Source of the DNA: a virus
Taxonomy: Duplodnaviria > Caudoviricetes
Strand: one strand, 5' to 3'
DNA length: 61,575 nucleotides
Virus record (IMG/VR): IMGVR_UViG_3300032081_000734
Coordinates: 1-61,575 of that record
Within the stretch, counting starts at the first letter, position 1, and each line of letters opens with the position of its first letter. The notes beneath the pieces were generated by a model. That model was given only the letters and a program-made list of their open reading frames with translations, was not told where the DNA came from and searched no databases. Shown here piece after piece: positions 1 to 61,575 of this stretch. Made by a program: the position numbers and the translations under genes.

Positions 1-17
1 TTCGTGTCCGTTGATGA

Positions 18-494
18 TCATGAGTTGTTCTCTAAAATAGTTCCTTTTAGGTTAGCACCCTCAAGGTCAGCACCCTCAAGGTTAACACCCACAAGGAAAG
101 CATTCTTAAGGTTAGCACTCACAAGGAAAGCGCCCTCAAGGTTAGCGCCCCAAAGGTCAGCACTCCTAAGATTAGCATAACTTAAGTCAGCACCCCTAAG
201 GTTAGCAAACCTAAGATAAGCATCCTCAAGGTCAGCAGCCTCAAGGTTAGCGTCCACAAGGCAAGCATCCACAAGGCAAGCATCCCTAAGATCAGCACCT
301 TCAAGGTCAGCACCAAGAAGATTAGCCTCCCTAAGGGAAGCATCCCTAAGATTGGCCCCCTTAAGATTAGCACCCCTTAGGTCAACACCCCTAAGATCAG
401 CGTACCTAAGGTTAGCACCCCTAAGGTCAATGCCCCTAAGGTCAGCCCACCTAAGGTCAGCACCTGGTTCGATTGCGTACCCGTTGATTTTCAT
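18..494 (-). CDS. Pentapeptide-repeat protein (about 158 aa)
   Basis: More than 25 tandem A(D/N)LxG-type pentapeptides. ATG at 494 (MKINGY) follows a TATAAT box; the longer ORF-track start at 590 runs through promoter sequence. Confidence 0.9.
   Translation of the reverse strand: MKINGYAIEPGADLRWADLRGIDLRGANLRYADLRGVDLRGANLKGANLRDASLREANLLGADLEGADLRDACLVDACLVDANLEAADLEDAYLRFANLRGADLSYANLRSADLWGANLEGAFLVSANLKNAFLVGVNLEGADLEGANLKGTILENNS
40..465. repeat. Imperfect 15-bp tandem repeat encoding the pentapeptides
   Basis: Recurring (c/t)aaggt(t/c)agcaccc(c/t)-like units with 15-nt period. Confidence 0.85.
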
Positions 495-575
495 ATTGTG
501 TTTGTTTTGTATGAAGTCATTATACAATAAAAAACCACCCCTGTGATGGAGTGGTGGACGGTTTGGGAAGTGGTT
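495..575 (-). promoter_or_regulatory. Phage-specific early/middle-type promoter, copy A, with embedded terminator-like hairpin
   Basis: AACCACTT-N4-AACCGTCCAC about 51 nt upstream of TATAAT (519-524); same layout at 3624-3701 and 5873-5951. Confidence 0.65.
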
Positions 576-844
576 TAGAGAGCATCCCATTGATCACCCA
601 GAGTAGAGGTTTGACAGAGAAGAGGATGATCCAAAGAGCCAGAAGATATGAGGGGACGGGTTTGAGGTTGTTCATTGTCGTTCCAATGGCGGATTACTCC
701 GCTAATAATAAAACAGTTAGTGACAAGATAAGAGAGGGCAATGATAGACCGTACACCAGCTACGTAATTGTCGTAAGGTTTGGTTTTGTCATCGGAAAAA
801 CTCCCTAAGGAGTATTTCCAAATACGTGCCACTCTCTTCATCAT
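575..844 (-). CDS. Hypothetical protein with one hydrophobic segment
   Basis: 89-aa ORF overlapping the gp45 stop (ATGA coupling). Confidence 0.6.
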   Translation of the reverse strand: MMKRVARIWKYSLGSFSDDKTKPYDNYVAGVRSIIALSYLVTNCFIISGVIRHWNDNEQPQTRPLISSGSLDHPLLCQTSTLGDQWDAL

Positions 845-1521
845 CCATTATAGACCGAATCTGGTTCAAGTGCAATGAAGTAATCAAGTTCCTGCGACTC
901 AACTGTGTTTGTAAACTTTGATAAACACTTGCTAGAGATGGTGACTGTATAGTTTCCAGGAAGAATCTTGATGTTCTCAACTTTGAAGTTAAAACTGAAT
1001 TGCTTTTCAGTCTCACCAACTACAATTGAGTGATCATTTGAAGTATCATTCTTCTTGTCACGAACTGAAAGACGAACTACACCAGCGTCACCAATGACTG
1101 CAAGATCAGGCAGATCAAGAGTATTAGCTGCCTGTAGAAGTTGACTCAAATGACTTTGATTGATCTGAAATGTAATGTCTTCACTAGGAAGATTGAGTTG
1201 CTTCTCTGGAGGAGATACGATTACATTAGGATCTGCAAAGAAGTAACGTGAACGATTACGTCCTTCCCTGATAGTGACATAGTTATCTTCTTTGAAATCA
1301 AGTTCAGGATCTTGATGCAAACGAAGAACTTTTAAGAACTGTGGTAGATCGTAGATAGCAAAGTCTTTAGGAAACTCTTCTTCAACTTCAGCTTCTGCTA
1401 GGATGTTCTTCATCACTGAAATAGTGCGAAGTTTATTACCCTGCTTAACTAAGATAGATTGATTGATATCCGAATAGTTGCTGAGGATAGCAATGGTCTG
1501 TTTGGAAAGTTTCATATTCAT
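841..1521 (-). CDS. gp45: DNA polymerase sliding clamp
   Basis: MKLSKQTIAILSNYSDINQS N-terminus, FAIYDL and YFIALE motifs of T4-like gp45. Confidence 0.95.
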   Translation of the reverse strand: MNMKLSKQTIAILSNYSDINQSILVKQGNKLRTISVMKNILAEAEVEEEFPKDFAIYDLPQFLKVLRLHQDPELDFKEDNYVTIREGRNRSRYFFADPNVIVSPPEKQLNLPSEDITFQINQSHLSQLLQAANTLDLPDLAVIGDAGVVRLSVRDKKNDTSNDHSIVVGETEKQFSFNFKVENIKILPGNYTVTISSKCLSKFTNTVESQELDYFIALEPDSVYNG

Positions 1522-1967
1522 TGAGGGTAGGTTTCACGGGTGGCGTTCTGATCATTGAAATGTAGCAGAAGCACAGCATAATGCAAGATCTTCATGATAT
1601 CACGACGGGCAGTGCCCTTCTTGTCGTATCGTGATGCGTACTTGAGGATATTGGATCGACAGAATGGTTCCCCATCACCACAGGCTTCAATAAGATCAAG
1701 AGTTTGAATCTTATCACTTCCAGCAGAGTAGTGCTGGTTATATGTGCCAGCAATATACTCTTGAAGTTCTTTAAGTATGGCATCTTCACTATACTTAAAA
1801 CGATTATCTTTTTTTATCTTTTCAGTCAGAGTATCAGTAAAGGTAGAAGAAAATTGGTCATATGTTTCATTTGCAAGTTTATCTAGGGGATCATCATTAA
1901 GAATGATTTTGTCTTCATCATTGTTGTTCATCATTTCTTCGTAAAGCAGACTCCAAGAGTTGGTCAT
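1518..1967 (-). CDS. Conserved hypothetical protein, DUF3310-like C-terminal domain
   Basis: HY...IQTLDLI...SNILKYASRYDKKG...DIMKILHYA pattern; sits next to gp45. Confidence 0.7.
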   Translation of the reverse strand: MTNSWSLLYEEMMNNNDEDKIILNDDPLDKLANETYDQFSSTFTDTLTEKIKKDNRFKYSEDAILKELQEYIAGTYNQHYSAGSDKIQTLDLIEACGDGEPFCRSNILKYASRYDKKGTARRDIMKILHYAVLLLHFNDQNATRETYPQ

Positions 1968-1970
1968 ATT

Positions 1971-2537
1971 CTACACCTCTTTCCATAAAAAAGCAAGTGT
2001 TTTTCTTTCGTGTATAGCAAATCTATTTGGAGCTAGTCCTCTGTGTTCTAAGTGACCATTTAATAGAACAGCACAATTAGGAATATATGGCAGTGTAATG
2101 TAGTCATCTCCACTTTGAATTTCTATGTGGCCACCCCAAGTTGAATCCCAGTCAAACTCAGTAAAGACAACACATGTCCAGATTTTAATAGTAGAATCCT
2201 CAGCATCATTATGAAATGCAGAGTCTTGGCCGTGAAAATGAATGTTAGTGTTGACCCTACAGAGTTCCAAATCTCTTTTCAAAATCTTTTGAACTTTGAG
2301 TTTGGCAGTAGTTGCAGATTTGATAAGTTGAAAATTTGTACTGTAGGACCAGTTATCTGTATGATCATGAGTACACATGAGTTCACCAAATAATGGATCA
2401 GTGCGGTTTTGATGTTTGTCAAAAACCCACTGAGAATATTCTGGCAAAAACTCTGTAACAACATCATTAAACATATCATCACTAAAGATATTTTTAATAT
2501 ACCATACCTCTGGTGCTTTTTGAGATACTTCCATCAT
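1971..2537 (-). CDS. 2OG-Fe(II) oxygenase
   Basis: HxD (FHND), WGG, distal His (LEHRG) and Arg (ERKT) of the DSBH fold. Confidence 0.85.
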   Translation of the reverse strand: MMEVSQKAPEVWYIKNIFSDDMFNDVVTEFLPEYSQWVFDKHQNRTDPLFGELMCTHDHTDNWSYSTNFQLIKSATTAKLKVQKILKRDLELCRVNTNIHFHGQDSAFHNDAEDSTIKIWTCVVFTEFDWDSTWGGHIEIQSGDDYITLPYIPNCAVLLNGHLEHRGLAPNRFAIHERKTLAFLWKEV

Positions 2538-2543
2538 TTTATA

Positions 2544-3623
2544 TCAGAAGTTAGTAGTGTTGTCAATTGTATCGATGCTACCATCAGATGCCATTTGGAA
2601 GTCAGCATCAACTTTGTCATAGAGTTCCAAGAATGCTTGCTTGGTTTCGTCATCAAAACGATTCAGACAAACTTGAATTGCTTTTGCCTTATCACTAAAG
2701 ATCATATAGGCTCGAACAATATGAACTAAACGACGTGTACTGATCACTTCTTCAACACCTCCGTCAAAGAATGTTTTACGGATGATGTCTGCCCAATCTA
2801 CAAGATTCTTACAGAATTGAGTATCATCAATCATAGAAGAAAGAATCTTTTGTTCTGTTGCAGGATGAGGATACTCCTGTTCAAATGTTACAGGGAACCT
2901 CTCAAGGAAAGCTTCATTAAGAACATTGGTTCCAATAAACCGACCATCCTCAGATCCCTTACCTTTAGTATTAGCAGTAGCAATGATGTTGAAACCAGCA
3001 GCAGGTTTTACATACTTACTAATCTTCTTCAAGAAGACACCTTTGCCTTCAAGGATAGATTGGAGACAGAGGATTTTATTCGATGCAAGGTCAACCTCAT
3101 CTAGAAGCAACACAGCTCCACGTTCCAAAGCTTCGATGACAGGACCATTATGCCAAACAGTTTCGCCGTTAACAAGACGGAACCCACCAATAAGATCATC
3201 CTCGTCGGTTTCAATGGTAATGTTTACCCGAATCAATTCCCTATTTAGAGCAGCACATACTTGCTCCACAGAGAAAGTTTTACCATTACCAGAAAGACCA
3301 GTAATGAACGTTGGATAAAAACTACGAGAGTTAATAATTTTTTTAAGATCTTTAAAGTTCCCGAACGGGACAAAACTATCATCTTTGGCAGGAATAAGAT
3401 TCATTTCTTCCCGTTCGGGAAATTGAGTTTCTAGTTGATCCCGTACTTCGTCAACAGTCAGGTTCCACTTACCACGGCCAACTTTACGATCAGCAAGTTT
3501 ACTAGTGATAGTTTGATAACTAACTCCATTTAGTGCAGACCATGCACGTAAATCTCCAGAAGAAATGTTGTCTCCATAGATTTGCTGAAGAGATGAAACG
3601 ATGTACTCGGAAGAAATTGACAT
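2544..3623 (-). CDS. cobS: CobS-like / MoxR-family AAA+ ATPase
   Basis: Walker A GLSGNGKT, Walker B LLLDE, NEAFLERF. ATG at 3623 lies downstream of promoter copy B. Confidence 0.9.
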   Translation of the reverse strand: MSISSEYIVSSLQQIYGDNISSGDLRAWSALNGVSYQTITSKLADRKVGRGKWNLTVDEVRDQLETQFPEREEMNLIPAKDDSFVPFGNFKDLKKIINSRSFYPTFITGLSGNGKTFSVEQVCAALNRELIRVNITIETDEDDLIGGFRLVNGETVWHNGPVIEALERGAVLLLDEVDLASNKILCLQSILEGKGVFLKKISKYVKPAAGFNIIATANTKGKGSEDGRFIGTNVLNEAFLERFPVTFEQEYPHPATEQKILSSMIDDTQFCKNLVDWADIIRKTFFDGGVEEVISTRRLVHIVRAYMIFSDKAKAIQVCLNRFDDETKQAFLELYDKVDADFQMASDGSIDTIDNTTNF

Positions 3624-3701
3624 TGATGGTTTGTTTGATGTACTTATTATAACGGATGATGGGTGGGAATGGAGGCGTGGCCGCCAGTTCCCCAACTGGT
3701 T
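3624..3701 (-). promoter_or_regulatory. Phage-specific promoter, copy B
   Basis: AACCAGTT-GGGG-AACTGG palindrome about 50 nt upstream of TATAAT (3646-3651). Confidence 0.65.
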
Positions 3702-5872
3702 CAGCAGACAAGGGAGATGAATTCTGAAAGAACTTTCTTGTTCATTTTCTTGGAGTTTAAAGACTTCTTGAATGCACTTCGGATTTGACCTTTAGTTGCT
3801 TTGTCTTTAACTTCAAATTCAGAATTCTGGGAAAGTCCATTTGAGGAGAGCCCAAAGTATGCAGTGTATCCTACATCTTTCATAGCAAAACTACGATTCT
3901 TTTTCCAAGATTTTTCAGCATCAAGAAACTCGTCAGAGTTTAGATACATACGCATGAACTTCCATGCTTCGCGAGGAGCAAGAACACGAATACCAATAAA
4001 GTTAATATCTGGATAACGATCACGAAGATTATTCAAAAGAGTTTCCGTGAACTTATGATACCCATAACCAAAAGAATAGGTCCTGCCAAGTTTACGATCA
4101 CGAAGGAAAGTTGCATTAGGATAAACAGACCTAGTGCCAATAAAACTTTCTGCTTTATTGTATGCATATGAAATTTCAACGTGACGATTTAGTGGATGAG
4201 CTTCACCATCAGTCAAAATAACACATTGAACTTTTTCAAGTTTGTTTTTCTTTTTAAAGTCTGGAAGAATTTGATTTAGGCAAACAATTGCTTCATTGAG
4301 AGGTGTTCCAGATAATCCAGCCATAGTTGGAACATCATACATGCTAGATCTATTACTGTATGCATAACAAAGTCTCCAGATATTTTTCATGCAATTTTCA
4401 AACTCAGAAGTTTTGATTCTGCTACTAATCATGTTAAGTAGATTAAAGTCTTTACTGACTTGTAGAATGCCATCTTTCAATTCATAAGATGGATCTGGAA
4501 TCTTAAAATACCCCTGATGGTTAGGATCAGGTTCTCTCCAGTTAGTAGTAAATGCATAGACTTCAAAAGGAATATTAGTTTTCTTACAAAACCAAATCAA
4601 GTTGAATAGTTGCTTGATGGTATCCAAAAGAGTTTCTGACATTGAACCACTCCAATCAAGAACAAACACCAGGCCATGGTTCTTACCATCAGCAAGAGTT
4701 GTAACTTTCTTAAAAAGATCTTCGCTGTACTTATAACTGTATAGTTTGGAGCAATCTAAAACTCCAGTGCGAGAAGTGGTTGCTCGGGAATAAGAAGCAG
4801 CAGATTTTTTACATTCAAATTCTTTTACAAGATAAGTAACTTCTTTCTGAGCAGATTTTTTAAATAAGTTATACTGATTATCAGATACTCTATAGAGATT
4901 AACTGGAGTCCTTTCATACGCTATATGTCTATTATCAGATTCTTCTTGCATATCTGCAAAAGATTTGTTTAGATATTCATGAAACTTTGCAGCATCTATA
5001 ATGATTTTATCAAGATCAAGTTTTGGAAGTTCAACATAATTATTCTCAATAGAGGAATGATCAATGAGATCTTCAATATTTTTATCGAAAGCTGCATCAG
5101 TCTTAACTTCTGGTTCATTATCAGAGGGTTGATCTTCATGCTGATAACTTGGAGTATCAAGATCTGCAATCCCTTTTTCATTATCATCTTCACGACGTTC
5201 TGCTTCCTCCAGCATTTCTTCGTGAGTCATACTATCACCTTCACCCTGCTGATCACTATCCTGTTGACCATTAGGATTTCCATTTTGTGATGCTGGTTTT
5301 AGATCTTCAGAATCATTCTCTTGAGATTCTTTACAATACTTATAAAGATCTTCAGACACGTTAAGAACATCGTCAAATGTTTCACAATTTGAGATTGCTT
5401 TGATTAGGAGATCCTCATCATCATTAGTAAAAGGAATATCAATATAGTTTCCAATTTTGAAGTATAAATTTGCACGATCTGCAAGATTCATTTTACCGAT
5501 ATCTTCACCTTCAACTTCAAAAAAATCTTCATCTGAAAGTTCTTGATAACCAGAGAAGAAAGTTTTAGATAGGCCACCATAACGACGCTTCATCATCTTT
5601 TCAATGCGAGCATCTTCAACAATATTTACGAAAGATGGTGGAATATCTCTGTCTTTGATCCAATCTACATCTGGTGTATACAATGCATGGCCCACTTCAT
5701 GACCAACCAAAAGATCATAAACGATATTAGACGCCTTTTCCCACATAGGAAGAGTCAAAACTCTTGTGTGAACGTTAAAGCAAGCAGTACGAACGTTCTT
5801 ATGCTCAACAACCAGATCTTCAGTTGCTAGAAGTTTGGCAAGTTGTCCTTTGACTTCGTGAGAGACTGCCAT
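3701..5872 (-). CDS. Metallopeptidase (HEXXH) + VWA domain protein, CobT-like partner of the AAA+ ATPase
   Basis: HEVGH plus NIVEDARIE, acidic linker, MIDAS DWSGS...GTP...LTDGE. Confidence 0.88.
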   Translation of the reverse strand: MAVSHEVKGQLAKLLATEDLVVEHKNVRTACFNVHTRVLTLPMWEKASNIVYDLLVGHEVGHALYTPDVDWIKDRDIPPSFVNIVEDARIEKMMKRRYGGLSKTFFSGYQELSDEDFFEVEGEDIGKMNLADRANLYFKIGNYIDIPFTNDDEDLLIKAISNCETFDDVLNVSEDLYKYCKESQENDSEDLKPASQNGNPNGQQDSDQQGEGDSMTHEEMLEEAERREDDNEKGIADLDTPSYQHEDQPSDNEPEVKTDAAFDKNIEDLIDHSSIENNYVELPKLDLDKIIIDAAKFHEYLNKSFADMQEESDNRHIAYERTPVNLYRVSDNQYNLFKKSAQKEVTYLVKEFECKKSAASYSRATTSRTGVLDCSKLYSYKYSEDLFKKVTTLADGKNHGLVFVLDWSGSMSETLLDTIKQLFNLIWFCKKTNIPFEVYAFTTNWREPDPNHQGYFKIPDPSYELKDGILQVSKDFNLLNMISSRIKTSEFENCMKNIWRLCYAYSNRSSMYDVPTMAGLSGTPLNEAIVCLNQILPDFKKKNKLEKVQCVILTDGEAHPLNRHVEISYAYNKAESFIGTRSVYPNATFLRDRKLGRTYSFGYGYHKFTETLLNNLRDRYPDINFIGIRVLAPREAWKFMRMYLNSDEFLDAEKSWKKNRSFAMKDVGYTAYFGLSSNGLSQNSEFEVKDKATKGQIRSAFKKSLNSKKMNKKVLSEFISLVC

Positions 5873-6044
5873 TGATTTGTTTCGTATGAACGTAGTATAC
5901 AAAAGAACCTCGCTTTTTGGGCGAGGTACTGTGACACTTTTTAAAGTGGTTTAGGGATTGTCGCCTTGCTCGGAGTCTTCCTTTGCAAGTGCCTTTACCA
6001 TGTTTGTCTTTCTTAGAGTGATGTTGCCAGTTCGGGACTTTCAT
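5820..6044 (-). CDS. Small basic hypothetical protein
   Basis: MKVPNWQHHSKK start resembles small cyanophage proteins; the 3' end overlaps a promoter and the next gene, so the extent is uncertain. Confidence 0.45.
   Translation of the reverse strand: MKVPNWQHHSKKDKHGKGTCKGRLRARRQSLNHFKKCHSTSPKKRGSFVYYVHTKQINGSLSRSQRTTCQTSSN
5873..5951 (-). promoter_or_regulatory. Phage-specific promoter, copy C, with embedded hairpin
   Basis: AACCACTT-TAAA-AAGTGTCAC about 52 nt upstream of TATACT (5894-5899); ACCTCGC/GCGAGGT stem in the spacer. Confidence 0.65.
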
Positions 6045-6276
6045 TGAGTAAATGGTTCTCCTTTAGGAAGTGTAGCACATCTTTCAGTCCACCGATATGT
6101 TTAGCATCAATGGAAGCCTGTGGATATTCTGCATTAGATCCAAACTCTGATTCAAATGCTCTTTGAGTAAAATGATTATTTAGTTTATACTCCAAAAATT
6201 CTCCACCGATTGACTTAAGAAGCATGGCCAAACGCTCACACTCTTGGTTTCCGTTGGTGTAAATTACTGTTGTCAT
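6013..6276 (-). CDS. Glutaredoxin-like protein (single Cys)
   Basis: VIYT...EC, YPQ, HIGGL motifs of the glutaredoxin fold; no CxxC. Confidence 0.7.
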   Translation of the reverse strand: MTTVIYTNGNQECERLAMLLKSIGGEFLEYKLNNHFTQRAFESEFGSNAEYPQASIDAKHIGGLKDVLHFLKENHLLNESPELATSL

Positions 6277-6464
6277 TTGTTTTCTTTGTAAGTGATAGTA
6301 ATTTGGTTGTACACTTCGTCTCTATTGTCGCTATTGTAGATACGACAACGGTCCACTTTAGCATCTAATATATTTACAATATTATCTAGTTGCCATTCAG
6401 TTATATATTTTTTGAAACCATCATCCATCCAATTTTTATTAGATCCTGGTGTGTTAAATTCCAT
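6273..6464 (-). CDS. Hypothetical protein
   Basis: 63-aa ORF translationally coupled on both sides. Confidence 0.6.
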   Translation of the reverse strand: MEFNTPGSNKNWMDDGFKKYITEWQLDNIVNILDAKVDRCRIYNSDNRDEVYNQITITYKENK

Positions 6465-6739
6465 TACTGAATACCTTTAGGAAATTCTTCAATCTCAGTC
6501 AATTCATAGTCCCAGTCTTCCATGACTGTATTGGCATAGAAACGATCAGAAAGCATTTCGATTTCTTTCTCGGCATACTCTCTGGTCGGTGCTTCCAACC
6601 AAATATCAATTACCTTACCAAGTCTAAGTTTCTTGATATTCAACTCAGACAATCGTCTACTACCATCTCTCACAGCATTACCTGGTGAGTCATCAACCTG
6701 TGATCGTAATCGGATGAATACTAGTGCTTTAAATTTCAT
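6464..6739 (-). CDS. purS: Phosphoribosylformylglycinamidine synthase subunit PurS
   Basis: F.A.V.I.LR..V.D..G.AV, LRLGKVIDI, ANTVMEDW match PurS. Confidence 0.88.
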   Translation of the reverse strand: MKFKALVFIRLRSQVDDSPGNAVRDGSRRLSELNIKKLRLGKVIDIWLEAPTREYAEKEIEMLSDRFYANTVMEDWDYELTEIEEFPKGIQ

Positions 6740-6900
6740 AATCTTTCTCTCTCATCAAGTGCTTCATGAATAATTTCCTTTAACTCGATACGTTCTTCTG
6801 GTGTGAAAATTGTACGTGTCTTTACTGGCATAGGAGCATAGCTATTTGGATTCTTTGATTTACCAGGAAGACTCATTCCCTGTGTGTCAATTTTGTCCAT
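6736..6900 (-). CDS. Hypothetical protein (54 aa, below ORF-track cutoff)
   Basis: Hand-translated MDKIDTQGMSLPG...EALDERERL; ATGA overlap with purS. Confidence 0.6.
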   Translation of the reverse strand: MDKIDTQGMSLPGKSKNPNSYAPMPVKTRTIFTPEERIELKEIIHEALDERERL

Positions 6901-7039
6901 TATTCTTCTTTATCCAACAAGGTTTACATAACGAATTCTTGTATCTTTTCTCGGACGGGACATAGCATCCAACTTGAGGTGTTTGATTCGCTGGCACCAT
7001 TTTACCACATCCAACGCATTTTGTCTCCCACATCTTCAT
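6887..7039 (-). CDS. Small CxxC...CxxC zinc-finger-like protein (50 aa)
   Basis: Hand-translated MKMWETKCVGCGK...LCKPCWIKKNNGQN; ATGA overlap with the upstream ORF. Confidence 0.6.
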   Translation of the reverse strand: MKMWETKCVGCGKMVPANQTPQVGCYVPSEKRYKNSLCKPCWIKKNNGQN

Positions 7040-7335
7040 ACTGTTCTCTCCAATCTATTTGTTGCTTGGTCGGGAAAGTCTCTTGGTCTACTATCACCAG
7101 CATTGTCAGTCCTAGGAGAACCTTCGTTAGCCTTCATAGTATGCTGATAGTTTGCTCTTGGATATCTAATACAGAATGGATCAGGCATCCAGTATGTTAC
7201 TTGCCATTCTTGATCAGGACATAACTCAAGATGCTTTTCTACACTATGAGAAAAACTACCGATTTGAATGTGGCCATCATGACTGACACATCTACCGTTG
7301 CCAACATCAACTAGGAATAGCATCTTGCTACTCAT
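7036..7335 (-). CDS. Hypothetical protein
   Basis: 99-aa ORF with coupled start and stop. Confidence 0.65.
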   Translation of the reverse strand: MSSKMLFLVDVGNGRCVSHDGHIQIGSFSHSVEKHLELCPDQEWQVTYWMPDPFCIRYPRANYQHTMKANEGSPRTDNAGDSRPRDFPDQATNRLERTV

Positions 7336-7463
7336 AATACTTCTTTCTCTGGATTGAGGTTCTTTACAAATTGCACTGGATTCTTTTCAGACTTATGAAC
7401 CCAATGATAGCGCATCATCTCGTAAATGGGATCCCATGTGGCGATACAGACATAATCAGTCAC
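7332..7463 (-). CDS. Hypothetical protein (about 43 aa)
   Basis: GTG start at 7463, preceded by GGAGG and overlapping the previous stop; the longer track start overlaps another gene. Confidence 0.5.
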   Translation of the reverse strand: MTDYVCIATWDPIYEMMRYHWVHKSEKNPVQFVKNLNPEKEVL

Positions 7464-7770
7464 GTTGCCTCCAATCTTTTGGTTTATCTTGCTGAAACCA
7501 ATCTTTGATATCATCAGCACTATCGAATCCCGTTCTATGATTGGATGGGTCGGGATCACCTAGTCCCATCCTATTCATAAAATCGTCTAAACTTCCCTCT
7601 TCAATTTTGTTGGTTATCTGGCGACGTGCCATCTTCAACATTTCATTGGCAGAGGTATTTGCCTTAGCAAGCTTATTTGCCCAAATCATGTCGTCTAATT
7701 TAACCTCTTCACCATTGGCAATACATTTGCAAATGAATTCTAAGCGCAGTCGGTACTGTGTAGAAAGCAT
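7456..7770 (-). CDS. Conserved cyanophage hypothetical protein
   Basis: 104-aa ORF MLSTQYRLRLEFIC... directly downstream of gp46. Confidence 0.75.
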   Translation of the reverse strand: MLSTQYRLRLEFICKCIANGEEVKLDDMIWANKLAKANTSANEMLKMARRQITNKIEEGSLDDFMNRMGLGDPDPSNHRTGFDSADDIKDWFQQDKPKDWRQRD

Positions 7771-7794
7771 ACATCTAAGTCACATCCTGATTAT

Positions 7795-9504
7795 TTAGAC
7801 TATTCTACTGAAACCTTTTATCTTATCAAATTTAATTACGTTATCAAATTTATCGTAAAGGCCGTCTTTGTGAGAGATTACAAAGGTATTTGCACCCTTG
7901 ATAACATATTTGATAATCTTTAAAAATTCTTCTGTACCAAATCCGTCTAGAGAACTATCAAAAACTTCATCCATGACAAGAAGATTAGTATTGACAGAAT
8001 TTTTGGATCTGGCAATCTCTCTCCAGGTAAACAACAATGCGAGATCTATTCTCATTTTTTCACCTTCACTGAAAGATGCATATGAGAACTTATCATGAAT
8101 TGGGGATTGAATAGTCTCATTAAATTCTTCGTCAAGTTGAAAATTGATGTAAAAATCCATCATCCTCAAGTAACGATTAACTTGTTGATTTATAAGAGGC
8201 AAATATTTTTTAATGATTTGTCTCTTGACCCCACCATCTTTGAGAAGTGAAAACGCAAAGTCGTAGTATTTTAGAGATTCTTTATGCTCAGAAAGATCAG
8301 TATAGAGTTTATCTAATTGTGTCTGAAATGAAATTAATTTCTCATGTTCAGAATTTCTATTCTCGAGCTGACTGGCAATAGTTTGAATTTCAGATTCAAG
8401 TTGTCGTACTTGCCGCTGAAACCCAGATATTGTTGAATTGTTTTTAGAAATCTCATGGTTGAGGTTTACAATCTCCCTACTAATAGTTTTAAATTGCTGC
8501 TCTCGTTGTTCTTCATCTTTAATTGCACTCTCCAGTTCATTGAAACCAGATTGCAACTCTTGTGCTTTATTTTGAGCAGTACTAATTCTATTTAATCGAA
8601 ACTCTTCTTCTATATCTTGGGTGCATGTAGGGCATACCGTATTTTCTGTGAAGAACTTATGCTCTTTGGTAATGGTAGACACTTTTTGAGAGATTTTACC
8701 TCTAAGATTTCCCAGTTTACGCAACTTTATAGAAGCACTAGAATATACTTCCATCTCTTTCTGAAGATCATTGACTTTAGTTTGAGTTTCAGAATTATTA
8801 TTAATGGCATTATTCTCTTCCACAAGAAGATTTTGAATGCTATCTTCTTTTTGTTTAATATTTTGTTTACTACGATTTTCTAGCTCATCAATAAAATCTT
8901 GTTGCATCCTAATTTTTTCAAGAAAGGATTCTTTTTTTACATCAAGAATTTTTGTTTTTTCTCTGTAGGTTTTAATATTTTCTTTGATGAGTGAATTCAT
9001 TGCAGAGAAGATTCTAATATCTAGAATGTCTTCAATAACTTCTCTACGATGACCACCAGACAATTGCATAAAGGGAACAAACGTTGAGCTTCCCAGAATT
9101 ACAACTTGAGTAAAAGATTTATGATTTAGTTTTAAAATATTCTCTTCTAATATTCTTTGATTTGATCTATCGTCTGCTTCTTTATGAAGAGCTACTCCAT
9201 CGACTTCAATATCAAAGACGTTCGGTTTCATTCCTCTCCGAACAAAATATTTTTTATTTCCAACATTAAATTTAACCTCCACAAGACAATTCTTTTCATT
9301 GATTGTGTTGACTAATTGTGGTTTATTAATTTTGCGAAATGGTTTATTGAATAAGGAAAATGATAATGCATCTAGCAAAGTTGATTTTCCAGATCCGTTG
9401 GAACCAATAATAATAGTATTACTGTTTTCAACAAAATTTATTTCAGTCCATTGATCACCTGTTGACAAAAAATTACGCCAACGAATACTCTCAAATAAAA
9501 TCAT
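7795..9504 (-). CDS. gp46: Recombination endonuclease subunit (SbcC/Rad50-like)
   Basis: Walker A GSNGSGKS, zinc hook CPTC, signature FSEGE, Walker B LLVMDE. Confidence 0.96.
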   Translation of the reverse strand: MILFESIRWRNFLSTGDQWTEINFVENSNTIIIGSNGSGKSTLLDALSFSLFNKPFRKINKPQLVNTINEKNCLVEVKFNVGNKKYFVRRGMKPNVFDIEVDGVALHKEADDRSNQRILEENILKLNHKSFTQVVILGSSTFVPFMQLSGGHRREVIEDILDIRIFSAMNSLIKENIKTYREKTKILDVKKESFLEKIRMQQDFIDELENRSKQNIKQKEDSIQNLLVEENNAINNNSETQTKVNDLQKEMEVYSSASIKLRKLGNLRGKISQKVSTITKEHKFFTENTVCPTCTQDIEEEFRLNRISTAQNKAQELQSGFNELESAIKDEEQREQQFKTISREIVNLNHEISKNNSTISGFQRQVRQLESEIQTIASQLENRNSEHEKLISFQTQLDKLYTDLSEHKESLKYYDFAFSLLKDGGVKRQIIKKYLPLINQQVNRYLRMMDFYINFQLDEEFNETIQSPIHDKFSYASFSEGEKMRIDLALLFTWREIARSKNSVNTNLLVMDEVFDSSLDGFGTEEFLKIIKYVIKGANTFVISHKDGLYDKFDNVIKFDKIKGFSRIV

Positions 9505-9505
9505 A

Positions 9506-9769
9506 CTATTTTAATGGTGGAACAACTAAATCATCGGGGGTGATAATTATATATTTTACTCCTTTCAATTCACAAGTTTTAACGGCAAGTTCAGGATTAA
9601 CTTCTACTGCTTCTACTGATCCAGTTTCATCATCCTGAGTTTCCAACATCATAGCATACCTTTCGGCATCATCTGCTTCTTCAAAGAAAAATAAAATTTT
9701 CTCACGCTTTCTATTATAGACTGCATAAGCACCCTCTTGCTTTTTTTTCCTATGAACAAGCATGTACAT
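9506..9769 (-). CDS. Conserved hypothetical protein between gp47 and gp46
   Basis: 87-aa ORF, FEEADDAERYAMML motif, tightly packed. Confidence 0.7.
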   Translation of the reverse strand: MYMLVHRKKKQEGAYAVYNRKREKILFFFEEADDAERYAMMLETQDDETGSVEAVEVNPELAVKTCELKGVKYIIITPDDLVVPPLK

Positions 9770-10818
9770 TAATCAACCTCACAAGCTGAAGTATAAACTT
9801 TTTCCAGAATTGATTTCACCTTTGAAGTATTTAAACTACATTCAGATTCATCAACATATCTATTCAAAATAGAAAGTGTGTTTTCAGACTCATCAGTTGT
9901 AAATTCATCACTTTGATAAAAACCATTAAAATCAAAGTTTTCAACAATCTTCAAATCATTCACTCCAGATTGATAAAGTTTATCAATAAATCTTTCAAAC
10001 TTAGCTCCATTACTTTTTTTGTTAACTACAACTTTAACAATTTTATCTTTGTATGGTTCTGCGTTAAAGGTTTGATGTGGAGTATCTTCGTATGAAATAA
10101 TATGAAATAGTCTATGTGGATTATTTACTGGAGTATGCTCTAAAGTTTCGGTATCAAAAATGTGACATCCTCTAGTTTCTTCTACATCATGCCAATAAAT
10201 TTCATATGGATTTCCAAGATAGTAGATATTGTCTTGGAAATTTCTATGATGATAATGTCCAGAGAAAACTTTTTCAAACTTCTTATAATTTGTTTTATCT
10301 TCACCGTGTTCACAAATATAAGTTTTATTTGCAAAAAATCCTCTCATCTCAAGATGGCCAAAAGCAACTTTTGATTTTGTCGAATTTATCATTCCCACAG
10401 TTTCTTCACGATTTTCATCGTTGATCCATGGAATGAAGAACATATCTAGACCACCAATTTTAACTTCGGTAGGACTTCCATAAACAACAACGTTATCATA
10501 CTCTCGCAATAGTAGATCAACAGAGTTAATGTCGTTAGTGTCTTTGTAATATGCTGTATGATTTCCGACAATTGTATGTACAGTGACACCCATATCCCTG
10601 AGGATATTATAATAGTTCTCTTTAGCCCAGTTAAGAGACCAGAAATCAATCCCTTTACGAGTGTCAAAAGTATCACCCATATCGATAATAGTATCGATGC
10701 ATTCTTTTTTGAGGGTTGGGAAGAAAACGGTGTCATAGAATTTTTTAAAATACTCATGAAGATTTTGGTTTCCCTTTCTTGCGCCAAAATGCTGATCCGT
10801 AATAACTGCAACTTTCAA
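9769..10818 (-). CDS. gp47: Recombination endonuclease subunit (SbcD/Mre11-like)
   Basis: Metallophosphoesterase motifs DQHFG, GD, GNH, GHYH. Confidence 0.96.
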   Translation of the reverse strand: MKVAVITDQHFGARKGNQNLHEYFKKFYDTVFFPTLKKECIDTIIDMGDTFDTRKGIDFWSLNWAKENYYNILRDMGVTVHTIVGNHTAYYKDTNDINSVDLLLREYDNVVVYGSPTEVKIGGLDMFFIPWINDENREETVGMINSTKSKVAFGHLEMRGFFANKTYICEHGEDKTNYKKFEKVFSGHYHHRNFQDNIYYLGNPYEIYWHDVEETRGCHIFDTETLEHTPVNNPHRLFHIISYEDTPHQTFNAEPYKDKIVKVVVNKKSNGAKFERFIDKLYQSGVNDLKIVENFDFNGFYQSDEFTTDESENTLSILNRYVDESECSLNTSKVKSILEKVYTSACEVD

Positions 10819-11093
10819 AGTTTAACACCCATAGCAACGGAAGTAACATACGTGTAATCGTCAAGTGTGCCTTCTTGCAGACACTTAAGATGCCATCTAG
10901 TCATCTTGATAACTCCTTCTTCAGTAGCACCAGTAATGAAATTAGCTCCAAAAGGATTTCTTAGTACACTGGTATAAAGACCAAAACGAGTTGCTTTGAC
11001 GTAAAAGATATCATCAATCCAGACTTGATCATCAGGAATATTTTTTTCAATTGTAGGATTAGGACCTAGACTAGTTGATAATGTAGATTTCAT
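10815..11093 (-). CDS. Hypothetical protein
   Basis: 92-aa ORF coupled to gp55 and gp47. Confidence 0.65.
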   Translation of the reverse strand: MKSTLSTSLGPNPTIEKNIPDDQVWIDDIFYVKATRFGLYTSVLRNPFGANFITGATEEGVIKMTRWHLKCLQEGTLDDYTYVTSVAMGVKL

Positions 11094-11596
11094 CGGTTCA
11101 TTTTCGTCTGAATGTTTTCCTTAATTGTATTATAGTCTGAACTATCTCTAGAAAGCAAGCTATTATCTACTGCCATTACCTCAGCAAATCCAGATTTTTC
11201 GATGATACGATTTTTAATTTCTAATTGTTTTTTCTCTTTACCTATTCTTCTCAAAAATGCAAAGTAAATAATCTGAGTAAAGTATGCAAATGGATTACTT
11301 GACTTTGCTGGATCAAAGTTAGTAACGTATTCAATACAGTTTTCCAAACCATCAGAGATCATGTCTTCCTTAAACATGTAGTTGACAAAGTTTGGTTTAT
11401 GCGATAAATGATCGCCAATCTTTTTAAAACAAGTTCCTAGGTATTCATGAGTTTTTTTAAACTCCCTTGACTCCTTTAAAAGATCTGATTTTGTTTTACC
11501 TTCAGCTTCAGCATTTTTAAGGAAAGTTTTATATTTGTTTATCTCAAACAAAAACTCTTTATTATTTACATAATGTTCTGGTTTTTTCTTTACCAT
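11090..11596 (-). CDS. gp55: Late-transcription sigma factor
   Basis: HYVNNKEF, PNFVNY, NPFAYFTQIIYFAFLRRI motifs. Confidence 0.95.
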   Translation of the reverse strand: MVKKKPEHYVNNKEFLFEINKYKTFLKNAEAEGKTKSDLLKESREFKKTHEYLGTCFKKIGDHLSHKPNFVNYMFKEDMISDGLENCIEYVTNFDPAKSSNPFAYFTQIIYFAFLRRIGKEKKQLEIKNRIIEKSGFAEVMAVDNSLLSRDSSDYNTIKENIQTKMNR

Positions 11597-11620
11597 TATC
11601 TATGAGTGATGCTTGATAAG

Positions 11621-11649
11621 ATTATATCATATATGACATGACTTGTCAA
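11621..11649 (-). promoter_or_regulatory. Consensus sigma70 promoter for gp55
   Basis: TTGACA-17 nt-TATAAT, exact. Confidence 0.85.
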
Positions 11650-11651
11650 AC

Positions 11652-11680
11652 TTGACAAAGGTCCCAAAATCATGTACAAT
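11652..11680 (+). promoter_or_regulatory. Divergent (antisense) sigma70-like promoter
   Basis: TTGACA-17 nt-TACAAT on the plus strand. Confidence 0.6.
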
Positions 11681-11705
11681 CTGGCTTGTCCAGGATGAAA
11701 AGACA

Positions 11706-12164
11706 TTAAAGCTCTTTAGTATTATCTTTAATATCTTTTTTGAATAAGTCTTCTAGAGATTTCTTAGTGTCACTGATTGTTCCTAAGAATCCCATCTTCT
11801 TACTTATATTCTTTTCTACATCAGATTTGTCAACTAAGTCTTCTTGATATTCTTCTTTCAATTCATTCTTTTGATCATTAAAATCTGTATATAAATTAAT
11901 TAAATCTATATCATTAATTTCAGTCATTGTTATGACTTTAGATAATCGAATAAAAAATATATCTTCTTCAGTAGTTTTTAGCCAAGGTTCTAATTTTATT
12001 TGAGAAAATGCACCTTGAGTACTGTATTGTATTACTATTGGTTCTTGTAAAATAATCAAAGGATCTAAGGCATCAGTATCATCTACCATTATTAGAGATA
12101 CAATTTCTTCACCAGAGACTAGTTTTAAGGTGCAATAGAATTCTCTTTCTAGATCTGAATTCAT
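11706..12164 (-). CDS. Conserved hypothetical protein (possible Sm-like fold)
   Basis: LKLVSGEEIV motif; lies between uvsW and gp55. Confidence 0.75.
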   Translation of the reverse strand: MNSDLEREFYCTLKLVSGEEIVSLIMVDDTDALDPLIILQEPIVIQYSTQGAFSQIKLEPWLKTTEEDIFFIRLSKVITMTEINDIDLINLYTDFNDQKNELKEEYQEDLVDKSDVEKNISKKMGFLGTISDTKKSLEDLFKKDIKDNTKEL

Positions 12165-13624
12165 TGAGATAACGCGACGTTTATAACTTCATAATTAAAT
12201 TTTTCTTCTTTATATATTTTGATTCTTTCTACTAGGTGATTAAGAGTATAGTTTCTTCTCTTGTTAAAAGTAATATCATCTGCAATATCAAAGAGAGTAG
12301 CTTTAGTTTTATTTTCACTTTTTCTAAGAACTCTTCCAATTGACTGAAGATTTCTTACTCTTGATTTTGAAGGTGATGCAAATATCACATTATGCAAATT
12401 TTTAATATTGATTCCAGTAGAGAATGTTCCATATGATGCAACAATAATTGCATCCGTTTCATCCTCAGTAATTCTGCGAATCTCTTCTCTATCTTCTGTT
12501 TCTACGCCGCCATAGACAAAGAAAACTTTTCTATTGCCTTTGACAGAATTATTTATCATATCAAATAATGGTTCACCATGAGTTTCTACTCGGGTAAACA
12601 ACACCAAAGTATTTCCTTTCTGAACCAAAGTTAAGTTTTTAATAAATCTATTTCTTTGTGGACTTTCGCATAGATAACGAATTTCTTCTTGATAACTATC
12701 AAACAATCTTGGTTTGTGCTTGAGAGCAATAATTTTTACATCTAAATCAGATAAATGCTTTTCTTTGATAAGTTCCTTTGTTTTGATAGTTGAATAAGAT
12801 GGACCGAAAAGACCTTCCAAAATCCATTTGTGAGTTTGACTACCATCAAGAGTTCCAGTAAATCCAAATCTATATTTGGCATCATACAATTTAGTCATAA
12901 TGCTGACTAGGGATTTTGATTTAAATAGGTGAGCCTCATCTCCGACTACAACTTCAAATCTGTCAAAGTATTTCTTTTCAAGTTTGTAAATAGATTGCCA
13001 AGTAGTGATGATAACTTGGTTTTTAGTTTCTCTTTCTCTACCACCATAAATTTTATGGCAATAGGATCCAACGTCCCATCCATAGTCAGCAAAGTCCTTG
13101 TACATTTGTTCTACAAGAGATGTGGTTGGAACGATGATTAAAGTATCTTTTCCTTTTTCAACATAATATCTGACTACAGAATAAATCATCAGAGATTTAC
13201 CAGATCCAGTAGGGGATACTATGAGTCTTCTATTGCACTTCAGAGCGTCGTAGACCGCTTGTATTTGATACTCTCTAGGTTTGTGTACAGATATGTGGGT
13301 CATGTAGTCTCTGACACCCTCATAGGAGATCATCTGATTTAAATCAATCGGATGGCCGTAATATTTGTTTTCTTCAAATTTATATTTGTATCCGTGATCA
13401 TCACAAAATCTCAATAACTTATCTAAGAGACCAATGTAAAGTTCTCCTGTTTGAATATTGAATAATCGTATTTTTCCATCCCACCATTTATTACGATATT
13501 GGGGCATGTACTTTGCTCCCTCAACATCGAAAGTAAATTGATCAGATAATTCGTGGCTAATGTGTGGTTCTGTTTTTACTCTGAGATATACTTCATTCTT
13601 CTTTGAAATAATCAATTCGGACAT
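12161..13624 (-). CDS. uvsW: RNA-DNA/DNA-DNA helicase
   Basis: PTGSGKS, DEAH, TGT, QSIGRVLR SF2 motifs. Confidence 0.96.
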   Translation of the reverse strand: MSELIISKKNEVYLRVKTEPHISHELSDQFTFDVEGAKYMPQYRNKWWDGKIRLFNIQTGELYIGLLDKLLRFCDDHGYKYKFEENKYYGHPIDLNQMISYEGVRDYMTHISVHKPREYQIQAVYDALKCNRRLIVSPTGSGKSLMIYSVVRYYVEKGKDTLIIVPTTSLVEQMYKDFADYGWDVGSYCHKIYGGRERETKNQVIITTWQSIYKLEKKYFDRFEVVVGDEAHLFKSKSLVSIMTKLYDAKYRFGFTGTLDGSQTHKWILEGLFGPSYSTIKTKELIKEKHLSDLDVKIIALKHKPRLFDSYQEEIRYLCESPQRNRFIKNLTLVQKGNTLVLFTRVETHGEPLFDMINNSVKGNRKVFFVYGGVETEDREEIRRITEDETDAIIVASYGTFSTGINIKNLHNVIFASPSKSRVRNLQSIGRVLRKSENKTKATLFDIADDITFNKRRNYTLNHLVERIKIYKEEKFNYEVINVALSQ

Positions 13625-13650
13625 ATAATTAAGTCATCACTTAAAAATAT

Positions 13651-13833
13651 TTAGTCCTCTGAATTGAACTGATCTTCTAAAATAAGTCTATAAAAATTAT
13701 CTCTCATTGCAATTAAGTTCTCTTGTTCTTCAGGTTCTCCTCCTGACCATTTTTGAACTGCCTGTCGAAGGCCTTCATGGATAAGTCTAATTCCTCGAAT
13801 ATTTAATTCGATCTGGTAGTATTGATCGTCCAT
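13651..13833 (-). CDS. Hypothetical protein
   Basis: 60-aa ORF coupled to the uvsY stop. Confidence 0.6.
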   Translation of the reverse strand: MDDQYYQIELNIRGIRLIHEGLRQAVQKWSGGEPEEQENLIAMRDNFYRLILEDQFNSED

Positions 13834-14261
13834 TACATTCCTGCTTGAAATTTCATCCAGTCAATTGCATTTTTGATGGCATAATTTCTATTTGACAAAG
13901 ATTTGATAATTTCCTCAAGATATTTAAGCATCGTATCATAGTATCTAATTTTCAATTCAACCTGACTCACTTTGCTATCAGCAGTCATATATCTATTTAA
14001 AGCTTCTTTATCTCTTACTTTGTATGGAAAAGGTTCTTCCTCGTATACATCAGGATCTGCCTTTCCAGTATAATAGACATGTCTTTCTAGATAAACTCTA
14101 TTATAAGTCTCTTTAGCCCTTTCTCTTAACAGTAATATTGTATTGTATACTTCATAATATTTGGAATGAAGTTGTGAAGTTTTTAGTGATTCGTTTGCTA
14201 GATCGTCTTTGTCTATTACAGAATCACGGGTCCACATCTTCTGAATGTCATCAAGATTCAT
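13833..14261 (-). CDS. uvsY: Recombination mediator
   Basis: LHSKY, YYTGKA, IKNAIDWMKFQAG. Confidence 0.93.
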   Translation of the reverse strand: MNLDDIQKMWTRDSVIDKDDLANESLKTSQLHSKYYEVYNTILLLRERAKETYNRVYLERHVYYTGKADPDVYEEEPFPYKVRDKEALNRYMTADSKVSQVELKIRYYDTMLKYLEEIIKSLSNRNYAIKNAIDWMKFQAGM

Positions 14262-14806
14262 AAATTAGTTCCACTTAAATTTGTTACTTCGTAAAGAGTA
14301 TACTTGAAAGTTACTTGAGCCGTAAAGAACTCTTCACTCTCCAGTTTAGTATTAAAATCCAATCCCGTCAAACTAACGGGGAATAGATCTTTGAACGTCA
14401 CTTTAAAATTTGGTCTGAAACTGCTGTTTAAAACAATAAGAGTTCCATCAGAGAACTGTTGTCCAAGATCCTCAGTTCCATTGGGGTTTTTTGTAAAATC
14501 ATCAAACTGTTTTGTTGACTTTGGAAATCCTATTCCAGTCATCCAATTATGGATTACCATATAATTTTCAAAATTCTCATCGACTAAGAATGATAATACA
14601 AAATCATCATATTGAAGTTGATCTCCAGGAACATCTATGTTCTTCAAGTACGATGGTTGAATTACTGTGTTAAGACTAATTTGTGGAATATTAACTGTCT
14701 GAGAAAAAAATGTTATCTTCGGACTCTTTCTAATAGAAAACTCAAACCCACCAGGAGTCAAAAAATTCCTATTTTGAATTTGTGTTCTAAATGGCGAGAC
14801 TGACAT
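14258..14806 (-). CDS. gp3: Tail completion / sheath stabiliser
   Basis: NFL, PGD, FLVDENFENY, FPVSL motifs; follows gp23. Confidence 0.9.
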   Translation of the reverse strand: MSVSPFRTQIQNRNFLTPGGFEFSIRKSPKITFFSQTVNIPQISLNTVIQPSYLKNIDVPGDQLQYDDFVLSFLVDENFENYMVIHNWMTGIGFPKSTKQFDDFTKNPNGTEDLGQQFSDGTLIVLNSSFRPNFKVTFKDLFPVSLTGLDFNTKLESEEFFTAQVTFKYTLYEVTNLSGTNL

Positions 14807-14829
14807 GGAGCTTTTAATTCTATTTAGAT

Positions 14830-14854
14830 AAAAAAAGGGACCTTTGAGGTCCCT
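14830..14854 (-). terminator. Rho-independent terminator, followed by late promoter CTAAATA
   Basis: AGGGACCT-CAA-AGGTCCCT plus T run. Confidence 0.85.
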
Positions 14855-14860
14855 GAAATT

Positions 14861-15034
14861 TTAAAATAGTAACTCCTTACAAATCTTTTTACAATGGCTT
14901 TTGCCATCAACATCACATTCAATTAAACATTCATAATAGTCACTAATTTTTTGATCCTCCGTTTCTATGTCAGTTACTGTTTGTGCAAGATGTCTCCACT
15001 CATCAAATTGAGATCTGGATAGTAGATTGTGCAT
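14861..15034 (-). CDS. Small Cys-rich hypothetical protein (57 aa)
   Basis: Hand-translated MHNLLSRSQFDEW...YECLIEC...CKKICKELLF; GGAG RBS upstream and own terminator downstream. Confidence 0.7.
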   Translation of the reverse strand: MHNLLSRSQFDEWRHLAQTVTDIETEDQKISDYYECLIECDVDGKSHCKKICKELLF

Positions 15035-15038
15035 TTTT

Positions 15039-15062
15039 CAAACTCCGTTTCAAACTCCGTTT
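15039..15062. repeat. 12-bp direct duplication containing the RBS
   Basis: caaactccgttt twice. Confidence 0.8.
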
Positions 15063-15193
15063 AGACTTACATAATATATTTGAAATTTCAGAGCATAGTT
15101 ATCTTCCTAATACTGTATTATATAGTCAGCATATGCTAACTTTACATAGTTTATGTAATGAAAATTATTGCCTACTAATTTATACCTAGGCAT

Positions 15194-15216
15194 AAAAAAA
15201 GGACCCCGAAGGGTCC
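15194..15216 (-). terminator. Rho-independent terminator of gp23
   Basis: GGACCC-TTCG-GGGTCC plus T7 (cUUCGg tetraloop). Confidence 0.92.
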
Positions 15217-15239
15217 AAGTAGTTGTGTATCCTGATGGA

Positions 15240-16661
15240 TCACATAAGGTTCTTGACGGAAACGCGACGGTAGTAGCGGTTGGTGGCAGCCTTGACAGCG
15301 CCGAACGCCTGATCGGTTCCTTCTGCGAATGGGTTAGCGACCATGCCGTAGCGGGTCTTAAAGCCAATCTTGGGTTGGAAGGTGTCCTGTCCAACTGCAC
15401 GAACCATCTGAAGAGGAACGTATGGGCAGTAGAATAGACCAGCGTCATAAGGTGAAGTACCCTTATAACCAACAACGTAGTACTGAAGAGCACTGTTGTT
15501 TGAAGCATAAGGATCGATGTAGACCTTATACTTACCGTTGATAGTACCAGCAAAGGTGTTGCCAGTGTCGTCAACGTTAAGGTTAGCGTTGAGTGCAGGG
15601 GTGTAATCAAGTACACCAGCCATGGTTAGCGCAGAAGCAACATCAGCAGAAGTTAGGATGATGTTACCCTTTCCTCTACGAGTTCTTTGTGCAATCTGGT
15701 TAGCATCTCTTTCGATCTGGAAGAGGAGTCCTTTGAACTTCTCAACGGACCAACGACCGTTGCTGTCGATGTCTAGGTCAAACTGACCAGCGGTAGCGGT
15801 GTTAAGTTGAGCACCAGCTTCAGCAGTCTTGTAGATAGTTCTGATAACTTCTCTGTTGATTTCCGCAAGGATTTCAGTTGAGAGAATGTTAGCAAGTTCT
15901 GCTTCAGCGTTAAGACCGTGGATTGCCTTAAGGTCTTGTGCAAGTTCCAAGGAGTACTCAGCCTTGAGTGCTCTGGACTTAGCGGTTACGGTGACTTTCT
16001 CGATTGAGAATGCCATCTGGTTGAAGTCAGTTCCACTCTCGCCTAGGGCTTCAGAGTCGGTAACTGCCATACCCTGACCAGTGCTGTATGTTGCAGGAGC
16101 AGCATTAGGATCAAGTACACCAGGATTTGAACCACGCTGTAGCGTAGTACCGAAACCAACGGTGCCATCGCTGTCAGCACCACCAGTGTAGTCACCCTGA
16201 GTTGCAGAGTAACCAGAGTTCTGTGCAGAGAATGCGGAATCTGCTTCGTTGAACAAAGCTTCGGTTCCATTCATGTTCTCATAGCGAGAACGCATTGCGA
16301 AGATAAGTCCAGTAGGACCGTTCATTGGTTGTACACCAGCAAGGTCATAAGCGACCAAGTTGGGCATGGAGCGACGGATGAGACTGATCAGTACGGGATC
16401 GAAACCACCAGTGGGTGAACCACTGTCAGTACCACCAGAACCACGGTAGTATGCACCACCACCTGTGGAGAATGAGTTGGTGGGAGTAGCTTCTTGAAGG
16501 TCATAACCCTCAGAGAAAGCACGCTCTTCGTTTAGGAAACGCTCTTGGTTCTCAAGTAGTTGGGCTGTTACAGCTCTACGGTGGTTGTCCTTAATAGGAT
16601 CACTACCTTCGTAGTCTAGGAGAGGTGCCCACTTCTCCATTAATTGGGGATTGTTATACAT
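15240..16661 (-). CDS. gp23: Major capsid protein
   Basis: KWAPLL, GVQPMNGPTGLIFAMR, FYCPYVPL, GFKTRYG. Confidence 0.98.
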   Translation of the reverse strand: MYNNPQLMEKWAPLLDYEGSDPIKDNHRRAVTAQLLENQERFLNEERAFSEGYDLQEATPTNSFSTGGGAYYRGSGGTDSGSPTGGFDPVLISLIRRSMPNLVAYDLAGVQPMNGPTGLIFAMRSRYENMNGTEALFNEADSAFSAQNSGYSATQGDYTGGADSDGTVGFGTTLQRGSNPGVLDPNAAPATYSTGQGMAVTDSEALGESGTDFNQMAFSIEKVTVTAKSRALKAEYSLELAQDLKAIHGLNAEAELANILSTEILAEINREVIRTIYKTAEAGAQLNTATAGQFDLDIDSNGRWSVEKFKGLLFQIERDANQIAQRTRRGKGNIILTSADVASALTMAGVLDYTPALNANLNVDDTGNTFAGTINGKYKVYIDPYASNNSALQYYVVGYKGTSPYDAGLFYCPYVPLQMVRAVGQDTFQPKIGFKTRYGMVANPFAEGTDQAFGAVKAATNRYYRRVSVKNLM

Positions 16662-16711
16662 TTTGGGAGTTTTTTGTTTAAGGTTTTACAATAAATGATC
16701 TATGTTAACGA

Positions 16712-17671
16712 TCACTTAATTCTGGAGAGAGTTTCTAAGTAACGAGACATTGAACCAGAAAAATCTGGACCACTGCCTACACCCTCAGAAAGAGTTTCTG
16801 AAGTGTCGGCTACGACAGCTTCTGATGGAAAATATGACTCTCTTAGAGTCGTTAACTTATCACGGTAAGATTCTTCACCCTCAAACTCAACACCTTCTGC
16901 TAGAGAAGCGAGTTTCTCCTTCTGAGTTAGGGCAAGACCTTCAGAAACTGCTGCGAAGATTCCTTCAGCAGTAGATTCTCCAAGTCTGCGATTCAGATGG
17001 ATATTTCTCTCGATTTGCTCGTTGAGCTTGGTCTCCATGTCATCAAGTTTTTCTACCATATTCTCAACAACATCATATTTATCTTCAGGGATTGATACAT
17101 AATGATCTTCAAAAAGACTCTTCATTCCTTCAAGGAATGATTCGGTCATCTCAGTTTTCAGACCATGTTCGATCTGAAGTGAATTTTCTTCGATCCATTC
17201 TTGAGAAACATACTCAAGGTAGGAATCGACTCTTTCAACTAGTTCGGACTTCATGCCCTCTAGTTGTTCTGCAAGAGCTGCTTGTGATTGCTCTTCGATT
17301 TGTGCTTTGACTTGCTCAACACGCATGTGAAGGGCAGCTTCAAAAACAGTTTTTGCTTTTTCTTGGAACTCTTCGGAGAGTTCTTCACCAGCGAATAGAG
17401 CGGCAACATCTTCTTCGACGTTGACTTCTTCGATGGTGTTCTCCACTGCTTCGACTTCTTCTTTCTTAGTTGCGCCCTGACCTTGTGGTGCAGGAGCTTG
17501 ATTGATAGAAGCAGCAGGGTCTTTTAGTTTGGCTGAATCGTCGTCGGGACGATAGTTCTCTGGGGTAGGACCACCGAGATCTTCGATTTGAGCTCCACCA
17601 GCAACCATTGGTGCTGGAGCAGCTGCGCCTTTGCTCACGACGTTATCCATTTCTTGTAAATTAGCGGACAT
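16712..17671 (-). CDS. gp22: Prohead core scaffolding protein
   Basis: Acidic coiled coil, LSEEF..KA.TVFEAA, VDSYLEYV..EW. Confidence 0.93.
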   Translation of the reverse strand: MSANLQEMDNVVSKGAAAPAPMVAGGAQIEDLGGPTPENYRPDDDSAKLKDPAASINQAPAPQGQGATKKEEVEAVENTIEEVNVEEDVAALFAGEELSEEFQEKAKTVFEAALHMRVEQVKAQIEEQSQAALAEQLEGMKSELVERVDSYLEYVSQEWIEENSLQIEHGLKTEMTESFLEGMKSLFEDHYVSIPEDKYDVVENMVEKLDDMETKLNEQIERNIHLNRRLGESTAEGIFAAVSEGLALTQKEKLASLAEGVEFEGEESYRDKLTTLRESYFPSEAVVADTSETLSEGVGSGPDFSGSMSRYLETLSRIK

Positions 17672-17716
17672 GTAAACTCTCCGAAAGTAGATCTATATTG
17701 GTAAGTTGACTATACT

Positions 17717-17724
17717 TATTTATA
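17717..17724 (-). promoter_or_regulatory. T4-type late promoter TATAAATA
   Basis: Exact match upstream of gp22. Confidence 0.8.
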
Positions 17725-17726
17725 AA

Positions 17727-18377
17727 TTATAAACTTGATAGAAAATTTTGAAATAAGTTAATTTTATTTTCTTCTAATTTTTTCTGATCTACCAAAGTAT
17801 TAATTTGCTTGTAGGTTCTTTCTGCAAGTTTTTCGCGGAGAATTCCTCCGTCCCAAACCCAATCTTTACCTTCCATAATACCGTCAACAAAAGCATCAGG
17901 TGCGGAAGGATCTGCTACAATATCAGCAGCAGTTGCTAAAGCAAAGTCATCATTAACTAAACTATATCCTTCTTTAGTGGGAGAAAGGGTTCCAATTCCT
18001 CTAGAAGAAACTCCAAGTTTGACACCATCATTTAGAAGAGATTCGGCAATTTTACCCATTGGGGTAGAAAGAATTTTTGCCTTACCTATAAAATTATTTC
18101 CTTCTCTTTGAAGAGAAACAATCTTATGGGAAACTCGATCAAGATTGATGGAAGGGCCATCAGGATGCCCCAATTCCCCAAGAGCTCTGCCTTTAGATAC
18201 AAAGTTTTCGTTGTATCGTCCTACTTCTCTTTCTAGAAGAGAACAGTCATACATCCTCTTGTTTCTATTGGGCATATTACCCTGAAGGAAAACTCCTTCA
18301 ATATACAGATTCTTTTTACCGTTGCGTTGCTCAACGATAATTTCAACCTGTTCGATCTCTTCTCTAATAAGTTTCAT
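17727..18377 (-). CDS. gp21: Prohead protease
   Basis: YIEGVFLQ, ALGELGHP, GVSSRG, DIVADPSAPDAFV. Confidence 0.96.
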   Translation of the reverse strand: MKLIREEIEQVEIIVEQRNGKKNLYIEGVFLQGNMPNRNKRMYDCSLLEREVGRYNENFVSKGRALGELGHPDGPSINLDRVSHKIVSLQREGNNFIGKAKILSTPMGKIAESLLNDGVKLGVSSRGIGTLSPTKEGYSLVNDDFALATAADIVADPSAPDAFVDGIMEGKDWVWDGGILREKLAERTYKQINTLVDQKKLEENKINLFQNFLSSL

Positions 18378-18381
18378 TTGT

Positions 18382-18648
18382 TTATGCGGTGAATCCTACT
18401 TTAGTTCCTTTTACATCAGCAGATCCAGCTAGGATCAAATCCTTATGCTTTTTCTCGACATATTCTACAGTTCCAGTTGGCATAGTCATAGAACCAATAC
18501 CTTGAAAATTTTCATCAAGAATGGTGATTAACTGAGCACCTGCATTACTGTTGTAAAGGCGAACAACAGTTGCTGAACTGAAACTCGATGCTGCTCCAAC
18601 ACTAGTTGGGCAATTTGTTTGTGGTCCTAAGACAAGGGATCTTGCCAT
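18382..18648 (-). CDS. Hypothetical head-cluster protein
   Basis: 88-aa ORF between gp20 and gp21. Confidence 0.7.
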   Translation of the reverse strand: MARSLVLGPQTNCPTSVGAASSFSSATVVRLYNSNAGAQLITILDENFQGIGSMTMPTGTVEYVEKKHKDLILAGSADVKGTKVGFTA

Positions 18649-18839
18649 TATTCTTCTCCAGTTTCTGTTGTTGCGTCAAACTCAACTTCTTCTTCTCCTT
18701 TACCAAACAAAGATGCTGCGGCTAAAGGACGAAGAGAATCAATTTTCTCTGCGGATTTGCCGTAAAGAGCATCTTTAATTTCATCACTAATTTGTGACGC
18801 GCTTGCACCACTAGCAATTAAATCGACAATATTGTCCAT
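18648..18839 (-). CDS. Small acidic protein, positional gp67-like prohead core
   Basis: 63 aa, immediately after gp20, with its own late promoter. Confidence 0.65.
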   Translation of the reverse strand: MDNIVDLIASGASASQISDEIKDALYGKSAEKIDSLRPLAAASLFGKGEEEVEFDATTETGEE

Positions 18840-18864
18840 GAATTATAAAATAAGAACTTAAATC

Positions 18865-18872
18865 TATTTATA
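18865..18872 (-). promoter_or_regulatory. T4-type late promoter TATAAATA
   Basis: Exact match overlapping the gp20 stop. Confidence 0.8.
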
Positions 18873-20535
18873 TCTCAGCAGCTCGACCATCAGCCTCAGT
18901 GTATCCACCGTCGGCTTCATCATCCATAGGAATCTCACCCATCCCACCAGTGGCGTCTTGTGGAATTGGATTTCCCATTTCATCTACAGGTGCATTTGGA
19001 TCAGGCAAAATTCCACTAAGAATTTCTTTTTCAATTTGTTGATCAATTTCAATAATTTCTTCATCGGTTTGATGGAGAACTTTTCTACGAAGATATTCAA
19101 CAGAATAGTATTTTCCAAGATATGGTTCTGCTAGTTGAGCGGCACTCAATCTACCTTCCAATAATTCTTTTTCTTTAAGTTCTGCAAAATGATTATCGTA
19201 GATAAAATCAAATTGAATATGCTCTTCAAGTGTCACCCAATCTTTAGTGGTGCAGATATTCTTTAAAAGACATTGAGTCTTTAGCATATCAATAAACATA
19301 TTACTGAAACGCTTTCTTAGACGGCCAACAAACTTAGAGAATTTGAGTTCATCTCTCAAAATTTCACTGGATCGACCAAGATTAAATCCACCCTCAGCAC
19401 CAATTCTGGATTCAGGTACACTTAATGATCTGTATAGTTTCTTTTGGAAATAAGCAACATCACTGAGTTCTCCAAGATTTTGACCACCAGGAAGTGTGGT
19501 AATTTCTGTACCACGACCACCCTCACGTCTAGGAAGCCAGAAATCTTCAAGCATACTCATATGCTTACGATCATCACGAACTTCTCCAGTCGATGCATCA
19601 TAAACCAACTTATTACGATATCGGTTCATTACATCTTTTAGATATTGTTCCGCTTTTATTTTGGGAAGATTGCCAACATCAATGTAGAAAATTCTACGCT
19701 CTGGGGCTCTAGATAATCTATAGATTACCAGAGAATCTTCAATCATTCTAAGTTGATTGAGAGACTTGATTGCTTTGTGTAGATATGAAAGAACTACTCC
19801 CTTATTTCTATCTACAAGACCAGACGTGCAATATGTGATTGAATCTTTAGAAAATTTAATTCCCTTTGTTCCAGAATATCTATCACCCATTCCACCAGCA
19901 TAAGTTGGTCTTGGCATATACATGAAGTATTCTTCAATTTCAGGAAACTGAACTACTTCCTTTTGTTGAGCTCCATTTGGTTGTCTGAAGATAGCATTAC
20001 CATTATTTTGATCTTGCTTAGATTTTTTCTCTTCACGAACATACCTCATTTTAAGAGGATCAATATATCTTAGTTCTTGAATACCTTCTTCAGGTTTTTT
20101 GATATCGATTACTTTATGATAGTAAACTCTTCCATCAACATACCAATTTCTGAAAATTTCATGTGATTTAGCATCAAAGTTCATCAAGTCTTTGATTACT
20201 TTAAATTCTTCCCTAATTCTTTTCTTGATACCGTCACTAGCTGGAAGGTTTTCAAGATTGATAGTGACAGGAGTATCATTAAGATCACTGACAATAGCTT
20301 CATTCACCACATCTTCAATCGCTGTGTCTGCTTCTGGATGAAGCGCCATCTCACGATATCTTTTTACTAATTCAAACTCTGATTTATATACACCTTCTAA
20401 ATCTAAATATTGACCATAAAAGTTACTAGCAATATAATGATCAACCCCATCCTCGTTATTAACGGGGACAGGGGACACTATACTTTTAGATTTTTTTTCG
20501 TTATCTTCAATAGAGAATCCAAAAAGTCTCGCCAT
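18868..20535 (-). CDS. gp20: Portal vertex protein
   Basis: WYVDGR, RAPERRIFYIDVGNLPK, EDFWLPRREGGRGTEI. Confidence 0.98.
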   Translation of the reverse strand: MARLFGFSIEDNEKKSKSIVSPVPVNNEDGVDHYIASNFYGQYLDLEGVYKSEFELVKRYREMALHPEADTAIEDVVNEAIVSDLNDTPVTINLENLPASDGIKKRIREEFKVIKDLMNFDAKSHEIFRNWYVDGRVYYHKVIDIKKPEEGIQELRYIDPLKMRYVREEKKSKQDQNNGNAIFRQPNGAQQKEVVQFPEIEEYFMYMPRPTYAGGMGDRYSGTKGIKFSKDSITYCTSGLVDRNKGVVLSYLHKAIKSLNQLRMIEDSLVIYRLSRAPERRIFYIDVGNLPKIKAEQYLKDVMNRYRNKLVYDASTGEVRDDRKHMSMLEDFWLPRREGGRGTEITTLPGGQNLGELSDVAYFQKKLYRSLSVPESRIGAEGGFNLGRSSEILRDELKFSKFVGRLRKRFSNMFIDMLKTQCLLKNICTTKDWVTLEEHIQFDFIYDNHFAELKEKELLEGRLSAAQLAEPYLGKYYSVEYLRRKVLHQTDEEIIEIDQQIEKEILSGILPDPNAPVDEMGNPIPQDATGGMGEIPMDDEADGGYTEADGRAAEI

Positions 20536-20575
20536 TTTATAAAATTTGCTGTCTTACTAAGATTATTTAGCGATC

Positions 20576-21166
20576 TTAGTTGATGTCTCCAGCACCACCA
20601 CCTGCATTATCTGCAGCTGCTGTCCAGAATAGAACTTGTAGTTCGACAGTAAATTCTTCTAGAGAATCAGATGAATCATATGATAGATCGATCTGAGAAA
20701 TGTTTGTTGGGAAAACATCATGGAACTTGTACTTTCTAAGTACACTTCCATCTCTATCTAGTTGATATACGAAAGCGTCAGCTTGGTAATCAGCAGGATT
20801 GACTGCACCAGTCGCATCAGTGACACGATTGATAGAATTCATCCATCTTTCAAATGCTCCTCTGATTCCGAAATCGGTATCATTGAGAACAGTGATTGTC
20901 CAAGTATCAAAGGTTCTGTCTCCAGCAACCTTAAGTAGACGACCACGGAAAGCAACATCAATAGGAGCAATGTTTGATGCAGGCAGCGCAGCTGCCTTTA
21001 CCATAAATCTTGCTTCATTGACGACATTGTTGCTAACACTCAAATTTCCAGGAAATGCGAGTACAACTTCAAATAAATTGGGTCGGGCCCCGCCGCCCTG
21101 CAATTTATTCTTGAAATCGGAAATAGTCCTTAAAGCGGGAGGATTTTGTTGATTTTTTGATGCCAT
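20576..21166 (-). CDS. gp19: Tail tube protein
   Basis: GARPNLFEV, AGDRTFDTWTITV, FPTNIS. Confidence 0.96.
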   Translation of the reverse strand: MASKNQQNPPALRTISDFKNKLQGGGARPNLFEVVLAFPGNLSVSNNVVNEARFMVKAAALPASNIAPIDVAFRGRLLKVAGDRTFDTWTITVLNDTDFGIRGAFERWMNSINRVTDATGAVNPADYQADAFVYQLDRDGSVLRKYKFHDVFPTNISQIDLSYDSSDSLEEFTVELQVLFWTAAADNAGGGAGDIN

Positions 21167-21184
21167 TTTGGTTTAGACCCCTAA

Positions 21185-23593
21185 TTAAACGTTTCCGATG
21201 ACTTCATCAAATGACACACCAGTTCGTGTTGCCACGAAGGTGAGTCCAACGAAGTTGATTGAGCGTGCTGGTTTGACGAATATATCAGCAACGAATTCAT
21301 TACGATCAATTACAGCAGGAGTGTTGTTGCTTTCGTCACATACAACAACAAAATCTTGAAGTCCACGATTAGATTGAACTTCTCTTAGGAAAGGCTCAAC
21401 AGAGTTAACAAAGTTAGTTCTGGTGATCTCATCGTTGAATTCAAAGAGTTGATCTCTTGCTACAGCGGCGATTGCTTTTTCTAGGAAGATAAACAATCTA
21501 CGAACGTTGATTCTATCGAAAGCAGAAGCTTTCGCGAATCCAGTTTTATCACCGAACAGAACAATACCAGAACCAGGAATAAAGGTTACAGGGTTGATTC
21601 TATTACTGTAGAGACGATCTCTCTGGGACTTACCTGGGTTGTAAGGAAGTTTGACAGCGTTTAGGATAGCTCCTCTATCTGTTCCTGCGGGTGAGAACCA
21701 AGGGAAATCATTGATATCAGTTCTTGCACAAGTTCCAGCAGTATCTCCATTTAGTGGGACATAGCGGAACTTATCAGAGAACCTATCATACATATACTTA
21801 TAACCACTATCAAAGACTGCGAATGAAGATGAAGTGAGTGGTGTGAAGTGACCAATTACGTTATTGGTAATTGTTTCAATAGGTCTTACAACTGCTTCAG
21901 TATCACTATCATTAAAGATAGCAGCTCTATGTGGTGATAGGAATGCAACAGCATCCTTTCTCTTCTCTGCAACTTCGATGACTTTTAGACCAATTGCCTG
22001 AGTTTCTTCTTTGGTGTAGTTTCCAGATCCTTGAAGGATGAAGTCTACAGTGTACTCATCAGGGTTGTTTAGGATTTCATATCCATTAGCAATCTCTGAA
22101 ATATCTGCTGCAAGTGAAGTTGTGGTTGTTAGACCAGTTGCTCCATTGTAGTTTAGACCGCCTGCCAAAGCAGCAGTGGTGTTACCAAATCCTGCGAAAG
22201 AAACTCCAGATGTTGCTTGATCCCATGCAATATTTGTTACTGCAGTGAATCCATTTCCAGTTGCAAGTTTAAAGTCACTTGCTACAGCTCCTGCAGGTTG
22301 TCCACCAGCGAAGAAGTAACCAGAACCACTAGCAACATATGATCTGTAGTAAGATGATGATCCATTTTCAAACTGGGCATCACTTGCTTTAGACAAGTTT
22401 AGATGCTTCTCAAGAATAGTTCCAGGATTACCTGTTTGTGATCCATCGTCATCGATGACAACTAGATGAACTTCATCAAATCTACTATTTCTATTTCCAG
22501 CATACTCTGAAGTTCCTGGGCGATCAGAAAGTTGATTCCAGAAAAGTTCTCCACCAGTATAACTAATTTTTTGTTGATCGAACCAATCAGCCGCTGAGTT
22601 AGTTCTGATAGAACGTGCGAATGTTACTCCAGTACCAACAGGAAGAGTTCCACTAGCAGGGCCAGCAACAGATGTACTGAATCCAGCGAAAGAACTAATT
22701 GTTACAGCAGTTGTTCCAACTCCAGTAACTGTTAGGCCATATCCAAGGTGAGGAACGGAAAGAACATCACTTACAACAACATCAGTTACTGCACCAACAG
22801 GAATAGAAGTAACTCCAGTGGAAAGACCGACTGATGCAAGAGTTGTTGATAGTTCGTTACCACCAGTTACACCTTCACCAGAAGAGTTGATGATTCTTAC
22901 ATCACCAGTGAATCTATAAATTCCATTCTCTTGATAATCAACTTGAGTTGTTACTCCAGCAGCACTTTCATGTTGAACAAATTTGACATCAATAAAGTCT
23001 GCGCCAACTTTAGTTACAATTCCTTTAAATGCACCATCTAGTGTAGAGGTTGCTCCAATACCAGGAACAACGGTTCCTTCGGGAACAACTTGACTTACAC
23101 CCATACCAACTGTAATACCAGTTAGTGCGAGTCCAGTAAGTCTTTGGTCAGCTGCTGAGTCGATGATTGCAACTTTTAAACCGTTACCCCATGATCCAGG
23201 GTTTCTGGAGACAAAAGTGACGTTAGGAATAACGTTATCTTCGTAACCTAAATCATTATAATGCTCTAAACTTTTAATTTTTGGTGCATCTCCAGATCCG
23301 TAGAATGCGTTCTTCATTTCAGAATCATCTACTCTGATGACTCTTAGTGATCCGCCATATGCGAGGAACGAAGATGCGACCATCCAGTTCTCATAATGCC
23401 TGTCAGCATCATATGATTTGCCAAAGTTAGCTAGCAAATCGGATTCATTCTGGATTAGAGTGGGAACTTCTACTGGTCCTTGTGCAAAAGGAGCTGCAAT
23501 AGCAGCAACTTTATCAGATACGGGATCTACTCTTCCTAAAGTAAGATCTACCTCTCTTACAACAATACCAGGAGATGCTAAATTTAGCGCCAT
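21185..23593 (-). CDS. gp18: Tail sheath protein
   Basis: SPGIVVREVDLT, PWFSPAG, FDRINVRRLF, KPARSINF. Confidence 0.97.
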   Translation of the reverse strand: MALNLASPGIVVREVDLTLGRVDPVSDKVAAIAAPFAQGPVEVPTLIQNESDLLANFGKSYDADRHYENWMVASSFLAYGGSLRVIRVDDSEMKNAFYGSGDAPKIKSLEHYNDLGYEDNVIPNVTFVSRNPGSWGNGLKVAIIDSAADQRLTGLALTGITVGMGVSQVVPEGTVVPGIGATSTLDGAFKGIVTKVGADFIDVKFVQHESAAGVTTQVDYQENGIYRFTGDVRIINSSGEGVTGGNELSTTLASVGLSTGVTSIPVGAVTDVVVSDVLSVPHLGYGLTVTGVGTTAVTISSFAGFSTSVAGPASGTLPVGTGVTFARSIRTNSAADWFDQQKISYTGGELFWNQLSDRPGTSEYAGNRNSRFDEVHLVVIDDDGSQTGNPGTILEKHLNLSKASDAQFENGSSSYYRSYVASGSGYFFAGGQPAGAVASDFKLATGNGFTAVTNIAWDQATSGVSFAGFGNTTAALAGGLNYNGATGLTTTTSLAADISEIANGYEILNNPDEYTVDFILQGSGNYTKEETQAIGLKVIEVAEKRKDAVAFLSPHRAAIFNDSDTEAVVRPIETITNNVIGHFTPLTSSSFAVFDSGYKYMYDRFSDKFRYVPLNGDTAGTCARTDINDFPWFSPAGTDRGAILNAVKLPYNPGKSQRDRLYSNRINPVTFIPGSGIVLFGDKTGFAKASAFDRINVRRLFIFLEKAIAAVARDQLFEFNDEITRTNFVNSVEPFLREVQSNRGLQDFVVVCDESNNTPAVIDRNEFVADIFVKPARSINFVGLTFVATRTGVSFDEVIGNV

Positions 23594-23630
23594 TGATGTC
23601 TCCTTTTGGTGTCCGATATTAATCTAAAGT

Positions 23631-23638
23631 TATTTATT
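23631..23638 (-). promoter_or_regulatory. Late promoter variant AATAAATA
   Basis: One mismatch to TATAAATA, upstream of gp18. Confidence 0.65.
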
Positions 23639-23678
23639 AAAAAGTACCTCTATCATGGGGAAACAATGCATGAACATA

Positions 23679-23906
23679 CTACCAGTCTGGATATTCGTTT
23701 TTGAAGGAAGTATCAATTTTTCTTGAATTCATGACACGTTTGATTGTGCATTCTTTACATTCGTATGAATATGCCGATGGAAAAGATCCTCTATCTTTTC
23801 TAGTAAGATAAAAGTCCGTTAATAAATTTTTTGTTTGACCACAAGATCTGCACTGCCTTTCATTAAAAAGAAGATGTTCTAACTCAAAAGAATCTTCAAT
23901 ATCCAC
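23679..23906 (-). CDS. Zinc-finger hypothetical protein
   Basis: CRSC...FY...CKEC, 75 aa. Confidence 0.7.
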   Translation of the reverse strand: MDIEDSFELEHLLFNERQCRSCGQTKNLLTDFYLTRKDRGSFPSAYSYECKECTIKRVMNSRKIDTSFKNEYPDW

Positions 23907-25552
23907 TATCTATAATCCCACATATAAGATCTATCACCATATTCATCAGCAAACCATCTATCTCCATCATTATCAACTTCACTTACAGTATCTAAACCAT
24001 CAGCAATAAAACCAAACGGAGCCATATCTTGATCGATTTGATTTTTTTGCTCTTCATAAATTCTTTTACGAACATCATTATCAGTCATTTCTTTGAAATA
24101 ATCTTGTGCAACTAACCATGAGAATATAACTAGACACATTGCTAGATCATCATTACATCCCTCTTCAGCCTCAAATGATTGTCTCTTTTGAACAAATGTA
24201 GTTAGTTCGGAAATAATATCATAATCATTTGTTAAAAGTTTATCATCTTCTAATAAAGTTTTTAAATTAGAACATCCTAATTTTTTTACTGCTGATGTCA
24301 TTCTGACACCCAATTGAGATTTTTTACCAGAAAATCCAGATCCAACTACTTGCCCTGCTCTACCTCTCATAGAACACATTAGCAAATTTTCATATTCAAG
24401 ATCAAAATAAAGAATAGATGCAACTTGATCACCAATATCGTTGACTTCAACTAAAACATATGATTGATTATATCCGTCTGCAACTTGTTTGATGATACTT
24501 GGAAATACCATCGGTTTTATTTCATTATTTCTATATTTTGCAACTATCTTATATGGAAATTGTGTTATGTCATATACAATGAAAGCTGAATAGTCACGTT
24601 CTACTCCTCTAGCAACGTCAACAGTAATCATATAATTATGATCTTTTTGAGATGCTTCATAGATATCCAATCCTTTATTTCTTTTGATTGGATCTTCATA
24701 TACTAAGTTTCTAAGTTTAGTGACATCAATCAGAGTATCAACAGATCCAAGGAATTCGCACTCGAACTCAACTTTGAACTGTTGTTCTGAAGTGTTTGCA
24801 ATAGTCTGTTGCTTCCACTTTGCATTTCTTCCAGGAACTTCTGACCAATGTACAGCTGTCGGAACATATTCATTCTTTTGCCTTTCAGCATCATGCCACA
24901 TACGGTAGAAGTGATTCATACCATGTGGTGTTGAAACAATAATTACCTTGGTGTTTTTACCAGACGAGATAGTAGGATAAACAGAGGCAAAGAATTGGTC
25001 AGCAATATGATTTGGGATGAAAGCGAACTCGTCAAGAAAGATGATATTATAGGACCCGCCACGGACAGCAGATGCAGATGTAGATGCGGCGATAATTTTA
25101 GATCCATTCTCCAACTCCAATGATTGTTTGTTCCAAGAAACAATACCCTGTTGCATCCACTTGGGTAAATTTTCATATGCAAGTTGTAATCTTCCAAGAA
25201 GATCTTTCGCAGTAGCTGCTTTGTTTGCTAAGATAGCAATATTAACATTGTCATTAAAGACGGCATAATGAAGCAGATAAGACACGCATGTTGTAGACTT
25301 ACCAGTCTGACGTGGCATCTTACAGATGTTGAATCTATTCTTATGGAAGTTTTTTACAAGTTTCTCTTGGAACTTGTACATCTTAAATGGTACAAGACCC
25401 TCATCTAGAGAAACAATTTTGATATAATTTTTAGCAAAATATACAGGATCTTTTTTACACTTCAAGAATTCTCGAATATCATCTTCAGAAAATTGAATCT
25501 TTGTATTTGCTTTTTTTAGATTTGGATTACCAAGATAAATGCTTTCACTCAT
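23906..25552 (-). CDS. gp17: Terminase large subunit
   Basis: YLGNPNLK, PRQTGKST, IIFLDEFAF, DVARG, DDLAM; ATG at 25552 preferred. Confidence 0.97.
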   Translation of the reverse strand: MSESIYLGNPNLKKANTKIQFSEDDIREFLKCKKDPVYFAKNYIKIVSLDEGLVPFKMYKFQEKLVKNFHKNRFNICKMPRQTGKSTTCVSYLLHYAVFNDNVNIAILANKAATAKDLLGRLQLAYENLPKWMQQGIVSWNKQSLELENGSKIIAASTSASAVRGGSYNIIFLDEFAFIPNHIADQFFASVYPTISSGKNTKVIIVSTPHGMNHFYRMWHDAERQKNEYVPTAVHWSEVPGRNAKWKQQTIANTSEQQFKVEFECEFLGSVDTLIDVTKLRNLVYEDPIKRNKGLDIYEASQKDHNYMITVDVARGVERDYSAFIVYDITQFPYKIVAKYRNNEIKPMVFPSIIKQVADGYNQSYVLVEVNDIGDQVASILYFDLEYENLLMCSMRGRAGQVVGSGFSGKKSQLGVRMTSAVKKLGCSNLKTLLEDDKLLTNDYDIISELTTFVQKRQSFEAEEGCNDDLAMCLVIFSWLVAQDYFKEMTDNDVRKRIYEEQKNQIDQDMAPFGFIADGLDTVSEVDNDGDRWFADEYGDRSYMWDYR

Positions 25553-25558
25553 AATCAA

Positions 25559-26836
25559 TTACCTTTGTTCAATCCAGTTGAGAACTGCCAGTGCCTTTTT
25601 GTTAGTGTTGGGAGAGGCACATGCTAAAGTGTATGTATCACTGATTGTTCCAATACCAGTTCTACCAAGTTGTAGTTGAGCTTTGTCATCAATTTCAGTT
25701 AATGCTGAACTTCCTGCAATAGCAAATCCAGATAGAAGATCAATCCCACCAGTAATTGCAGTGGCACTTACATCATACTGAGCAAATGAATCTGGATTTG
25801 GATGATCTGCAAAATTTTCATCTGTTAAAGTTCCATTTTGAATTAATTTCCAAAAAATATTTGTATTATCATTTGTTGCTGCTTGTAAGGATCTTAGTAA
25901 AAGAACAGCACCTAATTGATCAGATTTTAATCTGACAGTTACGACTGGATAAAATATATTTGCAGATTGTAGTGTAGTGCCAGTAATCGGATTGGATATA
26001 GTTTCAAGAATACCAAGTTTCTCTGGCTCACCTTCTTGAATTAGAGAATTAGAACCCTGATAGATGTAATGAGTTCCAGCAACACCAGTTATATTTTCAA
26101 TCTCAACACGAATGGGTAAGAACGGAGTGGAACACCAAACATTCTCATTAGTATTTGAATTATCAAATGTATGAGACGGAATAGTCTCATTCTTCATTAA
26201 CCATGCAAACTCTACAATACCAGCACCATACCATTCATAGTTGATGGAAATCATCTGCTGTTTTGTTGCATCAGCAGTTACACCAGTATATCCATTACCA
26301 TCAAACTTTTCACCATTCCAATTGTCTCTAGTGACTCTGGTTTCTGTAACAATACCTGTTGTAGTACTACGAATCACATAAGAATAAGTGCCACCATCAT
26401 CCTCAAAGTAAGCACCATTATTTTCATCAAATAATCCAAATCTTCTACGAATACCAACTTGTGGAGTATCAAGACGAATTGCAAATGTAAGAGTTCCACT
26501 TCTACCAGGAATGTATCTCATTACATTCCTGGTTTGTCGAATTACTTTACTTCCAGATGCAGAACCAACCTGCATTGTTACATTACTGGAACTTGCATTA
26601 AAAGTAGCAGTTGCACCGACTCCGACTAATCTTTCATCCCATACATCAGATTCTTTGCCATACTGAAAAGTATTGAAAAATACTGTTTGGTATGGAGCAA
26701 CTTTAAGTCTATTACTATCGGAAAAATTAGGTCTCCAATCTGTCTGGTTTCCCCAATGATCTGCAATATTATATGTCTCAAATAAAGATCTTTCCTGGTT
26801 TAGAAAGTCTTGTGTAGTCTTATTCCACTGTGCCAT
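25559..26836 (-). CDS. Conserved hypothetical beta-rich protein, possibly virion-associated
   Basis: 425-aa ORF in the late operon between gp16 and gp17. Confidence 0.8.
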   Translation of the reverse strand: MAQWNKTTQDFLNQERSLFETYNIADHWGNQTDWRPNFSDSNRLKVAPYQTVFFNTFQYGKESDVWDERLVGVGATATFNASSSNVTMQVGSASGSKVIRQTRNVMRYIPGRSGTLTFAIRLDTPQVGIRRRFGLFDENNGAYFEDDGGTYSYVIRSTTTGIVTETRVTRDNWNGEKFDGNGYTGVTADATKQQMISINYEWYGAGIVEFAWLMKNETIPSHTFDNSNTNENVWCSTPFLPIRVEIENITGVAGTHYIYQGSNSLIQEGEPEKLGILETISNPITGTTLQSANIFYPVVTVRLKSDQLGAVLLLRSLQAATNDNTNIFWKLIQNGTLTDENFADHPNPDSFAQYDVSATAITGGIDLLSGFAIAGSSALTEIDDKAQLQLGRTGIGTISDTYTLACASPNTNKKALAVLNWIEQR

Positions 26837-26838
26837 AA

Positions 26839-27162
26839 TCAGTCAACCCATTCTAGTTTTGAAGGATGATATCTCCTTGCGTTTTTAATATTAAAGTTCT
26901 TTTCTTCTACTGGATAAATGTTATGTACCATTGCACCAGGATATTCACTCTGAAGTTTTTCAGCCAATTCCTGCTTTGATGGTATTCCAGTCTTTGTTAC
27001 CATCTCAATTCTATATATGCTATTCTGCCAAGTTATATCGGCAACATAACTCTCACCAACTTCCTCTTGAGATTGTTGATCTTGAGAGTTGATGTATAGG
27101 TTTCCGTTGAAGTCGCCAGAGATATTGACTGACTCTGACATAAATTGTTTAAAGTTTTTCAT
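26839..27162 (-). CDS. Hypothetical protein with T4 capsid-targeting-like N-terminus
   Basis: ATG at 27162 overlaps the upstream stop; begins MKNFKQFMSE. Confidence 0.75.
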   Translation of the reverse strand: MKNFKQFMSESVNISGDFNGNLYINSQDQQSQEEVGESYVADITWQNSIYRIEMVTKTGIPSKQELAEKLQSEYPGAMVHNIYPVEEKNFNIKNARRYHPSKLEWVD

Positions 27163-28784
27163 CAGCAATTCCAAGCTCTAAGGGACTTATTGATTCTGCT
27201 ATCGGGATCTCTAGCAGTTTTGGCAGAAGTGAGTTTTGCCTTCATACCTTTCATTCTTGCACAGAATGATGATCTTCTTTTGTTACCCTTCTTTTTAGAT
27301 GGTGCTTTTAGATCAGAACCAGGGTTCTCTCTTTCATAAGACTTACGTCCTTTTTCATTGAGGCCACCTTCTTTGTTCTTACCAGACTTCTTAGTCCATG
27401 CAGCACCTTCTGCCATGAAATTTCCAAAACTTTTAACACCTTCTACAGTTACAAGCGGTTCATTTTCAATACGATCTCTTTCAAAGAAATTTGCCAATAT
27501 AGCTTCAGGATAAATTTTTCTGAGTTGAATTAATACATCTTCTCTAGAAGGTCTCTTTGATGTTGGAAAGAAAAATTGAAGTGACTTATACTGACCTCTA
27601 AAGGTAAAGAAGATTGTATAAGTTCTTCCCGTTTTTTGAATTCTTTCATATTTTTCTTCAACATACTCTTCATTTGATGGAGTAACAGAAGCAATATCAA
27701 ATGTATTTGATCCAAGAGCAGCAGGACTTGAATTCATATCCCAGTTTTTTGGCCCATATGCACACTCTTCTCTAGTCTCATTCTTTTGGCACTGAGGGCA
27801 ATAACGAACATTTCCCATACCCTCTACATGTAGACTGAGATTGTCACCGAGATTTACTTCTTCTTTCTTAGTTTTCTTAACACAGTTTGGATATCTCTTT
27901 CCAAACATAGTCTTCATGCCTTTCTGCTCATAACCTTTCCAACATGCTTCGCCAATCTCCACTTCTTCTTTTGTGCTATTACCCCAGTTAGCAGCACCAA
28001 CCTTACGACACTTTACTAAAGCACCAGAAGCATAAGCAGAGGGCCATACAGAATAGCGAGACTTGACCTTACTGTAACAAGCGTCTTTCTTACCACTACC
28101 TTTTCCTGGTGTATCCTTTGCTTCTTTCATTGATTCTTTTTTCTTTTCTGGTAAATTTTTATGCTTTGTTTTTGCAAAATCTTTTACATCTTTCAACTTC
28201 ATACTGGATGCAGCTTTAGCAACCTCAGATGATGGATTTTCCATTTCACCTTTTTGAGTTGCTCTAACCATTCCAAAAAATCTTTGCTGTTTTTTAGAAA
28301 CTGCTTCTTCGTTTCTAATTTTTCTATCAGTTTTTACCATGGTAGGTGCAGATGCTCCAGTTTTTTTCTGTTGACCAGGATCTTCTCTTCTCTTTGCTGC
28401 CTTAGCAGCAACTCTCTCTTTCTTAGACATACTTGCCCTTTTAGAAGAAGAAACACATTTAGGAATACCTTCACCAGGTTTATCACTTGCACAGGTTCCA
28501 CCTGTTACAACATTAACCCATCCACCTTTACCATCTTTTGATTTAGATTTACCAAACCAATCACGTAGCCCTTCTTCAGATATTCCACCGTCACCATTAG
28601 CATTTCCACCATTGCCATTACTACTTTCACCATTACCATTCTTTTTATTCTCGGAATCATCACCTTCTTCATCTTTTGCAAGATATCCACGAGAACCAAT
28701 ATGGTATCCCATAGGAATCTTCTTACATTTTTTATCTGTAAAACAGTAGTAATAACCAATTTTACATTTCTTAGATTCCGTCAT
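27162..28784 (-). CDS. Modular basic protein, candidate internal-head polyprotein
   Basis: 540 aa; Lys-rich small modules separated by Glu-ending linkers. Confidence 0.8.
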   Translation of the reverse strand: MTESKKCKIGYYYCFTDKKCKKIPMGYHIGSRGYLAKDEEGDDSENKKNGNGESSNGNGGNANGDGGISEEGLRDWFGKSKSKDGKGGWVNVVTGGTCASDKPGEGIPKCVSSSKRASMSKKERVAAKAAKRREDPGQQKKTGASAPTMVKTDRKIRNEEAVSKKQQRFFGMVRATQKGEMENPSSEVAKAASSMKLKDVKDFAKTKHKNLPEKKKESMKEAKDTPGKGSGKKDACYSKVKSRYSVWPSAYASGALVKCRKVGAANWGNSTKEEVEIGEACWKGYEQKGMKTMFGKRYPNCVKKTKKEEVNLGDNLSLHVEGMGNVRYCPQCQKNETREECAYGPKNWDMNSSPAALGSNTFDIASVTPSNEEYVEEKYERIQKTGRTYTIFFTFRGQYKSLQFFFPTSKRPSREDVLIQLRKIYPEAILANFFERDRIENEPLVTVEGVKSFGNFMAEGAAWTKKSGKNKEGGLNEKGRKSYERENPGSDLKAPSKKKGNKRRSSFCARMKGMKAKLTSAKTARDPDSRINKSLRAWNC

Positions 28785-29194
28785 TGTTGGCTTTTAAGAA
28801 ATTTAGCTAGTTCTGCAGTAGACCCTACAAATAATGAATTATTTGTAATGGATTTCGGACCAGAGTCCTCATCTTTATTTAGTTCCTTCATTTTTTTCTG
28901 TAAATCTATAAGTTTATCAGTTGTATCTGCAACACTTTTTATAATCTGTCCAGCAACTTCATATGCTCTAGGAGAATCTGACTCCTGAGCTAATTCCATA
29001 ATTCCATTTAAACTTTCTTGACCTTTTTCAATTAAAGAATAAAGATTTCCTCTCGTATATTCATAGTCTTTCTTAGACTGTTCAATTCTTTCATCAGAAA
29101 CAATAGGAATAATTTCAGATTCCTTGGGAGTGACATCTATAATATCAGTTTCAGTATTCAGAGAATCGCTAATTTTATCGAATGATTTTGACAT
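28781..29194 (-). CDS. gp16: Terminase small subunit
   Basis: DYEYTRGNL, PRAYEV, FVGSTAEL. Confidence 0.94.
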   Translation of the reverse strand: MSKSFDKISDSLNTETDIIDVTPKESEIIPIVSDERIEQSKKDYEYTRGNLYSLIEKGQESLNGIMELAQESDSPRAYEVAGQIIKSVADTTDKLIDLQKKMKELNKDEDSGPKSITNNSLFVGSTAELAKFLKSQQ

Positions 29195-29202
29195 GACATT
29201 AA

Positions 29203-30000
29203 TTATGAATCAGTTCCTGAGGCTGGATTAAATGACTTACTATCACTAAACATTTCTATCGTTTCACTGAATCCAAAGTCATCTCCAGGACTAGCATCAA
29301 TGGGATCAGGAACAGCGGTATATCTCATTTCACGTTTAGCGGTATCTGTATCAGTTTGAGTGTGATAATCAACTTGAACCTTACGAATGAGTCCATCAGT
29401 GCTTTCTGCAATAGGACCAAATAGATATGTGTTAGCAGTAAACGTTAAATTATAAATTAAAGCTCTCCTTGTTTGGAAATTTCCTTCATATTCATCTTGC
29501 ATATTGATATTATTTAATGCAATGGCAATATCTCTCTTTTCTCCTATTGAACTCACTAAATCAACAGTAACTTTAAAAGATGGTTGAAAGTATGGTAAAA
29601 TTTGCTCTATAATTTGTAGAGCGTCTTCATTTAGTTTTGAATATATTGATAGTTGAAATTCTACGTTATAAGGAACAGGAAGAAATACTTTTTTTAGGTT
29701 CTCACCATCTACTGCTTTGAAAGTTTTAGTTACATTTGACTTTCTAGATGCATCATATGTAATTCCCAACATTTCAAATGACATTCGTGGTAATGTTATT
29801 GCCACTGATCTATCGAAATCAGGGTTTTGCAACAATCTTGCAAGAAACTTTTGTTGGGGTGCATATGCTAAAGGAACTTTTATGTCACTAATTGTTCCAG
29901 AGTCATCACTTGTATGTCTTATATGAATATCATTGAATATAGTACCAAAGGCAACAATTGTCTTTCGTAATATTTCGTGATAGTAATAAGTTCCTAACAT
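29203..30000 (-). CDS. gp15: Tail sheath stabiliser / terminator
   Basis: AFGTIFNDI, LPRMSFE, EQILPYFQP. Confidence 0.95.
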   Translation of the reverse strand: MLGTYYYHEILRKTIVAFGTIFNDIHIRHTSDDSGTISDIKVPLAYAPQQKFLARLLQNPDFDRSVAITLPRMSFEMLGITYDASRKSNVTKTFKAVDGENLKKVFLPVPYNVEFQLSIYSKLNEDALQIIEQILPYFQPSFKVTVDLVSSIGEKRDIAIALNNINMQDEYEGNFQTRRALIYNLTFTANTYLFGPIAESTDGLIRKVQVDYHTQTDTDTAKREMRYTAVPDPIDASPGDDFGFSETIEMFSDSKSFNPASGTDS

Positions 30001-31379
30001 TAGTATGTACCAAAGGGATTCGATTCTGTAAAGTCTACGATATCGTCAGCTAAGTTTTCAATTTCTTCATTTTGAGCATATGCTATTTCAATTCCAGGGT
30101 CTGAATTAAATGTAGAAACTGTATGCGTGGCGTTAGATGTAGCGCCAACAACATCTTCTCCAGCTGTGAACGTACCACTATTTATGTACACGTCTAGGGT
30201 CTTGGCATCTTTATCGTATTTCTTGACTCTTGCTGTAGCACCAGATAGACTTCCAGTAACAATTTCATTACTAATAAAGATTCCAGTTCCAATTGATGGT
30301 GCTGTAGAAATCCCCACAGTTGGTGCCACAGTATAACCAAAACCAGCGTTTCTAATTCTCATTTCAGTAATAGTTCCACCAGTTCCAATTGTAGAAATTA
30401 CTTCAGCAGAAGAACCAATTGAAGTATTTGCTGAACCAGCTAAAGTTACTATAGGAGCATTGACATAAAGTGATCCAGGGTTTGTAATGGTAAGTGTTTG
30501 AACAGATCCATCACCAAGAATTGCTGTTGCAGCTGCTCCAACACCACCGCCACCACTAAACGTTATGGTTGGAACCTCTGTGTATCCTGCACCAGCATTT
30601 GTGATAAGAACTTCCAAGATGGAGTTTGATGTTGTTATAGCAACAGCTGTTGCATTTGTTCCACCTACAGGTGCAGTTGAAATTGCAACCGTTGGTGCTG
30701 ATGTATAGTTATATCCATCATTATTAAGTTGAACTTTTCTAACTGATCCAGTTAACGCAATGCCAGCAGTTGCAGTAGCATTTACACCAGATCCTGTAAG
30801 ATTTATTGTAGTAATATACCCTTCATCAACAACTCTATCATCAATTGCCTCAATACCAGTATCGATAATTTCATCTTCAAGTCTAAGAAGTTCACAACTT
30901 ATCTGATAAACATAATTTTTACCTAATTGGTAAAATGGTTTTTCTTCCTCAACAAATTTAATTTCATAAAGTCTTTCACCAAGAGGGAAGAAAATGACAT
31001 CACCTTCTCTAGGCCTAGAATCTAATATAATTTCACTAGCATCTTGTTCTTTTAAATCTTTTAAAAACTCTACGATATAAGTCTGAAATCTTTCTGCTGA
31101 AATTGTTAATGATATTTCATTTCTAAGTTCAATACCAAATTTTGACATGATATTGACATTATCACCATATCCTTGATAATTATCAAGATATGCTTCGATG
31201 ATAAAATTATCATCTAACTTAGACATTGTAACTTCTTTAGAAATTTTTTCAGTGCCAAGAATTTTTCGTGGGATATAATATACATCTATCCCATATATTT
31301 TTAACTGCTCATTAATCAAATCTTGAAGTAAATACTGCTCTTGACTTGATCCTTGTAGAAAATAAGAATTTCTTGCCAT
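30000..31379 (-). CDS. gp14: Neck protein with inserted GxGY-P repeat region
   Basis: GIDVYYIPR, PREGDVIFFP, PFYQLGK, FTESNPFG. Confidence 0.93.
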   Translation of the reverse strand: MARNSYFLQGSSQEQYLLQDLINEQLKIYGIDVYYIPRKILGTEKISKEVTMSKLDDNFIIEAYLDNYQGYGDNVNIMSKFGIELRNEISLTISAERFQTYIVEFLKDLKEQDASEIILDSRPREGDVIFFPLGERLYEIKFVEEEKPFYQLGKNYVYQISCELLRLEDEIIDTGIEAIDDRVVDEGYITTINLTGSGVNATATAGIALTGSVRKVQLNNDGYNYTSAPTVAISTAPVGGTNATAVAITTSNSILEVLITNAGAGYTEVPTITFSGGGGVGAAATAILGDGSVQTLTITNPGSLYVNAPIVTLAGSANTSIGSSAEVISTIGTGGTITEMRIRNAGFGYTVAPTVGISTAPSIGTGIFISNEIVTGSLSGATARVKKYDKDAKTLDVYINSGTFTAGEDVVGATSNATHTVSTFNSDPGIEIAYAQNEEIENLADDIVDFTESNPFGTY

Positions 31380-32218
31380 TATCCTATCATGTCCATGGGT
31401 GGTAATTCATAATAACTAGCCATCTTATCTTCTATTTCTCTTATTTCTGCATTTCCATCTTCATAATATTGTCTACCATTAAGTTCAACACCTCCAGGTA
31501 GTTTGGTTCCACTAAATTTCATCATGTTCGCACCCCACTGTCTTTTGATTAAAGAAGTTAAGTATCTTTTTACCCAAGTATCATTATATATTTTATTAAA
31601 ATCTGATGGATTTAAAGCACGAATACAGTCAATAACAAGATAATCACCAGCTGTCTGAGCAGTCCAATCAATATCTAGATACAATCTACCAGATCTCTTT
31701 GAAAATCTAACTTGCTTATCTGTAGTTAATAAGAAATCAATATCTTCTAGATATCTTTTTGTCATTGAATAATTTAGAAGATCCACACTACTGAAGTAGT
31801 ATAGATCATTTAAAAATAGTTGATATTTAATACTAAACATGCCACCAGAAATAGAACTAGTGTCAAATTTAAAAATTTTATTGATTCCTATAACAGAATC
31901 TGGTACTTTAATATAATTGTTGTTCTCTTCAAAAGAAAATTCTGTTGTCAATCCAACAGATTCTGTTACTGTTGTAGTTGAAATTCCAGTGCTTGCAGAA
32001 CTACCTGGACCCCTTCCCCTATCAATATCATCTTGTGTAATTTGATATTTTAGAAATGTTTTTTCAGATCCATCAAAATGACGTTCTTGAAAATATTGAA
32101 TGGTATCATCAACCAAATCATCTATCTGATCATCATCCACGTTGATTTCTAAAACTGGCGCACCAAGTTTTCGTAGAGAGTAATCTATTAATTCTTGTCT
32201 TGTAGATGGTGATGCCAT
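31379..32218 (-). CDS. gp13: Neck protein
   Basis: LRKLGAPVLEINV, KRQWGANMMKF, LPGGVELNG. Confidence 0.95.
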   Translation of the reverse strand: MASPSTRQELIDYSLRKLGAPVLEINVDDDQIDDLVDDTIQYFQERHFDGSEKTFLKYQITQDDIDRGRGPGSSASTGISTTTVTESVGLTTEFSFEENNNYIKVPDSVIGINKIFKFDTSSISGGMFSIKYQLFLNDLYYFSSVDLLNYSMTKRYLEDIDFLLTTDKQVRFSKRSGRLYLDIDWTAQTAGDYLVIDCIRALNPSDFNKIYNDTWVKRYLTSLIKRQWGANMMKFSGTKLPGGVELNGRQYYEDGNAEIREIEDKMASYYELPPMDMIG

Positions 32219-32229
32219 TTTACTCCAAA

Positions 32230-32364
32230 CTAATTATTCAGTAAAATTTTTACAGATTTGCTGGTATCATCAAGAGATGAAACTGATTTATCAGTCCTAT
32301 TATTTAATAAAACTGTAGTTACAGTAGAGCTATTCTCAGTTGTGACTGTAGTTATTCCAGCCAT
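32230..32364 (-). CDS. Possible 44-aa hypothetical protein
   Basis: Hand-translated MAGITTVTTE...KILLNN; TAATG coupling, fills the gap exactly. Confidence 0.4.
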   Translation of the reverse strand: MAGITTVTTENSSTVTTVLLNNRTDKSVSSLDDTSKSVKILLNN

Positions 32365-32720
32365 TATCGGGTAATTCCAGGATTGACAATCGCGGAACCT
32401 TGAACAACTCTAAGTGTTGTAGAAATACCACTCACAGTGTCTATCCCACTATTAATTACAACATCATAAACATATCTACCACTTTTTATGGCAGATGTTT
32501 CCGTTGCACCTAAAGAAATACGAACATTTCCACCACTATCACTTGTCACTGTTGAAATGAAAGTGTGTTTTGAAGATGACGTTGGAGTCTTTCTTAATTG
32601 AGCACTAACAGCATATCCAACCAAACTCTTGGGTGAGTTTGTTGACGCATCTTCAATGGTGAAATTTTTAGTAAAATCAGCACCCTGATTGATAATCAAG
32701 TTGTGTGAATATACTGCCAT
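32364..32720 (-). CDS. Hypothetical structural protein (BppU N-terminal-like adaptor)
   Basis: NL.I.QGADF, GRYVYDV, RVVQG...V.PG.TR. Confidence 0.7.
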   Translation of the reverse strand: MAVYSHNLIINQGADFTKNFTIEDASTNSPKSLVGYAVSAQLRKTPTSSSKHTFISTVTSDSGGNVRISLGATETSAIKSGRYVYDVVINSGIDTVSGISTTLRVVQGSAIVNPGITR

Positions 32721-32745
32721 CTTACAAGTTCATCAGGGCTCTTGA

Positions 32746-32958
32746 CTATTTATTATTATTCTCAATGAGAGTCTTCAATATCCCCTTGATTTCAGAGAGT
32801 TCATTTTTAAGTTGATCAATCTCTTCATTTTTTCTTTCTTTTTGCCTTTTTAATTTCATGTAGTTTGCATAAGCTTGATCATCTACATTGATCACACTCC
32901 CAGTTTCTAAGTTTTTATACAAACTGGGATCTTGATCTACTTTAATATATTCAGACAT
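32746..32958 (-). CDS. Small coiled-coil hypothetical protein
   Basis: 70 aa with a C-terminal heptad repeat. Confidence 0.7.
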   Translation of the reverse strand: MSEYIKVDQDPSLYKNLETGSVINVDDQAYANYMKLKRQKERKNEEIDQLKNELSEIKGILKTLIENNNK

Positions 32959-32959
32959 T

Positions 32960-35900
32960 TTATGCTAATGCAATGGTTCTAAGATCATTCATTCTAGGAG
33001 CGAGACACTCATTTGTTCCACTAAACACAATCTTTATCTGATATGCAGTAAATGGTGGCAATTCATCAATACTGAATTGGTACTCCCTCATTTCATCAAC
33101 TGTTACAGAAATAACTTGCTGATCTGGTTTACCAGAATTTTTAGATGGATCTATGACTTGATCGCCAAAATTATCACCATCAGTATCAGTTAAGTTATCA
33201 AATCCAGGGAACAGAACAAATGATGGATTTGTGTTTCCACTATCAACTGGGAATGTTCTGAAGAGTGCTCTGATGTCTGCAGTGGGATCAACATAAGCTG
33301 CTGTGAACAACTTAAGTGAAGTTGCAGGGTTTTTCAGATCAATCCTATCAGAAACGTAGATTGCAGCATGAGGATCATCTTGTATGGAATTTACTCTAGA
33401 ATCGGTTGTATAATCACTAATTGGATTATCAACTCTAGATCTATCAAAGTCAATAGAGCAGTTATTAAGATAGATAAATGGTGAATAATTACTATCTGTA
33501 CTCTGCAAATCAACTTCAACTGTAAATGATTTGTTTCTTGGTAGACCTGTTACATTTGCTTCTTCATTTACTTTTGAACAAACCATTTGAGGTTGGCCAA
33601 ACAATAAAGTTGCATTTGGTTCAGTTGACAAGAACCCTTGATCAACGAAAGATGCTTCATTACCACCAGCACTAGTTCCAGAAATTGTTCTCACGCGAGT
33701 TTCAATTTTGGTCTTCTTAGGAGTAACAATGTCAAGTCTGCAGTTTAATCTGTCATACTGAATGTTACCAGAAGCAAATACTTCATCACCACCAGCAATA
33801 AATTCACTTGCAAAATTCAACATGTTTGGACCATCTCTCCTATTACCCCTATCAATTTCAATATAGTAGGTATCAATAGTTTTATTTGCTTGGAAAACTA
33901 CTGCAGAAGGAATGTTATGGACTTTGTTAATTTGAGTCAGTGAAATGTCATTGAATTCATATGGATATACTTCGTCTCCAGCTGCATGTCTAACGGCCGT
34001 GGTTCCTTCTGCGCCTCTTGTGGCTATTCCAAGAGTGCCATTACCAATGCTGTTGTAATACATGACTTCATTATCAACCAAGATATATCCAGCAGAAGTA
34101 GTTATACCTTGGAATGTTCCATAAGGTGAAGTGTCAGCAACTCCAATAGATGTTACAGTGGCGTTAATATCCACATTTAATTCTGAAGGAATTCTTGTTG
34201 GATCTACGTTATAGATGTCAACAACATTACGAGTATCTTTCAGTGCATGATTTGGATGAAGAACTTCAATTACATTTCCTGAATGCAATTCATCAGAAAC
34301 AATAGAAGTTCTAACTGCTGTTGTAACACCAGTATTCAAAGTTTGTGCATTTCCACTATCATCATAGTAAACTAGTGGATCATCAACAACAAGGTGTTCA
34401 CCTCTGACATTTGTAAGATAAAGTGTATCAACACCATCAATCGCAGAAATTGATATCTGAGCACCAGTACCTTTAGTCACATCTGCTGTAGTAATGCCAA
34501 GAGACTCTCCAGCAATATAACCAGTTCCAGTATTTGCAATTGACGCTGAAGATAAAACACCATTAGCAATTGTTACTATACCTGTTGCTCCAGATCCATC
34601 ACCAGATAATGAGAAGAAGTTTACATTACTGTAAGTACCATCAGAATATCCAATACCAGGCAAATTAGCTTTCAGGGATTGGATAGTTCCACCAACATTA
34701 CCAATTACACCAGTAACAAGTGATCCAGTTCCGACCTTTCTACCAATCTGTAGAACATCCTTCATCCCTTGTGTCAATACAGTTGTAATACCAACATCAA
34801 GTTGTCTTGGTAGAGACTTAATTGGATCTTCTGGCATATCAGGAAGTTGATCACCATCTCTATCAATATCTGGATTATGGAATGTAACAGTTCCGTTATC
34901 AACTAAGAAACGACACTTATTAACTCGGAACTTCATGTCTTCAAACTGACATGGTGTCCAAATAGAACCGTTCTGTGACTTATACAGTGAACCAGAACCA
35001 TACTGTCTAGTATATTGCTGTGATTCAGGCCCAGATAGTTCTGCAGTGTTTACAGTTTTCTCTCCAAGTTTTGCAATCCAAGCATTATACTTGATCGAAG
35101 TTGGTGCTAGAAGTACAATACAATATTCAGTTTCTGGTTCAACAGGAATTGGTGCTGAGAAAGTAACTCTAGTAGCAACACTAGCATCATCAGAAATATT
35201 TATTTGTGATGGTTGGAGAACCACTTGTGCTTCTTGAGAAACAAGTTGTAGTGTTGGTAGACCTAATTGAATTGTTCTTAATTCAACAGTCAATGGTGCT
35301 CTACGATCTTTTGTTGCCATGTAAATGTCAACAGAGGAAATGAATGCACCTTTTTTATCTGTTGTGAATGACTGTGCCAGAGGGTCTCTTCTAGGAACTG
35401 GTCTTACAACAACCCTCTCCCTCAAAACTCGGGTTTCCCTAATAATTCTAGGCTCAATAACTCTTGTTCTTTCAACAATCTCCCTTCTCACAATAATCTG
35501 TGGGGGTGGAAGTCTCTGCATTCTAAAGACATTCGTTTTGGTTACAGTCGTAACCGCATTTTTAGTTGTCGTTACCAGTTTTTTAATGGTTGTTGTTAAT
35601 GTAGTTCTGGTAATTGTTCCTGAAGAGGTGAATGGAGCTTCTGCATCACTATGCTTAATTTGTCCAGGTAATGCAACTGTATCCTTACTATCGTTAGTTA
35701 ATTTGAATACTTTGGTTCCTGTCTTAAATCTTGCATTTACATCTTTTGGTCCAGCAAATGCAATGTTTCCATACAAACTTCCAATACCATCAGTCATCAA
35801 CCTTTTTCTACTGACTGTTGCAACTGCACCACTCTTTCTACCGATAATTACATAATTTGACCAGAAGTTTCCAAAGAACTTACCTTGTGCCTTACGAGAC

Positions 35901-38900
35901 ATTCCAAGAATATCTAGATTCAAAAATGTAGAAGAACTATTGTAACTAGTTAACCTACTAATATCTTGTCCTCTATTATATGGATTAAAAGTATATACAT
36001 CGCTTGGGCTTGTAATCCTTCCAGACTTATGATTTGGTCTAGCAAGTCTACAAACAGCTGTTCTACGAGCTCTCTTAAACTTTTTAGTTTTAGGATCGTC
36101 AACGGCAATATTAGAGAATCGACCATCTCTAACATATCTTTGTGCCTTTCTATTCCAAATTTCAACAATTTCTCCAACTTGGAAAGATCCCTGAACGTTT
36201 TTAATTTCAACCAACTTAGGAAGAAGTCTTACCTTTCTGGATCCATCATAGAAACCATAATATCTTGTAAATGGTTTCAATCCATCAGCAAAGAAAGAGA
36301 CGTTTCTCTCTCTCATATACTTGGCTTTAGTAGTCTTTGAGTCAATTTTTGTAGAAACGTCAGTAATTGAAGTTGATACTGATGTATCTACTTTCGTACT
36401 CTTCTTGGTCGTAGTCTTCATTGAAGACGGACCATTTTTTGGTTTTCCAACCCTGAATTTTTCTACAACGTTTTGACTCTTAGTGTTTAAGGTCTTAAAC
36501 TGTCTCTGAATTCTCTTTTTATTACTAACCTTAGTTTCTGTCCATGTATCTTGTGCTGGTTGTAACAGAATAGTACCAACATAATCAATAATACTGAATG
36601 GGTTTACATTCTCAACTCTAGTTGCATATGCTTGTTTCAGATACTCAATCTCTTCATATCTTAGACTTACAACATTTCCTGTTTTTTGGCAATTTGTATC
36701 CAACAATGGATCATTAGATGATAGATCTAGAGTATTAACATCATCTTGTGTTCGATACTGTAACTGTGGGGTTAAAGTTATTTGGGAAGCTTCACATGAA
36801 AGTTGTTCGATACCTGGATCAACAACCATAGTTGTCAATTCACTATCAAATAAGTCATTATTTGTAAAATCATCAGCAAAGAAACCAGTTTTGAATCTGC
36901 TCAATCCATCAGCGTCTGTAATCTCTAAAGATCTAGTATCATTTTCAAGTATTGAAAGAGAAACTGTATCTTCAAGATTTTCAATTCTATCTTGAAGAGC
37001 ACCGATATCTCTCATCGTGAAACGCTTATTATCAATAAGAGTTAGTCTAGTGCTTTCAACATTATAAACATATGGTGGAGACTCCAATGTTGCCAAAGTC
37101 ATAGAGTCTTCGACAACTGAAGGTACTTGTGGATCTTCAGATGGAACACCTTCAACAACTTCAATTTCACCCTCTGGAGTTAGAAGAATTCTATCCATTC
37201 TACCTAAGTAGAAATCATAACTAAGGAAAGAACTTTCAGAGTCTTTTGGGATCAATGGTGAAGAAGAACCAGTGACTGAGAAATCTCTAGAGTCATAATC
37301 AAATGGTGATTTTCCAGCTTCAGTTCCGAAAGGAGCAACTCTTGGTCTAAAGTCTAATGTATCTGAAGCTCTTGCAAAACTAAATTGATTGAAATTGTTT
37401 GGATCAAAAATATCTGGTATGTCATTCTTGAATCTATCTGCACCATAAGATAGTACAGTAAAAGCATCACCATCATCACTATCTGGGATAACGTAATGAT
37501 TGAAGATAACTAACAACTGTTTTGTTGGAACTTTATTTTCAACTCTAACTAATCTTGAATAATCAGAGAAATCTGGTCTTTGACCATCATCAAGAATATA
37601 TTGCTCAGTTATATCTACATATCTACCTTCAATAATTGCCTGAATAGTTCCTTCAATTTTAGATTCTTGGAATGTGAGAGTTTCACCAACAGAGAATCTA
37701 TCATCATTCAAATATACAATTTCAACTTTAGTTGGTGATGATCTTGTAACAATTTGTGCTACAGCATTATTATCGGGTCCAAGAATGTACTCACCAAGAA
37801 TTGAATTTGTATCTAATGCAAGACCAGTTTCAAATGTCAATGCATCTAATACTGGAGCTTCTGATGTTTTGGATTCATATACAGCAAGAATTTCTGCAAC
37901 ATCTGGATAATTTAGTGAAATTTCTTCGTCTTCAACTCTAAGTCCATAAAAAGCGTTATGGTTCATTCCATTGACGGTTCCTGTAGAGATTCCAGAACTC
38001 CTCAATTTGGACTTATCTACAGTTAGTTTTGTACTTCTTGACCACTGTTTTAATTTTGATTGCAATCCTCTCTTTTTAGCTGTTACAAGAACAGTAACGT
38101 TACTTTCACTTCTCTTTAGACCACTAAATGAAATTTCAGTTCCATCACTATTGAGTGTGAACTGTTCAGATCTCAGTCTTTCTGTAGATCCATCCGAATA
38201 TGTTATTACATATCTTTCACCATCAAAGGCATCAAAAAATGAACTTGTTACACCAACATTACTAATGTTGATGGACATTTCACCTTGAGCATTTGTTGAT
38301 TGTGCAAGTATTTGATCATAAATTGTAAGATTTGATCCAGAAATATCAACTGATGCAATATTTGCCTGATCTAATGGTAAAAATAGTGATCCGCCATTGT
38401 CACCTTGTTCAAATCTTGTCTGACCAATTCTAAATCCAGTTTCAATTGTGCCAGATGGTAGAGTTCCAGTAACAACACCAGCGACCGTTGGTACGGCCAC
38501 AATTGTCATTGAATCTCCATCAGCAGCAACTGCACTTACACGGTTGAATACAACATTATCATATTCTGGATTTTGATATCTGATAATTGAATTAGTTGCA
38601 ATTCCAGTAAACTTATTACCTGGAGAAGTTACAGTTCCTCCTGATGTAATTTGAACTGTATCTCTTCTAGTAAATCTAGGAGCGACTCTACCTCTTTGAA
38701 GTGTATCTGCAACAAAATCAGCAGTTAAACCAAGAGTTGATGCATCCTGATATACAGATTTTACTGAATTGATATCATAAACTATCATATCTTTGATAGT
38801 TCTTGGAAATTCATTTGTGCCATCAATACTGATGGTTTCTCCTTCAGCAAAAGTTCCAGAAGTTTGATGAAGTTTTACTTTGTCACCACTTGTCCAAGCT

Positions 38901-40390
38901 TCAGCAGCATATCCACTAGCACCACTACTATTTCCTTTGAAATAAGTACCTTTAGAATATTGATATACTTCATTTAGGGTCAATTCAGTGTAAGTCTGAA
39001 TATCAAATAGTCTTAATTCCCAATTAGTAGCATCACTTGAATATGAATTTCTAGGGGCAAATGAGTATATTCTGGCTTCACCAACTTTTTCACCAGTGCC
39101 AGCAGTAGTACTATTTCTTCTTTGATCATAAAGATCAATTACATGAGTGGAATCCTTATCAAGCCCAATTACTGGTGTACCATGTACATTTTCCACCATT
39201 AAAACTGAACCAAGATCAAATGCAACTAGAGAATTATCAACTCTCTTAGTTGTTCGTGGTTTTGGAATATCAACTACTCTTGACCCTGATATATCAATAT
39301 CATATCCATTCACATATGCCTTACCAGGACCCACTGTAAGGCACATTAAATCGTCTGTAGGTACATTTCCACTCCTAGTAGTCTGACTGCGCTCATAGAT
39401 ACCATCATTACCCTGCTCATCGTTTAGACACTCATCCATAGTGAGGTCCATAGGGACTACAGTGTAATCACCAGATTCCTCATATGTTCTCTGTGCAAAA
39501 TAATCTCTAATTTGATTATATTGAGTTTTTTGTTCTGCCTTATCAGTTTCACCGTCATTAAGTCTTAGAATTTCTACAAATTCTTTATCATCCTCATCAG
39601 TTACTAATTTTTTAGTAAGTTGTAATTGGAACTTGAATCTATCTGCTCCAGGAGCTGAGAAATTATTAAATCCAGCGGCATTATCAAATAATTTTGTATT
39701 CTCATTTGAGTTTACAGTTGTCTCAATAATGTCTAGACCAACTCTATATGTTGGATTGTTGGTATATTGATCTAGTATAATAGTTTGTGCTAATACATTT
39801 ACAAAGAATCCACGAACAAAGTAAATACCATCAGCTATGGAAATGGCTGATCCAATAGCAGTGGCATCCTTTGCAACAACCTGAGCAAATGCGGAACCCT
39901 GGAAAATAGTTGTATTTCCATAAGTTACATCATCTTCTGCAAGAAGGAGTTCACTTTCAGTAAATGTTGAAAATTCACCATCTTCACTAGAGTTTAAATA
40001 CTTGACATATATTGTAAGTTGATCATCATCTGAATCATCTGCAAGTAGTACATTTACAACAGATGCAGTTACTCTTGAAGTTTGTCCTAAAATTTCCGTA
40101 CCAATAAAATTTTGGGCATATGCTTCAACGGAAACACCAAGATACTCTGGATTAATCTTTACGGAATAATATTCACTATCATATGTAATTCCACCAGGAA
40201 TTACAACAGAACCATCCTTGAAGAAATGATCTCCAAATTTTTCAATTTGATTTTGAAGAATAGACTGAGCATTATTTAACTCTCGGGCTTGAACTGGAAA
40301 CCCTGGCTTAAACAGAACCTTATAGAAATTGTCGTTTTCGTTAAAATCGTCAAAATATGGGGTCGTGTTTAGATTTGTCTTTTGTGCCAT
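32960..40390 (-). CDS. Large virion structural protein (DUF4815 / VrlC-like)
   Basis: PYFDDF...VLFKPG.PVQAREL, RTYEESGDY, DPLAQSF, GSLYKSQN; follows gp8. Confidence 0.88.
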   Translation of the reverse strand: MAQKTNLNTTPYFDDFNENDNFYKVLFKPGFPVQARELNNAQSILQNQIEKFGDHFFKDGSVVIPGGITYDSEYYSVKINPEYLGVSVEAYAQNFIGTEILGQTSRVTASVVNVLLADDSDDDQLTIYVKYLNSSEDGEFSTFTESELLLAEDDVTYGNTTIFQGSAFAQVVAKDATAIGSAISIADGIYFVRGFFVNVLAQTIILDQYTNNPTYRVGLDIIETTVNSNENTKLFDNAAGFNNFSAPGADRFKFQLQLTKKLVTDEDDKEFVEILRLNDGETDKAEQKTQYNQIRDYFAQRTYEESGDYTVVPMDLTMDECLNDEQGNDGIYERSQTTRSGNVPTDDLMCLTVGPGKAYVNGYDIDISGSRVVDIPKPRTTKRVDNSLVAFDLGSVLMVENVHGTPVIGLDKDSTHVIDLYDQRRNSTTAGTGEKVGEARIYSFAPRNSYSSDATNWELRLFDIQTYTELTLNEVYQYSKGTYFKGNSSGASGYAAEAWTSGDKVKLHQTSGTFAEGETISIDGTNEFPRTIKDMIVYDINSVKSVYQDASTLGLTADFVADTLQRGRVAPRFTRRDTVQITSGGTVTSPGNKFTGIATNSIIRYQNPEYDNVVFNRVSAVAADGDSMTIVAVPTVAGVVTGTLPSGTIETGFRIGQTRFEQGDNGGSLFLPLDQANIASVDISGSNLTIYDQILAQSTNAQGEMSINISNVGVTSSFFDAFDGERYVITYSDGSTERLRSEQFTLNSDGTEISFSGLKRSESNVTVLVTAKKRGLQSKLKQWSRSTKLTVDKSKLRSSGISTGTVNGMNHNAFYGLRVEDEEISLNYPDVAEILAVYESKTSEAPVLDALTFETGLALDTNSILGEYILGPDNNAVAQIVTRSSPTKVEIVYLNDDRFSVGETLTFQESKIEGTIQAIIEGRYVDITEQYILDDGQRPDFSDYSRLVRVENKVPTKQLLVIFNHYVIPDSDDGDAFTVLSYGADRFKNDIPDIFDPNNFNQFSFARASDTLDFRPRVAPFGTEAGKSPFDYDSRDFSVTGSSSPLIPKDSESSFLSYDFYLGRMDRILLTPEGEIEVVEGVPSEDPQVPSVVEDSMTLATLESPPYVYNVESTRLTLIDNKRFTMRDIGALQDRIENLEDTVSLSILENDTRSLEITDADGLSRFKTGFFADDFTNNDLFDSELTTMVVDPGIEQLSCEASQITLTPQLQYRTQDDVNTLDLSSNDPLLDTNCQKTGNVVSLRYEEIEYLKQAYATRVENVNPFSIIDYVGTILLQPAQDTWTETKVSNKKRIQRQFKTLNTKSQNVVEKFRVGKPKNGPSSMKTTTKKSTKVDTSVSTSITDVSTKIDSKTTKAKYMRERNVSFFADGLKPFTRYYGFYDGSRKVRLLPKLVEIKNVQGSFQVGEIVEIWNRKAQRYVRDGRFSNIAVDDPKTKKFKRARRTAVCRLARPNHKSGRITSPSDVYTFNPYNRGQDISRLTSYNSSSTFLNLDILGMSRKAQGKFFGNFWSNYVIIGRKSGAVATVSRKRLMTDGIGSLYGNIAFAGPKDVNARFKTGTKVFKLTNDSKDTVALPGQIKHSDAEAPFTSSGTITRTTLTTTIKKLVTTTKNAVTTVTKTNVFRMQRLPPPQIIVRREIVERTRVIEPRIIRETRVLRERVVVRPVPRRDPLAQSFTTDKKGAFISSVDIYMATKDRRAPLTVELRTIQLGLPTLQLVSQEAQVVLQPSQINISDDASVATRVTFSAPIPVEPETEYCIVLLAPTSIKYNAWIAKLGEKTVNTAELSGPESQQYTRQYGSGSLYKSQNGSIWTPCQFEDMKFRVNKCRFLVDNGTVTFHNPDIDRDGDQLPDMPEDPIKSLPRQLDVGITTVLTQGMKDVLQIGRKVGTGSLVTGVIGNVGGTIQSLKANLPGIGYSDGTYSNVNFFSLSGDGSGATGIVTIANGVLSSASIANTGTGYIAGESLGITTADVTKGTGAQISISAIDGVDTLYLTNVRGEHLVVDDPLVYYDDSGNAQTLNTGVTTAVRTSIVSDELHSGNVIEVLHPNHALKDTRNVVDIYNVDPTRIPSELNVDINATVTSIGVADTSPYGTFQGITTSAGYILVDNEVMYYNSIGNGTLGIATRGAEGTTAVRHAAGDEVYPYEFNDISLTQINKVHNIPSAVVFQANKTIDTYYIEIDRGNRRDGPNMLNFASEFIAGGDEVFASGNIQYDRLNCRLDIVTPKKTKIETRVRTISGTSAGGNEASFVDQGFLSTEPNATLLFGQPQMVCSKVNEEANVTGLPRNKSFTVEVDLQSTDSNYSPFIYLNNCSIDFDRSRVDNPISDYTTDSRVNSIQDDPHAAIYVSDRIDLKNPATSLKLFTAAYVDPTADIRALFRTFPVDSGNTNPSFVLFPGFDNLTDTDGDNFGDQVIDPSKNSGKPDQQVISVTVDEMREYQFSIDELPPFTAYQIKIVFSGTNECLAPRMNDLRTIALA

Positions 40391-40393
40391 TTT

Positions 40394-41956
40394 TTAGAAT
40401 TCCAGAACTACCTTAATGTCTTCTTTTTGGCGAGAGTTTCTCGCAATTGTTGGTCTATTGTCTAGGTATATTATTTCACCTGTCCTCTTATTTATCTGTG
40501 GGTTTGCTATTCCATCTGTGAAGTTAACTCCCAAGTTGACAACATTGTTTCCAAGGATTGTCGTGATTCCAGCAAAGGTAGTGTCAACTGATGCTGAGAA
40601 TCCACCATCAGTTGTAATAGACTCTGCAGATGATTCAAAATTGACATATTTTGATTCGGAAGTAACACCAATATAATCGCGTTGTGTTCCAGTAGTTTTA
40701 TTAAAGTAAAGTGTTCTATCTTGAATATATTTAATTACGTTTGTTTCTTCGTCAAAAGATGCAACGTATGCAACAGCTGTTGTAGTACCTACAATTTGCT
40801 TAATTGTATTACCAACGACTAAACTGCCAGATGGATTTACAACTTTAATTTGACCTGTTGCACTAAAGTCATTAGAAGTGAAATTGGATGTGGATCCAAA
40901 AGATGTTGGATTTTTTACAATACCAACTTGTGCAAATTGAGTATCTGTTGGAAAGTTTTTAGTTGAATCATCAAAACGTCCATAAACTAAAACTTTTTCT
41001 GCACCAAGTTCTGTGTATATGTCAAATCCATGACCTTTAGATGGTGGAATAATTGGAATTAATTCAGCAAACTCAGTTAAACTACCACTTTGAATTGGTC
41101 CTAGATCAATAACACCGTAACTATATCCACTACCACCAGCAGATATTTGAGCATTGATTATTCTTCCACTAGTATCAGTAGAAACAACAACTTTTCCTCC
41201 AGTTCCATCGCCAAGAATATCTAATTCAACATCAAGACCTAGACCATAACCAAATCCAGCATTCTTAATTGAAACTGTTTTTAACTGATTATTATTTACG
41301 CTAGAATCACCATTATCACGAATAACTGAAACTTGTGGATCAATACTAGTTGACCAATTTGGTGGCAAAGTAATATATTCAGTTGAGTCAAATTTAATAA
41401 TATCTGATGGAGAAACTGTAAACAGATATTTCCAAAAATAACCATCACCACTACTACCAGCCTTAGTTGGTTCTAGATCTGTGAAATTTGGTTCATCTTG
41501 AGATGAATTTCCAGAAGGGTTTGAAGGTGTTGCTCCATTTTCAATACAAATATAAACTCTGAAATCAGAATTCATCACATAATATCTTGCATCATAAAGT
41601 CTGGTTGATCCAGTAACTGGTGATAGATTATTTAAACTATAGTCATGACGATATTGCTCGTAAACATTACCTTGTTCCCAATCAACTCTTTTAATAACTC
41701 TACGAATATTAGCAGGGGTAATTTTTCTACCAAACAGCATCGTATCATAAGCATGATTGCTGTAATTGAAATTATCAACTGGGCTAGGAGGACCAGAAGT
41801 GTTGGTATTCCAATCAGATGTTCTACCATACCCAATAGCTAAAGTTGGGTTTGGTAGAGACGTAAAGATGAAATATGAATTATTAGAATTCTCAACGGAA
41901 TCAATAAAATTATTGACATTTAAGATTCTAAACTGATCCGTTACAATAGCCGCCAT
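40394..41956 (-). CDS. gp8: Baseplate wedge subunit
   Basis: AIVTDQFR, VYICIEN, DGYFWKYLF, GEIIYLDNR...EDIKVVLEF. Confidence 0.92.
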   Translation of the reverse strand: MAAIVTDQFRILNVNNFIDSVENSNNSYFIFTSLPNPTLAIGYGRTSDWNTNTSGPPSPVDNFNYSNHAYDTMLFGRKITPANIRRVIKRVDWEQGNVYEQYRHDYSLNNLSPVTGSTRLYDARYYVMNSDFRVYICIENGATPSNPSGNSSQDEPNFTDLEPTKAGSSGDGYFWKYLFTVSPSDIIKFDSTEYITLPPNWSTSIDPQVSVIRDNGDSSVNNNQLKTVSIKNAGFGYGLGLDVELDILGDGTGGKVVVSTDTSGRIINAQISAGGSGYSYGVIDLGPIQSGSLTEFAELIPIIPPSKGHGFDIYTELGAEKVLVYGRFDDSTKNFPTDTQFAQVGIVKNPTSFGSTSNFTSNDFSATGQIKVVNPSGSLVVGNTIKQIVGTTTAVAYVASFDEETNVIKYIQDRTLYFNKTTGTQRDYIGVTSESKYVNFESSAESITTDGGFSASVDTTFAGITTILGNNVVNLGVNFTDGIANPQINKRTGEIIYLDNRPTIARNSRQKEDIKVVLEF

Positions 41957-41982
41957 TACTACCTGTTAAAAGGAATTTTTTT

Positions 41983-41990
41983 TATTTATA
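41983..41990 (-). promoter_or_regulatory. T4-type late promoter TATAAATA
   Basis: Exact match upstream of gp8. Confidence 0.8.
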
Positions 41991-41997
41991 CGTTGAG

Positions 41998-44900
41998 TTA
42001 TAGGAAGATAATTTTACTTAGACTACCAGTGTTTCTAAGTCCCAATCCACGTCTTGATATTGAAGAGAAAGTTGTTAACCCAACATCAACAGTATTTCCG
42101 CTTACGGAAATTGAAATTGGAGTATCTCCTCTAGTAAATCCAGAGAGTTTACCCCAAGAGAATTCACCAATATTTGCACCAAAGGTTTGAGCAATTGCTA
42201 TAACGTTTGTGTCAGATTTAATATTACAAGTAATAATACCTGTATTACCTTCAATGTTAAATGCGTTTACTGTATAGATGTTATCTAACAGATTTGTTCC
42301 GATTCCAACTATATCAGAATCATCCACATTAACTGATGTAACTCCAGATCCAGTAACAGTACCCTTAACAAAAATTGGATAACCTTCTAGTAAAGTTGGC
42401 AGTAAAGATACAGGGCCAGAATCATTCAAATCAACTTGAAGTTTAAGTGCAAGAGGATGACCACCAGTTCCAGTTGTTGTACCGATTCCAGTAATAATGC
42501 CTGCGTAACCAAGAATGATATCTGAATTGCTAATAGATTCAGTTTCAGAAGCAGGGAATTCTACAATTGCTTTTGGTGGATTAGTAGGATCATAACCTAA
42601 TCCCTCATTAGTGAGTGTTACTGAAGTTAATATGCCACCTGATGCACTGCCAGTTGCAATTGCAGTAGTTCCAACTCCAATAATTCCATATTTTGAATTG
42701 TCAACTTTTGAAGGATTTGCAATAGAAACTTCGACAGGTCCATCAGCATATCCAGAACCAGCACTTGCAATAGTTAATGATGTAATTGTTCCACCAACTG
42801 ATACTGATGCTGTAACTGCGGCCGCAACGGGATCGTTATATTTAACAATAAGACCATCTGCAACAACTAGACCAGTGTTTCCTTCATCTTGCTCATATCT
42901 AAAGAGATCTGCACTCTCAAGGAATATTTCAGAGTCAGTTACACTAAAGTCTCTAATGACTTTACTGGTTGGCATGATTTGTGCTTCAAGTGTTTCTCTG
43001 ATTTTTGGTTGATTTTGTTCAGAGATGATGATATCTTTCTTCTGTCTGGTAAAGGAGATTGGTCTGAAGATGTTTGCATCGATACCTTGTCCTCTATAGA
43101 CATTTGTTTCAATGTCAGTAGAGTCCTTAATAGAGAAGATTGTTCTTTCATTCTGAGTAGTGGTTTCTGTTCCATCAAATTTCCTGAGTTGAACTTGATC
43201 TCCAGGTTTTACAGTCTCAAATACTGTAACAATGAAACTATCAACGCCTCTAGTTCCTCTATAGAAATAGATGGAAATTACATCAGATGGGCCTGGTGGT
43301 GAGGTGAAGTTGAAGTTGAAACTTGTACCACCTTCAAAGAAGTAATCCTTTTTGGGCACCTGAACAACACCGTTAACAAAGATCAAGAGAACAGAATCCA
43401 AGTCAATCTCAGCTGATCTTTGGTTTGTAGGATCTGTTTGGAAACTTAGAGGGATGCCATTCAAGTTAAGTGGGAATCTAGTTCTAGTTCCATCTTGAAG
43501 ACTTCTGATTGAGTCAATATAATCAATTTCTCCAAAGTTCCATGCAGAGAAAGTGTCACTAAGAATTTCAAGAACTTCAAAAGTCAATTGTGAATATTCA
43601 GTTCCTACTCCTGCTGCAGTAACAAGTCCAACTGGAGTAAAGACATCACCTCGTTTGAAGGAGAATCCAGGACTGGATAATTCATAGTTAACAATTCCAA
43701 AGAGATCTGTTCCAATTCCAGTAGTAGCAGCAGATCCAACTATACAGTCAACTTTTACACCCAATCCAGTTTCTACTGTAGCTCCAATGCCAGGTCTACT
43801 AACACCTTGAATTGGAAGATCGGAGTATGATGGTGTTTCGATTTGAATTGTTGGATTCGTGTATCCAGATCCCTCACCTTCAATATTGAAAGATAAGACA
43901 CCACCATCGTTTACAGTTGCTACTACTGTTGCAGCAGCGCCAGAATGACCTTCCTCTTCAACTACAACATCTACAGTATTGAAGTAACCAGAACCGAATG
44001 TCAAGTAATTGTATACTGCAACCTCAGCGTCTATACCACCTTTTCTTCTATTTGGAACAAATGTATGTGCAAATCCAACTTTAAAGACATCGACTATAAA
44101 TTGGGTGGGTGATATGATAGTTTCAATTTCATATGGCCCAACTGATTTGACACCAAATACAACACCATGATCATCGTAGATATGATCAATTGTAGAAACT
44201 CCTACATTAGTGATAATTTTATTAGAAGCAGGAAGACCAAAGATTTGGAATTCAGATCCTTGAGTTCCATCTGGGAAAATTGAAGTTGTGATGCCAATTC
44301 TAACCTTACCAGTTCCAGAAACATAATCGTGAGCAATTGTAGAAATACCTACGTTTGTAACGATTGATGTTCCAGAACTTCCAGCATTAACGTTAAAGTA
44401 GAAACCTTGAGTTCCATCTGGGAAGATAGTTGTTGTCACGCCTGCATGAGGAGCTGCACATGAGAATTCAATATCGCGAAGCATTACCAGATCACCATCA
44501 CTTAAACCATGATTATCTGCTGTTAGGATTGTACTAACGCCAGTTGATGCGGTGTAATCAAAGTCGTAGATAGCAATCTCATTACCATATGCAAGACAAG
44601 TCATTGCAATTCCAGAGAGATTAATTATATCCCCAATGGCAAGACCGCTGTGATTTTTCTTAGTAGTAATAGTTGAGAAACCAGTTGTCTTGTCATATTC
44701 AAAGTTTTCGATTGCAAAAGGAATTCCTCTATTATCTGGGAATCTAGTAGTGGTAAATCCAGTATCAACATTACCACCACCAACGTAAGTATGTGCAAAA
44801 CCGACAGGATTTACATTAGTGACGAATGTTGTTGGGCCAACAATTGAATTGACCAAATAACTATCAGCGTATGTTACGCGATTTAAATGTCCACTATGAT

Positions 44901-47900
44901 CAACATATGTGTGAGCAATTGTTGATGGACCTACATTAACTGTCAGTGTTGTTGCTGAAGTTGCAGTAACTTCAAATTCATCAATTACAGTATCTGGGAA
45001 GATAGTTGTAGTGACTCCAGAGTGCTCAGAATCACATGAGAATTCGAGATTTGCCAATCTGACAAAAGATCCAATTCCAATTCCATGAGTTCCCTTTGTA
45101 GTGATAGTACCAACACCGATAGACTCGGTGTAATCAAAACCACTAATACCCCACTGAGTACCAATATCACTTGGGAATCTGTCAGTAGTAACACCAATTT
45201 CTACTGCAGCCTCACTTGTACCAGTTGGAATATGAGGGATAGTGGAAACGCCAACTTGTGTTTCAAATTGAGTTGTGCTATTTCTCTTAGTTACAACATT
45301 AAAGACTCTACCATTTGTTCCATCTGGGAAGAATGTTGTAGTGACACCAGCATGTTCAGATGCACAAGCAAACTCAAATCTTTCAAGTTTGACTTGCATA
45401 CCAGGATTCAATCCATGAACAAGGTTAGTGGTAATCGTCATGATACCAACAACATTGTTATATTCAAATGTGGTAACACCAACTCTCTTATTGTAAGATC
45501 CCGCAGGGCAGATCATCTGCAAACCATCAAACTGAACTCTCATATCCTTATTCAGGTTATGATTGCCAGATGTTGTTACAGTCATGATTCCAGATACATT
45601 ATCATAATCAACAGTAGAAACGCCAACTAGACTGTCATAGCCACTAGTGCAATCAAACTGAATGTTTCTCATGTCTAAGAAATCATTATTAGTAAATCCA
45701 TGAGGCCCAGCAGTAGTCACTGTTCCAATACCACTTGTTCCATCATAGATAAAATCAGTGATGGTTGTATAAGTTCCTACAGTATCAAGACCAACAATAT
45801 TAGTAATAGTGCCACCAGCACCGACCTCAGCAATGACCTTAGCTCCAACTAGAGGTGCTACTCCGATTCCACCAGAAGATGCAACAGAAACAATTACACC
45901 ACCAACTGGCAGTTTGTTTTTAATAGCATCAAGTTCGCTAATATAATCATCACCAGTTATCAGTTTAGTTCCACTGAATACTACTTCTACATCATCTACG
46001 TTAGATACGATTGAATATACATTCAGAGGGTTGTTATCAGTTGACTGACCCTGGTGAACACCATTAAGGAAGAGTAGTCCACTTCCACTAGAAGTATCGA
46101 GACCAACAGGATAATCTCCACCATTAACACCTAGTGCAAACGTTCTACCAATACCAGTGAATTCAGTTGAAATATCATCATAAAGTTCATTCGTGGTGTA
46201 ATCACTTCTTAGATAAACACGCCCATTAAATTCAGATCTAGTAAATGATAGTCCTCTATCATCGGTAACAAAATCGCCACCAGAACCTTTAGGTGTATCA
46301 ACAAAGTGAATATCACTTTCTACAATGTTATATGCTCCTCTGTGAACAATTGCTGTTTGATTGCTTTCGTGAGCAACTTCTGTTGTTCCAACAAATCCTC
46401 TAGCAACATTTACAAGTTGGAAAGTGCCAATACCAGTAATTGGGCCAAGTCCTGTTGTACCAACTCCAACATTCAAAATGTTCATCATCTCATCACCAAT
46501 TTTTAAAATGTAATCGGGAACAAGAGTTGAGATGCCAGATAGTGCAAGGAATGTTCTACCAACAGCAACTGGTTCAATAGTCTCATGTGTGACTAGTGTT
46601 CTAGAAATAGGATCTTGAACAACACCATCGAGAACAATCAATGATTTTTCAAGTTTTTTGGTAGTGTCAATTAGATGACTGTTACCTTCACCAATACCTG
46701 TTGGTGAAATTCCAAGACCTTTTAGAGCAAAGTCTCTCTTGGTAGCAAGTTTAATGTTATTATTATCAATTCTAATTACAAATAGATTCTCTGGTAGAAT
46801 ATTTGTGGTAACTCCAGAAAAGTAAGACTGTCTGCTTGTAGTTGCCGTAGCCACAACAGACATTGTAATACCAATTCCAAGTCTTTCTGAATAATATGTG
46901 CTTCCAATACCAACTGGAACATTATTTGCAACAGTGAGAGATCCTTCACCAATAGCAGTAACAGTTCCAAATCCAGTTTCTGTGACAAGTTCACGAATTG
47001 TATCACCAATCGCAATAACTGAAGTGTTTGCAACTCCAGTGATAACTTTAGTTCCATCAGAATCTCCAAGGAAGAATCTGAATGTGCTTCCAATACTTAC
47101 AATAGTTGCACCAGATCCAACACCAGGTCCAAAGAACTCTTCACCAATAGATATACCTGAACTATTGCTTGCTGAAGAAACAACGTTTGATCCACTTCTA
47201 ATATCACCGATTAAACTTTCACCACCAGCGGTTGTAGATCCAATAGTAATTGATTCTGAATTAATTCCAATGATAGATGATCCAGGTGCATACTTGATAT
47301 CCTGGCCATTATTCATGAAATGACTTTCTAGGAAAATGTTTCCTGTTGTCTGATCAAATACTGAACTATTTGAAGGATTAAATCTTCTTGCAAAAATCGG
47401 ATAACCTTCATATTCTAAAGTGAAACTAGTTCTGTCTTGTGGAGTGTATTTTGCCTGTATAACAAGCTCAATAGCAGTTCCAAATCCAAATTCCTCAATT
47501 TGGTTAATGTTTGTATCTAGATCGCTATAAACAATCTCACTAAATTCTTCAATTCTGATTTCATCACCAATATATTTTGCATCAGGTAGGAAAATCAACT
47601 CACAGAAAACTCCATTATATTGAGCACTAAATGATCCAAGACCAATTGGTGTGTTTATACCTAATTGTGGATACTCAAGAACATAGGTATCTTTTTGAGC
47701 AAACTCCTGAGCAAATAGAACTTGACTTAATGATTCAGTATTTCCACTAGAAACTCTAATGATTGATTTTGAGAAACGATCAATAATTGATGTGATTCCA
47801 ACAACTGTGATACCATAACCAGCATTAGCAGTTTCTTGAATTACATTAGATTCTATTCTTGCTGTTCTTTCTGTACCATTTTGCTGTGCGGGAAGTTTAA

Positions 47901-50900
47901 AGTGTTCTGTTCTCAATCCAACATTGGTGGTTGTGAATCCAACAACATTTGCTTTAATTGTGGCGGTATTTGAACCATCATTATGGAATTCTAATTTTAG
48001 AACATCATTTACTATATCGGCACCAAATGTACCGATAGGTGAGAAACTTAGCAATCTTTCACTACTATCAAATCCATATTGACCAAGATATGCGTTGACC
48101 CCATCATGAAGAACAGTTATTTCTGCATATTGCCTTTCAGAAGTTGTATTATCTATAACTTCAACATATGCAAACATTGAATTAAAATCACTAGTATCAA
48201 ATCCAACAATTTGATCTGTAGATCCAGCTCCAATTACAGTGGTTACGCCGATGAGTCTTGTATCACCAATAATATTGGTTCCAATACCAGTAGTTCTTGA
48301 ATCAAATAGTTGGCGGAATGCTTTTATATCATAAGTTTTTTCTGAATTTGATGGGGAATATCTTAAAGCGATAGTTCCATCTAACTGAGAAAATTCTGTA
48401 GTAAATTCTCCTAGACTTTCTTGCTCTTCTACAAGATCTACTTGTAGTTGAGGATTAGATTTGATATTTGATTTTTCTAGAAGGAAGGTATTATTATTAC
48501 CATCAGTAATAACAACCAAATCATAAATTTGGAATGATGTCAGATCAACAACGTCAGTTACTACAACTGTAAATCTAGAATATCCTGTTCCAGAAGGGAA
48601 CTTAATAATATCTACGAAATCACCGACTAAGTTTTCTCTATCAATAAATGATTCACTTATATCATCAATACTCAGAACTCTATTAGTCAAACATTCAATA
48701 AAGTTGGTAAGTTTTTTAGTTCCAAACTTGATTGAATTTGTAGCAAGTTGACTAATATTAGTTACATTCTGTTCAACATCAGTATCAACTGCAAAATCAA
48801 AGAAATTGTTAGTTGTTACATCTGATTCAGAGAATAGGTCAATAACTATAGATTGTGTGCCATCACTAATAAAATTAGTAGAAGCAACAGCTACTGAATT
48901 GATTTCAGTGTCAGCGAAATTCTTTGTACCTGAAATATGTGCCAAACGATTGACTGGACCAATTAGATCATTAAATTTAACAGGACTCTTAATACTATAT
49001 GCTAGTTTTTGGTAATAGTCATTATCTGACATGACTTGAGTATCATCATTCAAGAATCCTTTATTTGTCAACCAACCAAAGTTAATTGTAGATCCACATC
49101 CAACATCATAGAAACCATCAAAAGTCTTAGTGTCTACAACTGTTCCTCTAGCTCCAGAGATTGAACCAAGAAGTTTATTTCCAACAACCAGTTTTAAATC
49201 ACCTCTGGTTTTAAGGAATGCTTCATTAGAAGAATCCACTTTCAAAACAGTTTTGGTTGTTTCACCCAAGTCGTTTTCTAATAGTAAAGGTTCATTATCA
49301 ATAAAATCTTTACTAGCGATGTCTACAGAGAATGTTGGGTAAGATTCTTTCTTAACAATAGATCCAAAGTTAACATTAGTAACACCAATTCCAGGAGATC
49401 CTGTTCCTATCCCAGTTAGATCAATTGTAACTTCAGCAGGGTTAACACCAGAATTGAAATTTGTAACTTCAAAGAATCTAAATCCATAATTTTTAGAATT
49501 AAATCCATCGCCTTCTCCAGTATATTCCTGAATACCATCAACAAATACTTCATCACCTGCTTGTAGTGGGCTTGTTGAGAATCCTAATATTGGAGTCACA
49601 ACAGTTAGAGTCATAATTCCAGTTTGAACACTATCAATCTTTGTAATACTTAAACCATTATCATTAATCAAACTAAAGACACTATGACCAACACCCTGAA
49701 GACCACTTCCAGGATTTATGATTTCAACACTACTAATACTTCCAGAGTCTAATTCGGCAATGATACTTACATCATCAACTTGCTCAAGACTTACTGAGTT
49801 TACAAGGACTAAGTTTGGAGCAGTAATAAAGTTTTTCCCACCATATACTGGTATGATACTATTAGTAGTGAAGTAATTTGTAAGTTCATGTCTTGCTGGA
49901 ATGTCAGCTACTGGTTTTAGAGTTTTATCAACAGCAAAGTCAAATCCAGGTTTCTCAACTTCAGTTCTATCCAACAAACCAATATTGGTTGATTTTGGAG
50001 CAATTTCAGCATTAACTCCTAAGGTTGTTGTAATCGTTGATATTCCAGGAAGTTTATCATAATTAGTTCCTTTGTTCAAAATATTGAGTTTGGAAATTCC
50101 ACCGAAGGCAGTAGTTGATTTTGTAGAATATTCTAACTTATCAACTTCAGAAGAACTATAAGAACCTCTTTCAGGTTTTTCCGAAAGACTAACTAAGAAT
50201 GTTGTACCTGTAGTTCCTAATCCAACTACAGTTGTTTTTGTAGAATACTCACTATCAACATATAGAATTCTTGAGAAATTATCTACTGAAATATCAGATT
50301 CTACAAGAGTATTATTTGAAATTTTTTCCAAGTTATAATATAGTTGCTCTGGTAAATACTCGTTAAACTTAATAGTAAAACTAGCCGTTCCCAGTCCAAC
50401 AGTTCCAATTCCAGTCAATTCAAATGCTTCAGAACTTCCAGTTCCAACAAGTTCATTTCTATAATCAGAATCATAGAAAATTCTAAAATTATAACCAGAC
50501 AAGGAACTATCTGACACATCAAATTTGATATTATTATTTCTAGTTACTTTTATTTCTGGGTTTACTTTAGATATTGTATGTGAAGTTCCACCAACTTTGG
50601 TAAATTCAACTAATCTAATAGTTTCTCCCTCAAGGTCAGTTTTAGTTTCTGCAATTGAGAATGCATCTGGATCATCAGAAAATACGAAATACTTTCCAGT
50701 ATCAATACCAGTTGTTTCATTCGCATCATAGAATACCAAATCACCAGTAACTAAACCATGACTCTCAATATTAAATCTTGAACTTGATAAACCAACTGAA
50801 GCTGAACTGAAACCAATGGGATCAATAATAGTATTTTGAGTGAACTCATTAAATAAGACTCTTACTGCTGTTGATGTTCCAATACCAACTGTTAGATTTG

Positions 50901-53900
50901 GTTTTACATTTAATCTAACTTCATCATCTTCTTCAAGACCATGAGAAGATGCTGTCGCTACTCTTGCAGTTAATCTTTCTACTCTACCAGTTACCTGCTT
51001 ATAATCTGATGTGATTTGATATTCATAATCGTCTGTATCACAGGAAACGAAATTAATTTCTGCAGAATCTAAAGTGGTTTTAATACCAATGGTATTTGTA
51101 CCTTTATTGACAGCATATACTAGTTGTTCATTTCCAGATAAAGGAAGAGTAAATGTATACGCAGCACCAACTGTAGATACTGCAATAGCATTACCAGATG
51201 CTGGTTTTATAATCTTAATTGGTTGATTATCTGTAAATGTATGATTCTCAAGATAGATTGAATATGTTGGAACACTTCTAAAAGTTGTTGCACCACTAAC
51301 AACATAATCTGTATCAATTGCTATACCTACAGTAGTTCCAAATCCGACGGCTTCTGTAGGATTAAAATATACAACATCATTTGCTTTAGAATCTAAAGTT
51401 GGACCATTAAAATTAAATATTATTTGACTGGATTTTACTAATATAGAATCTCCAACAGTATGACCAAGCCCAGAGGTTCCTCTTACTGCTCTAATGATGT
51501 TATTAAATGGACCAGAAGTCTTGTAGATATTGAGAACTTTAAAAGTTTCATCATCAATTTGAAGTTCAGAGTTTGGTCTTAAGAACTCTGGGACATTCGA
51601 GACTGGTATATCTGTGGTTATACCACCAACAAATTCTGCTGCTATGTTATCAGTTAAACTAAAGTCGTCAACTGGAACTCCAATATTTACATCACCAGAC
51701 AAATTAGCAACATAAGTTGAGAGACCAGAAATTTTAACAATATCATTCGGTTCCAAATCATGATATGTTGAAATGAATCCAGCTACCTGATTTCCATTAA
51801 GAGTTTCAAATACAAATTTATCATATGTCAAAAATTCCTCTGTTATACTATTAACAAAGTCTCCAGTAACTTCTGAGACTTGAGCGGATGCTGATCCACC
51901 AGTTGTATCACTATTATCAAATACAACACTATCACCAATTTGATAATTTGTTCCTTTCTTTACAATAGAAATACTTTCTATTTGACCTGTTTTTCTAGAC
52001 CTTACAGTAACCCTTTGACTATCAAAATTATAAGGTTGAGTAAAGAAGTTATAATCAGCACCAACTTCTGCAACGTTGTACGGGAAAGTATTTCTAATTA
52101 ATTCATTTCCAACAAAATCAAAATCTTGATTTAGTGATACTGAAGATCCTGCAAGATTTTCTTCAATAACATTGGATCTATATGAATCACCCATGAAATA
52201 TGGGAAACTAGATGCGAGATCTCCAGTTAATGGATCTAGTTCTAACGTTGCAAAGTATGCATAAGTTCCGTTTGGAAACTCTGGTGTTTTGGTAAATCTA
52301 CCATTGTGCTTATCTAAGTCGCCAGAATCATTAAACAAATAATCTTCGACAAATAATCCAGATTCAAATCCACTTGGTCTATTGGTGACTTGATTAATAT
52401 CAATAACATAACCAGATTCAATTAGTTTAATAGCAGAAGTTTGATCACCTGAGTCTGTATAACCAAAACATCCATAAATTGGATTTCCGTCATATGCCCA
52501 TCCAATTAGTGGTGAGTGTTTGGTGTTATCAGTGTCTTGGAAATCTGACTGTAATTTTGGACTATAACCAACAACAGCATATTGTAAGCCGTTTTCACCT
52601 TTATCAATTATAGCTTCACCACCATAATCTTTAAATCTTGCTCTGCTGTTGAGAGTTAGACTTCTAATAGATGAACGTAGAACTGCTCCACTTCCTCTTG
52701 ATACTGGTTCAATTTTAGTGTCTGAGAAAACATAATTGTTACCACTCGCGATAACAACTACATCTGTAACCAGACCATTTGCATCAGTAACTGCTCTCGC
52801 TATACAACCACTTCCAGATTCACTAATTATATTAATATCAGGTGGAGAAAAATAGTTATTTCCTGGTTGTGTTACTAAAATATCAACAATCTTTTTATCA
52901 ACAATTACCGCTCTAAATTCTGCTCCAGATCCTATATCAATACTTACAGATGGCCTATTATGGAAGTTTAGAACTTTAGATCCATATGATGTTCCACCAT
53001 CATATAGAAGGGCATCTTTTATGTTGCCTGTTACAATAGGAGTAGCTGTTACAACACCTACAGTATTTGCAATGGATACTGAAATATCAACTGTGATTTC
53101 TGGATAATTGAATAAGTGAAGACCCGTTCCAATCCCAGTGATTTTTTCAGTCAATCCTCTATCAAAATTAGTATTACTAGTTCCTGCAACACCAGCGTCT
53201 GCAATTCTAAAGTTATGATCATCTATTTTGATAACATAATACTGATTTGATGTTGATAGATCTGGAATCTTATCACCAGTAGCGTTATATGTAATTAACT
53301 CACCTGTAGAATATCCATGATTTTTAAATGTGAATGAATTATTAGATGTTGAGATACCTGTTGTTTGAATAGCAACTTGTCTATTTTCATATCCAACCCC
53401 ACCATCTAGAACATTAACACCAGTTAATTGCTTGGTTGATTGTGCAGTTCTAAATTTATGTAAACCACCACTGTTACTACCAGTACTAAAACCAACAGTG
53501 TTTATACCACTATTAAAATCTGATTCATTTTCATATAATCTAAAAGATACTGGATCAATAACTTCGGTAAAGTACTTACCACCAGTTTCTAGGAAATTAC
53601 CAGTAACACTAGTCAATCCAAATCCAGTGACTCCTAAAGATCTGTTACCATTTGGATCATAGATAATTTCTTGACCATTTCCAAAATTATGATTATTGGT
53701 TGTTCTAATAAAATCACCATAAACGGAGACGCCACCACCATCAGAGGCATTCTTACCATTAAATATAACTTCTCTAAATTGATCAATTACAGTTGGTTCG
53801 ACTAAAGCCCCAGTTCCATTACCACCACTTATACTGATGCTTATGACTCGATCAATATCAAAGTCTTGTGGATCAATAAGAATATCTTTAAGGGTTCCTA

Positions 53901-56232
53901 CTACGGCAACATTTGCCAGAGCAGTATTTCCAGAATTATCCGAATCTGCAATGATACATTTTGGTGGATTGATTACATCATAACCAGATCCAAAATTGAA
54001 AACACTAATTTTTTCAACGGGTCCAAAAAATACTTTGTCGTCAATTTTATAATTTGTAAGTTCTACACCATTTTTAAGAATGCCAGAAGCTCCAGCAATT
54101 GTGCTGGTTTCACTACCAGTATCTAATGATCTTATCAATGAAAACTTCTTTAGAACCTTTTGTGGCGAAATCTTCTTATCAACTTGTTCTGATAATGAGA
54201 AGAAGTGAGATCCAGTATTTCCATCATCAGGAACATTTAGTTTTACATTGATACCAGTATCAATGAATGATCTGGCAACATAAAGTTTTATTTTATTGTT
54301 CGGTGATTGAACTTCAACAAAATAACTTCTACCAAACTCCAAACCTTTAATTGGTTCAGTTGCAGTTCCAGCAGAATAAACTACCTCATCACCAGTTATG
54401 AAAGGAACAGTATTTGAAAATGAAATATTATTATAATCACCAAGTGAATCTTGATCATCAAGAGTTCCAGAAGATACTGATGCCTCAGCAATTGAAACCT
54501 CAATTTGATTTAGATCAATGTTGTAATCAGGTAAAGAGTTTGATGCAACATAAAGAGTACTACGATTTTTTGTAATATATGTGTTCAACACATTTGATAC
54601 TAGAGTATTATTGCCATAACTCAGTTCAATACCAGTGCTAGATGCCTTTTTAATTTGTCTTCTAATATCATATGCTCTACCCTGCACCAAATCGGAAATA
54701 TTACCACCAGATAATACAACTTGCTTATCACCAGTGATTGTAGCTGTGGTTAACCCAACAACAACATCAAGAGTTTCACTATTGACAACTTCTACATTAT
54801 CACCGTCACTAAGGAATGCATCATCTAGACTTCTTTCTAGAACAAATACAGAACCATTAAAACTTTCAACTTTTATACTTGATGCAGTATTATATTTCCA
54901 AGAGTTGAATGAAATCTGTTCGTAAGTTTTATTAGATGGAGGATTTAGAATTTTTGAACCAACTGTTTTGGCTCTATAAACTTCACCTATGTTTGCGTTG
55001 TAGATATCTTCCTGTGGATCAAATTCTGATATTACGCCAGTTAACCTAAGTTCTACTTTTTCATTAGTATCGCTTGTATATCCATATGCAACGTCATTGG
55101 TTCTAATATTTGTAGCAGGTGCAATGTTTGCGGTAACACCAGAACAACCTAAGAATTGATTAATAGTTTTATCAGTGTATGTAATGACATCACTGCCATT
55201 TCTTAACACACCACTCTTAGGGAATCCAATGGTACTATCTACCAAAATTACATCACTTCCAATGAGAGTATCCCCAATGGTTTTTGAGCTTGGTGTTATA
55301 GAGAAGGTGCCATCAAAACCAGGAGATGGTTCTTGATATCTTAGGAATAGAGAAACCGTATAATATGTAACTCCACCTCTAATAGTTTCTTCTACTTCAG
55401 AGATGGGAGCTGAACAACCACCAATATCTGGATTATTGCTATTACTATCCTGGAATAGTGTTTGACCAGATAATTTGGATGGATCTCCACCATCAACCTT
55501 TTCAGTCAATAATACTAGTCTCTTTCTGAATGATGATTCAGACGGTTCAAGTAAAAACTCTGACTGCTTTTTAACTTTTGAGTTTTGGCCAAATAATATT
55601 GATATTAGAGTATTGATTGATTCAGCAGTACCCTTAGACTGATAGAATGACTTTAAATTCTTAACTAAGTTGTTTACATTTACATCTGAATCAAAAGACT
55701 CGTTCTCAAATCCAGGTGCATATAATACTTTTAAGTTTTTAAAATATTCTCGTAAAAATAGTGTACTAAGGTTAGTTACACCAATCCCTGTAGTGTGGTC
55801 TTTGGCGTTGGTATTGTTAAATGTAACCTCACCATCATTATATTCACTGATACCACTAAATCCACGAACACAACCCGTGAATGAATTGGTTGTGATTCCA
55901 CTGTAATAAATTATCTCATCATTAAGTTGAAAGATACCATCTTTATTTGGATATCCTTTTGTAGAGAATACATTGATAACTGTATCACTACTAGAGACAT
56001 CTGATGTCAGAGTAGTGATGCCAGAAACTACTTCTGGAGTTATATTATCAAATTTTAAATATTGATCCAAATTATCAATTAGATCTGCAGGAGAGCCCTG
56101 AGAATCTTGTGATTTATAATACTGTTTTAAAAAATCAACCGCCTTTGGTGTTTCTACTGAAACATAAGATGGTAATTGACTTTCAATAATTTGATTGACT
56201 TTTACTCTTGTATCAAATCCAGTTTCTATCAT
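41998..56232 (-). CDS. gp7: Giant baseplate wedge initiator (gp7-like), 4744 aa
   Basis: Between gp6 and gp8; QLP..V, FLKQYY, FYQSKGT, HSPLIGWAYDGNPIYG and DNDYYQ..AYSIKS motifs. Confidence 0.85.
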   Translation of the reverse strand: MIETGFDTRVKVNQIIESQLPSYVSVETPKAVDFLKQYYKSQDSQGSPADLIDNLDQYLKFDNITPEVVSGITTLTSDVSSSDTVINVFSTKGYPNKDGIFQLNDEIIYYSGITTNSFTGCVRGFSGISEYNDGEVTFNNTNAKDHTTGIGVTNLSTLFLREYFKNLKVLYAPGFENESFDSDVNVNNLVKNLKSFYQSKGTAESINTLISILFGQNSKVKKQSEFLLEPSESSFRKRLVLLTEKVDGGDPSKLSGQTLFQDSNSNNPDIGGCSAPISEVEETIRGGVTYYTVSLFLRYQEPSPGFDGTFSITPSSKTIGDTLIGSDVILVDSTIGFPKSGVLRNGSDVITYTDKTINQFLGCSGVTANIAPATNIRTNDVAYGYTSDTNEKVELRLTGVISEFDPQEDIYNANIGEVYRAKTVGSKILNPPSNKTYEQISFNSWKYNTASSIKVESFNGSVFVLERSLDDAFLSDGDNVEVVNSETLDVVVGLTTATITGDKQVVLSGGNISDLVQGRAYDIRRQIKKASSTGIELSYGNNTLVSNVLNTYITKNRSTLYVASNSLPDYNIDLNQIEVSIAEASVSSGTLDDQDSLGDYNNISFSNTVPFITGDEVVYSAGTATEPIKGLEFGRSYFVEVQSPNNKIKLYVARSFIDTGINVKLNVPDDGNTGSHFFSLSEQVDKKISPQKVLKKFSLIRSLDTGSETSTIAGASGILKNGVELTNYKIDDKVFFGPVEKISVFNFGSGYDVINPPKCIIADSDNSGNTALANVAVVGTLKDILIDPQDFDIDRVISISISGGNGTGALVEPTVIDQFREVIFNGKNASDGGGVSVYGDFIRTTNNHNFGNGQEIIYDPNGNRSLGVTGFGLTSVTGNFLETGGKYFTEVIDPVSFRLYENESDFNSGINTVGFSTGSNSGGLHKFRTAQSTKQLTGVNVLDGGVGYENRQVAIQTTGISTSNNSFTFKNHGYSTGELITYNATGDKIPDLSTSNQYYVIKIDDHNFRIADAGVAGTSNTNFDRGLTEKITGIGTGLHLFNYPEITVDISVSIANTVGVVTATPIVTGNIKDALLYDGGTSYGSKVLNFHNRPSVSIDIGSGAEFRAVIVDKKIVDILVTQPGNNYFSPPDINIISESGSGCIARAVTDANGLVTDVVVIASGNNYVFSDTKIEPVSRGSGAVLRSSIRSLTLNSRARFKDYGGEAIIDKGENGLQYAVVGYSPKLQSDFQDTDNTKHSPLIGWAYDGNPIYGCFGYTDSGDQTSAIKLIESGYVIDINQVTNRPSGFESGLFVEDYLFNDSGDLDKHNGRFTKTPEFPNGTYAYFATLELDPLTGDLASSFPYFMGDSYRSNVIEENLAGSSVSLNQDFDFVGNELIRNTFPYNVAEVGADYNFFTQPYNFDSQRVTVRSRKTGQIESISIVKKGTNYQIGDSVVFDNSDTTGGSASAQVSEVTGDFVNSITEEFLTYDKFVFETLNGNQVAGFISTYHDLEPNDIVKISGLSTYVANLSGDVNIGVPVDDFSLTDNIAAEFVGGITTDIPVSNVPEFLRPNSELQIDDETFKVLNIYKTSGPFNNIIRAVRGTSGLGHTVGDSILVKSSQIIFNFNGPTLDSKANDVVYFNPTEAVGFGTTVGIAIDTDYVVSGATTFRSVPTYSIYLENHTFTDNQPIKIIKPASGNAIAVSTVGAAYTFTLPLSGNEQLVYAVNKGTNTIGIKTTLDSAEINFVSCDTDDYEYQITSDYKQVTGRVERLTARVATASSHGLEEDDEVRLNVKPNLTVGIGTSTAVRVLFNEFTQNTIIDPIGFSSASVGLSSSRFNIESHGLVTGDLVFYDANETTGIDTGKYFVFSDDPDAFSIAETKTDLEGETIRLVEFTKVGGTSHTISKVNPEIKVTRNNNIKFDVSDSSLSGYNFRIFYDSDYRNELVGTGSSEAFELTGIGTVGLGTASFTIKFNEYLPEQLYYNLEKISNNTLVESDISVDNFSRILYVDSEYSTKTTVVGLGTTGTTFLVSLSEKPERGSYSSSEVDKLEYSTKSTTAFGGISKLNILNKGTNYDKLPGISTITTTLGVNAEIAPKSTNIGLLDRTEVEKPGFDFAVDKTLKPVADIPARHELTNYFTTNSIIPVYGGKNFITAPNLVLVNSVSLEQVDDVSIIAELDSGSISSVEIINPGSGLQGVGHSVFSLINDNGLSITKIDSVQTGIMTLTVVTPILGFSTSPLQAGDEVFVDGIQEYTGEGDGFNSKNYGFRFFEVTNFNSGVNPAEVTIDLTGIGTGSPGIGVTNVNFGSIVKKESYPTFSVDIASKDFIDNEPLLLENDLGETTKTVLKVDSSNEAFLKTRGDLKLVVGNKLLGSISGARGTVVDTKTFDGFYDVGCGSTINFGWLTNKGFLNDDTQVMSDNDYYQKLAYSIKSPVKFNDLIGPVNRLAHISGTKNFADTEINSVAVASTNFISDGTQSIVIDLFSESDVTTNNFFDFAVDTDVEQNVTNISQLATNSIKFGTKKLTNFIECLTNRVLSIDDISESFIDRENLVGDFVDIIKFPSGTGYSRFTVVVTDVVDLTSFQIYDLVVITDGNNNTFLLEKSNIKSNPQLQVDLVEEQESLGEFTTEFSQLDGTIALRYSPSNSEKTYDIKAFRQLFDSRTTGIGTNIIGDTRLIGVTTVIGAGSTDQIVGFDTSDFNSMFAYVEVIDNTTSERQYAEITVLHDGVNAYLGQYGFDSSERLLSFSPIGTFGADIVNDVLKLEFHNDGSNTATIKANVVGFTTTNVGLRTEHFKLPAQQNGTERTARIESNVIQETANAGYGITVVGITSIIDRFSKSIIRVSSGNTESLSQVLFAQEFAQKDTYVLEYPQLGINTPIGLGSFSAQYNGVFCELIFLPDAKYIGDEIRIEEFSEIVYSDLDTNINQIEEFGFGTAIELVIQAKYTPQDRTSFTLEYEGYPIFARRFNPSNSSVFDQTTGNIFLESHFMNNGQDIKYAPGSSIIGINSESITIGSTTAGGESLIGDIRSGSNVVSSASNSSGISIGEEFFGPGVGSGATIVSIGSTFRFFLGDSDGTKVITGVANTSVIAIGDTIRELVTETGFGTVTAIGEGSLTVANNVPVGIGSTYYSERLGIGITMSVVATATTSRQSYFSGVTTNILPENLFVIRIDNNNIKLATKRDFALKGLGISPTGIGEGNSHLIDTTKKLEKSLIVLDGVVQDPISRTLVTHETIEPVAVGRTFLALSGISTLVPDYILKIGDEMMNILNVGVGTTGLGPITGIGTFQLVNVARGFVGTTEVAHESNQTAIVHRGAYNIVESDIHFVDTPKGSGGDFVTDDRGLSFTRSEFNGRVYLRSDYTTNELYDDISTEFTGIGRTFALGVNGGDYPVGLDTSSGSGLLFLNGVHQGQSTDNNPLNVYSIVSNVDDVEVVFSGTKLITGDDYISELDAIKNKLPVGGVIVSVASSGGIGVAPLVGAKVIAEVGAGGTITNIVGLDTVGTYTTITDFIYDGTSGIGTVTTAGPHGFTNNDFLDMRNIQFDCTSGYDSLVGVSTVDYDNVSGIMTVTTSGNHNLNKDMRVQFDGLQMICPAGSYNKRVGVTTFEYNNVVGIMTITTNLVHGLNPGMQVKLERFEFACASEHAGVTTTFFPDGTNGRVFNVVTKRNSTTQFETQVGVSTIPHIPTGTSEAAVEIGVTTDRFPSDIGTQWGISGFDYTESIGVGTITTKGTHGIGIGSFVRLANLEFSCDSEHSGVTTTIFPDTVIDEFEVTATSATTLTVNVGPSTIAHTYVDHSGHLNRVTYADSYLVNSIVGPTTFVTNVNPVGFAHTYVGGGNVDTGFTTTRFPDNRGIPFAIENFEYDKTTGFSTITTKKNHSGLAIGDIINLSGIAMTCLAYGNEIAIYDFDYTASTGVSTILTADNHGLSDGDLVMLRDIEFSCAAPHAGVTTTIFPDGTQGFYFNVNAGSSGTSIVTNVGISTIAHDYVSGTGKVRIGITTSIFPDGTQGSEFQIFGLPASNKIITNVGVSTIDHIYDDHGVVFGVKSVGPYEIETIISPTQFIVDVFKVGFAHTFVPNRRKGGIDAEVAVYNYLTFGSGYFNTVDVVVEEEGHSGAAATVVATVNDGGVLSFNIEGEGSGYTNPTIQIETPSYSDLPIQGVSRPGIGATVETGLGVKVDCIVGSAATTGIGTDLFGIVNYELSSPGFSFKRGDVFTPVGLVTAAGVGTEYSQLTFEVLEILSDTFSAWNFGEIDYIDSIRSLQDGTRTRFPLNLNGIPLSFQTDPTNQRSAEIDLDSVLLIFVNGVVQVPKKDYFFEGGTSFNFNFTSPPGPSDVISIYFYRGTRGVDSFIVTVFETVKPGDQVQLRKFDGTETTTQNERTIFSIKDSTDIETNVYRGQGIDANIFRPISFTRQKKDIIISEQNQPKIRETLEAQIMPTSKVIRDFSVTDSEIFLESADLFRYEQDEGNTGLVVADGLIVKYNDPVAAAVTASVSVGGTITSLTIASAGSGYADGPVEVSIANPSKVDNSKYGIIGVGTTAIATGSASGGILTSVTLTNEGLGYDPTNPPKAIVEFPASETESISNSDIILGYAGIITGIGTTTGTGGHPLALKLQVDLNDSGPVSLLPTLLEGYPIFVKGTVTGSGVTSVNVDDSDIVGIGTNLLDNIYTVNAFNIEGNTGIITCNIKSDTNVIAIAQTFGANIGEFSWGKLSGFTRGDTPISISVSGNTVDVGLTTFSSISRRGLGLRNTGSLSKIIFL
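44010..45780 (-). repeat. Six-copy nested domain repeat inside the gp7-like gene
   Basis: Six Y...G..T.TT...HG...C half-repeats and six TT.FP / V....H.Y half-repeats; DNA similarity such as gttccatctgggaa near 44264, 44411 and 45316. Confidence 0.85.
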
Positions 56233-56233
56233 C

Positions 56234-58219
56234 TTACCTTGTTAATTTGCCGTTTGAGTAACTTGAAGTAACTGGGAATCCGATTCCCGAAACTTGCTCA
56301 CCAGAAGTGATTGTGTCCTTAACCATATTTATCGTGCTTTTATCTATTGACAATTCAACAAACAAATTTTCCAATCCAATGACATCATTACTTTCTGGAA
56401 ATGCTTGTACTTCAATAGTTCCGTTTGAAAGAACGGTATTAACGATATTAACTGTAAAGATATTAATCTCTCCAGTCTTATAATTAACACTTCCAGCATT
56501 CTGTACTTTTACAGATGAAACGCCATTTTCATCAATAGAAATAAATGAAATAACGCCCGTTTCGGCTCTAACTGATGACCCTGGTCTTCTATTAAAAACC
56601 TCAGTAGCTGCTAAAGAACTAGTTACATTTACATTATTACTAATAATACCTGGTGTATCTGTCATATAAAGAATATCAGGAACACCAGCAACACTAAATC
56701 CTGTTGACTTAATATTCGCCCCAGCTGGATTTACATGAAACTGATTACCAAAGCACAACTCATATTGAGCTGGATTATTGATAGAAGATTTCATGTTTCT
56801 TCTAATTTTCACTTTTGTAATATTAGAAGTAATAGAAGTGTCTGTAGAATCAATTACGTTTAGTAGTTTACTATATTTGAATCGGCCACCAAAATTATTA
56901 AGATCTTCTGATCTTGAAAATTCTGATAATGTAGATGTAACAGAACTCTTCAAGTTCTCTAAACTCGAAACTTTACTTCCATTATAATAAACAAAAATAT
57001 CCAATTCTACATTTAAAATTTCAAGATCTACAATACTTTGTTTAATCCCAGCAACTGCATAATCTTTAAGTCTACCTAAGATCAATCCTTTATTGAAATC
57101 AGATACAAAGTAATCATTCTTTGGTTTGATTGAAATTTCAACCTCTCCAAATCTTGGAGGTGTCATTTCTTCACCACCAACTACAGAAACGGATTCTGCA
57201 TCAGGAAACACTTGCTTTACAATTGCTTCGTAATCACTAGCCGTAACCGCCCTGTACTGCGATGAGTACGTTTTAGGAGCAAAGTATTTAATAGACTGTA
57301 TTGATTCAATCTCAGTCCCTCCTTGCGCCTTCTGGTTAGTCGTTACTACTATACTAGTAGTAGGAGAAATTCTTTCATCTGAAGATCCTCTTAGAACACC
57401 AGAGAAACTGAAATTTACAACTCCATTTCCTTCGATACCATTAGTTACAATGTAAGATGCAACAATTTGACTTCCAGTTTCTGGTTTCTTACCGATGACA
57501 CCATCACCAAATAATAATTCATATTTTTCATCTCTTACTTCTTGCAAGAAGTAAATTTCTGATGAAGAAGTAATTTTGAAAACAGTATCAGATCTTACGA
57601 ATTTATTATCAATACCTTGATCTAATGGGCCTTTAATTCCTACTCTAAGTGTGCTGGTATCAATAGAAGCATTGTCAAGAATAAATCTTTGATCTAAAGA
57701 TTGATCGACATTAAATTTCTTAACTGCATATGATCCTTCATATACATCAATATCAGAGAAGAGTGCAGTCCTAGCACCAATCTGATTATCTAATGCATTA
57801 TCTAATGGTGCTGTTGCGGTAATATCTTCTGGAATAGAAAATACGAAACTAGTGTTTTTGGTGTTTCCTACACAAACTAGTCCCGCTTTTAATGTAACAG
57901 TTTGACTGGAACCAGAAAATTTTACGGAAAATGATATTTTTGACTTAGCTGCAGTGCGTGAACGCGGAGTATAACCAATATTACGCGCCAAAGAAACAAC
58001 ATTCTCTCTTAATGCTGCGGATTCAATGAAAGATTCGTTGACAATCATGTTCGCATTAAACGAACTGATGTAAGTATTGTAGGCAAGAGTGTCAATTAAT
58101 ACGGAAAAGTTTGATCCTTCAAAATCAAAGTCAGAAAAATCCGAATTTGCTCTTAGATAATCTTTAATTTGATCCCTTATTTGATCAAAATCTAAATTAG
58201 CGTACTTTGTAAATGGCAT
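56234..58219 (-). CDS. gp6: Baseplate wedge subunit
   Basis: LDFDQI, DFDFEGS, LAYNT, FGDGVIGK, RAVTASDY. Confidence 0.95.
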   Translation of the reverse strand: MPFTKYANLDFDQIRDQIKDYLRANSDFSDFDFEGSNFSVLIDTLAYNTYISSFNANMIVNESFIESAALRENVVSLARNIGYTPRSRTAAKSKISFSVKFSGSSQTVTLKAGLVCVGNTKNTSFVFSIPEDITATAPLDNALDNQIGARTALFSDIDVYEGSYAVKKFNVDQSLDQRFILDNASIDTSTLRVGIKGPLDQGIDNKFVRSDTVFKITSSSEIYFLQEVRDEKYELLFGDGVIGKKPETGSQIVASYIVTNGIEGNGVVNFSFSGVLRGSSDERISPTTSIVVTTNQKAQGGTEIESIQSIKYFAPKTYSSQYRAVTASDYEAIVKQVFPDAESVSVVGGEEMTPPRFGEVEISIKPKNDYFVSDFNKGLILGRLKDYAVAGIKQSIVDLEILNVELDIFVYYNGSKVSSLENLKSSVTSTLSEFSRSEDLNNFGGRFKYSKLLNVIDSTDTSITSNITKVKIRRNMKSSINNPAQYELCFGNQFHVNPAGANIKSTGFSVAGVPDILYMTDTPGIISNNVNVTSSLAATEVFNRRPGSSVRAETGVISFISIDENGVSSVKVQNAGSVNYKTGEINIFTVNIVNTVLSNGTIEVQAFPESNDVIGLENLFVELSIDKSTINMVKDTITSGEQVSGIGFPVTSSYSNGKLTR

Positions 58220-58220
58220 T

Positions 58221-58622
58221 TTATCTGGTTGCCTCTAATACGAAGGAAAATTCTTGTGTTGGGGTATTCATTCCAACGATATCATATGCTATAACGCACT
58301 CAAATTCATTTCTATCAGGCGCAGGCCTCACGTTTACAATGATATTGTCAACTCTAGGTTCATACTGTTCAATAACTAACTTGATTTCTTCTTGAATTTG
58401 AGAAGAACTTCCGAAGTCAACAAACTCAAACAACAAATCACGAACGGGTGAACCTATATCAGAGTCAAAAAACCTTTCAGTAAACTGTGTCTCTACTAAA
58501 TTGCGAACAGCTCTCTGAATCGCTCTCTCATTTTTTAATATAGGCAGATCTTTTGTGACAGGATGAGCCTCAAAAGACAAGGAAATGTCCTTAAATGCCC
58601 TTGAAACTCGCTGTGTTGCCAT
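58221..58622 (-). CDS. gp25: Baseplate wedge subunit (gp25/GPW-like)
   Basis: FKDISLSF..HPVT.D, ERFF, YEPRV. Confidence 0.93.
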   Translation of the reverse strand: MATQRVSRAFKDISLSFEAHPVTKDLPILKNERAIQRAVRNLVETQFTERFFDSDIGSPVRDLLFEFVDFGSSSQIQEEIKLVIEQYEPRVDNIIVNVRPAPDRNEFECVIAYDIVGMNTPTQEFSFVLEATR

Positions 58623-58638
58623 TAATAGACCATGAACT

Positions 58639-59325
58639 TTATGTATTTATACCCTCATTAGGATATTCTGATAAATTTTCACGTTCTTGTGATGTCTTCC
58701 AGAAATATTCGTCTTCACGACCCATTCCAAGTCTTTCAAATCCATTTTCAACTTGATACCATTGAGTTGAAACCTTAAAATCAGGCATTTTTGGCTCAAC
58801 AGGTGTCAAACTATTGTCAAAAATACGCAATCTATTGTTTGGATATAATGCATACTGTCCATTTTCAAGTTCAATCAAGTTATGAGACTTATGTTCGGCA
58901 GGATTTTCACTTGTTGCCCAATCAACATAGTCTGGATCATGATGATAGTTATCAATGGTACAAATATAGGTGCCTTTTACATTACCATGATCCCTTGTAT
59001 AGCATTCAAAGTCCATTGAGCCAATAAATTTCTTATCTACTGAGACAACCCCATAATCCATACAGTTCCAAAACTGAAGGTTAGGTAGATTCATATCAGG
59101 TGTGGGAGTCTCAGGGTCTGCTACAAAGGCACTGATGGGCAATTTATCGTACATTGCCGCATATTCTGGTAGATAGGTCTCAAAATAAAAAGCACGCCCA
59201 GGAATCGATTTAACCGATACCCAGACGCCCTTTACAAATTCACCATGACCACTTTGATGATCGGTGAGATATTCTTTACGAACCCACACTTCTTTTGATG
59301 GAAGATTAGCAATCAAACATGCCAT
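58639..59325 (-). CDS. Conserved hypothetical protein
   Basis: 228 aa; VRKEYL, YDKLPISAF, EHKS, YPNNR motifs. Confidence 0.8.
   Translation of the reverse strand: MACLIANLPSKEVWVRKEYLTDHQSGHGEFVKGVWVSVKSIPGRAFYFETYLPEYAAMYDKLPISAFVADPETPTPDMNLPNLQFWNCMDYGVVSVDKKFIGSMDFECYTRDHGNVKGTYICTIDNYHHDPDYVDWATSENPAEHKSHNLIELENGQYALYPNNRLRIFDNSLTPVEPKMPDFKVSTQWYQVENGFERLGMGREDEYFWKTSQERENLSEYPNEGINT
58644..58651 (-). promoter_or_regulatory. T4-type late promoter TATAAATA
   Basis: Exact match about 22 nt upstream of gp25. Confidence 0.8.
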
Positions 59326-59350
59326 AATGACTTAATGCATCTTCACCTAT

Positions 59351-59458
59351 TTAACCTTTTTTCTTCTTTCTTGGTTTTTTGGGTGCGGCGCTTGCTTTGA
59401 AACGCTTATCGGGGCGAGACTTCCCGCCCTTATGCACCCACCTAGACGCTTTGGTCAT
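59351..59458 (-). CDS. Highly basic 35-aa peptide
   Basis: Hand-translated MTKASRWVHKGGKSRPDKRFKASAAPKKPRKKKKG; ATGA coupling. Confidence 0.5.
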   Translation of the reverse strand: MTKASRWVHKGGKSRPDKRFKASAAPKKPRKKKKG

Positions 59459-59607
59459 CCTCGACCTTGACCCCTATACATCTTACGAGCCGAGTTACGG
59501 GACGACGCCGCGTATTTTGTGTTCTTACCAGAACCCTGACGAGTTCTTTTGGGTTTACCAGGCATCCAGCCATCTTTGCTGATACCGACTTTTGAACGTA
59601 CTGCCAT
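59455..59607 (-). CDS. Highly basic 50-aa protein
   Basis: Hand-translated MAVRSKVG...PKRTRQGSG...KMYRGQGRG; GAGGAG RBS. Confidence 0.7.
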   Translation of the reverse strand: MAVRSKVGISKDGWMPGKPKRTRQGSGKNTKYAASSRNSARKMYRGQGRG

Positions 59608-59614
59608 AATTAAT

Positions 59615-59803
59615 TCACTCCTCTAGTAATTGCTTCATTTCGTGACGGAAGTTTGCAGGATTCAATGCAGGATCCTGTGTCATATAATATTCATGGGCAT
59701 AGAATTCCATCTGATCCATGAATTCAGTCTCGGTAAGTTCTTCATGTAGAAGCTCCGAGCCACGGTAGACATTGTAATAATAAGTCTTGTTCTTTCTAGC
59801 CAT
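59615..59803 (-). CDS. Hypothetical protein
   Basis: 62 aa with AGGAGG RBS. Confidence 0.7.
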   Translation of the reverse strand: MARKNKTYYYNVYRGSELLHEELTETEFMDQMEFYAHEYYMTQDPALNPANFRHEMKQLLEE

Positions 59804-59813
59804 TGCGACCTCC

Positions 59814-60572
59814 TTAGATAACGCGAGTTTTTTCGTGACCTACCCTGATACGAGGATCACACCAGATCTCATATCCTGCTTCCTTCGCATCAAGACAGAA
59901 TGATACATCCTCTCCACACATATCCTGTACTGCCCCACTATCAAAGACTTGCATCTTCGGAGCAAACCATGGATACTTCATACCCTCATTCTCAAAGACT
60001 CCATGCTTGATTAGGATCCATCCGAAACCTGCATAATCAACTGTGAACGGTTGCTTACGCTTGGCCATCGTGTCAAGTGTCTCATGATTCATGACCCCAC
60101 CATTGTTGGTAAAGTCCTCTTCCTCTAGCCAGTGCGCCACAGAGGTGGTCTTTCCATCTTCTGTGCAATACCAACCAGAAGCAATGTCTTCGTCCATCAG
60201 AACCAACTGATAGAACTTCTCAGTGTTGAATACAATATCACTATCAATCCATAATTGATAATCATACTTTAACTTTCCATCCCAGGGAATCTGATCAGGT
60301 CCCCTAAGGACATTCGCTCCAAGACACTTGCATCTTGCAAAGTTTACCATGGAGGAATAGTCCTGACTGATCTGAATGCTCGCTCCGGCTTGCACTAAAT
60401 CAAAACAGAGTTGTACAAAGTTTTTTAGATATGTATATGATACCCCTCGACCAGGTAGACAGAATACTACTGTCTTTCCTTTGATTATCTCTTTAGCTTT
60501 GTCGTAGTCCCACTCTGAACTAGATGCTTTCTTCGCTGGCGGTTTCGCCTTGATCGTAAATCCTTTCGCCAT
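59814..60572 (-). CDS. GT-A fold glycosyltransferase-like protein
   Basis: NFAR, DxD (WIDSDIVF), GFG, GEDVSFC, RVGH. Confidence 0.75.
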   Translation of the reverse strand: MAKGFTIKAKPPAKKASSSEWDYDKAKEIIKGKTVVFCLPGRGVSYTYLKNFVQLCFDLVQAGASIQISQDYSSMVNFARCKCLGANVLRGPDQIPWDGKLKYDYQLWIDSDIVFNTEKFYQLVLMDEDIASGWYCTEDGKTTSVAHWLEEEDFTNNGGVMNHETLDTMAKRKQPFTVDYAGFGWILIKHGVFENEGMKYPWFAPKMQVFDSGAVQDMCGEDVSFCLDAKEAGYEIWCDPRIRVGHEKTRVI

Positions 60573-60595
60573 AATCTGAAATGATGAACTCAGTT

Positions 60596-60624
60596 ATTCT
60601 AACGTATTATATAGCGTCTGTCAA
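60596..60624 (-). promoter_or_regulatory. Sigma70-like promoter
   Basis: TTGACA-17 nt-TAGAAT, 24 nt upstream of the GT-A gene. Confidence 0.75.
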
Positions 60625-60809
60625 TCATCCACTGGGCAGTCCTCCCCAGTCTCTAATACAATGTCATTCCCGTCGCTATTCGCTATCAGACACGTCCCGT
60701 CATACCATCCCATATCATTCACCAGATACTCTGGAAGTAATATCATATAATCATGAGTCACTGGATCGATCTCTACAGTCAAATAAACTGGCCCAGAATT
60801 TTTTTTCAT
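60621..60809 (-). CDS. AbrB/MazE-like small protein (62 aa)
   Basis: ILLPEYLVNDMGWYDGT swapped-hairpin pattern; ATG at 60809 with AAGGA RBS. Confidence 0.65.
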   Translation of the reverse strand: MKKNSGPVYLTVEIDPVTHDYMILLPEYLVNDMGWYDGTCLIANSDGNDIVLETGEDCPVDD

Positions 60810-60982
60810 ACAACGTATTTTCCTTCTTCGATTATATATGGGACGGGGGTTTTCTAAAAAGTATTCCGTGTAATATAAAGCTCGCTTGGGTAACACTTTG
60901 TAGACTAGGGTAGTTAGGCGTTTTAATAACGGGGGGGCCATCGCCGCCTTAATTAACAACAACCGCACCGCCAATAACTGTC

Positions 60983-61007
60983 AAAAAAGGGGGCAATGTA
61001 GCCCCCT
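60983..61007 (-). terminator. Rho-independent terminator
   Basis: AGGGGGC-TACATT-GCCCCCT plus T run. Confidence 0.85.
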
Positions 61008-61012
61008 CTGTG

Positions 61013-61198
61013 TTATTCAAATGTAGGGATCTTATCTAATGCTTCCTGCTGATACTTGTCAGAACAGACACCTGCAAAGAATGAAGCTTCAGAGGGGAAG
61101 CGTTGACCTAAGGTGGGTTGAATGTCTGTCTTAGTGTTACGCTCTACCCAGCGAATCTGTTGAGATTCGATATCAGAGCACATGGAGAAGATTGCCAT
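61013..61198 (-). CDS. Hypothetical protein
   Basis: 61-aa ORF ending at the terminator. Confidence 0.65.
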   Translation of the reverse strand: MAIFSMCSDIESQQIRWVERNTKTDIQPTLGQRFPSEASFFAGVCSDKYQQEALDKIPTFE

Positions 61199-61209
61199 TT
61201 GATTGTGAG

Positions 61210-61338
61210 TTAGTAATCGATGTTGGAGTTAATGAAGCTTTCAACGTTGAACTTCTCTTCCTCCTCTAATTCACGAAGTTCGGGGATGTCATAGATCTCA
61301 CCTGGTGAATCCATGATTTCTGAAAGTAGGTCGTCCAT
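61210..61338 (-). CDS. Small acidic hypothetical protein (42 aa)
   Basis: MDDLLSEIMD... start at 61338 preferred. Confidence 0.6.
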   Translation of the reverse strand: MDDLLSEIMDSPGEIYDIPELRELEEEEKFNVESFINSNIDY

Positions 61339-61346
61339 AGTGTTAG

Positions 61347-61424
61347 TTAAAGAAGAATGAGAATGAGAACAATTGAATAGAATCGGGCATAACATGATGC
61401 CCACTCTTTCTTAGTTTTGATCAT
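61347..61424 (-). CDS. Possible 25-aa membrane peptide
   Basis: Hand-translated MIKTKKEWASCYARFYSIVLILILL. Confidence 0.4.
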   Translation of the reverse strand: MIKTKKEWASCYARFYSIVLILILL

Positions 61425-61480
61425 GTGGAGAATAAATGATGAAGCGATTAGAGTTGATTAATCGCTTCACTGTGTGAAAC

Positions 61481-61575
61481 TTAAGCGTACTCACAGAAGG
61501 TGTAACCGTTCACAAAATCATGGTTGACTTTGTTATCACGAATGAACCACTGATAATCCTTTTGAAAGACTCCAT
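61481..61575 (-). CDS. Partial hypothetical protein (3' end only)
   Basis: Open frame ...GVFQKDYQWFIRDNKVNHDFVNGYTFCEYA* entering from the window edge. Confidence 0.55.
   Translation of the reverse strand, partial: GVFQKDYQWFIRDNKVNHDFVNGYTFCEYA

Follow-up and report, generated by a model that had tools for sequence, protein, structure and literature searches.

The window analysed here is the whole of a 61,575-nucleotide stretch of viral DNA (IMG/VR record IMGVR_UViG_3300032081_000734). Between the small and large terminase genes, terS (gp16) and terL (gp17), of this T4-like cyanomyovirus lies a 540-aa open reading frame (ORF), which matches phrog_727 along its full length (5.6e-126, PHROG search) and whose stop codon overlaps the real ATG of a downstream 107-aa gene (TGATG; Table 1). 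The ORF is genuine, and what an earlier sequence-only reading had observed in it was confirmed. The g16–g17 region is an established accessory-gene hot spot, and T4-GC119 has been placed in a cassette, possibly a mobile one, together with zwf, gnd, petE and PTOX (PMC3037559). A prohead protease of the gp21 family, the presumed processing enzyme, is encoded on the same contig, which is all that the assembly contains. The motifs previously noted in gp23 (LQE/A) and gp22 (LQE and LSE) are all present, and that in gp23 aligns with the cleavage site of T4 gp23, which has a propeptide of 65 residues (PMC9026906, section 2.5).

Table 1. Features of the 540-aa ORF, its neighbour and the head genes discussed in the text (nucleotide positions are those of the window; CTS, capsid-targeting sequence).
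Feature	Residues	Position	Strand	Description
540-aa ORF		27162..28784	minus	ATG start, stop 27162-27164; predicted pI 9.7; eight-module array
Module 1	1-40	28665..28784	minus	Cys-rich beta mini-domain; C7/C14/C20; net charge +6
Linker 1	41-71	28572..28664	minus	Acidic, Asn/Gly-rich; ends GGISE70/E71; pLDDT<50 at 41-68
Module 2	72-152	28329..28571	minus	GLRDWF... module; C98/C110; net charge +12
Module 3	161-217	28134..28304	minus	Helical, DUF3008-like (below threshold); net charge +8
Module 4	222-270	27975..28121	minus	DACYxKVKSRY..SAYASGALVKCRK module; C236/C259; after SMKE221/A
Module 5	280-306	27867..27947	minus	CWKGY...PNCVKK beta-hairpin; C281/C301; after EIGE279/A
Module 6	322-352	27729..27821	minus	RYCPQC...EECAYGP module; C329/C332/C341; after LHVE321/G (off-consensus)
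Module 7	378-449	27438..27653	minus	Beta-beta-alpha-beta domain; after YVEE377/K; pLDDT 90+
Internal CTS-like decapeptide	450-459	27408..27437	minus	VKSFGNFMAE459/G; before module 8
Module 8	460-540	27165..27407	minus	DUF6321; net charge +17; C508/C540; most conserved module
Downstream 107-aa gene		26839..27162	minus	phrog_1742; CTS-like start MKNFKQFMSE/S, then module-7-like domain
gp21 prohead protease		17727..18377	minus	Presumed processing enzyme; 43% identity to T4 gp21, 150 aa, E 3e-34
gp23 major capsid protein		15240..16661	minus	LQE57/A58 aligned to T4 LTE65/A66

The division of the protein into eight modules, originally proposed from the letters and their translations, is backed by three lines of evidence. 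Sub-regions of the protein have PHROG matches of their own (73-173, 155-217, 215-273 and 456-540). The AlphaFold2 model, with a pTM of 0.25, consists of seven confident islands (4-40, 69-135, 160-207, 233-269, 278-306, 384-445 and 476-540) and one weak island (329-351), separated by linkers with pLDDT<50 (41-68, 136-159, 208-232, 270-277, 307-328, 352-383 and 446-475). Finally, local HMMs, whose boundaries were derived from those of the sequence-only reading, find the modules in other ORFs: module 1 (pLDDT about 90) in 31, module 2 in 45, module 4 in 49, module 5 (pLDDT 84-87) as 56 copies across 51, and module 6, which is weakly modelled (pLDDT 45-61), in 11. Module 2 corresponds to phrog_12753 (at 73-173) and module 3 (pLDDT 78-92) to phrog_30268 and phrog_28725; a tblastn search with module 4 finds 366 phage records, module 8 is found in 492, and one HMM matches both module 7 and the 107-aa protein, making module 7 a relative, at the profile level, of the downstream gene family. 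The ORF thus contains several units that are modelled as folding independently and that recur alone or reordered. All 14 cysteines fall within modules, as pairs or triplets (Table 1); several of the pairs had been noted. The modules had also been described as mostly basic, which holds for seven of the eight (net charge +4 to +17) but not for module 6, which is neutral; the linkers range from 0 to -7.

One of the modules reaches the threshold of a Pfam family. As had been suggested, module 8 is a DUF6321 domain (PF19846): residues 468-538 match the profile end to end (positions 1-72 of 72) with 79.1 bits (cut-off 28.5; 4e-22), although the family itself has no assigned function. This match covers 13% of the protein and is found in all 34 members of an alignment of the target and 33 relatives. 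The 80 related loci used are the best of at least 596 DUF6321 hits, and the related sequences are not independent. Two other suggested resemblances fared less well. DUF3008 (PF11450) aligns over its full profile length with residues 161-215, but at 18.4 bits it stays below the threshold of 24 (E 0.0025), and DUF5872 (PF19197) has no match in the 540-aa protein at E<=0.1 in Pfam. DUF5872 does occur in three of the 34 aligned members, and a DUF192 insert is present in 16. No internal-protein (IP) family of Pfam or NCBIfam was matched, and NCBIfam gave nothing meaningful. A sequence search of the PDB gave no matches at E<=1. Foldseek with the full model found no PDB match at E<=0.001 and only uncharacterised relatives in BFVD; no fold-based function could be assigned to the protein. 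In the ESM Atlas, residues 378-540 led to DUF6321 viral clusters only, and a literature search found no study of what DUF6321 or DUF3008 does. DUF6321 is abundant: it is present in about 490 phage records out of 50,697 and in at least 596 loci of IMG/VR, and 7,964 short metagenome proteins match it.

What separates the modules? In T4, gp22, gp67 and gp68 each carry several L/I-x-E sites at which gp21 cuts them into fragments (PMC9026906, section 2.5), and comparable Glu-ending sites had been read at seven junctions of the 540-aa protein: GGISE70-E71/GLRDWF, IRNE159-E160/AVSKKQ, SMKE221/AKD, EIGE279/ACWKGY, KKE308-E309 together with LHVE321/G, YVE376-E377/KYE and VKSFGNFMAE459/GAAW. The residue numbers were right on re-check, and all seven sites lie within low-confidence linkers of the AlphaFold2 model. 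Their fit to the gp21 motif is mixed. A relaxed motif, [ILVMF]-x-E, fits five of the seven (ISE70, MKE221, IGE279, VEE377 and MAE459), but the strict T4 form fits only ISE70 and IGE279, and junctions 160 (IRNEE160, before module 3) and 321 do not fit even the relaxed one. The motif also occurs outside the junctions, at MTE3 and, inside modules, at LPE213, FFE435 and LNE477.

The relatives provide a broader view. With the non-independence of these sequences in mind, an [ILVMF]xE ends at most 8 aa before the module in 164 of the 232 non-redundant internal copies, where composition-matched shuffles would give 47.1, an enrichment of about 3.5-fold; the residue that follows (P1') is mostly Ala (54), Gly (34) or Lys (30). 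Outside modules the motif occurs 3.41 times per 100 aa, inside them 0.85 times. The enrichment is strong for module 5 (43 of 47 copies) and for module 2, before which relatives have a sequence such as G[IVM]SE. At the module 8 junction, P3 is hydrophobic in only 43 of 66 copies, with ...LHAE/G and ...LQTE/G as common forms. In the alignment, E377 before module 7 is invariant (34/34; P3 V16, I7, M7, L4; P1' A29), and E459 before DUF6321 is found in 32 of 34 sequences (P1' G24, A8). Cutting this protein of ~60 kDa at the motif sites would yield small and mostly basic products, with predicted masses of 6.2-16.6 kDa and a pI of 9.4-10.6 in four of six; the corresponding values for T4 IP* are 8.0-20.4 kDa and 9.0-9.65.

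The junction before module 8 has a further peculiarity. T4 IPIII and IPII start with the capsid-targeting sequence MKTYQEFIAE/A, and IPI starts MKTFKEF.... The decapeptide VKSFGNFMAE matches this sequence at positions 2, 4, 7, 8 and 10, and the N-terminus of the 107-aa protein, MKNFKQFMSE/S, likewise matches the functional positions of the T4 CTS, as defined in PMC9026906 (section 2.6). These are the only two coding frames in the 61.5-kb window that contain the strict CTS pattern (residues 451-459 of the target and the start of the 107-aa gene). Relatives of the 107-aa gene start MK[STN][FY]..F..E, and a CTS-like start is present in seven of the eight complete DUF6321 ORFs that are no longer than 144 aa (e.g., MKTFKQFCIDLDE/GAAW). 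In related loci, the core motif opens 14 of 791 complete ORFs versus about 0.13 expected, roughly a 100-fold enrichment, and internal CTS-like copies sit at junctions (e.g., GMKTFAEFQAE/CW). The 540-aa protein has no N-terminal CTS of the MKT[YF]xEF..E type, 10-19 residues long; it starts MTESKKCKIGYYYC, that is, directly with module 1, and the other long homologues examined also lack such a start. An internal translation start for DUF6321 was considered and rejected, the codon for V450 being GTT. A literature search found no report of CTSs, internal proteins or N-terminomics in cyanophages; what is new here is that T4-type CTS-like sequences occur within a protein, open the gene that follows it and also begin stand-alone modules.

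The modules are also shuffled between phages. DUF6321-bearing ORFs range from 86 to 1247 aa (94-1247 for complete ones), with DUF6321 almost always C-terminal and with different sets of modules upstream; local HMMs recovered M6-M8, M1-M8, M3-M8, M7-M5-M8, M2-M5-M4-M7-M8 and M8 followed by M1. This cross-phage comparison bears out the proposal of a swappable array, since both the set and the order of modules differ. The sequence-only reading would have been contradicted by modules that were always collinear or folded as one unit; their order varies, and the model (pTM 0.25) has separate islands.

Several homologues carry annotations that point to the virion. A collinear homologue with 54% identity, S-SCSM1_29, is recorded under the product name "virion protein"; the S-SCSM1 paper reports 45 virion proteins by mass spectrometry (MS) of CsCl-purified phage, the data set comprising 974 peptides. 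Another isolate that carries a homologue is S-T4. As for S-SCSM1, its downstream 106-aa gene, which has a CTS-like start, is annotated only as "hypothetical protein". Homologues in S-B43, RB11-B, RN05-S and S-P4 are labelled "structural protein", the basis of these labels not being stated. The record of the S-SM1 homologue, checked for a "structural" label, says only "hypothetical protein". The homologues in P-SSM4 and S-SSM7 are annotated "similar to S-SM1 protein", a note that might flag orthologues of virion proteins. In the podoviruses P-SCSP1c and HTVC103P, stand-alone DUF6321 genes directly follow the major capsid gene, and their products start at about the predicted mature N-terminus, without a propeptide.

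What, then, is the product of this ORF? Because its linkers carry T4-type cutting and head-targeting signals, it is probably cargo that is loaded into the phage head and cut apart. We put at roughly 55% the probability that the 540-aa protein is a precursor of eight head-cargo mini-domains that is cut by gp21 and whose pieces stay with the packaged DNA. Eight small, independently folding and mostly Lys/Arg-rich mini-domains would be synthesised as a single polypeptide and incorporated into the core of the prohead. There, gp21 would cut after Glu in the flexible linkers, most likely after E70, E221, E279, E377 and E459, and the resulting pieces of 6-17 kDa, four of six of them basic, would remain with the DNA as T4 IPI-III do. 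For both the DUF6321 unit and the coupled 107-aa gene, the putative CTS decapeptide lies directly before the predicted cut. Elsewhere, the same modules appear as single genes with an N-terminal signal or fused in other combinations; the locus would therefore be one arrangement of a recombining set of head cargo. Packaging of the products into the head, their cleavage, DNA binding and injection are what we infer. The earlier interpretation along these lines is supported in part by the modular array, the motif enrichment and the encoded gp21, but two of its seven sites are off-motif and DUF5872 is absent.

The same features could be read differently. The protein might remain uncleaved, as one long flexible chain that binds or condenses DNA or forms a minor structural part of the virion, in which case the Glu motifs and internal CTS-like decapeptides would be unused relics of fusions between small genes. 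The target and the other long forms do lack an N-terminal CTS, two junctions (E160 and E321) are off-motif, and the internal GMKTFAEFQAE of a relative keeps its Met and resembles a fusion scar. Moreover, the order M1-M2-M4-M5-M7-M8 is largely conserved in long homologues, which suggests selection on the whole protein. However, relics would be expected to decay, yet E377 and E459 are (almost) invariant with conserved P3 and P1' residues, and the motif is enriched at module starts regardless of the upstream neighbour. We consider an uncleaved protein unlikely. It is more doubtful again that a single cleavage, at E459 or E377, releases only the DUF6321 unit (perhaps with module 7), the remainder acting as a carrier or in a scaffold-like way before being broken down or expelled, like T4 gp22, gp67 and gp68. 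These two sites are the best conserved, DUF6321 is far more conserved across the kept loci (80-96% identical) than the rest of the protein (about 35-60%), it is the only module common to the podoviruses, and within the 540-aa protein it alone is preceded by a CTS-like peptide. On the other hand, conservation and Cys pairs are features of the remaining modules as well, which also turn up alone or recombined, and the motif is strongly enriched before modules 5 and 2. A late, unpackaged nucleic-acid-binding or regulatory protein that resembles T4 signals by coincidence would suit the hypervariable g16–g17 hot spot (PMC3037559) and the hypothetical S-SM1 homologue, but it is improbable given the "virion protein" label from a study with an MS proteome, the four "structural protein" labels, the position of DUF6321 within a podovirus head gene module and the N-terminal enrichment of the CTS-like motif.

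How does a polyprotein of head cargo compare with known systems? That the locus is a variant of the T4 internal-protein system is partly supported. The units of both are small and basic; both have a decapeptide in which position 2 is Lys, positions 4 and 7 are aromatic, position 8 is hydrophobic and position 10 is Glu, followed by A, G or S; both have a gene for a gp21-type protease close by, and related phages differ in their repertoires. In contrast, the mature T4 IPI, IPII and IPIII have no homology to the target (BLASTP E 0.06 or worse, only the CTS aligning), and the eight units are fused in one ORF, whereas those of T4 are separate genes. The CTS is internal in the 540-aa protein but N-terminal in the T4 proteins, and for the T4 CTS, function has so far been demonstrated only at the N-terminus (PMC9026906, section 2.6). 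T4 gp22, gp67 and gp68 offer the precedent of one polypeptide with several L/I-x-E sites cut in the prohead, as proposed here (PMC9026906), but these scaffold proteins are acidic and most of their fragments exit the head, whereas the target units are predicted to be folded, are basic and Cys-paired, and recur as independent genes. The inner-body and ejection proteins of SPN3US and phiKZ are also head cargo cut after Glu by a prohead protease (PMC5694885, PMC7411985, PMC10052503); they belong to another phage lineage, have another motif and are large, and a repeated array of swappable mini-modules does not appear in the parts of these descriptions that were covered. RNA-virus polyproteins likewise hold several units in one chain that a protease separates. 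Several units in one chain, delivered with nucleic acid, are also typical of the "polyvalent proteins" of phages and plasmids. Compared with both groups, the presumed processing protease here is separately encoded, being the capsid maturation enzyme, and the units have no recognisable enzymatic domain.

T4 internal proteins are textbook examples of proteins entering the host together with the phage genome, and one of their number inhibits a restriction system. Beyond the T-even phages they had been regarded as poorly conserved. An anti-defence role of the present modules might be proposed by analogy to T4 IPI only. Taken together, the observations allow a broader reading, which is tentative and, as a whole, somewhat doubtful: T4-like cyanophages may load recombining mini-proteins into the head via T4-type CTS and gp21 signals, whether the genes for them stand alone, are coupled or are fused into polyprotein arrays, with DUF6321 as a core cargo that is associated with DNA and that podoviruses have too, and with the variable modules, including the DUF192 inserts, as injected effectors of host take-over or counter-defence. 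If so, an internal CTS would suffice for the loading of a polyprotein, something not described in T4. Marine cyanomyoviruses rank with the ocean's most abundant viruses, and the T4 loading and cutting signals would, if the proposed processing is real, operate in them as well. A function would then be available for DUF6321, a very large uncharacterised family. The reading predicts the N-terminus of each fragment, offers a motif-based way of finding head cargo and suggests a natural design by which several proteins may be loaded into a capsid from one gene.

The 540-aa protein may be read as head cargo processed by the prohead protease gp21, a reading to which we give slightly better than even odds (about 0.55). 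A prohead-processed cassette had already been proposed in the sequence-only reading; its separate swappable modules, conserved junction motif and protease are all found, but two sites are off-motif, and the proposal, supported in part, is sharpened by targeting-like sequences.

The source is a T4-like cyanomyovirus (Kyanoviridae), whose nearest isolate, Synechococcus phage S-T4, shares ~78% nucleotide identity across 64% of a query of 15 kb; its assembly consists of the single 61,575-base contig. Two giant ORFs precede the neck genes and presumably encode large fibre-like or virion structural proteins. The gp14 homologue (neck, head closure) has a long C-terminal extension (~residues 190-450) whose matches are to repeats in PHROGs for fibres, baseplates and large structural proteins, and two small ORFs between gp20 and gp21 stand at the place of T4 gp67/gp68.

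Genes and ORFs around the 540-aa ORF
Feature	Position	Strand	Remark
Giant ORF	41998-56232	-	4744 aa
Giant ORF	32960-40390	-	2476 aa
gp13	31379-32218	-	
gp14	30000-31379	-	459 aa
gp15	29203-30000	-	
gp16 / terS	28781-29194	-	
Target ORF	27162-28784	-	540 aa
Small ORF	26839-27162	-	
425-aa 'virion structural protein'	25559-26836	-	phrog_1645, 5.3e-172
gp17 / terL	23906-25558	-	
gp18	21185-23593	-	
gp19	20576-21166	-	
gp20	18868-20535	-	
Two small ORFs	18382-18839	-	63 and 88 aa
gp21 protease	17727-18377	-	
gp22	16712-17671	-	
gp23	15240-16661	-	

How is the protein built? The earlier description of self-contained modules (M1-M8), with residue positions that prove right, is borne out by AlphaFold2, run on the target aligned to 33 long relatives that come from IMG/VR loci only: the model has discrete confident islands, and all seven proposed cut sites (after Glu 71, 160, 221, 279, 309/321, 377 and 459) fall in stretches of pLDDT<50. 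Mean pLDDT is 62.9 and pTM is 0.25, so that the protein would have no fixed overall shape. The low-confidence stretches are 41-68, 136-159, 208-232, 270-277, 307-328, 352-383 and 446-475. Modules carry net charges of +4 to +17 (module 6, 0) and linkers 0 to -7, and the 14 cysteines all lie inside modules, as pairs or triplets. DUF6321, named in the sequence-only reading, is a firm Pfam match at 468-538 (79.1 bits against a cut-off of 28.5); DUF3008 is matched over its full length at 161-215 but below threshold (18.4 bits, cut-off 24), and DUF5872 gives no Pfam match in the target. The whole protein belongs to phrog_727, of unknown function, and sub-regions match other PHROGs families of unknown function. 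No solved structure related by sequence or fold was found.

Modules of the target: AlphaFold2 regions, and module copies across relatives with [ILVMF]xE upstream
Module	Region (residues)	Model	Motif upstream	Expected
M1	4-40	island, beta	5/6	1.0
M2	69-135	island, mixed	17/33	2.9
M3	160-207	island, helical	2/2	0.6
M4	233-269	island, helical	19/34	10.0
M5	278-306	island, beta-hairpin	43/47	11.7
M6	329-351	weak model	4/6	1.1
M7	384-445	island, beta-beta-alpha-beta, pLDDT 90+	31/38	8.4
M8	476-540	island, helical	43/66	11.4

The modules behave as separate evolutionary units. A tblastn search of 50,697 phage records picks out relatives in 494, almost all of them from cyanophages, and only 17 of the 494 cover at least 80% of the query; DUF6321 alone matches 492 records and module 4 alone 366. 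At least 596 IMG/VR loci encode DUF6321, and the best 80, selected for carrying it, were compared. In their ORFs the DUF6321 copies are 80-96% identical to the target's, and the rest of the protein typically 35-60%. DUF6321 is almost always C-terminal, in ORFs of 86-1247 aa (94-1247 aa if complete). Local HMMs for the eight modules give a common long order M1-M2-M4-M5-M7-M8 with variable inserts, along with M6-M8, M1-M8, M5-M8, M3-M8, M7-M1-M8 and M7-M5-M8, the longer M5-M2-M4-M8, M3-M2-M4-M5-M8, M2-M5-M4-M7-M8 and M2-M6-M5-M4-M7-M8, and duplications of M5 in some relatives. A 994-aa protein of S-SSM7 has M8 and then M1, and in P-SSM4 and S-SSM7 modules are distributed across several adjacent genes at a different locus. 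DUF192 (PF02643, COG1430) is inserted between modules 2 and 4 in 16 of the 34 aligned members (e.g., loci L034, L037, L040 and L062) and DUF5872 is present in three; the target has neither. The modules are neither always co-linear nor a single folding unit: their order varies and there is no single fold.

In T4, gp21 cleaves after Glu in L/I-x-E and takes a 65-residue propeptide off gp23 (PMC9026906, excerpt). The gp21 of the window is 43% identical to that of T4 (150 aa, E 3e-34), and the LQE/A site noted earlier in gp23 holds, L-Q-E57/A58 aligning exactly with T4 L-T-E65/A66. Judged from these alignments, gp21 is plausible as the processing protease, as is its specificity. Directly 3' of the 107-aa gene, the N-terminus of the 425-aa protein, MAQWNKTTQDFLNQERSLFE/T, holds an L-F-E motif that might be a gp21 site too.

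Do the junctions carry such sites? Of nine [ILVMF]xE occurrences in the target, five are proposed junctions (ISE70, MKE221, IGE279, VEE377 and MAE459); the others are MTE3 and, within modules, LPE213, FFE435 and LNE477. The motif fits five of the seven proposed sites, but not 160 and 321. Among 232 non-redundant internal module copies, with HMM module starts taken from the boundaries of the sequence-only reading, the motif ends at most 8 residues upstream of the start in 164, against 47.1 expected from shuffles of the 20 upstream residues, counts that are not independent events because the sequences are related. The motif occurs 3.41 times per 100 aa outside modules versus 0.85 inside, and the residue following the junction Glu is most often A (54), G (34), K (30), E (16) or S (9). 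Every sequence in the 34-member alignment has the Glu ahead of module 7 (34/34; P3 V16 I7 M7 L4; P1' A29 G2 S2 K1), whereas the one ahead of DUF6321 is kept in 32 (P1' G24 A8) and the one ahead of module 5 in 23. Many canonical forms of the module 8 junction read ...LHAE/G or ...LQTE/G, with the hydrophobic residue at P4, not P3.

The last junction also resembles a capsid-targeting sequence. In the T4 record, IPIII and IPII start MKTYQEFIAE/A and IPI starts MKTFKEFTSTTTPVSTITE/A; within these ten residues, positions 4 and 7 are important for targeting, and positions 8 and 10 for processing (PMC9026906, excerpt). Target residues 450-459 are VKSFGNFMAE/G and the downstream gene starts MKNFKQFMSE/S, so that both have Lys in position 2, an aromatic residue in positions 4 and 7, Met in position 8 and Glu in position 10. 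Across the whole window, K.[FYW]..[FYLIM][IMLVT][ASG]E occurs in coding frames only in these two places, and once more in a non-coding frame. Stand-alone DUF6321 ORFs start MKTFKQFCIDLDE/GAAW (94 aa), M[KR]xY[KE]EFKRL...ILE/GAAW (103-104 aa) or MKTFHQFCLSE/E-M1-...E/GAAW (133 aa); a targeting-like start is present in seven of the eight complete DUF6321 ORFs of at most 144 aa and in none of the long ones, and three further matches to a loose start pattern are module 6 starts. The related loci contain 791 distinct plus-strand ORFs that are complete and 50 aa or longer, and 14 of these start M-x-x-[FYW]xx[FYW][ILMVQT]xE versus ~0.13 expected from the internal rate (23 in 141,799 residues); all 14 start MK[STN][FY], and 10 are of the module-7-like family, of which the 107-aa gene is a member. 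Module 7 is related to the 107-aa protein by profile (E 1.8e-21, with an HMM already containing both kinds), pairwise BLASTP being weak (E 0.022). Small basic genes beside scattered modules start MLSFKAYLAE/K (P-SSM4, T4-GC422) and MKNFQEFQE/A (S-SSM7). Such T4-GC421/T4-GC422 genes lie at L003 3525-4327 (P-SSM4) and L002 3981-4346 (S-SSM7), another starting MLSFKSF...; from their starts, they are candidate head cargo with a T4-type targeting signal.

The S-SCSM1 homologue (54% identity over residues 4-540), in the same place upstream of terL, is named 'virion protein', and MS of S-SCSM1 virions purified on CsCl identified 45 proteins, which are marked in the genome figure (PMC9602691, excerpt). 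Records of S-B43, RB11-B, RN05-S and S-P4 carry the label 'structural protein', which is of uncertain basis. On the other hand, the virion reading is weakened by the annotation of the downstream 106-aa gene of S-SCSM1 as 'hypothetical protein', by that of the S-SM1 homologue (T4-GC119) as 'hypothetical', and by the inclusion of T4-GC119 in a possibly mobile cassette at the g16-g17 hot spot (Sullivan et al. 2010, PMC3037559, excerpt). In S-SM1 (L089, 94000-105000) the homologue of the target, T4-GC119, is followed by petE, PTOX, gnd and zwf between gp16 and gp17, the stretch that the same excerpt gives as possibly mobile; the window has no metabolic genes of this type at that position. Podovirus gene order is an independent context for head association: stand-alone DUF6321 genes directly follow the major capsid protein gene in Autographiviridae phage P-SCSP1c (L090 4917-5171, 84 aa) and Pelagibacter phage HTVC103P (L091 4857-5141, 94 aa). 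Both proteins are without a propeptide, and that of HTVC103P starts MGLLSSPAWTRKEG, at roughly the point where cyanomyoviruses have the predicted mature N-terminus.

As proposed, the precursor would enter the prohead core, where it might be directed by its internal targeting-like peptide or drawn by an attraction between its basic modules and the acidic scaffold; gp21 would next cut within the exposed linkers, motifs inside modules being shielded by folding. The products would be of 6.2-16.6 kDa, four of six with a predicted pI of 9.4-10.6 (mature T4 IPI, IPII and IPIII: 8.0-20.4 kDa, pI 9.0-9.65), and would stay with the DNA and perhaps be ejected alongside. An anti-defence role of the modules would be no more than an analogy to IPI. 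The system would work in the manner of the T4 internal proteins without sharing homology with them (E 0.06 at best by BLASTP, in an alignment starting at the targeting peptide), and the target's signal is internal, whereas theirs is by definition N-terminal. It also resembles the T4 core proteins with multiple cuts and, as far as excerpts describe them, the inner-body proteins that undergo processing in giant phages, but its make-up, a chain of folded mini-domains that recur, sets it apart from both.

No account of cyanophage targeting sequences or internal proteins, or of DUF6321/DUF3008 function, was found in a literature in which subscription papers (e.g., the Syn9 and S-PM2 proteomes) are underrepresented. 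What appears new is the presence of T4-type capsid-targeting-like sequences within the target, in the downstream gene and in stand-alone DUF6321 genes. Where did the arrays come from? Internal targeting-like copies stand at junctions (GMKTFAEFQAE/CW, KKSFQEFQTE/GKKCW, GISFQQFSE/KCW, GITFSQFMSE/AKSAAW and ACLSFTQFMVE/VAAW), and because some retain the Met, they suggest that arrays arise through fusion of adjacent signal-bearing genes. A mechanical ORF call (26839-27174, -) begins the downstream gene at TTG 27174 (111 aa); it more likely begins at ATG 27162, which overlaps the target's TGA stop by one base (TGATG) and gives 107 aa, an arrangement suggestive of coupled translation of the two genes. 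With the DUF6321 unit and the next signal-bearing unit separated by this 1-nt stop/start overlap, the window shows what would be an intermediate state of fusion.

What the first reader, a model, noticed from the sequence alone, without database searches (positions are those of the whole stretch)
44010..45780. Recursively nested, tree-like domain architecture in the giant baseplate protein
Seen: one domain of about 90 aa with three parts, A (Y...G..T.TT...HG...L....C), B (G.TT..FP) and C (F/Y.V...V....H.Y). Its six copies are not tandem but balance like parentheses: A1 A2 [A3 B3 C3] B2 [A4 B4 C4] C2 B1 A5 [A6 B6 C6] B5 C5 C1. Copy 1 hosts copies 2 and 5, copy 2 hosts 3 and 4, and copy 5 hosts 6, using two fixed insertion loops (after the Cys and after FP). 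The uninterrupted leaf copies (about 45483-45191, 45153-44878, 44578-44293) all carry C..(E/P)H(A/S)GVTTT.FPD. Inference: repeated self-insertion builds a branched, multivalent appendage from one polypeptide, possibly metal-stabilised through Cys/His.
Basis: partly seen in the sequence, partly recalled or inferred. Interest (0 to 1): 0.82.

Follow-up and report, generated by a model that had tools for sequence, protein, structure and literature searches.

The report
Self-nested domains in cyanophage baseplate protein
A giant baseplate protein of a marine cyanobacterial virus carries six copies of one small beta-barrel domain that sit inside one another like Russian dolls, and related viruses carry the same domain in other tree shapes, some much deeper.

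Summary
The minus-strand ORF 41998-56232 (4744 aa) is the giant baseplate wedge protein of a T4-like Synechococcus phage whose nearest relative is S-T4.

At nt 44053-45765, profiles of the three domain parts find 6 A, 5 B and 6 C pieces. The sixth B shows by eye and as a DNA repeat.

Only 1 of 1000 shuffles of the 17 detected pieces parses as a nested word.

Orthologues differ by whole domains at the same loops. In 7 of 14 aligned relatives copy 5 is one contiguous domain with no copy 6.

Where a split copy has a close contiguous relative, its nested partner piece maps to that same relative. A phage S-CAM7 protein parses to depth 8.

A leaf copy folds confidently as an all-beta domain with no solved homologue.

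Co-folding in three dimensions, a branched shape, host binding and metal binding are inferred, not shown.

The principle is already known from the Si3 insertion of cyanobacterial RNA polymerase. No paper on this case in phage tails was found.

The parts
41998..56232 (-). Giant ORF of 4744 aa: baseplate wedge protein, lying between a gene that matches baseplate wedge family phrog_219 and one that matches phrog_438
   Evidence: PHROG 2885 at E=0; neighbours
44053..45765 (-). Whole nested module: six copies of one ~90-aa domain arranged as ((leaf leaf)(leaf)), aa 3490-4060
45649..45762 (-). Copy 1, part A (aa 3491-3528), ending in the conserved Cys
   Evidence: part-A profile iE 8e-15
45508..45627 (-). 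Copy 2, part A (aa 3536-3575)
   Evidence: iE 8e-17
45223..45483 (-). Copy 3, uninterrupted leaf (A 3584-3623, B 3627-3641, C 3645-3670)
45163..45198 (-). Copy 2, part B (aa 3679-3690, G-V-T-T-x-x-F-P motif)
   Evidence: by eye; DNA repeat D1 copy at 45168-45197; below the B-profile threshold
44896..45150 (-). Copy 4, uninterrupted leaf (A 3695-3733, B 3737-3748, C 3752-3779)
44767..44859 (-). Copy 2, part C (aa 3792-3822)
   Evidence: iE 2e-11
44728..44763 (-). Copy 1, part B (aa 3824-3835)
   Evidence: B profile iE 0.024; DNA repeat D1 reference copy at 44733-44762
44596..44712 (-). Copy 5, part A (aa 3841-3879)
   Evidence: iE 7e-14; contiguous with its B and C parts in 7 of 14 aligned relatives
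44311..44577 (-). Copy 6, uninterrupted leaf inserted after the Cys of copy 5 (aa 3886-3974)
   Evidence: absent in L009, L010, L011, L013, L014, L021 and L022
44161..44295 (-). Copy 5, parts B (aa 3980-3992) and C (aa 3995-4024)
   Evidence: iE 9e-5 and 1e-10
44053..44133 (-). Copy 1, part C (aa 4034-4060), which closes the outermost domain
   Evidence: iE 3e-6 with the C profile; iE 1e-3 with the full profile

Best explanation
Residues 3490-4060 of the giant baseplate wedge protein are a tree of six copies of one ~90-residue all-beta domain. The domain has weak likeness to the E1 FCCH beta-barrel. The tree arose by insertion of whole copies into two permissive loops of other copies: loop 1 after the invariant Cys, and loop 2 after the G-x-T-T-x-x-F-P strand.

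Shown: the order of pieces obeys a nested three-part grammar. The same family occurs in other tree shapes in relatives. Orthologues differ by whole domains at these loops. Split pieces correspond jointly to contiguous domains elsewhere.

Inferred: each split copy folds like a leaf copy. The chain would run outward through the A pieces, turn in a leaf, and return through the B and C pieces. Every child domain would then be held to its parent by two strands, and both ends of the module would return to the same point of the baseplate protein. That would give a stiff, branched side arm with three tip domains (copies 3, 4 and 6). Such an arm can gain or lose domains without disturbing the flanking baseplate parts.

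The most likely role is display of host-surface binding domains at the periphery of the baseplate. This last step is the weakest.
For: Grammar in the window: 6 A, 5+1 B and 6 C pieces in a perfectly nested order. Only 1 of 1000 token shuffles parses.

Generality: with full-profile tokens, 50 of 121 homologues parse exactly. Among them is the complete S-CAM7 protein P0009, at depth 8. With three-part tokens, 75 of 228 proteins carrying at least 2 A pieces parse exactly, 71 of them with no B violation.

Tree shapes differ among orthologues: ((OO)(O)), ((OO)O), ((((OO)O)O)(O)), ((((OO)(O))(O))(O)), ((O)(O))(O) and (OO).

Presence/absence: in alignment A1, copy 6 is missing exactly between the Cys of A5 and B5 in L009, L010, L011, L013, L014, L021 and L022. 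In those loci A5-B5-C5 is one contiguous domain that is 69-90% identical to the window's split pieces. L019 carries a divergent domain at the same site.

Pairing test: 46 split copies have an A part at least 70% identical to a contiguous copy in another protein. Their nested partner C part is 68% identical to that copy's C part, against 34% for other C parts of the same protein, and it is the best match in 85%. At 80% or more (n=27) the figures are 75% against 31%, and 93%. Such cases fall in 20 sequence clusters.

Leaf fold: AlphaFold2 gives pLDDT 91.5 and pTM 0.80 with nine strands. The same fold appears in predicted structures of cyanophage fibre proteins at TM 0.82-0.91.

Context: PHROG baseplate wedge hit at E=0, flanked by other baseplate wedge genes. 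The domain also occurs in proteins annotated as tail fibres.

Solved analogue: the nested SBHM domains of cyanobacterial RNA polymerase Si3 form a 150-Angstrom arm (PMC10895346, passages read).
Against: No three-dimensional evidence that the separated pieces meet.

Most homologues do not parse perfectly with the automatic tokens: 153 of 228 fail and 71 of 121. I attribute this to truncated metagenomic proteins, missed weak pieces and a third insertion site inside part A, but I did not check each case.

The pairing test has power only for the 46 of 727 split copies that have a close contiguous relative. Over all 727 the difference is small (40% against 36%).

Nothing here shows host binding or rigidity, nor whether the protein is a monomer in the baseplate.

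Variability among orthologues follows branches, not tips. The copy 2/3/4 branch is 49-59% identical in distant orthologues while the copy 5/6 branch is 82-100%. A simple 'variable tips bind the host' picture is therefore not supported as such.
Confidence: 0.8

Rival explanations
1. Complementation in trans. The nested order is real in sequence, but the orphan A pieces pair with orphan B-C pieces of a neighbouring subunit. Domain swapping of this kind would stitch the copies of the protein around the baseplate together.
For: Nothing here distinguishes pairing within a chain from pairing between chains, because all evidence is from sequence. Baseplate wedge proteins are present in several copies per baseplate (T4 knowledge, recalled).
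Against: Insertions that are present or absent among close orthologues are simplest if the host domain closes on itself around the insert. The solved Si3 analogue closes within one chain (PMC10895346, passages read).
Confidence: 0.08
2. Linear beads. The A-only and B-C-only stretches are independent small modules, or degenerate half-domains, arranged in tandem. The apparent nesting is then a by-product of decay of tandem repeats.
For: Many homologues do not parse as balanced words with automatic tokens (153 of 228). The whole-segment model is of moderate confidence only.
Against: The window has exactly three orphan A, three orphan B and three orphan C pieces in nested order, with 1 of 1000 shuffles parsing. 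Decay of tandem repeats does not predict runs of seven A pieces followed by seven closers, as in P0009. Orphan pieces are as well conserved as leaf pieces: Cys 91% in both, C-part His 96% against 84%. Split pieces are orthologous to contiguous domains.
Confidence: 0.05
3. Non-nested (crossed) pairing. The pieces do complement each other, but in another order than last-opened-first-closed.
For: Not excluded by piece counts alone.
Against: In the leaf-referenced test the nested partner is the best-matching C piece in 85-93% of informative cases. Contiguous orthologues exist for the nested pairing of copy 5. Crossed pairing would also require the chain to knot.
Confidence: 0.02

Closest known systems
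Si3 insertion of cyanobacterial RNA polymerase beta-prime (nested sandwich-barrel hybrid motifs)
   Same: Several copies of one small beta domain are inserted into one another, so some copies are built from distant chain segments and the whole forms a long arm. Eight SBHMs are present, and SBHM-2 to -5 are discontinuous (PMC10895346, passages read). A 2026 survey of domain insertions presents it as a six-level recursive architecture, its most complex example (PMC13114784, abstract and passages read).
   Different: A different domain family and a different fold: no RNA polymerase chain is among the 50 listed Foldseek matches. It is a cellular enzyme, not a virion protein. Here the tree shape varies widely between close relatives, with 20 clusters of split copies that have a contiguous relative. 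By sequence parsing the depth reaches 8 in a balanced parse.
E1_FCCH domain (Pfam PF16190), the first catalytic cysteine half-domain of ubiquitin-activating enzymes
   Same: Part A resembles the first 28 profile positions (H-G-hydrophobic-x-x-G-D-x-V motif). 6 of 50 leaf copies match at E<=1, best 1.2e-4. Foldseek matches UBA6 and UBA1 chains at TMq 0.49-0.55 with probability 0.95-0.99. A viral protein cluster named for this family is the nearest named cluster in the ESM Atlas (score 0.91). FCCH is itself an inserted beta-barrel (recalled).
   Different: All matches lie below Pfam's cut-off (15.7 against 29.5 bits for leaf 6). Foldseek E-values are 0.1-0.2. There is no enzymatic context.
Inserted beta-barrels of phage structural proteins (phi92 endosialidase, P22 coat protein)
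   Same: Foldseek TMq 0.52-0.57 with probability 0.96-0.98. That the matched parts are the inserted barrels of these proteins is my recollection; the output does not show it.
   Different: Those are single-level insertions of a barrel into an unrelated host domain, and the E-values here are 0.1-0.2. In this protein both host and guest are the same domain.
T4 gp7, the baseplate wedge initiator
   Same: Same gene position, between a 661-aa and a 520-aa gene that both match baseplate wedge families. Equating those two neighbours with T4 gp6 and gp8 is my recollection of T4's gene order. PHROG 2885 'baseplate wedge subunit' matches residues 2-3002.
   Different: No sequence match to any solved chain, T4 baseplate proteins included. 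It is about 4.6 times longer than T4 gp7 (T4 length recalled). The nested module lies outside the stretch matched by PHROG 2885.

Membership tests
Pfam PF16190 E1_FCCH | Score at or above Pfam's gathering cut-off (29.5 bits) | tested here: not met
   Leaf 6 scores 15.7 bits, E 0.016. 6 of 50 leaf copies match at E<=1, best 1.2e-4. The whole protein shows no such hit at E<=0.1.
Pfam PF16190 E1_FCCH | Same fold as the FCCH barrel of solved E1 enzymes | tested here: inconclusive
   UBA6/UBA1 chains match at TMq 0.49-0.55, probability 0.95-0.99, E 0.11-0.20. The aligned region is not shown.
Recursive homotypic domain insertion (type case: cyanobacterial RNAP Si3) | Copies of one domain family interrupt one another, so that the pieces form a well-nested word | tested here: met
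   for the window; for relatives.
Recursive homotypic domain insertion (type case: cyanobacterial RNAP Si3) | The separated pieces of a host copy come together as one folded domain | not testable with these tools
   No model coordinates are returned, and the whole-segment model reached only pLDDT 62.7. Indirect support comes from contiguous orthologues of split copies.
SBHM fold (the domain of Si3) | Structural match to RNA polymerase beta-prime SBHM domains | tested here: not met
   No RNA polymerase chain is among the listed Foldseek PDB matches of the leaf model.
PHROG 2885 baseplate wedge subunit (giant cyanophage form) | Profile match over most of the protein | tested here: met
   E=0, 3195.8 bits, residues 2-3002. 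The close relatives S-T4 and Sf-CH8 are annotated 'baseplate wedge subunit'.
T4 gp7 | Detectable sequence similarity to solved T4 baseplate chains | tested here: not met
   phmmer of the whole protein against PDB sequences gave 0 matches at E<=0.01.

The most novel reading that the evidence does not exclude
This ~90-residue barrel is a self-inserting building block. Marine T4-like cyanophages would use it to grow stiff, branched antennae on baseplate and fibre proteins, by putting copies into copies. Nesting reaches at least eight levels, deeper than the six-level case given as the most complex example in a 2026 survey of domain insertions. The shape of the tree, not only the sequence of the tips, would vary between phages and help set which hosts they can attach to.
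Probability: 0.3. Interest if true: 0.85.

Novelty: new variant of a known kind. Interest (0 to 1): 0.68.

Why it matters
Recursive insertion of a domain into copies of itself is known from very few proteins, and the solved example, Si3 of cyanobacterial RNA polymerase, is nearly fixed in shape.

Here the same principle appears in a virion protein family with many natural tree shapes. It also has many cases where a close relative lacks the insert. That makes the evolution and folding of discontinuous domains directly testable with natural pairs of split and contiguous versions of the same domain.

For phage biology it offers a way to lengthen or branch a baseplate or fibre appendage without moving the two ends of the chain. 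This may bear on host recognition by abundant marine cyanophages.

For annotation, profile searches that expect contiguous domains will miss or miscount these copies. Pfam finds nothing in this region.

Tried and rejected
1. Complex prediction on copy 5 part A (46 aa) against copy 5 parts B+C (52 aa), each with a 15-row alignment: no verdict. The score was 0.28 in both runs against a mark of 0.32, and the controls were not run. It counts neither for nor against.

2. AlphaFold2 of the whole 600-residue module with 15 sequences: pLDDT 62.7, pTM 0.43. Its Foldseek search of the PDB gave only TM<=0.13 matches, which are meaningless for a multi-domain model.

3. Sequence searches against solved structures found nothing credible. 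The module's best E was 0.77, and the whole protein gave 0 matches.

4. Pfam on the whole protein gave only YHYH, far upstream.

6. I considered a covariation (mutual information) test of nested against crossed pairing. I dropped it because orthologous groups would give signal for any consistent pairing. The leaf-referenced test replaced it.

7. Similarity among the six copies within the window does not show which copy gave rise to which: A parts are 25-51% identical and C parts 16-56%. The order of insertion events is left open.

8. The idea of a Cys1-His3 metal site using the His after the Cys is weakened. That His is present in only 88 of 696 leaves of the wider family.

9. Literature searches for a description of nested domains in cyanophage baseplate or fibre proteins found none. 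The library lacks most subscription journals, and supplements were not open.
Full report
WHAT THE REGION IS

The finding lies in one minus-strand ORF, 41998-56232, of 4744 aa.

PHROGs places the protein in family 2885, 'baseplate wedge subunit' (E=0, residues 2-3002). The finding region itself matches three repeat-rich phage families: 3442 (unknown function), 17885 (tail fiber protein) and 1276 (unknown function). Pfam sees only a YHYH domain, at residues 1233-1332.

The gene lies between a 661-aa ORF that matches baseplate wedge family phrog_219 and a 520-aa ORF that matches phrog_438. From my recollection of T4 gene order, this is the position of gp7.

The nearest named relatives are Synechococcus phages S-T4, Sf-CH8 and Sf-CH5, at 67-69% identity over the module. 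Of the 78 phage records with a match, 74 are Synechococcus phages. The record holding the window is a 61.5-kb viral fragment, estimated 29% complete.

CHECK OF THE OBSERVATION

It returned, in order:
- two A-only matches,
- two full matches,
- a C-only match,
- a weak B-only match,
- an A-only match,
- a full match,
- a B+C match.

I then iterated the profile on 121 homologues and cut it into parts A (columns 1-40), B (43-57) and C (58-91), using 567 contiguous copies.

These part profiles give 6 A hits (iE 8e-15 to 9e-19), 5 B hits and 6 C hits (iE 3e-6 to 2e-14). It is visible by eye at aa 3679-3690. It is also copy 45168-45197 of DNA repeat family D1, which picks up all six B motifs plus one extra 67% match inside A1.

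A six-frame scan of the entire window finds six full-length A parts and six C parts, all at 44053-45765. There is also one weak partial A-like hit at 50911-50967. An independent search of the record recovered 8 of the 9 expected matches and missed C1.

Shuffling the 17 detected tokens gives a word that parses under the rule 'A opens, B marks the open copy once, C closes' in 1 of 1000 trials.

IS IT GENERAL?

The same profile on annotated relatives gives other well-nested words:
- S-T4 and Sf-CH8: nearly the same series of pieces as the window. The leaf-only profile missed B2 in S-T4, and C2 and C1 in Sf-CH8.
- S-8S55 tail fibre: A [leaf] BC, then a leaf.
- S-CAM9 tail fibre: two A [leaf] BC units.
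- S-SCSM1: A A [leaf] BC BC.
- S-CAM7 giant protein: seven A pieces, a leaf, then closers that balance.

On 121 homologues from the large protein collection, a simple parser using full-profile hits found 50 exactly balanced. One is the complete S-CAM7 protein P0009, at depth 8.

With three-part tokens on 267 proteins, 228 had at least 2 A pieces. Of these, 75 parsed exactly, and 71 of the 75 had no B violation. The numbers of A and C pieces were equal in 79 and differed by one in 60.

So most proteins do not parse perfectly by machine. Many are visibly truncated: P0122 and P0123, for example, stop in mid-nest. Weak pieces are also missed, but I did not audit each failure.

Parses that do not close reach nominal depths of 10 and more. 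I do not rely on those.

EVIDENCE THAT SPLIT PIECES BELONG TOGETHER

(a) Presence/absence among orthologues. In the 15-sequence alignment A1, seven loci lack copy 6 exactly (L009, L010, L011, L013, L014, L021, L022). There the Cys that ends A5 is followed within a few residues by B5 and C5, so copy 5 is a normal contiguous domain. These pieces are 83-90% (A5) and 69-89% (B5C5) identical to the window's split pieces. L019 has a divergent domain of the same family at that site. L016 and L017 have extra nested copies between copy 3 and B2. L021 has two variant domains inserted at a third site, inside part A of copy 4.

(b) Tree shapes among orthologous giant proteins differ: ((OO)(O)), ((OO)O), ((((OO)O)O)(O)), ((((OO)(O))(O))(O)), ((O)(O))(O), (O(O))(O) and (OO).

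(c) A pairing test. For every unique split copy I took the contiguous copy, from any protein, whose A part is most similar. I then asked how similar that copy's C part is to the nested partner C piece, and how similar to the other split C pieces of the same protein. 39 of 766 copies were dropped for want of another split copy.
- Over all 727 the difference is small: 40% against 36%.
- Where the A parts are at least 70% identical (n=46): 68% against 34%, and the nested partner is the best match in 85%.
- At 80% or more (n=27): 75% against 31%, and 93%.

The 48 informative cases fall into 20 sequence clusters at different places in different protein families. The few failures have truncated A hits, which fits the third insertion site.

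These results are what one expects if the nested partners are the two halves of one domain. They are not expected for independent modules or for crossed pairing.

STRUCTURE

The whole 600-residue module gave only a moderate model (pLDDT 62.7, pTM 0.43). It is all-beta, and the split pieces show the same strand pattern as the leaves. The tools return no coordinates, so the key contacts could not be read.

A leaf (copy 6) with a 50-sequence alignment of contiguous copies gave pLDDT 91.5 and pTM 0.80, with nine strands.

Foldseek against the PDB found nothing at E<=0.001. The best fold-level likenesses (TMq 0.52-0.57, probability 0.96-0.99) are chains of P22 coat protein, UBA6/UBA1 and phi92 endosialidase. 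As far as I recall, all of these contain an inserted beta-barrel, but the aligned regions are not shown in the output.

Pfam E1_FCCH matches 6 of 50 leaves below threshold, over part A. A viral cluster named for that family is the nearest named cluster in the ESM Atlas.

Against predicted viral structures, the leaf matches cyanophage fibre and baseplate proteins at TMq 0.82-0.91.

A three-sequence profile finds 281 cluster representatives at E<=0.001 among 1.84 billion. The strict family is therefore small and, as far as names show, cyanophage-centred.

HOW IT MOST LIKELY WORKS

A domain can sit in a loop of another only if its own two ends lie close together. A family that can be both host and guest can therefore be stacked without limit.

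In this module the chain would pass A1 and A2, make leaf 3, add B2, make leaf 4 and close copy 2 with C2. It would then add B1, pass A5, make leaf 6, close copy 5, and finally close copy 1 with C1. Each child is tied to its parent by two chain crossings, and the module begins and ends at the same place. The result should be a compact, stiff, forked arm with three terminal barrels, which can be enlarged or trimmed without shifting the flanking parts of the baseplate protein.

The crystal structure of the cyanobacterial RNA polymerase Si3 insertion shows that such nesting of one small beta domain does give an elongated arm. It has eight SBHMs, four of them discontinuous, and is 150 Angstrom long (PMC10895346, passages read).

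A role in contacting the host surface is inferred from three things: the location in a baseplate wedge protein, the use of the same domain in proteins annotated as tail fibres, and the mosaic variation between phages. It is not shown.

Variation is by branch, not by tip. In S-T4-like and L016-type orthologues, leaves 3 and 4 are 49-65% identical to the window. A5, copy 6 and B5C5 are 82-100% identical, and copy 6 is 100% identical in L016 and L017.

METAL IDEA

One Cys per domain is essentially invariant: 91% Cys, and the remainder are alignment gaps. The His of part C is present in 84-97% of copies, depending on the set, and the His of part A in 67-76%. A single invariant Cys in a virion protein fits a ligand role. 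The His that follows the Cys in the window's leaves, however, occurs in only 88 of 696 leaves family-wide. No geometry or metal test was possible.

COMPARISON WITH WHAT IS KNOWN, AND NOVELTY

Recursive insertion of a domain into copies of itself is established for Si3. A 2026 survey of 2.7 million classified domains presents Si3, at six levels, as its most complex example (PMC13114784, abstract and passages read). That paper's text contains neither 'phage' nor 'viral'.

Seven full-text searches for nested or inserted domains in cyanophage baseplate or fibre proteins found no description. The library lacks most subscription journals, and supplements were closed.

I therefore rate this a new variant of a known kind. 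The principle is the same. The differences are a different and so far uncurated domain family, a virion setting, and far more natural variation in tree shape. By sequence parsing, nesting is also deeper in relatives.

VERDICT

Observation confirmed. Self-insertion is supported at the sequence and comparative level. Three-dimensional co-folding is strongly inferred but not seen. The branched shape and host binding are plausible. Metal binding is untested.

Noticed in passing
window 44161-44712 (copy 5 and copy 6) compared with loci L016, L017, L012 and L015: The copy 5/6 branch is 82-100% identical to orthologues in which leaves 3 and 4 are only 49-65% identical to the window. Copy 6 is 100% identical in L016 and L017. 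This points either to recent exchange of this branch between phages or to much stronger constraint on it.
   Followed up: partly
L021:601-3054 and L019:601-2997 (alignment A1): A divergent variant of the domain, with a Y-P-R-x-x-D-P type motif in place of the G-x-T-T-x-x-F-P strand, replaces copy 6 in L019. In L021 it occurs as a pair inserted at a third site, inside part A of copy 4. The family is therefore broader than the strict profile, and it has at least three insertion sites.
   Followed up: partly
window 52237-52536, minus strand (aa 1233-1332 of the giant protein): A YHYH domain (Pfam PF14240, E 6.5e-26) is the only curated Pfam domain in the 4744-aa protein. The same domain is precomputed for most orthologues.
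   Followed up: no
window 32960-40390, minus strand: A second giant ORF (2476 aa) lies two genes downstream. It belongs to PHROG 358, of unknown function (E=0), and holds no copy of the nested domain.
   Followed up: no
window 30000-31379, minus strand: This 459-aa ORF matches head closure Hc2 families in its first ~275 residues. It also shares a module (about residues 192-358) with the giant baseplate protein family (phrog_2885 positions 1077-1147) and with phrog_701.
   Followed up: no
window 50911-50967 and aa 1742-1775 of the giant protein: Weak A-like matches of the H-G-L-x-x-x-D-x-V type occur far upstream of the module (iE 0.0025 and 0.0067). They may be remote single relatives of part A, or chance.
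   Followed up: no
split copies across homologues: After the Cys of host copies the linker into the inserted child is often C-P-x-Y-G-N or similar; the window has C-L-A-Y-G-N in copy 5. This could be a conserved entry linker for loop 1 insertions.
   Followed up: no
window 58639-59325, minus strand: A ferredoxin-type auxiliary metabolic gene (phrog_3704, E 2.5e-113) lies just upstream of the baseplate genes. purM-like DNA matches in relatives overlap this part of the window.
   Followed up: no
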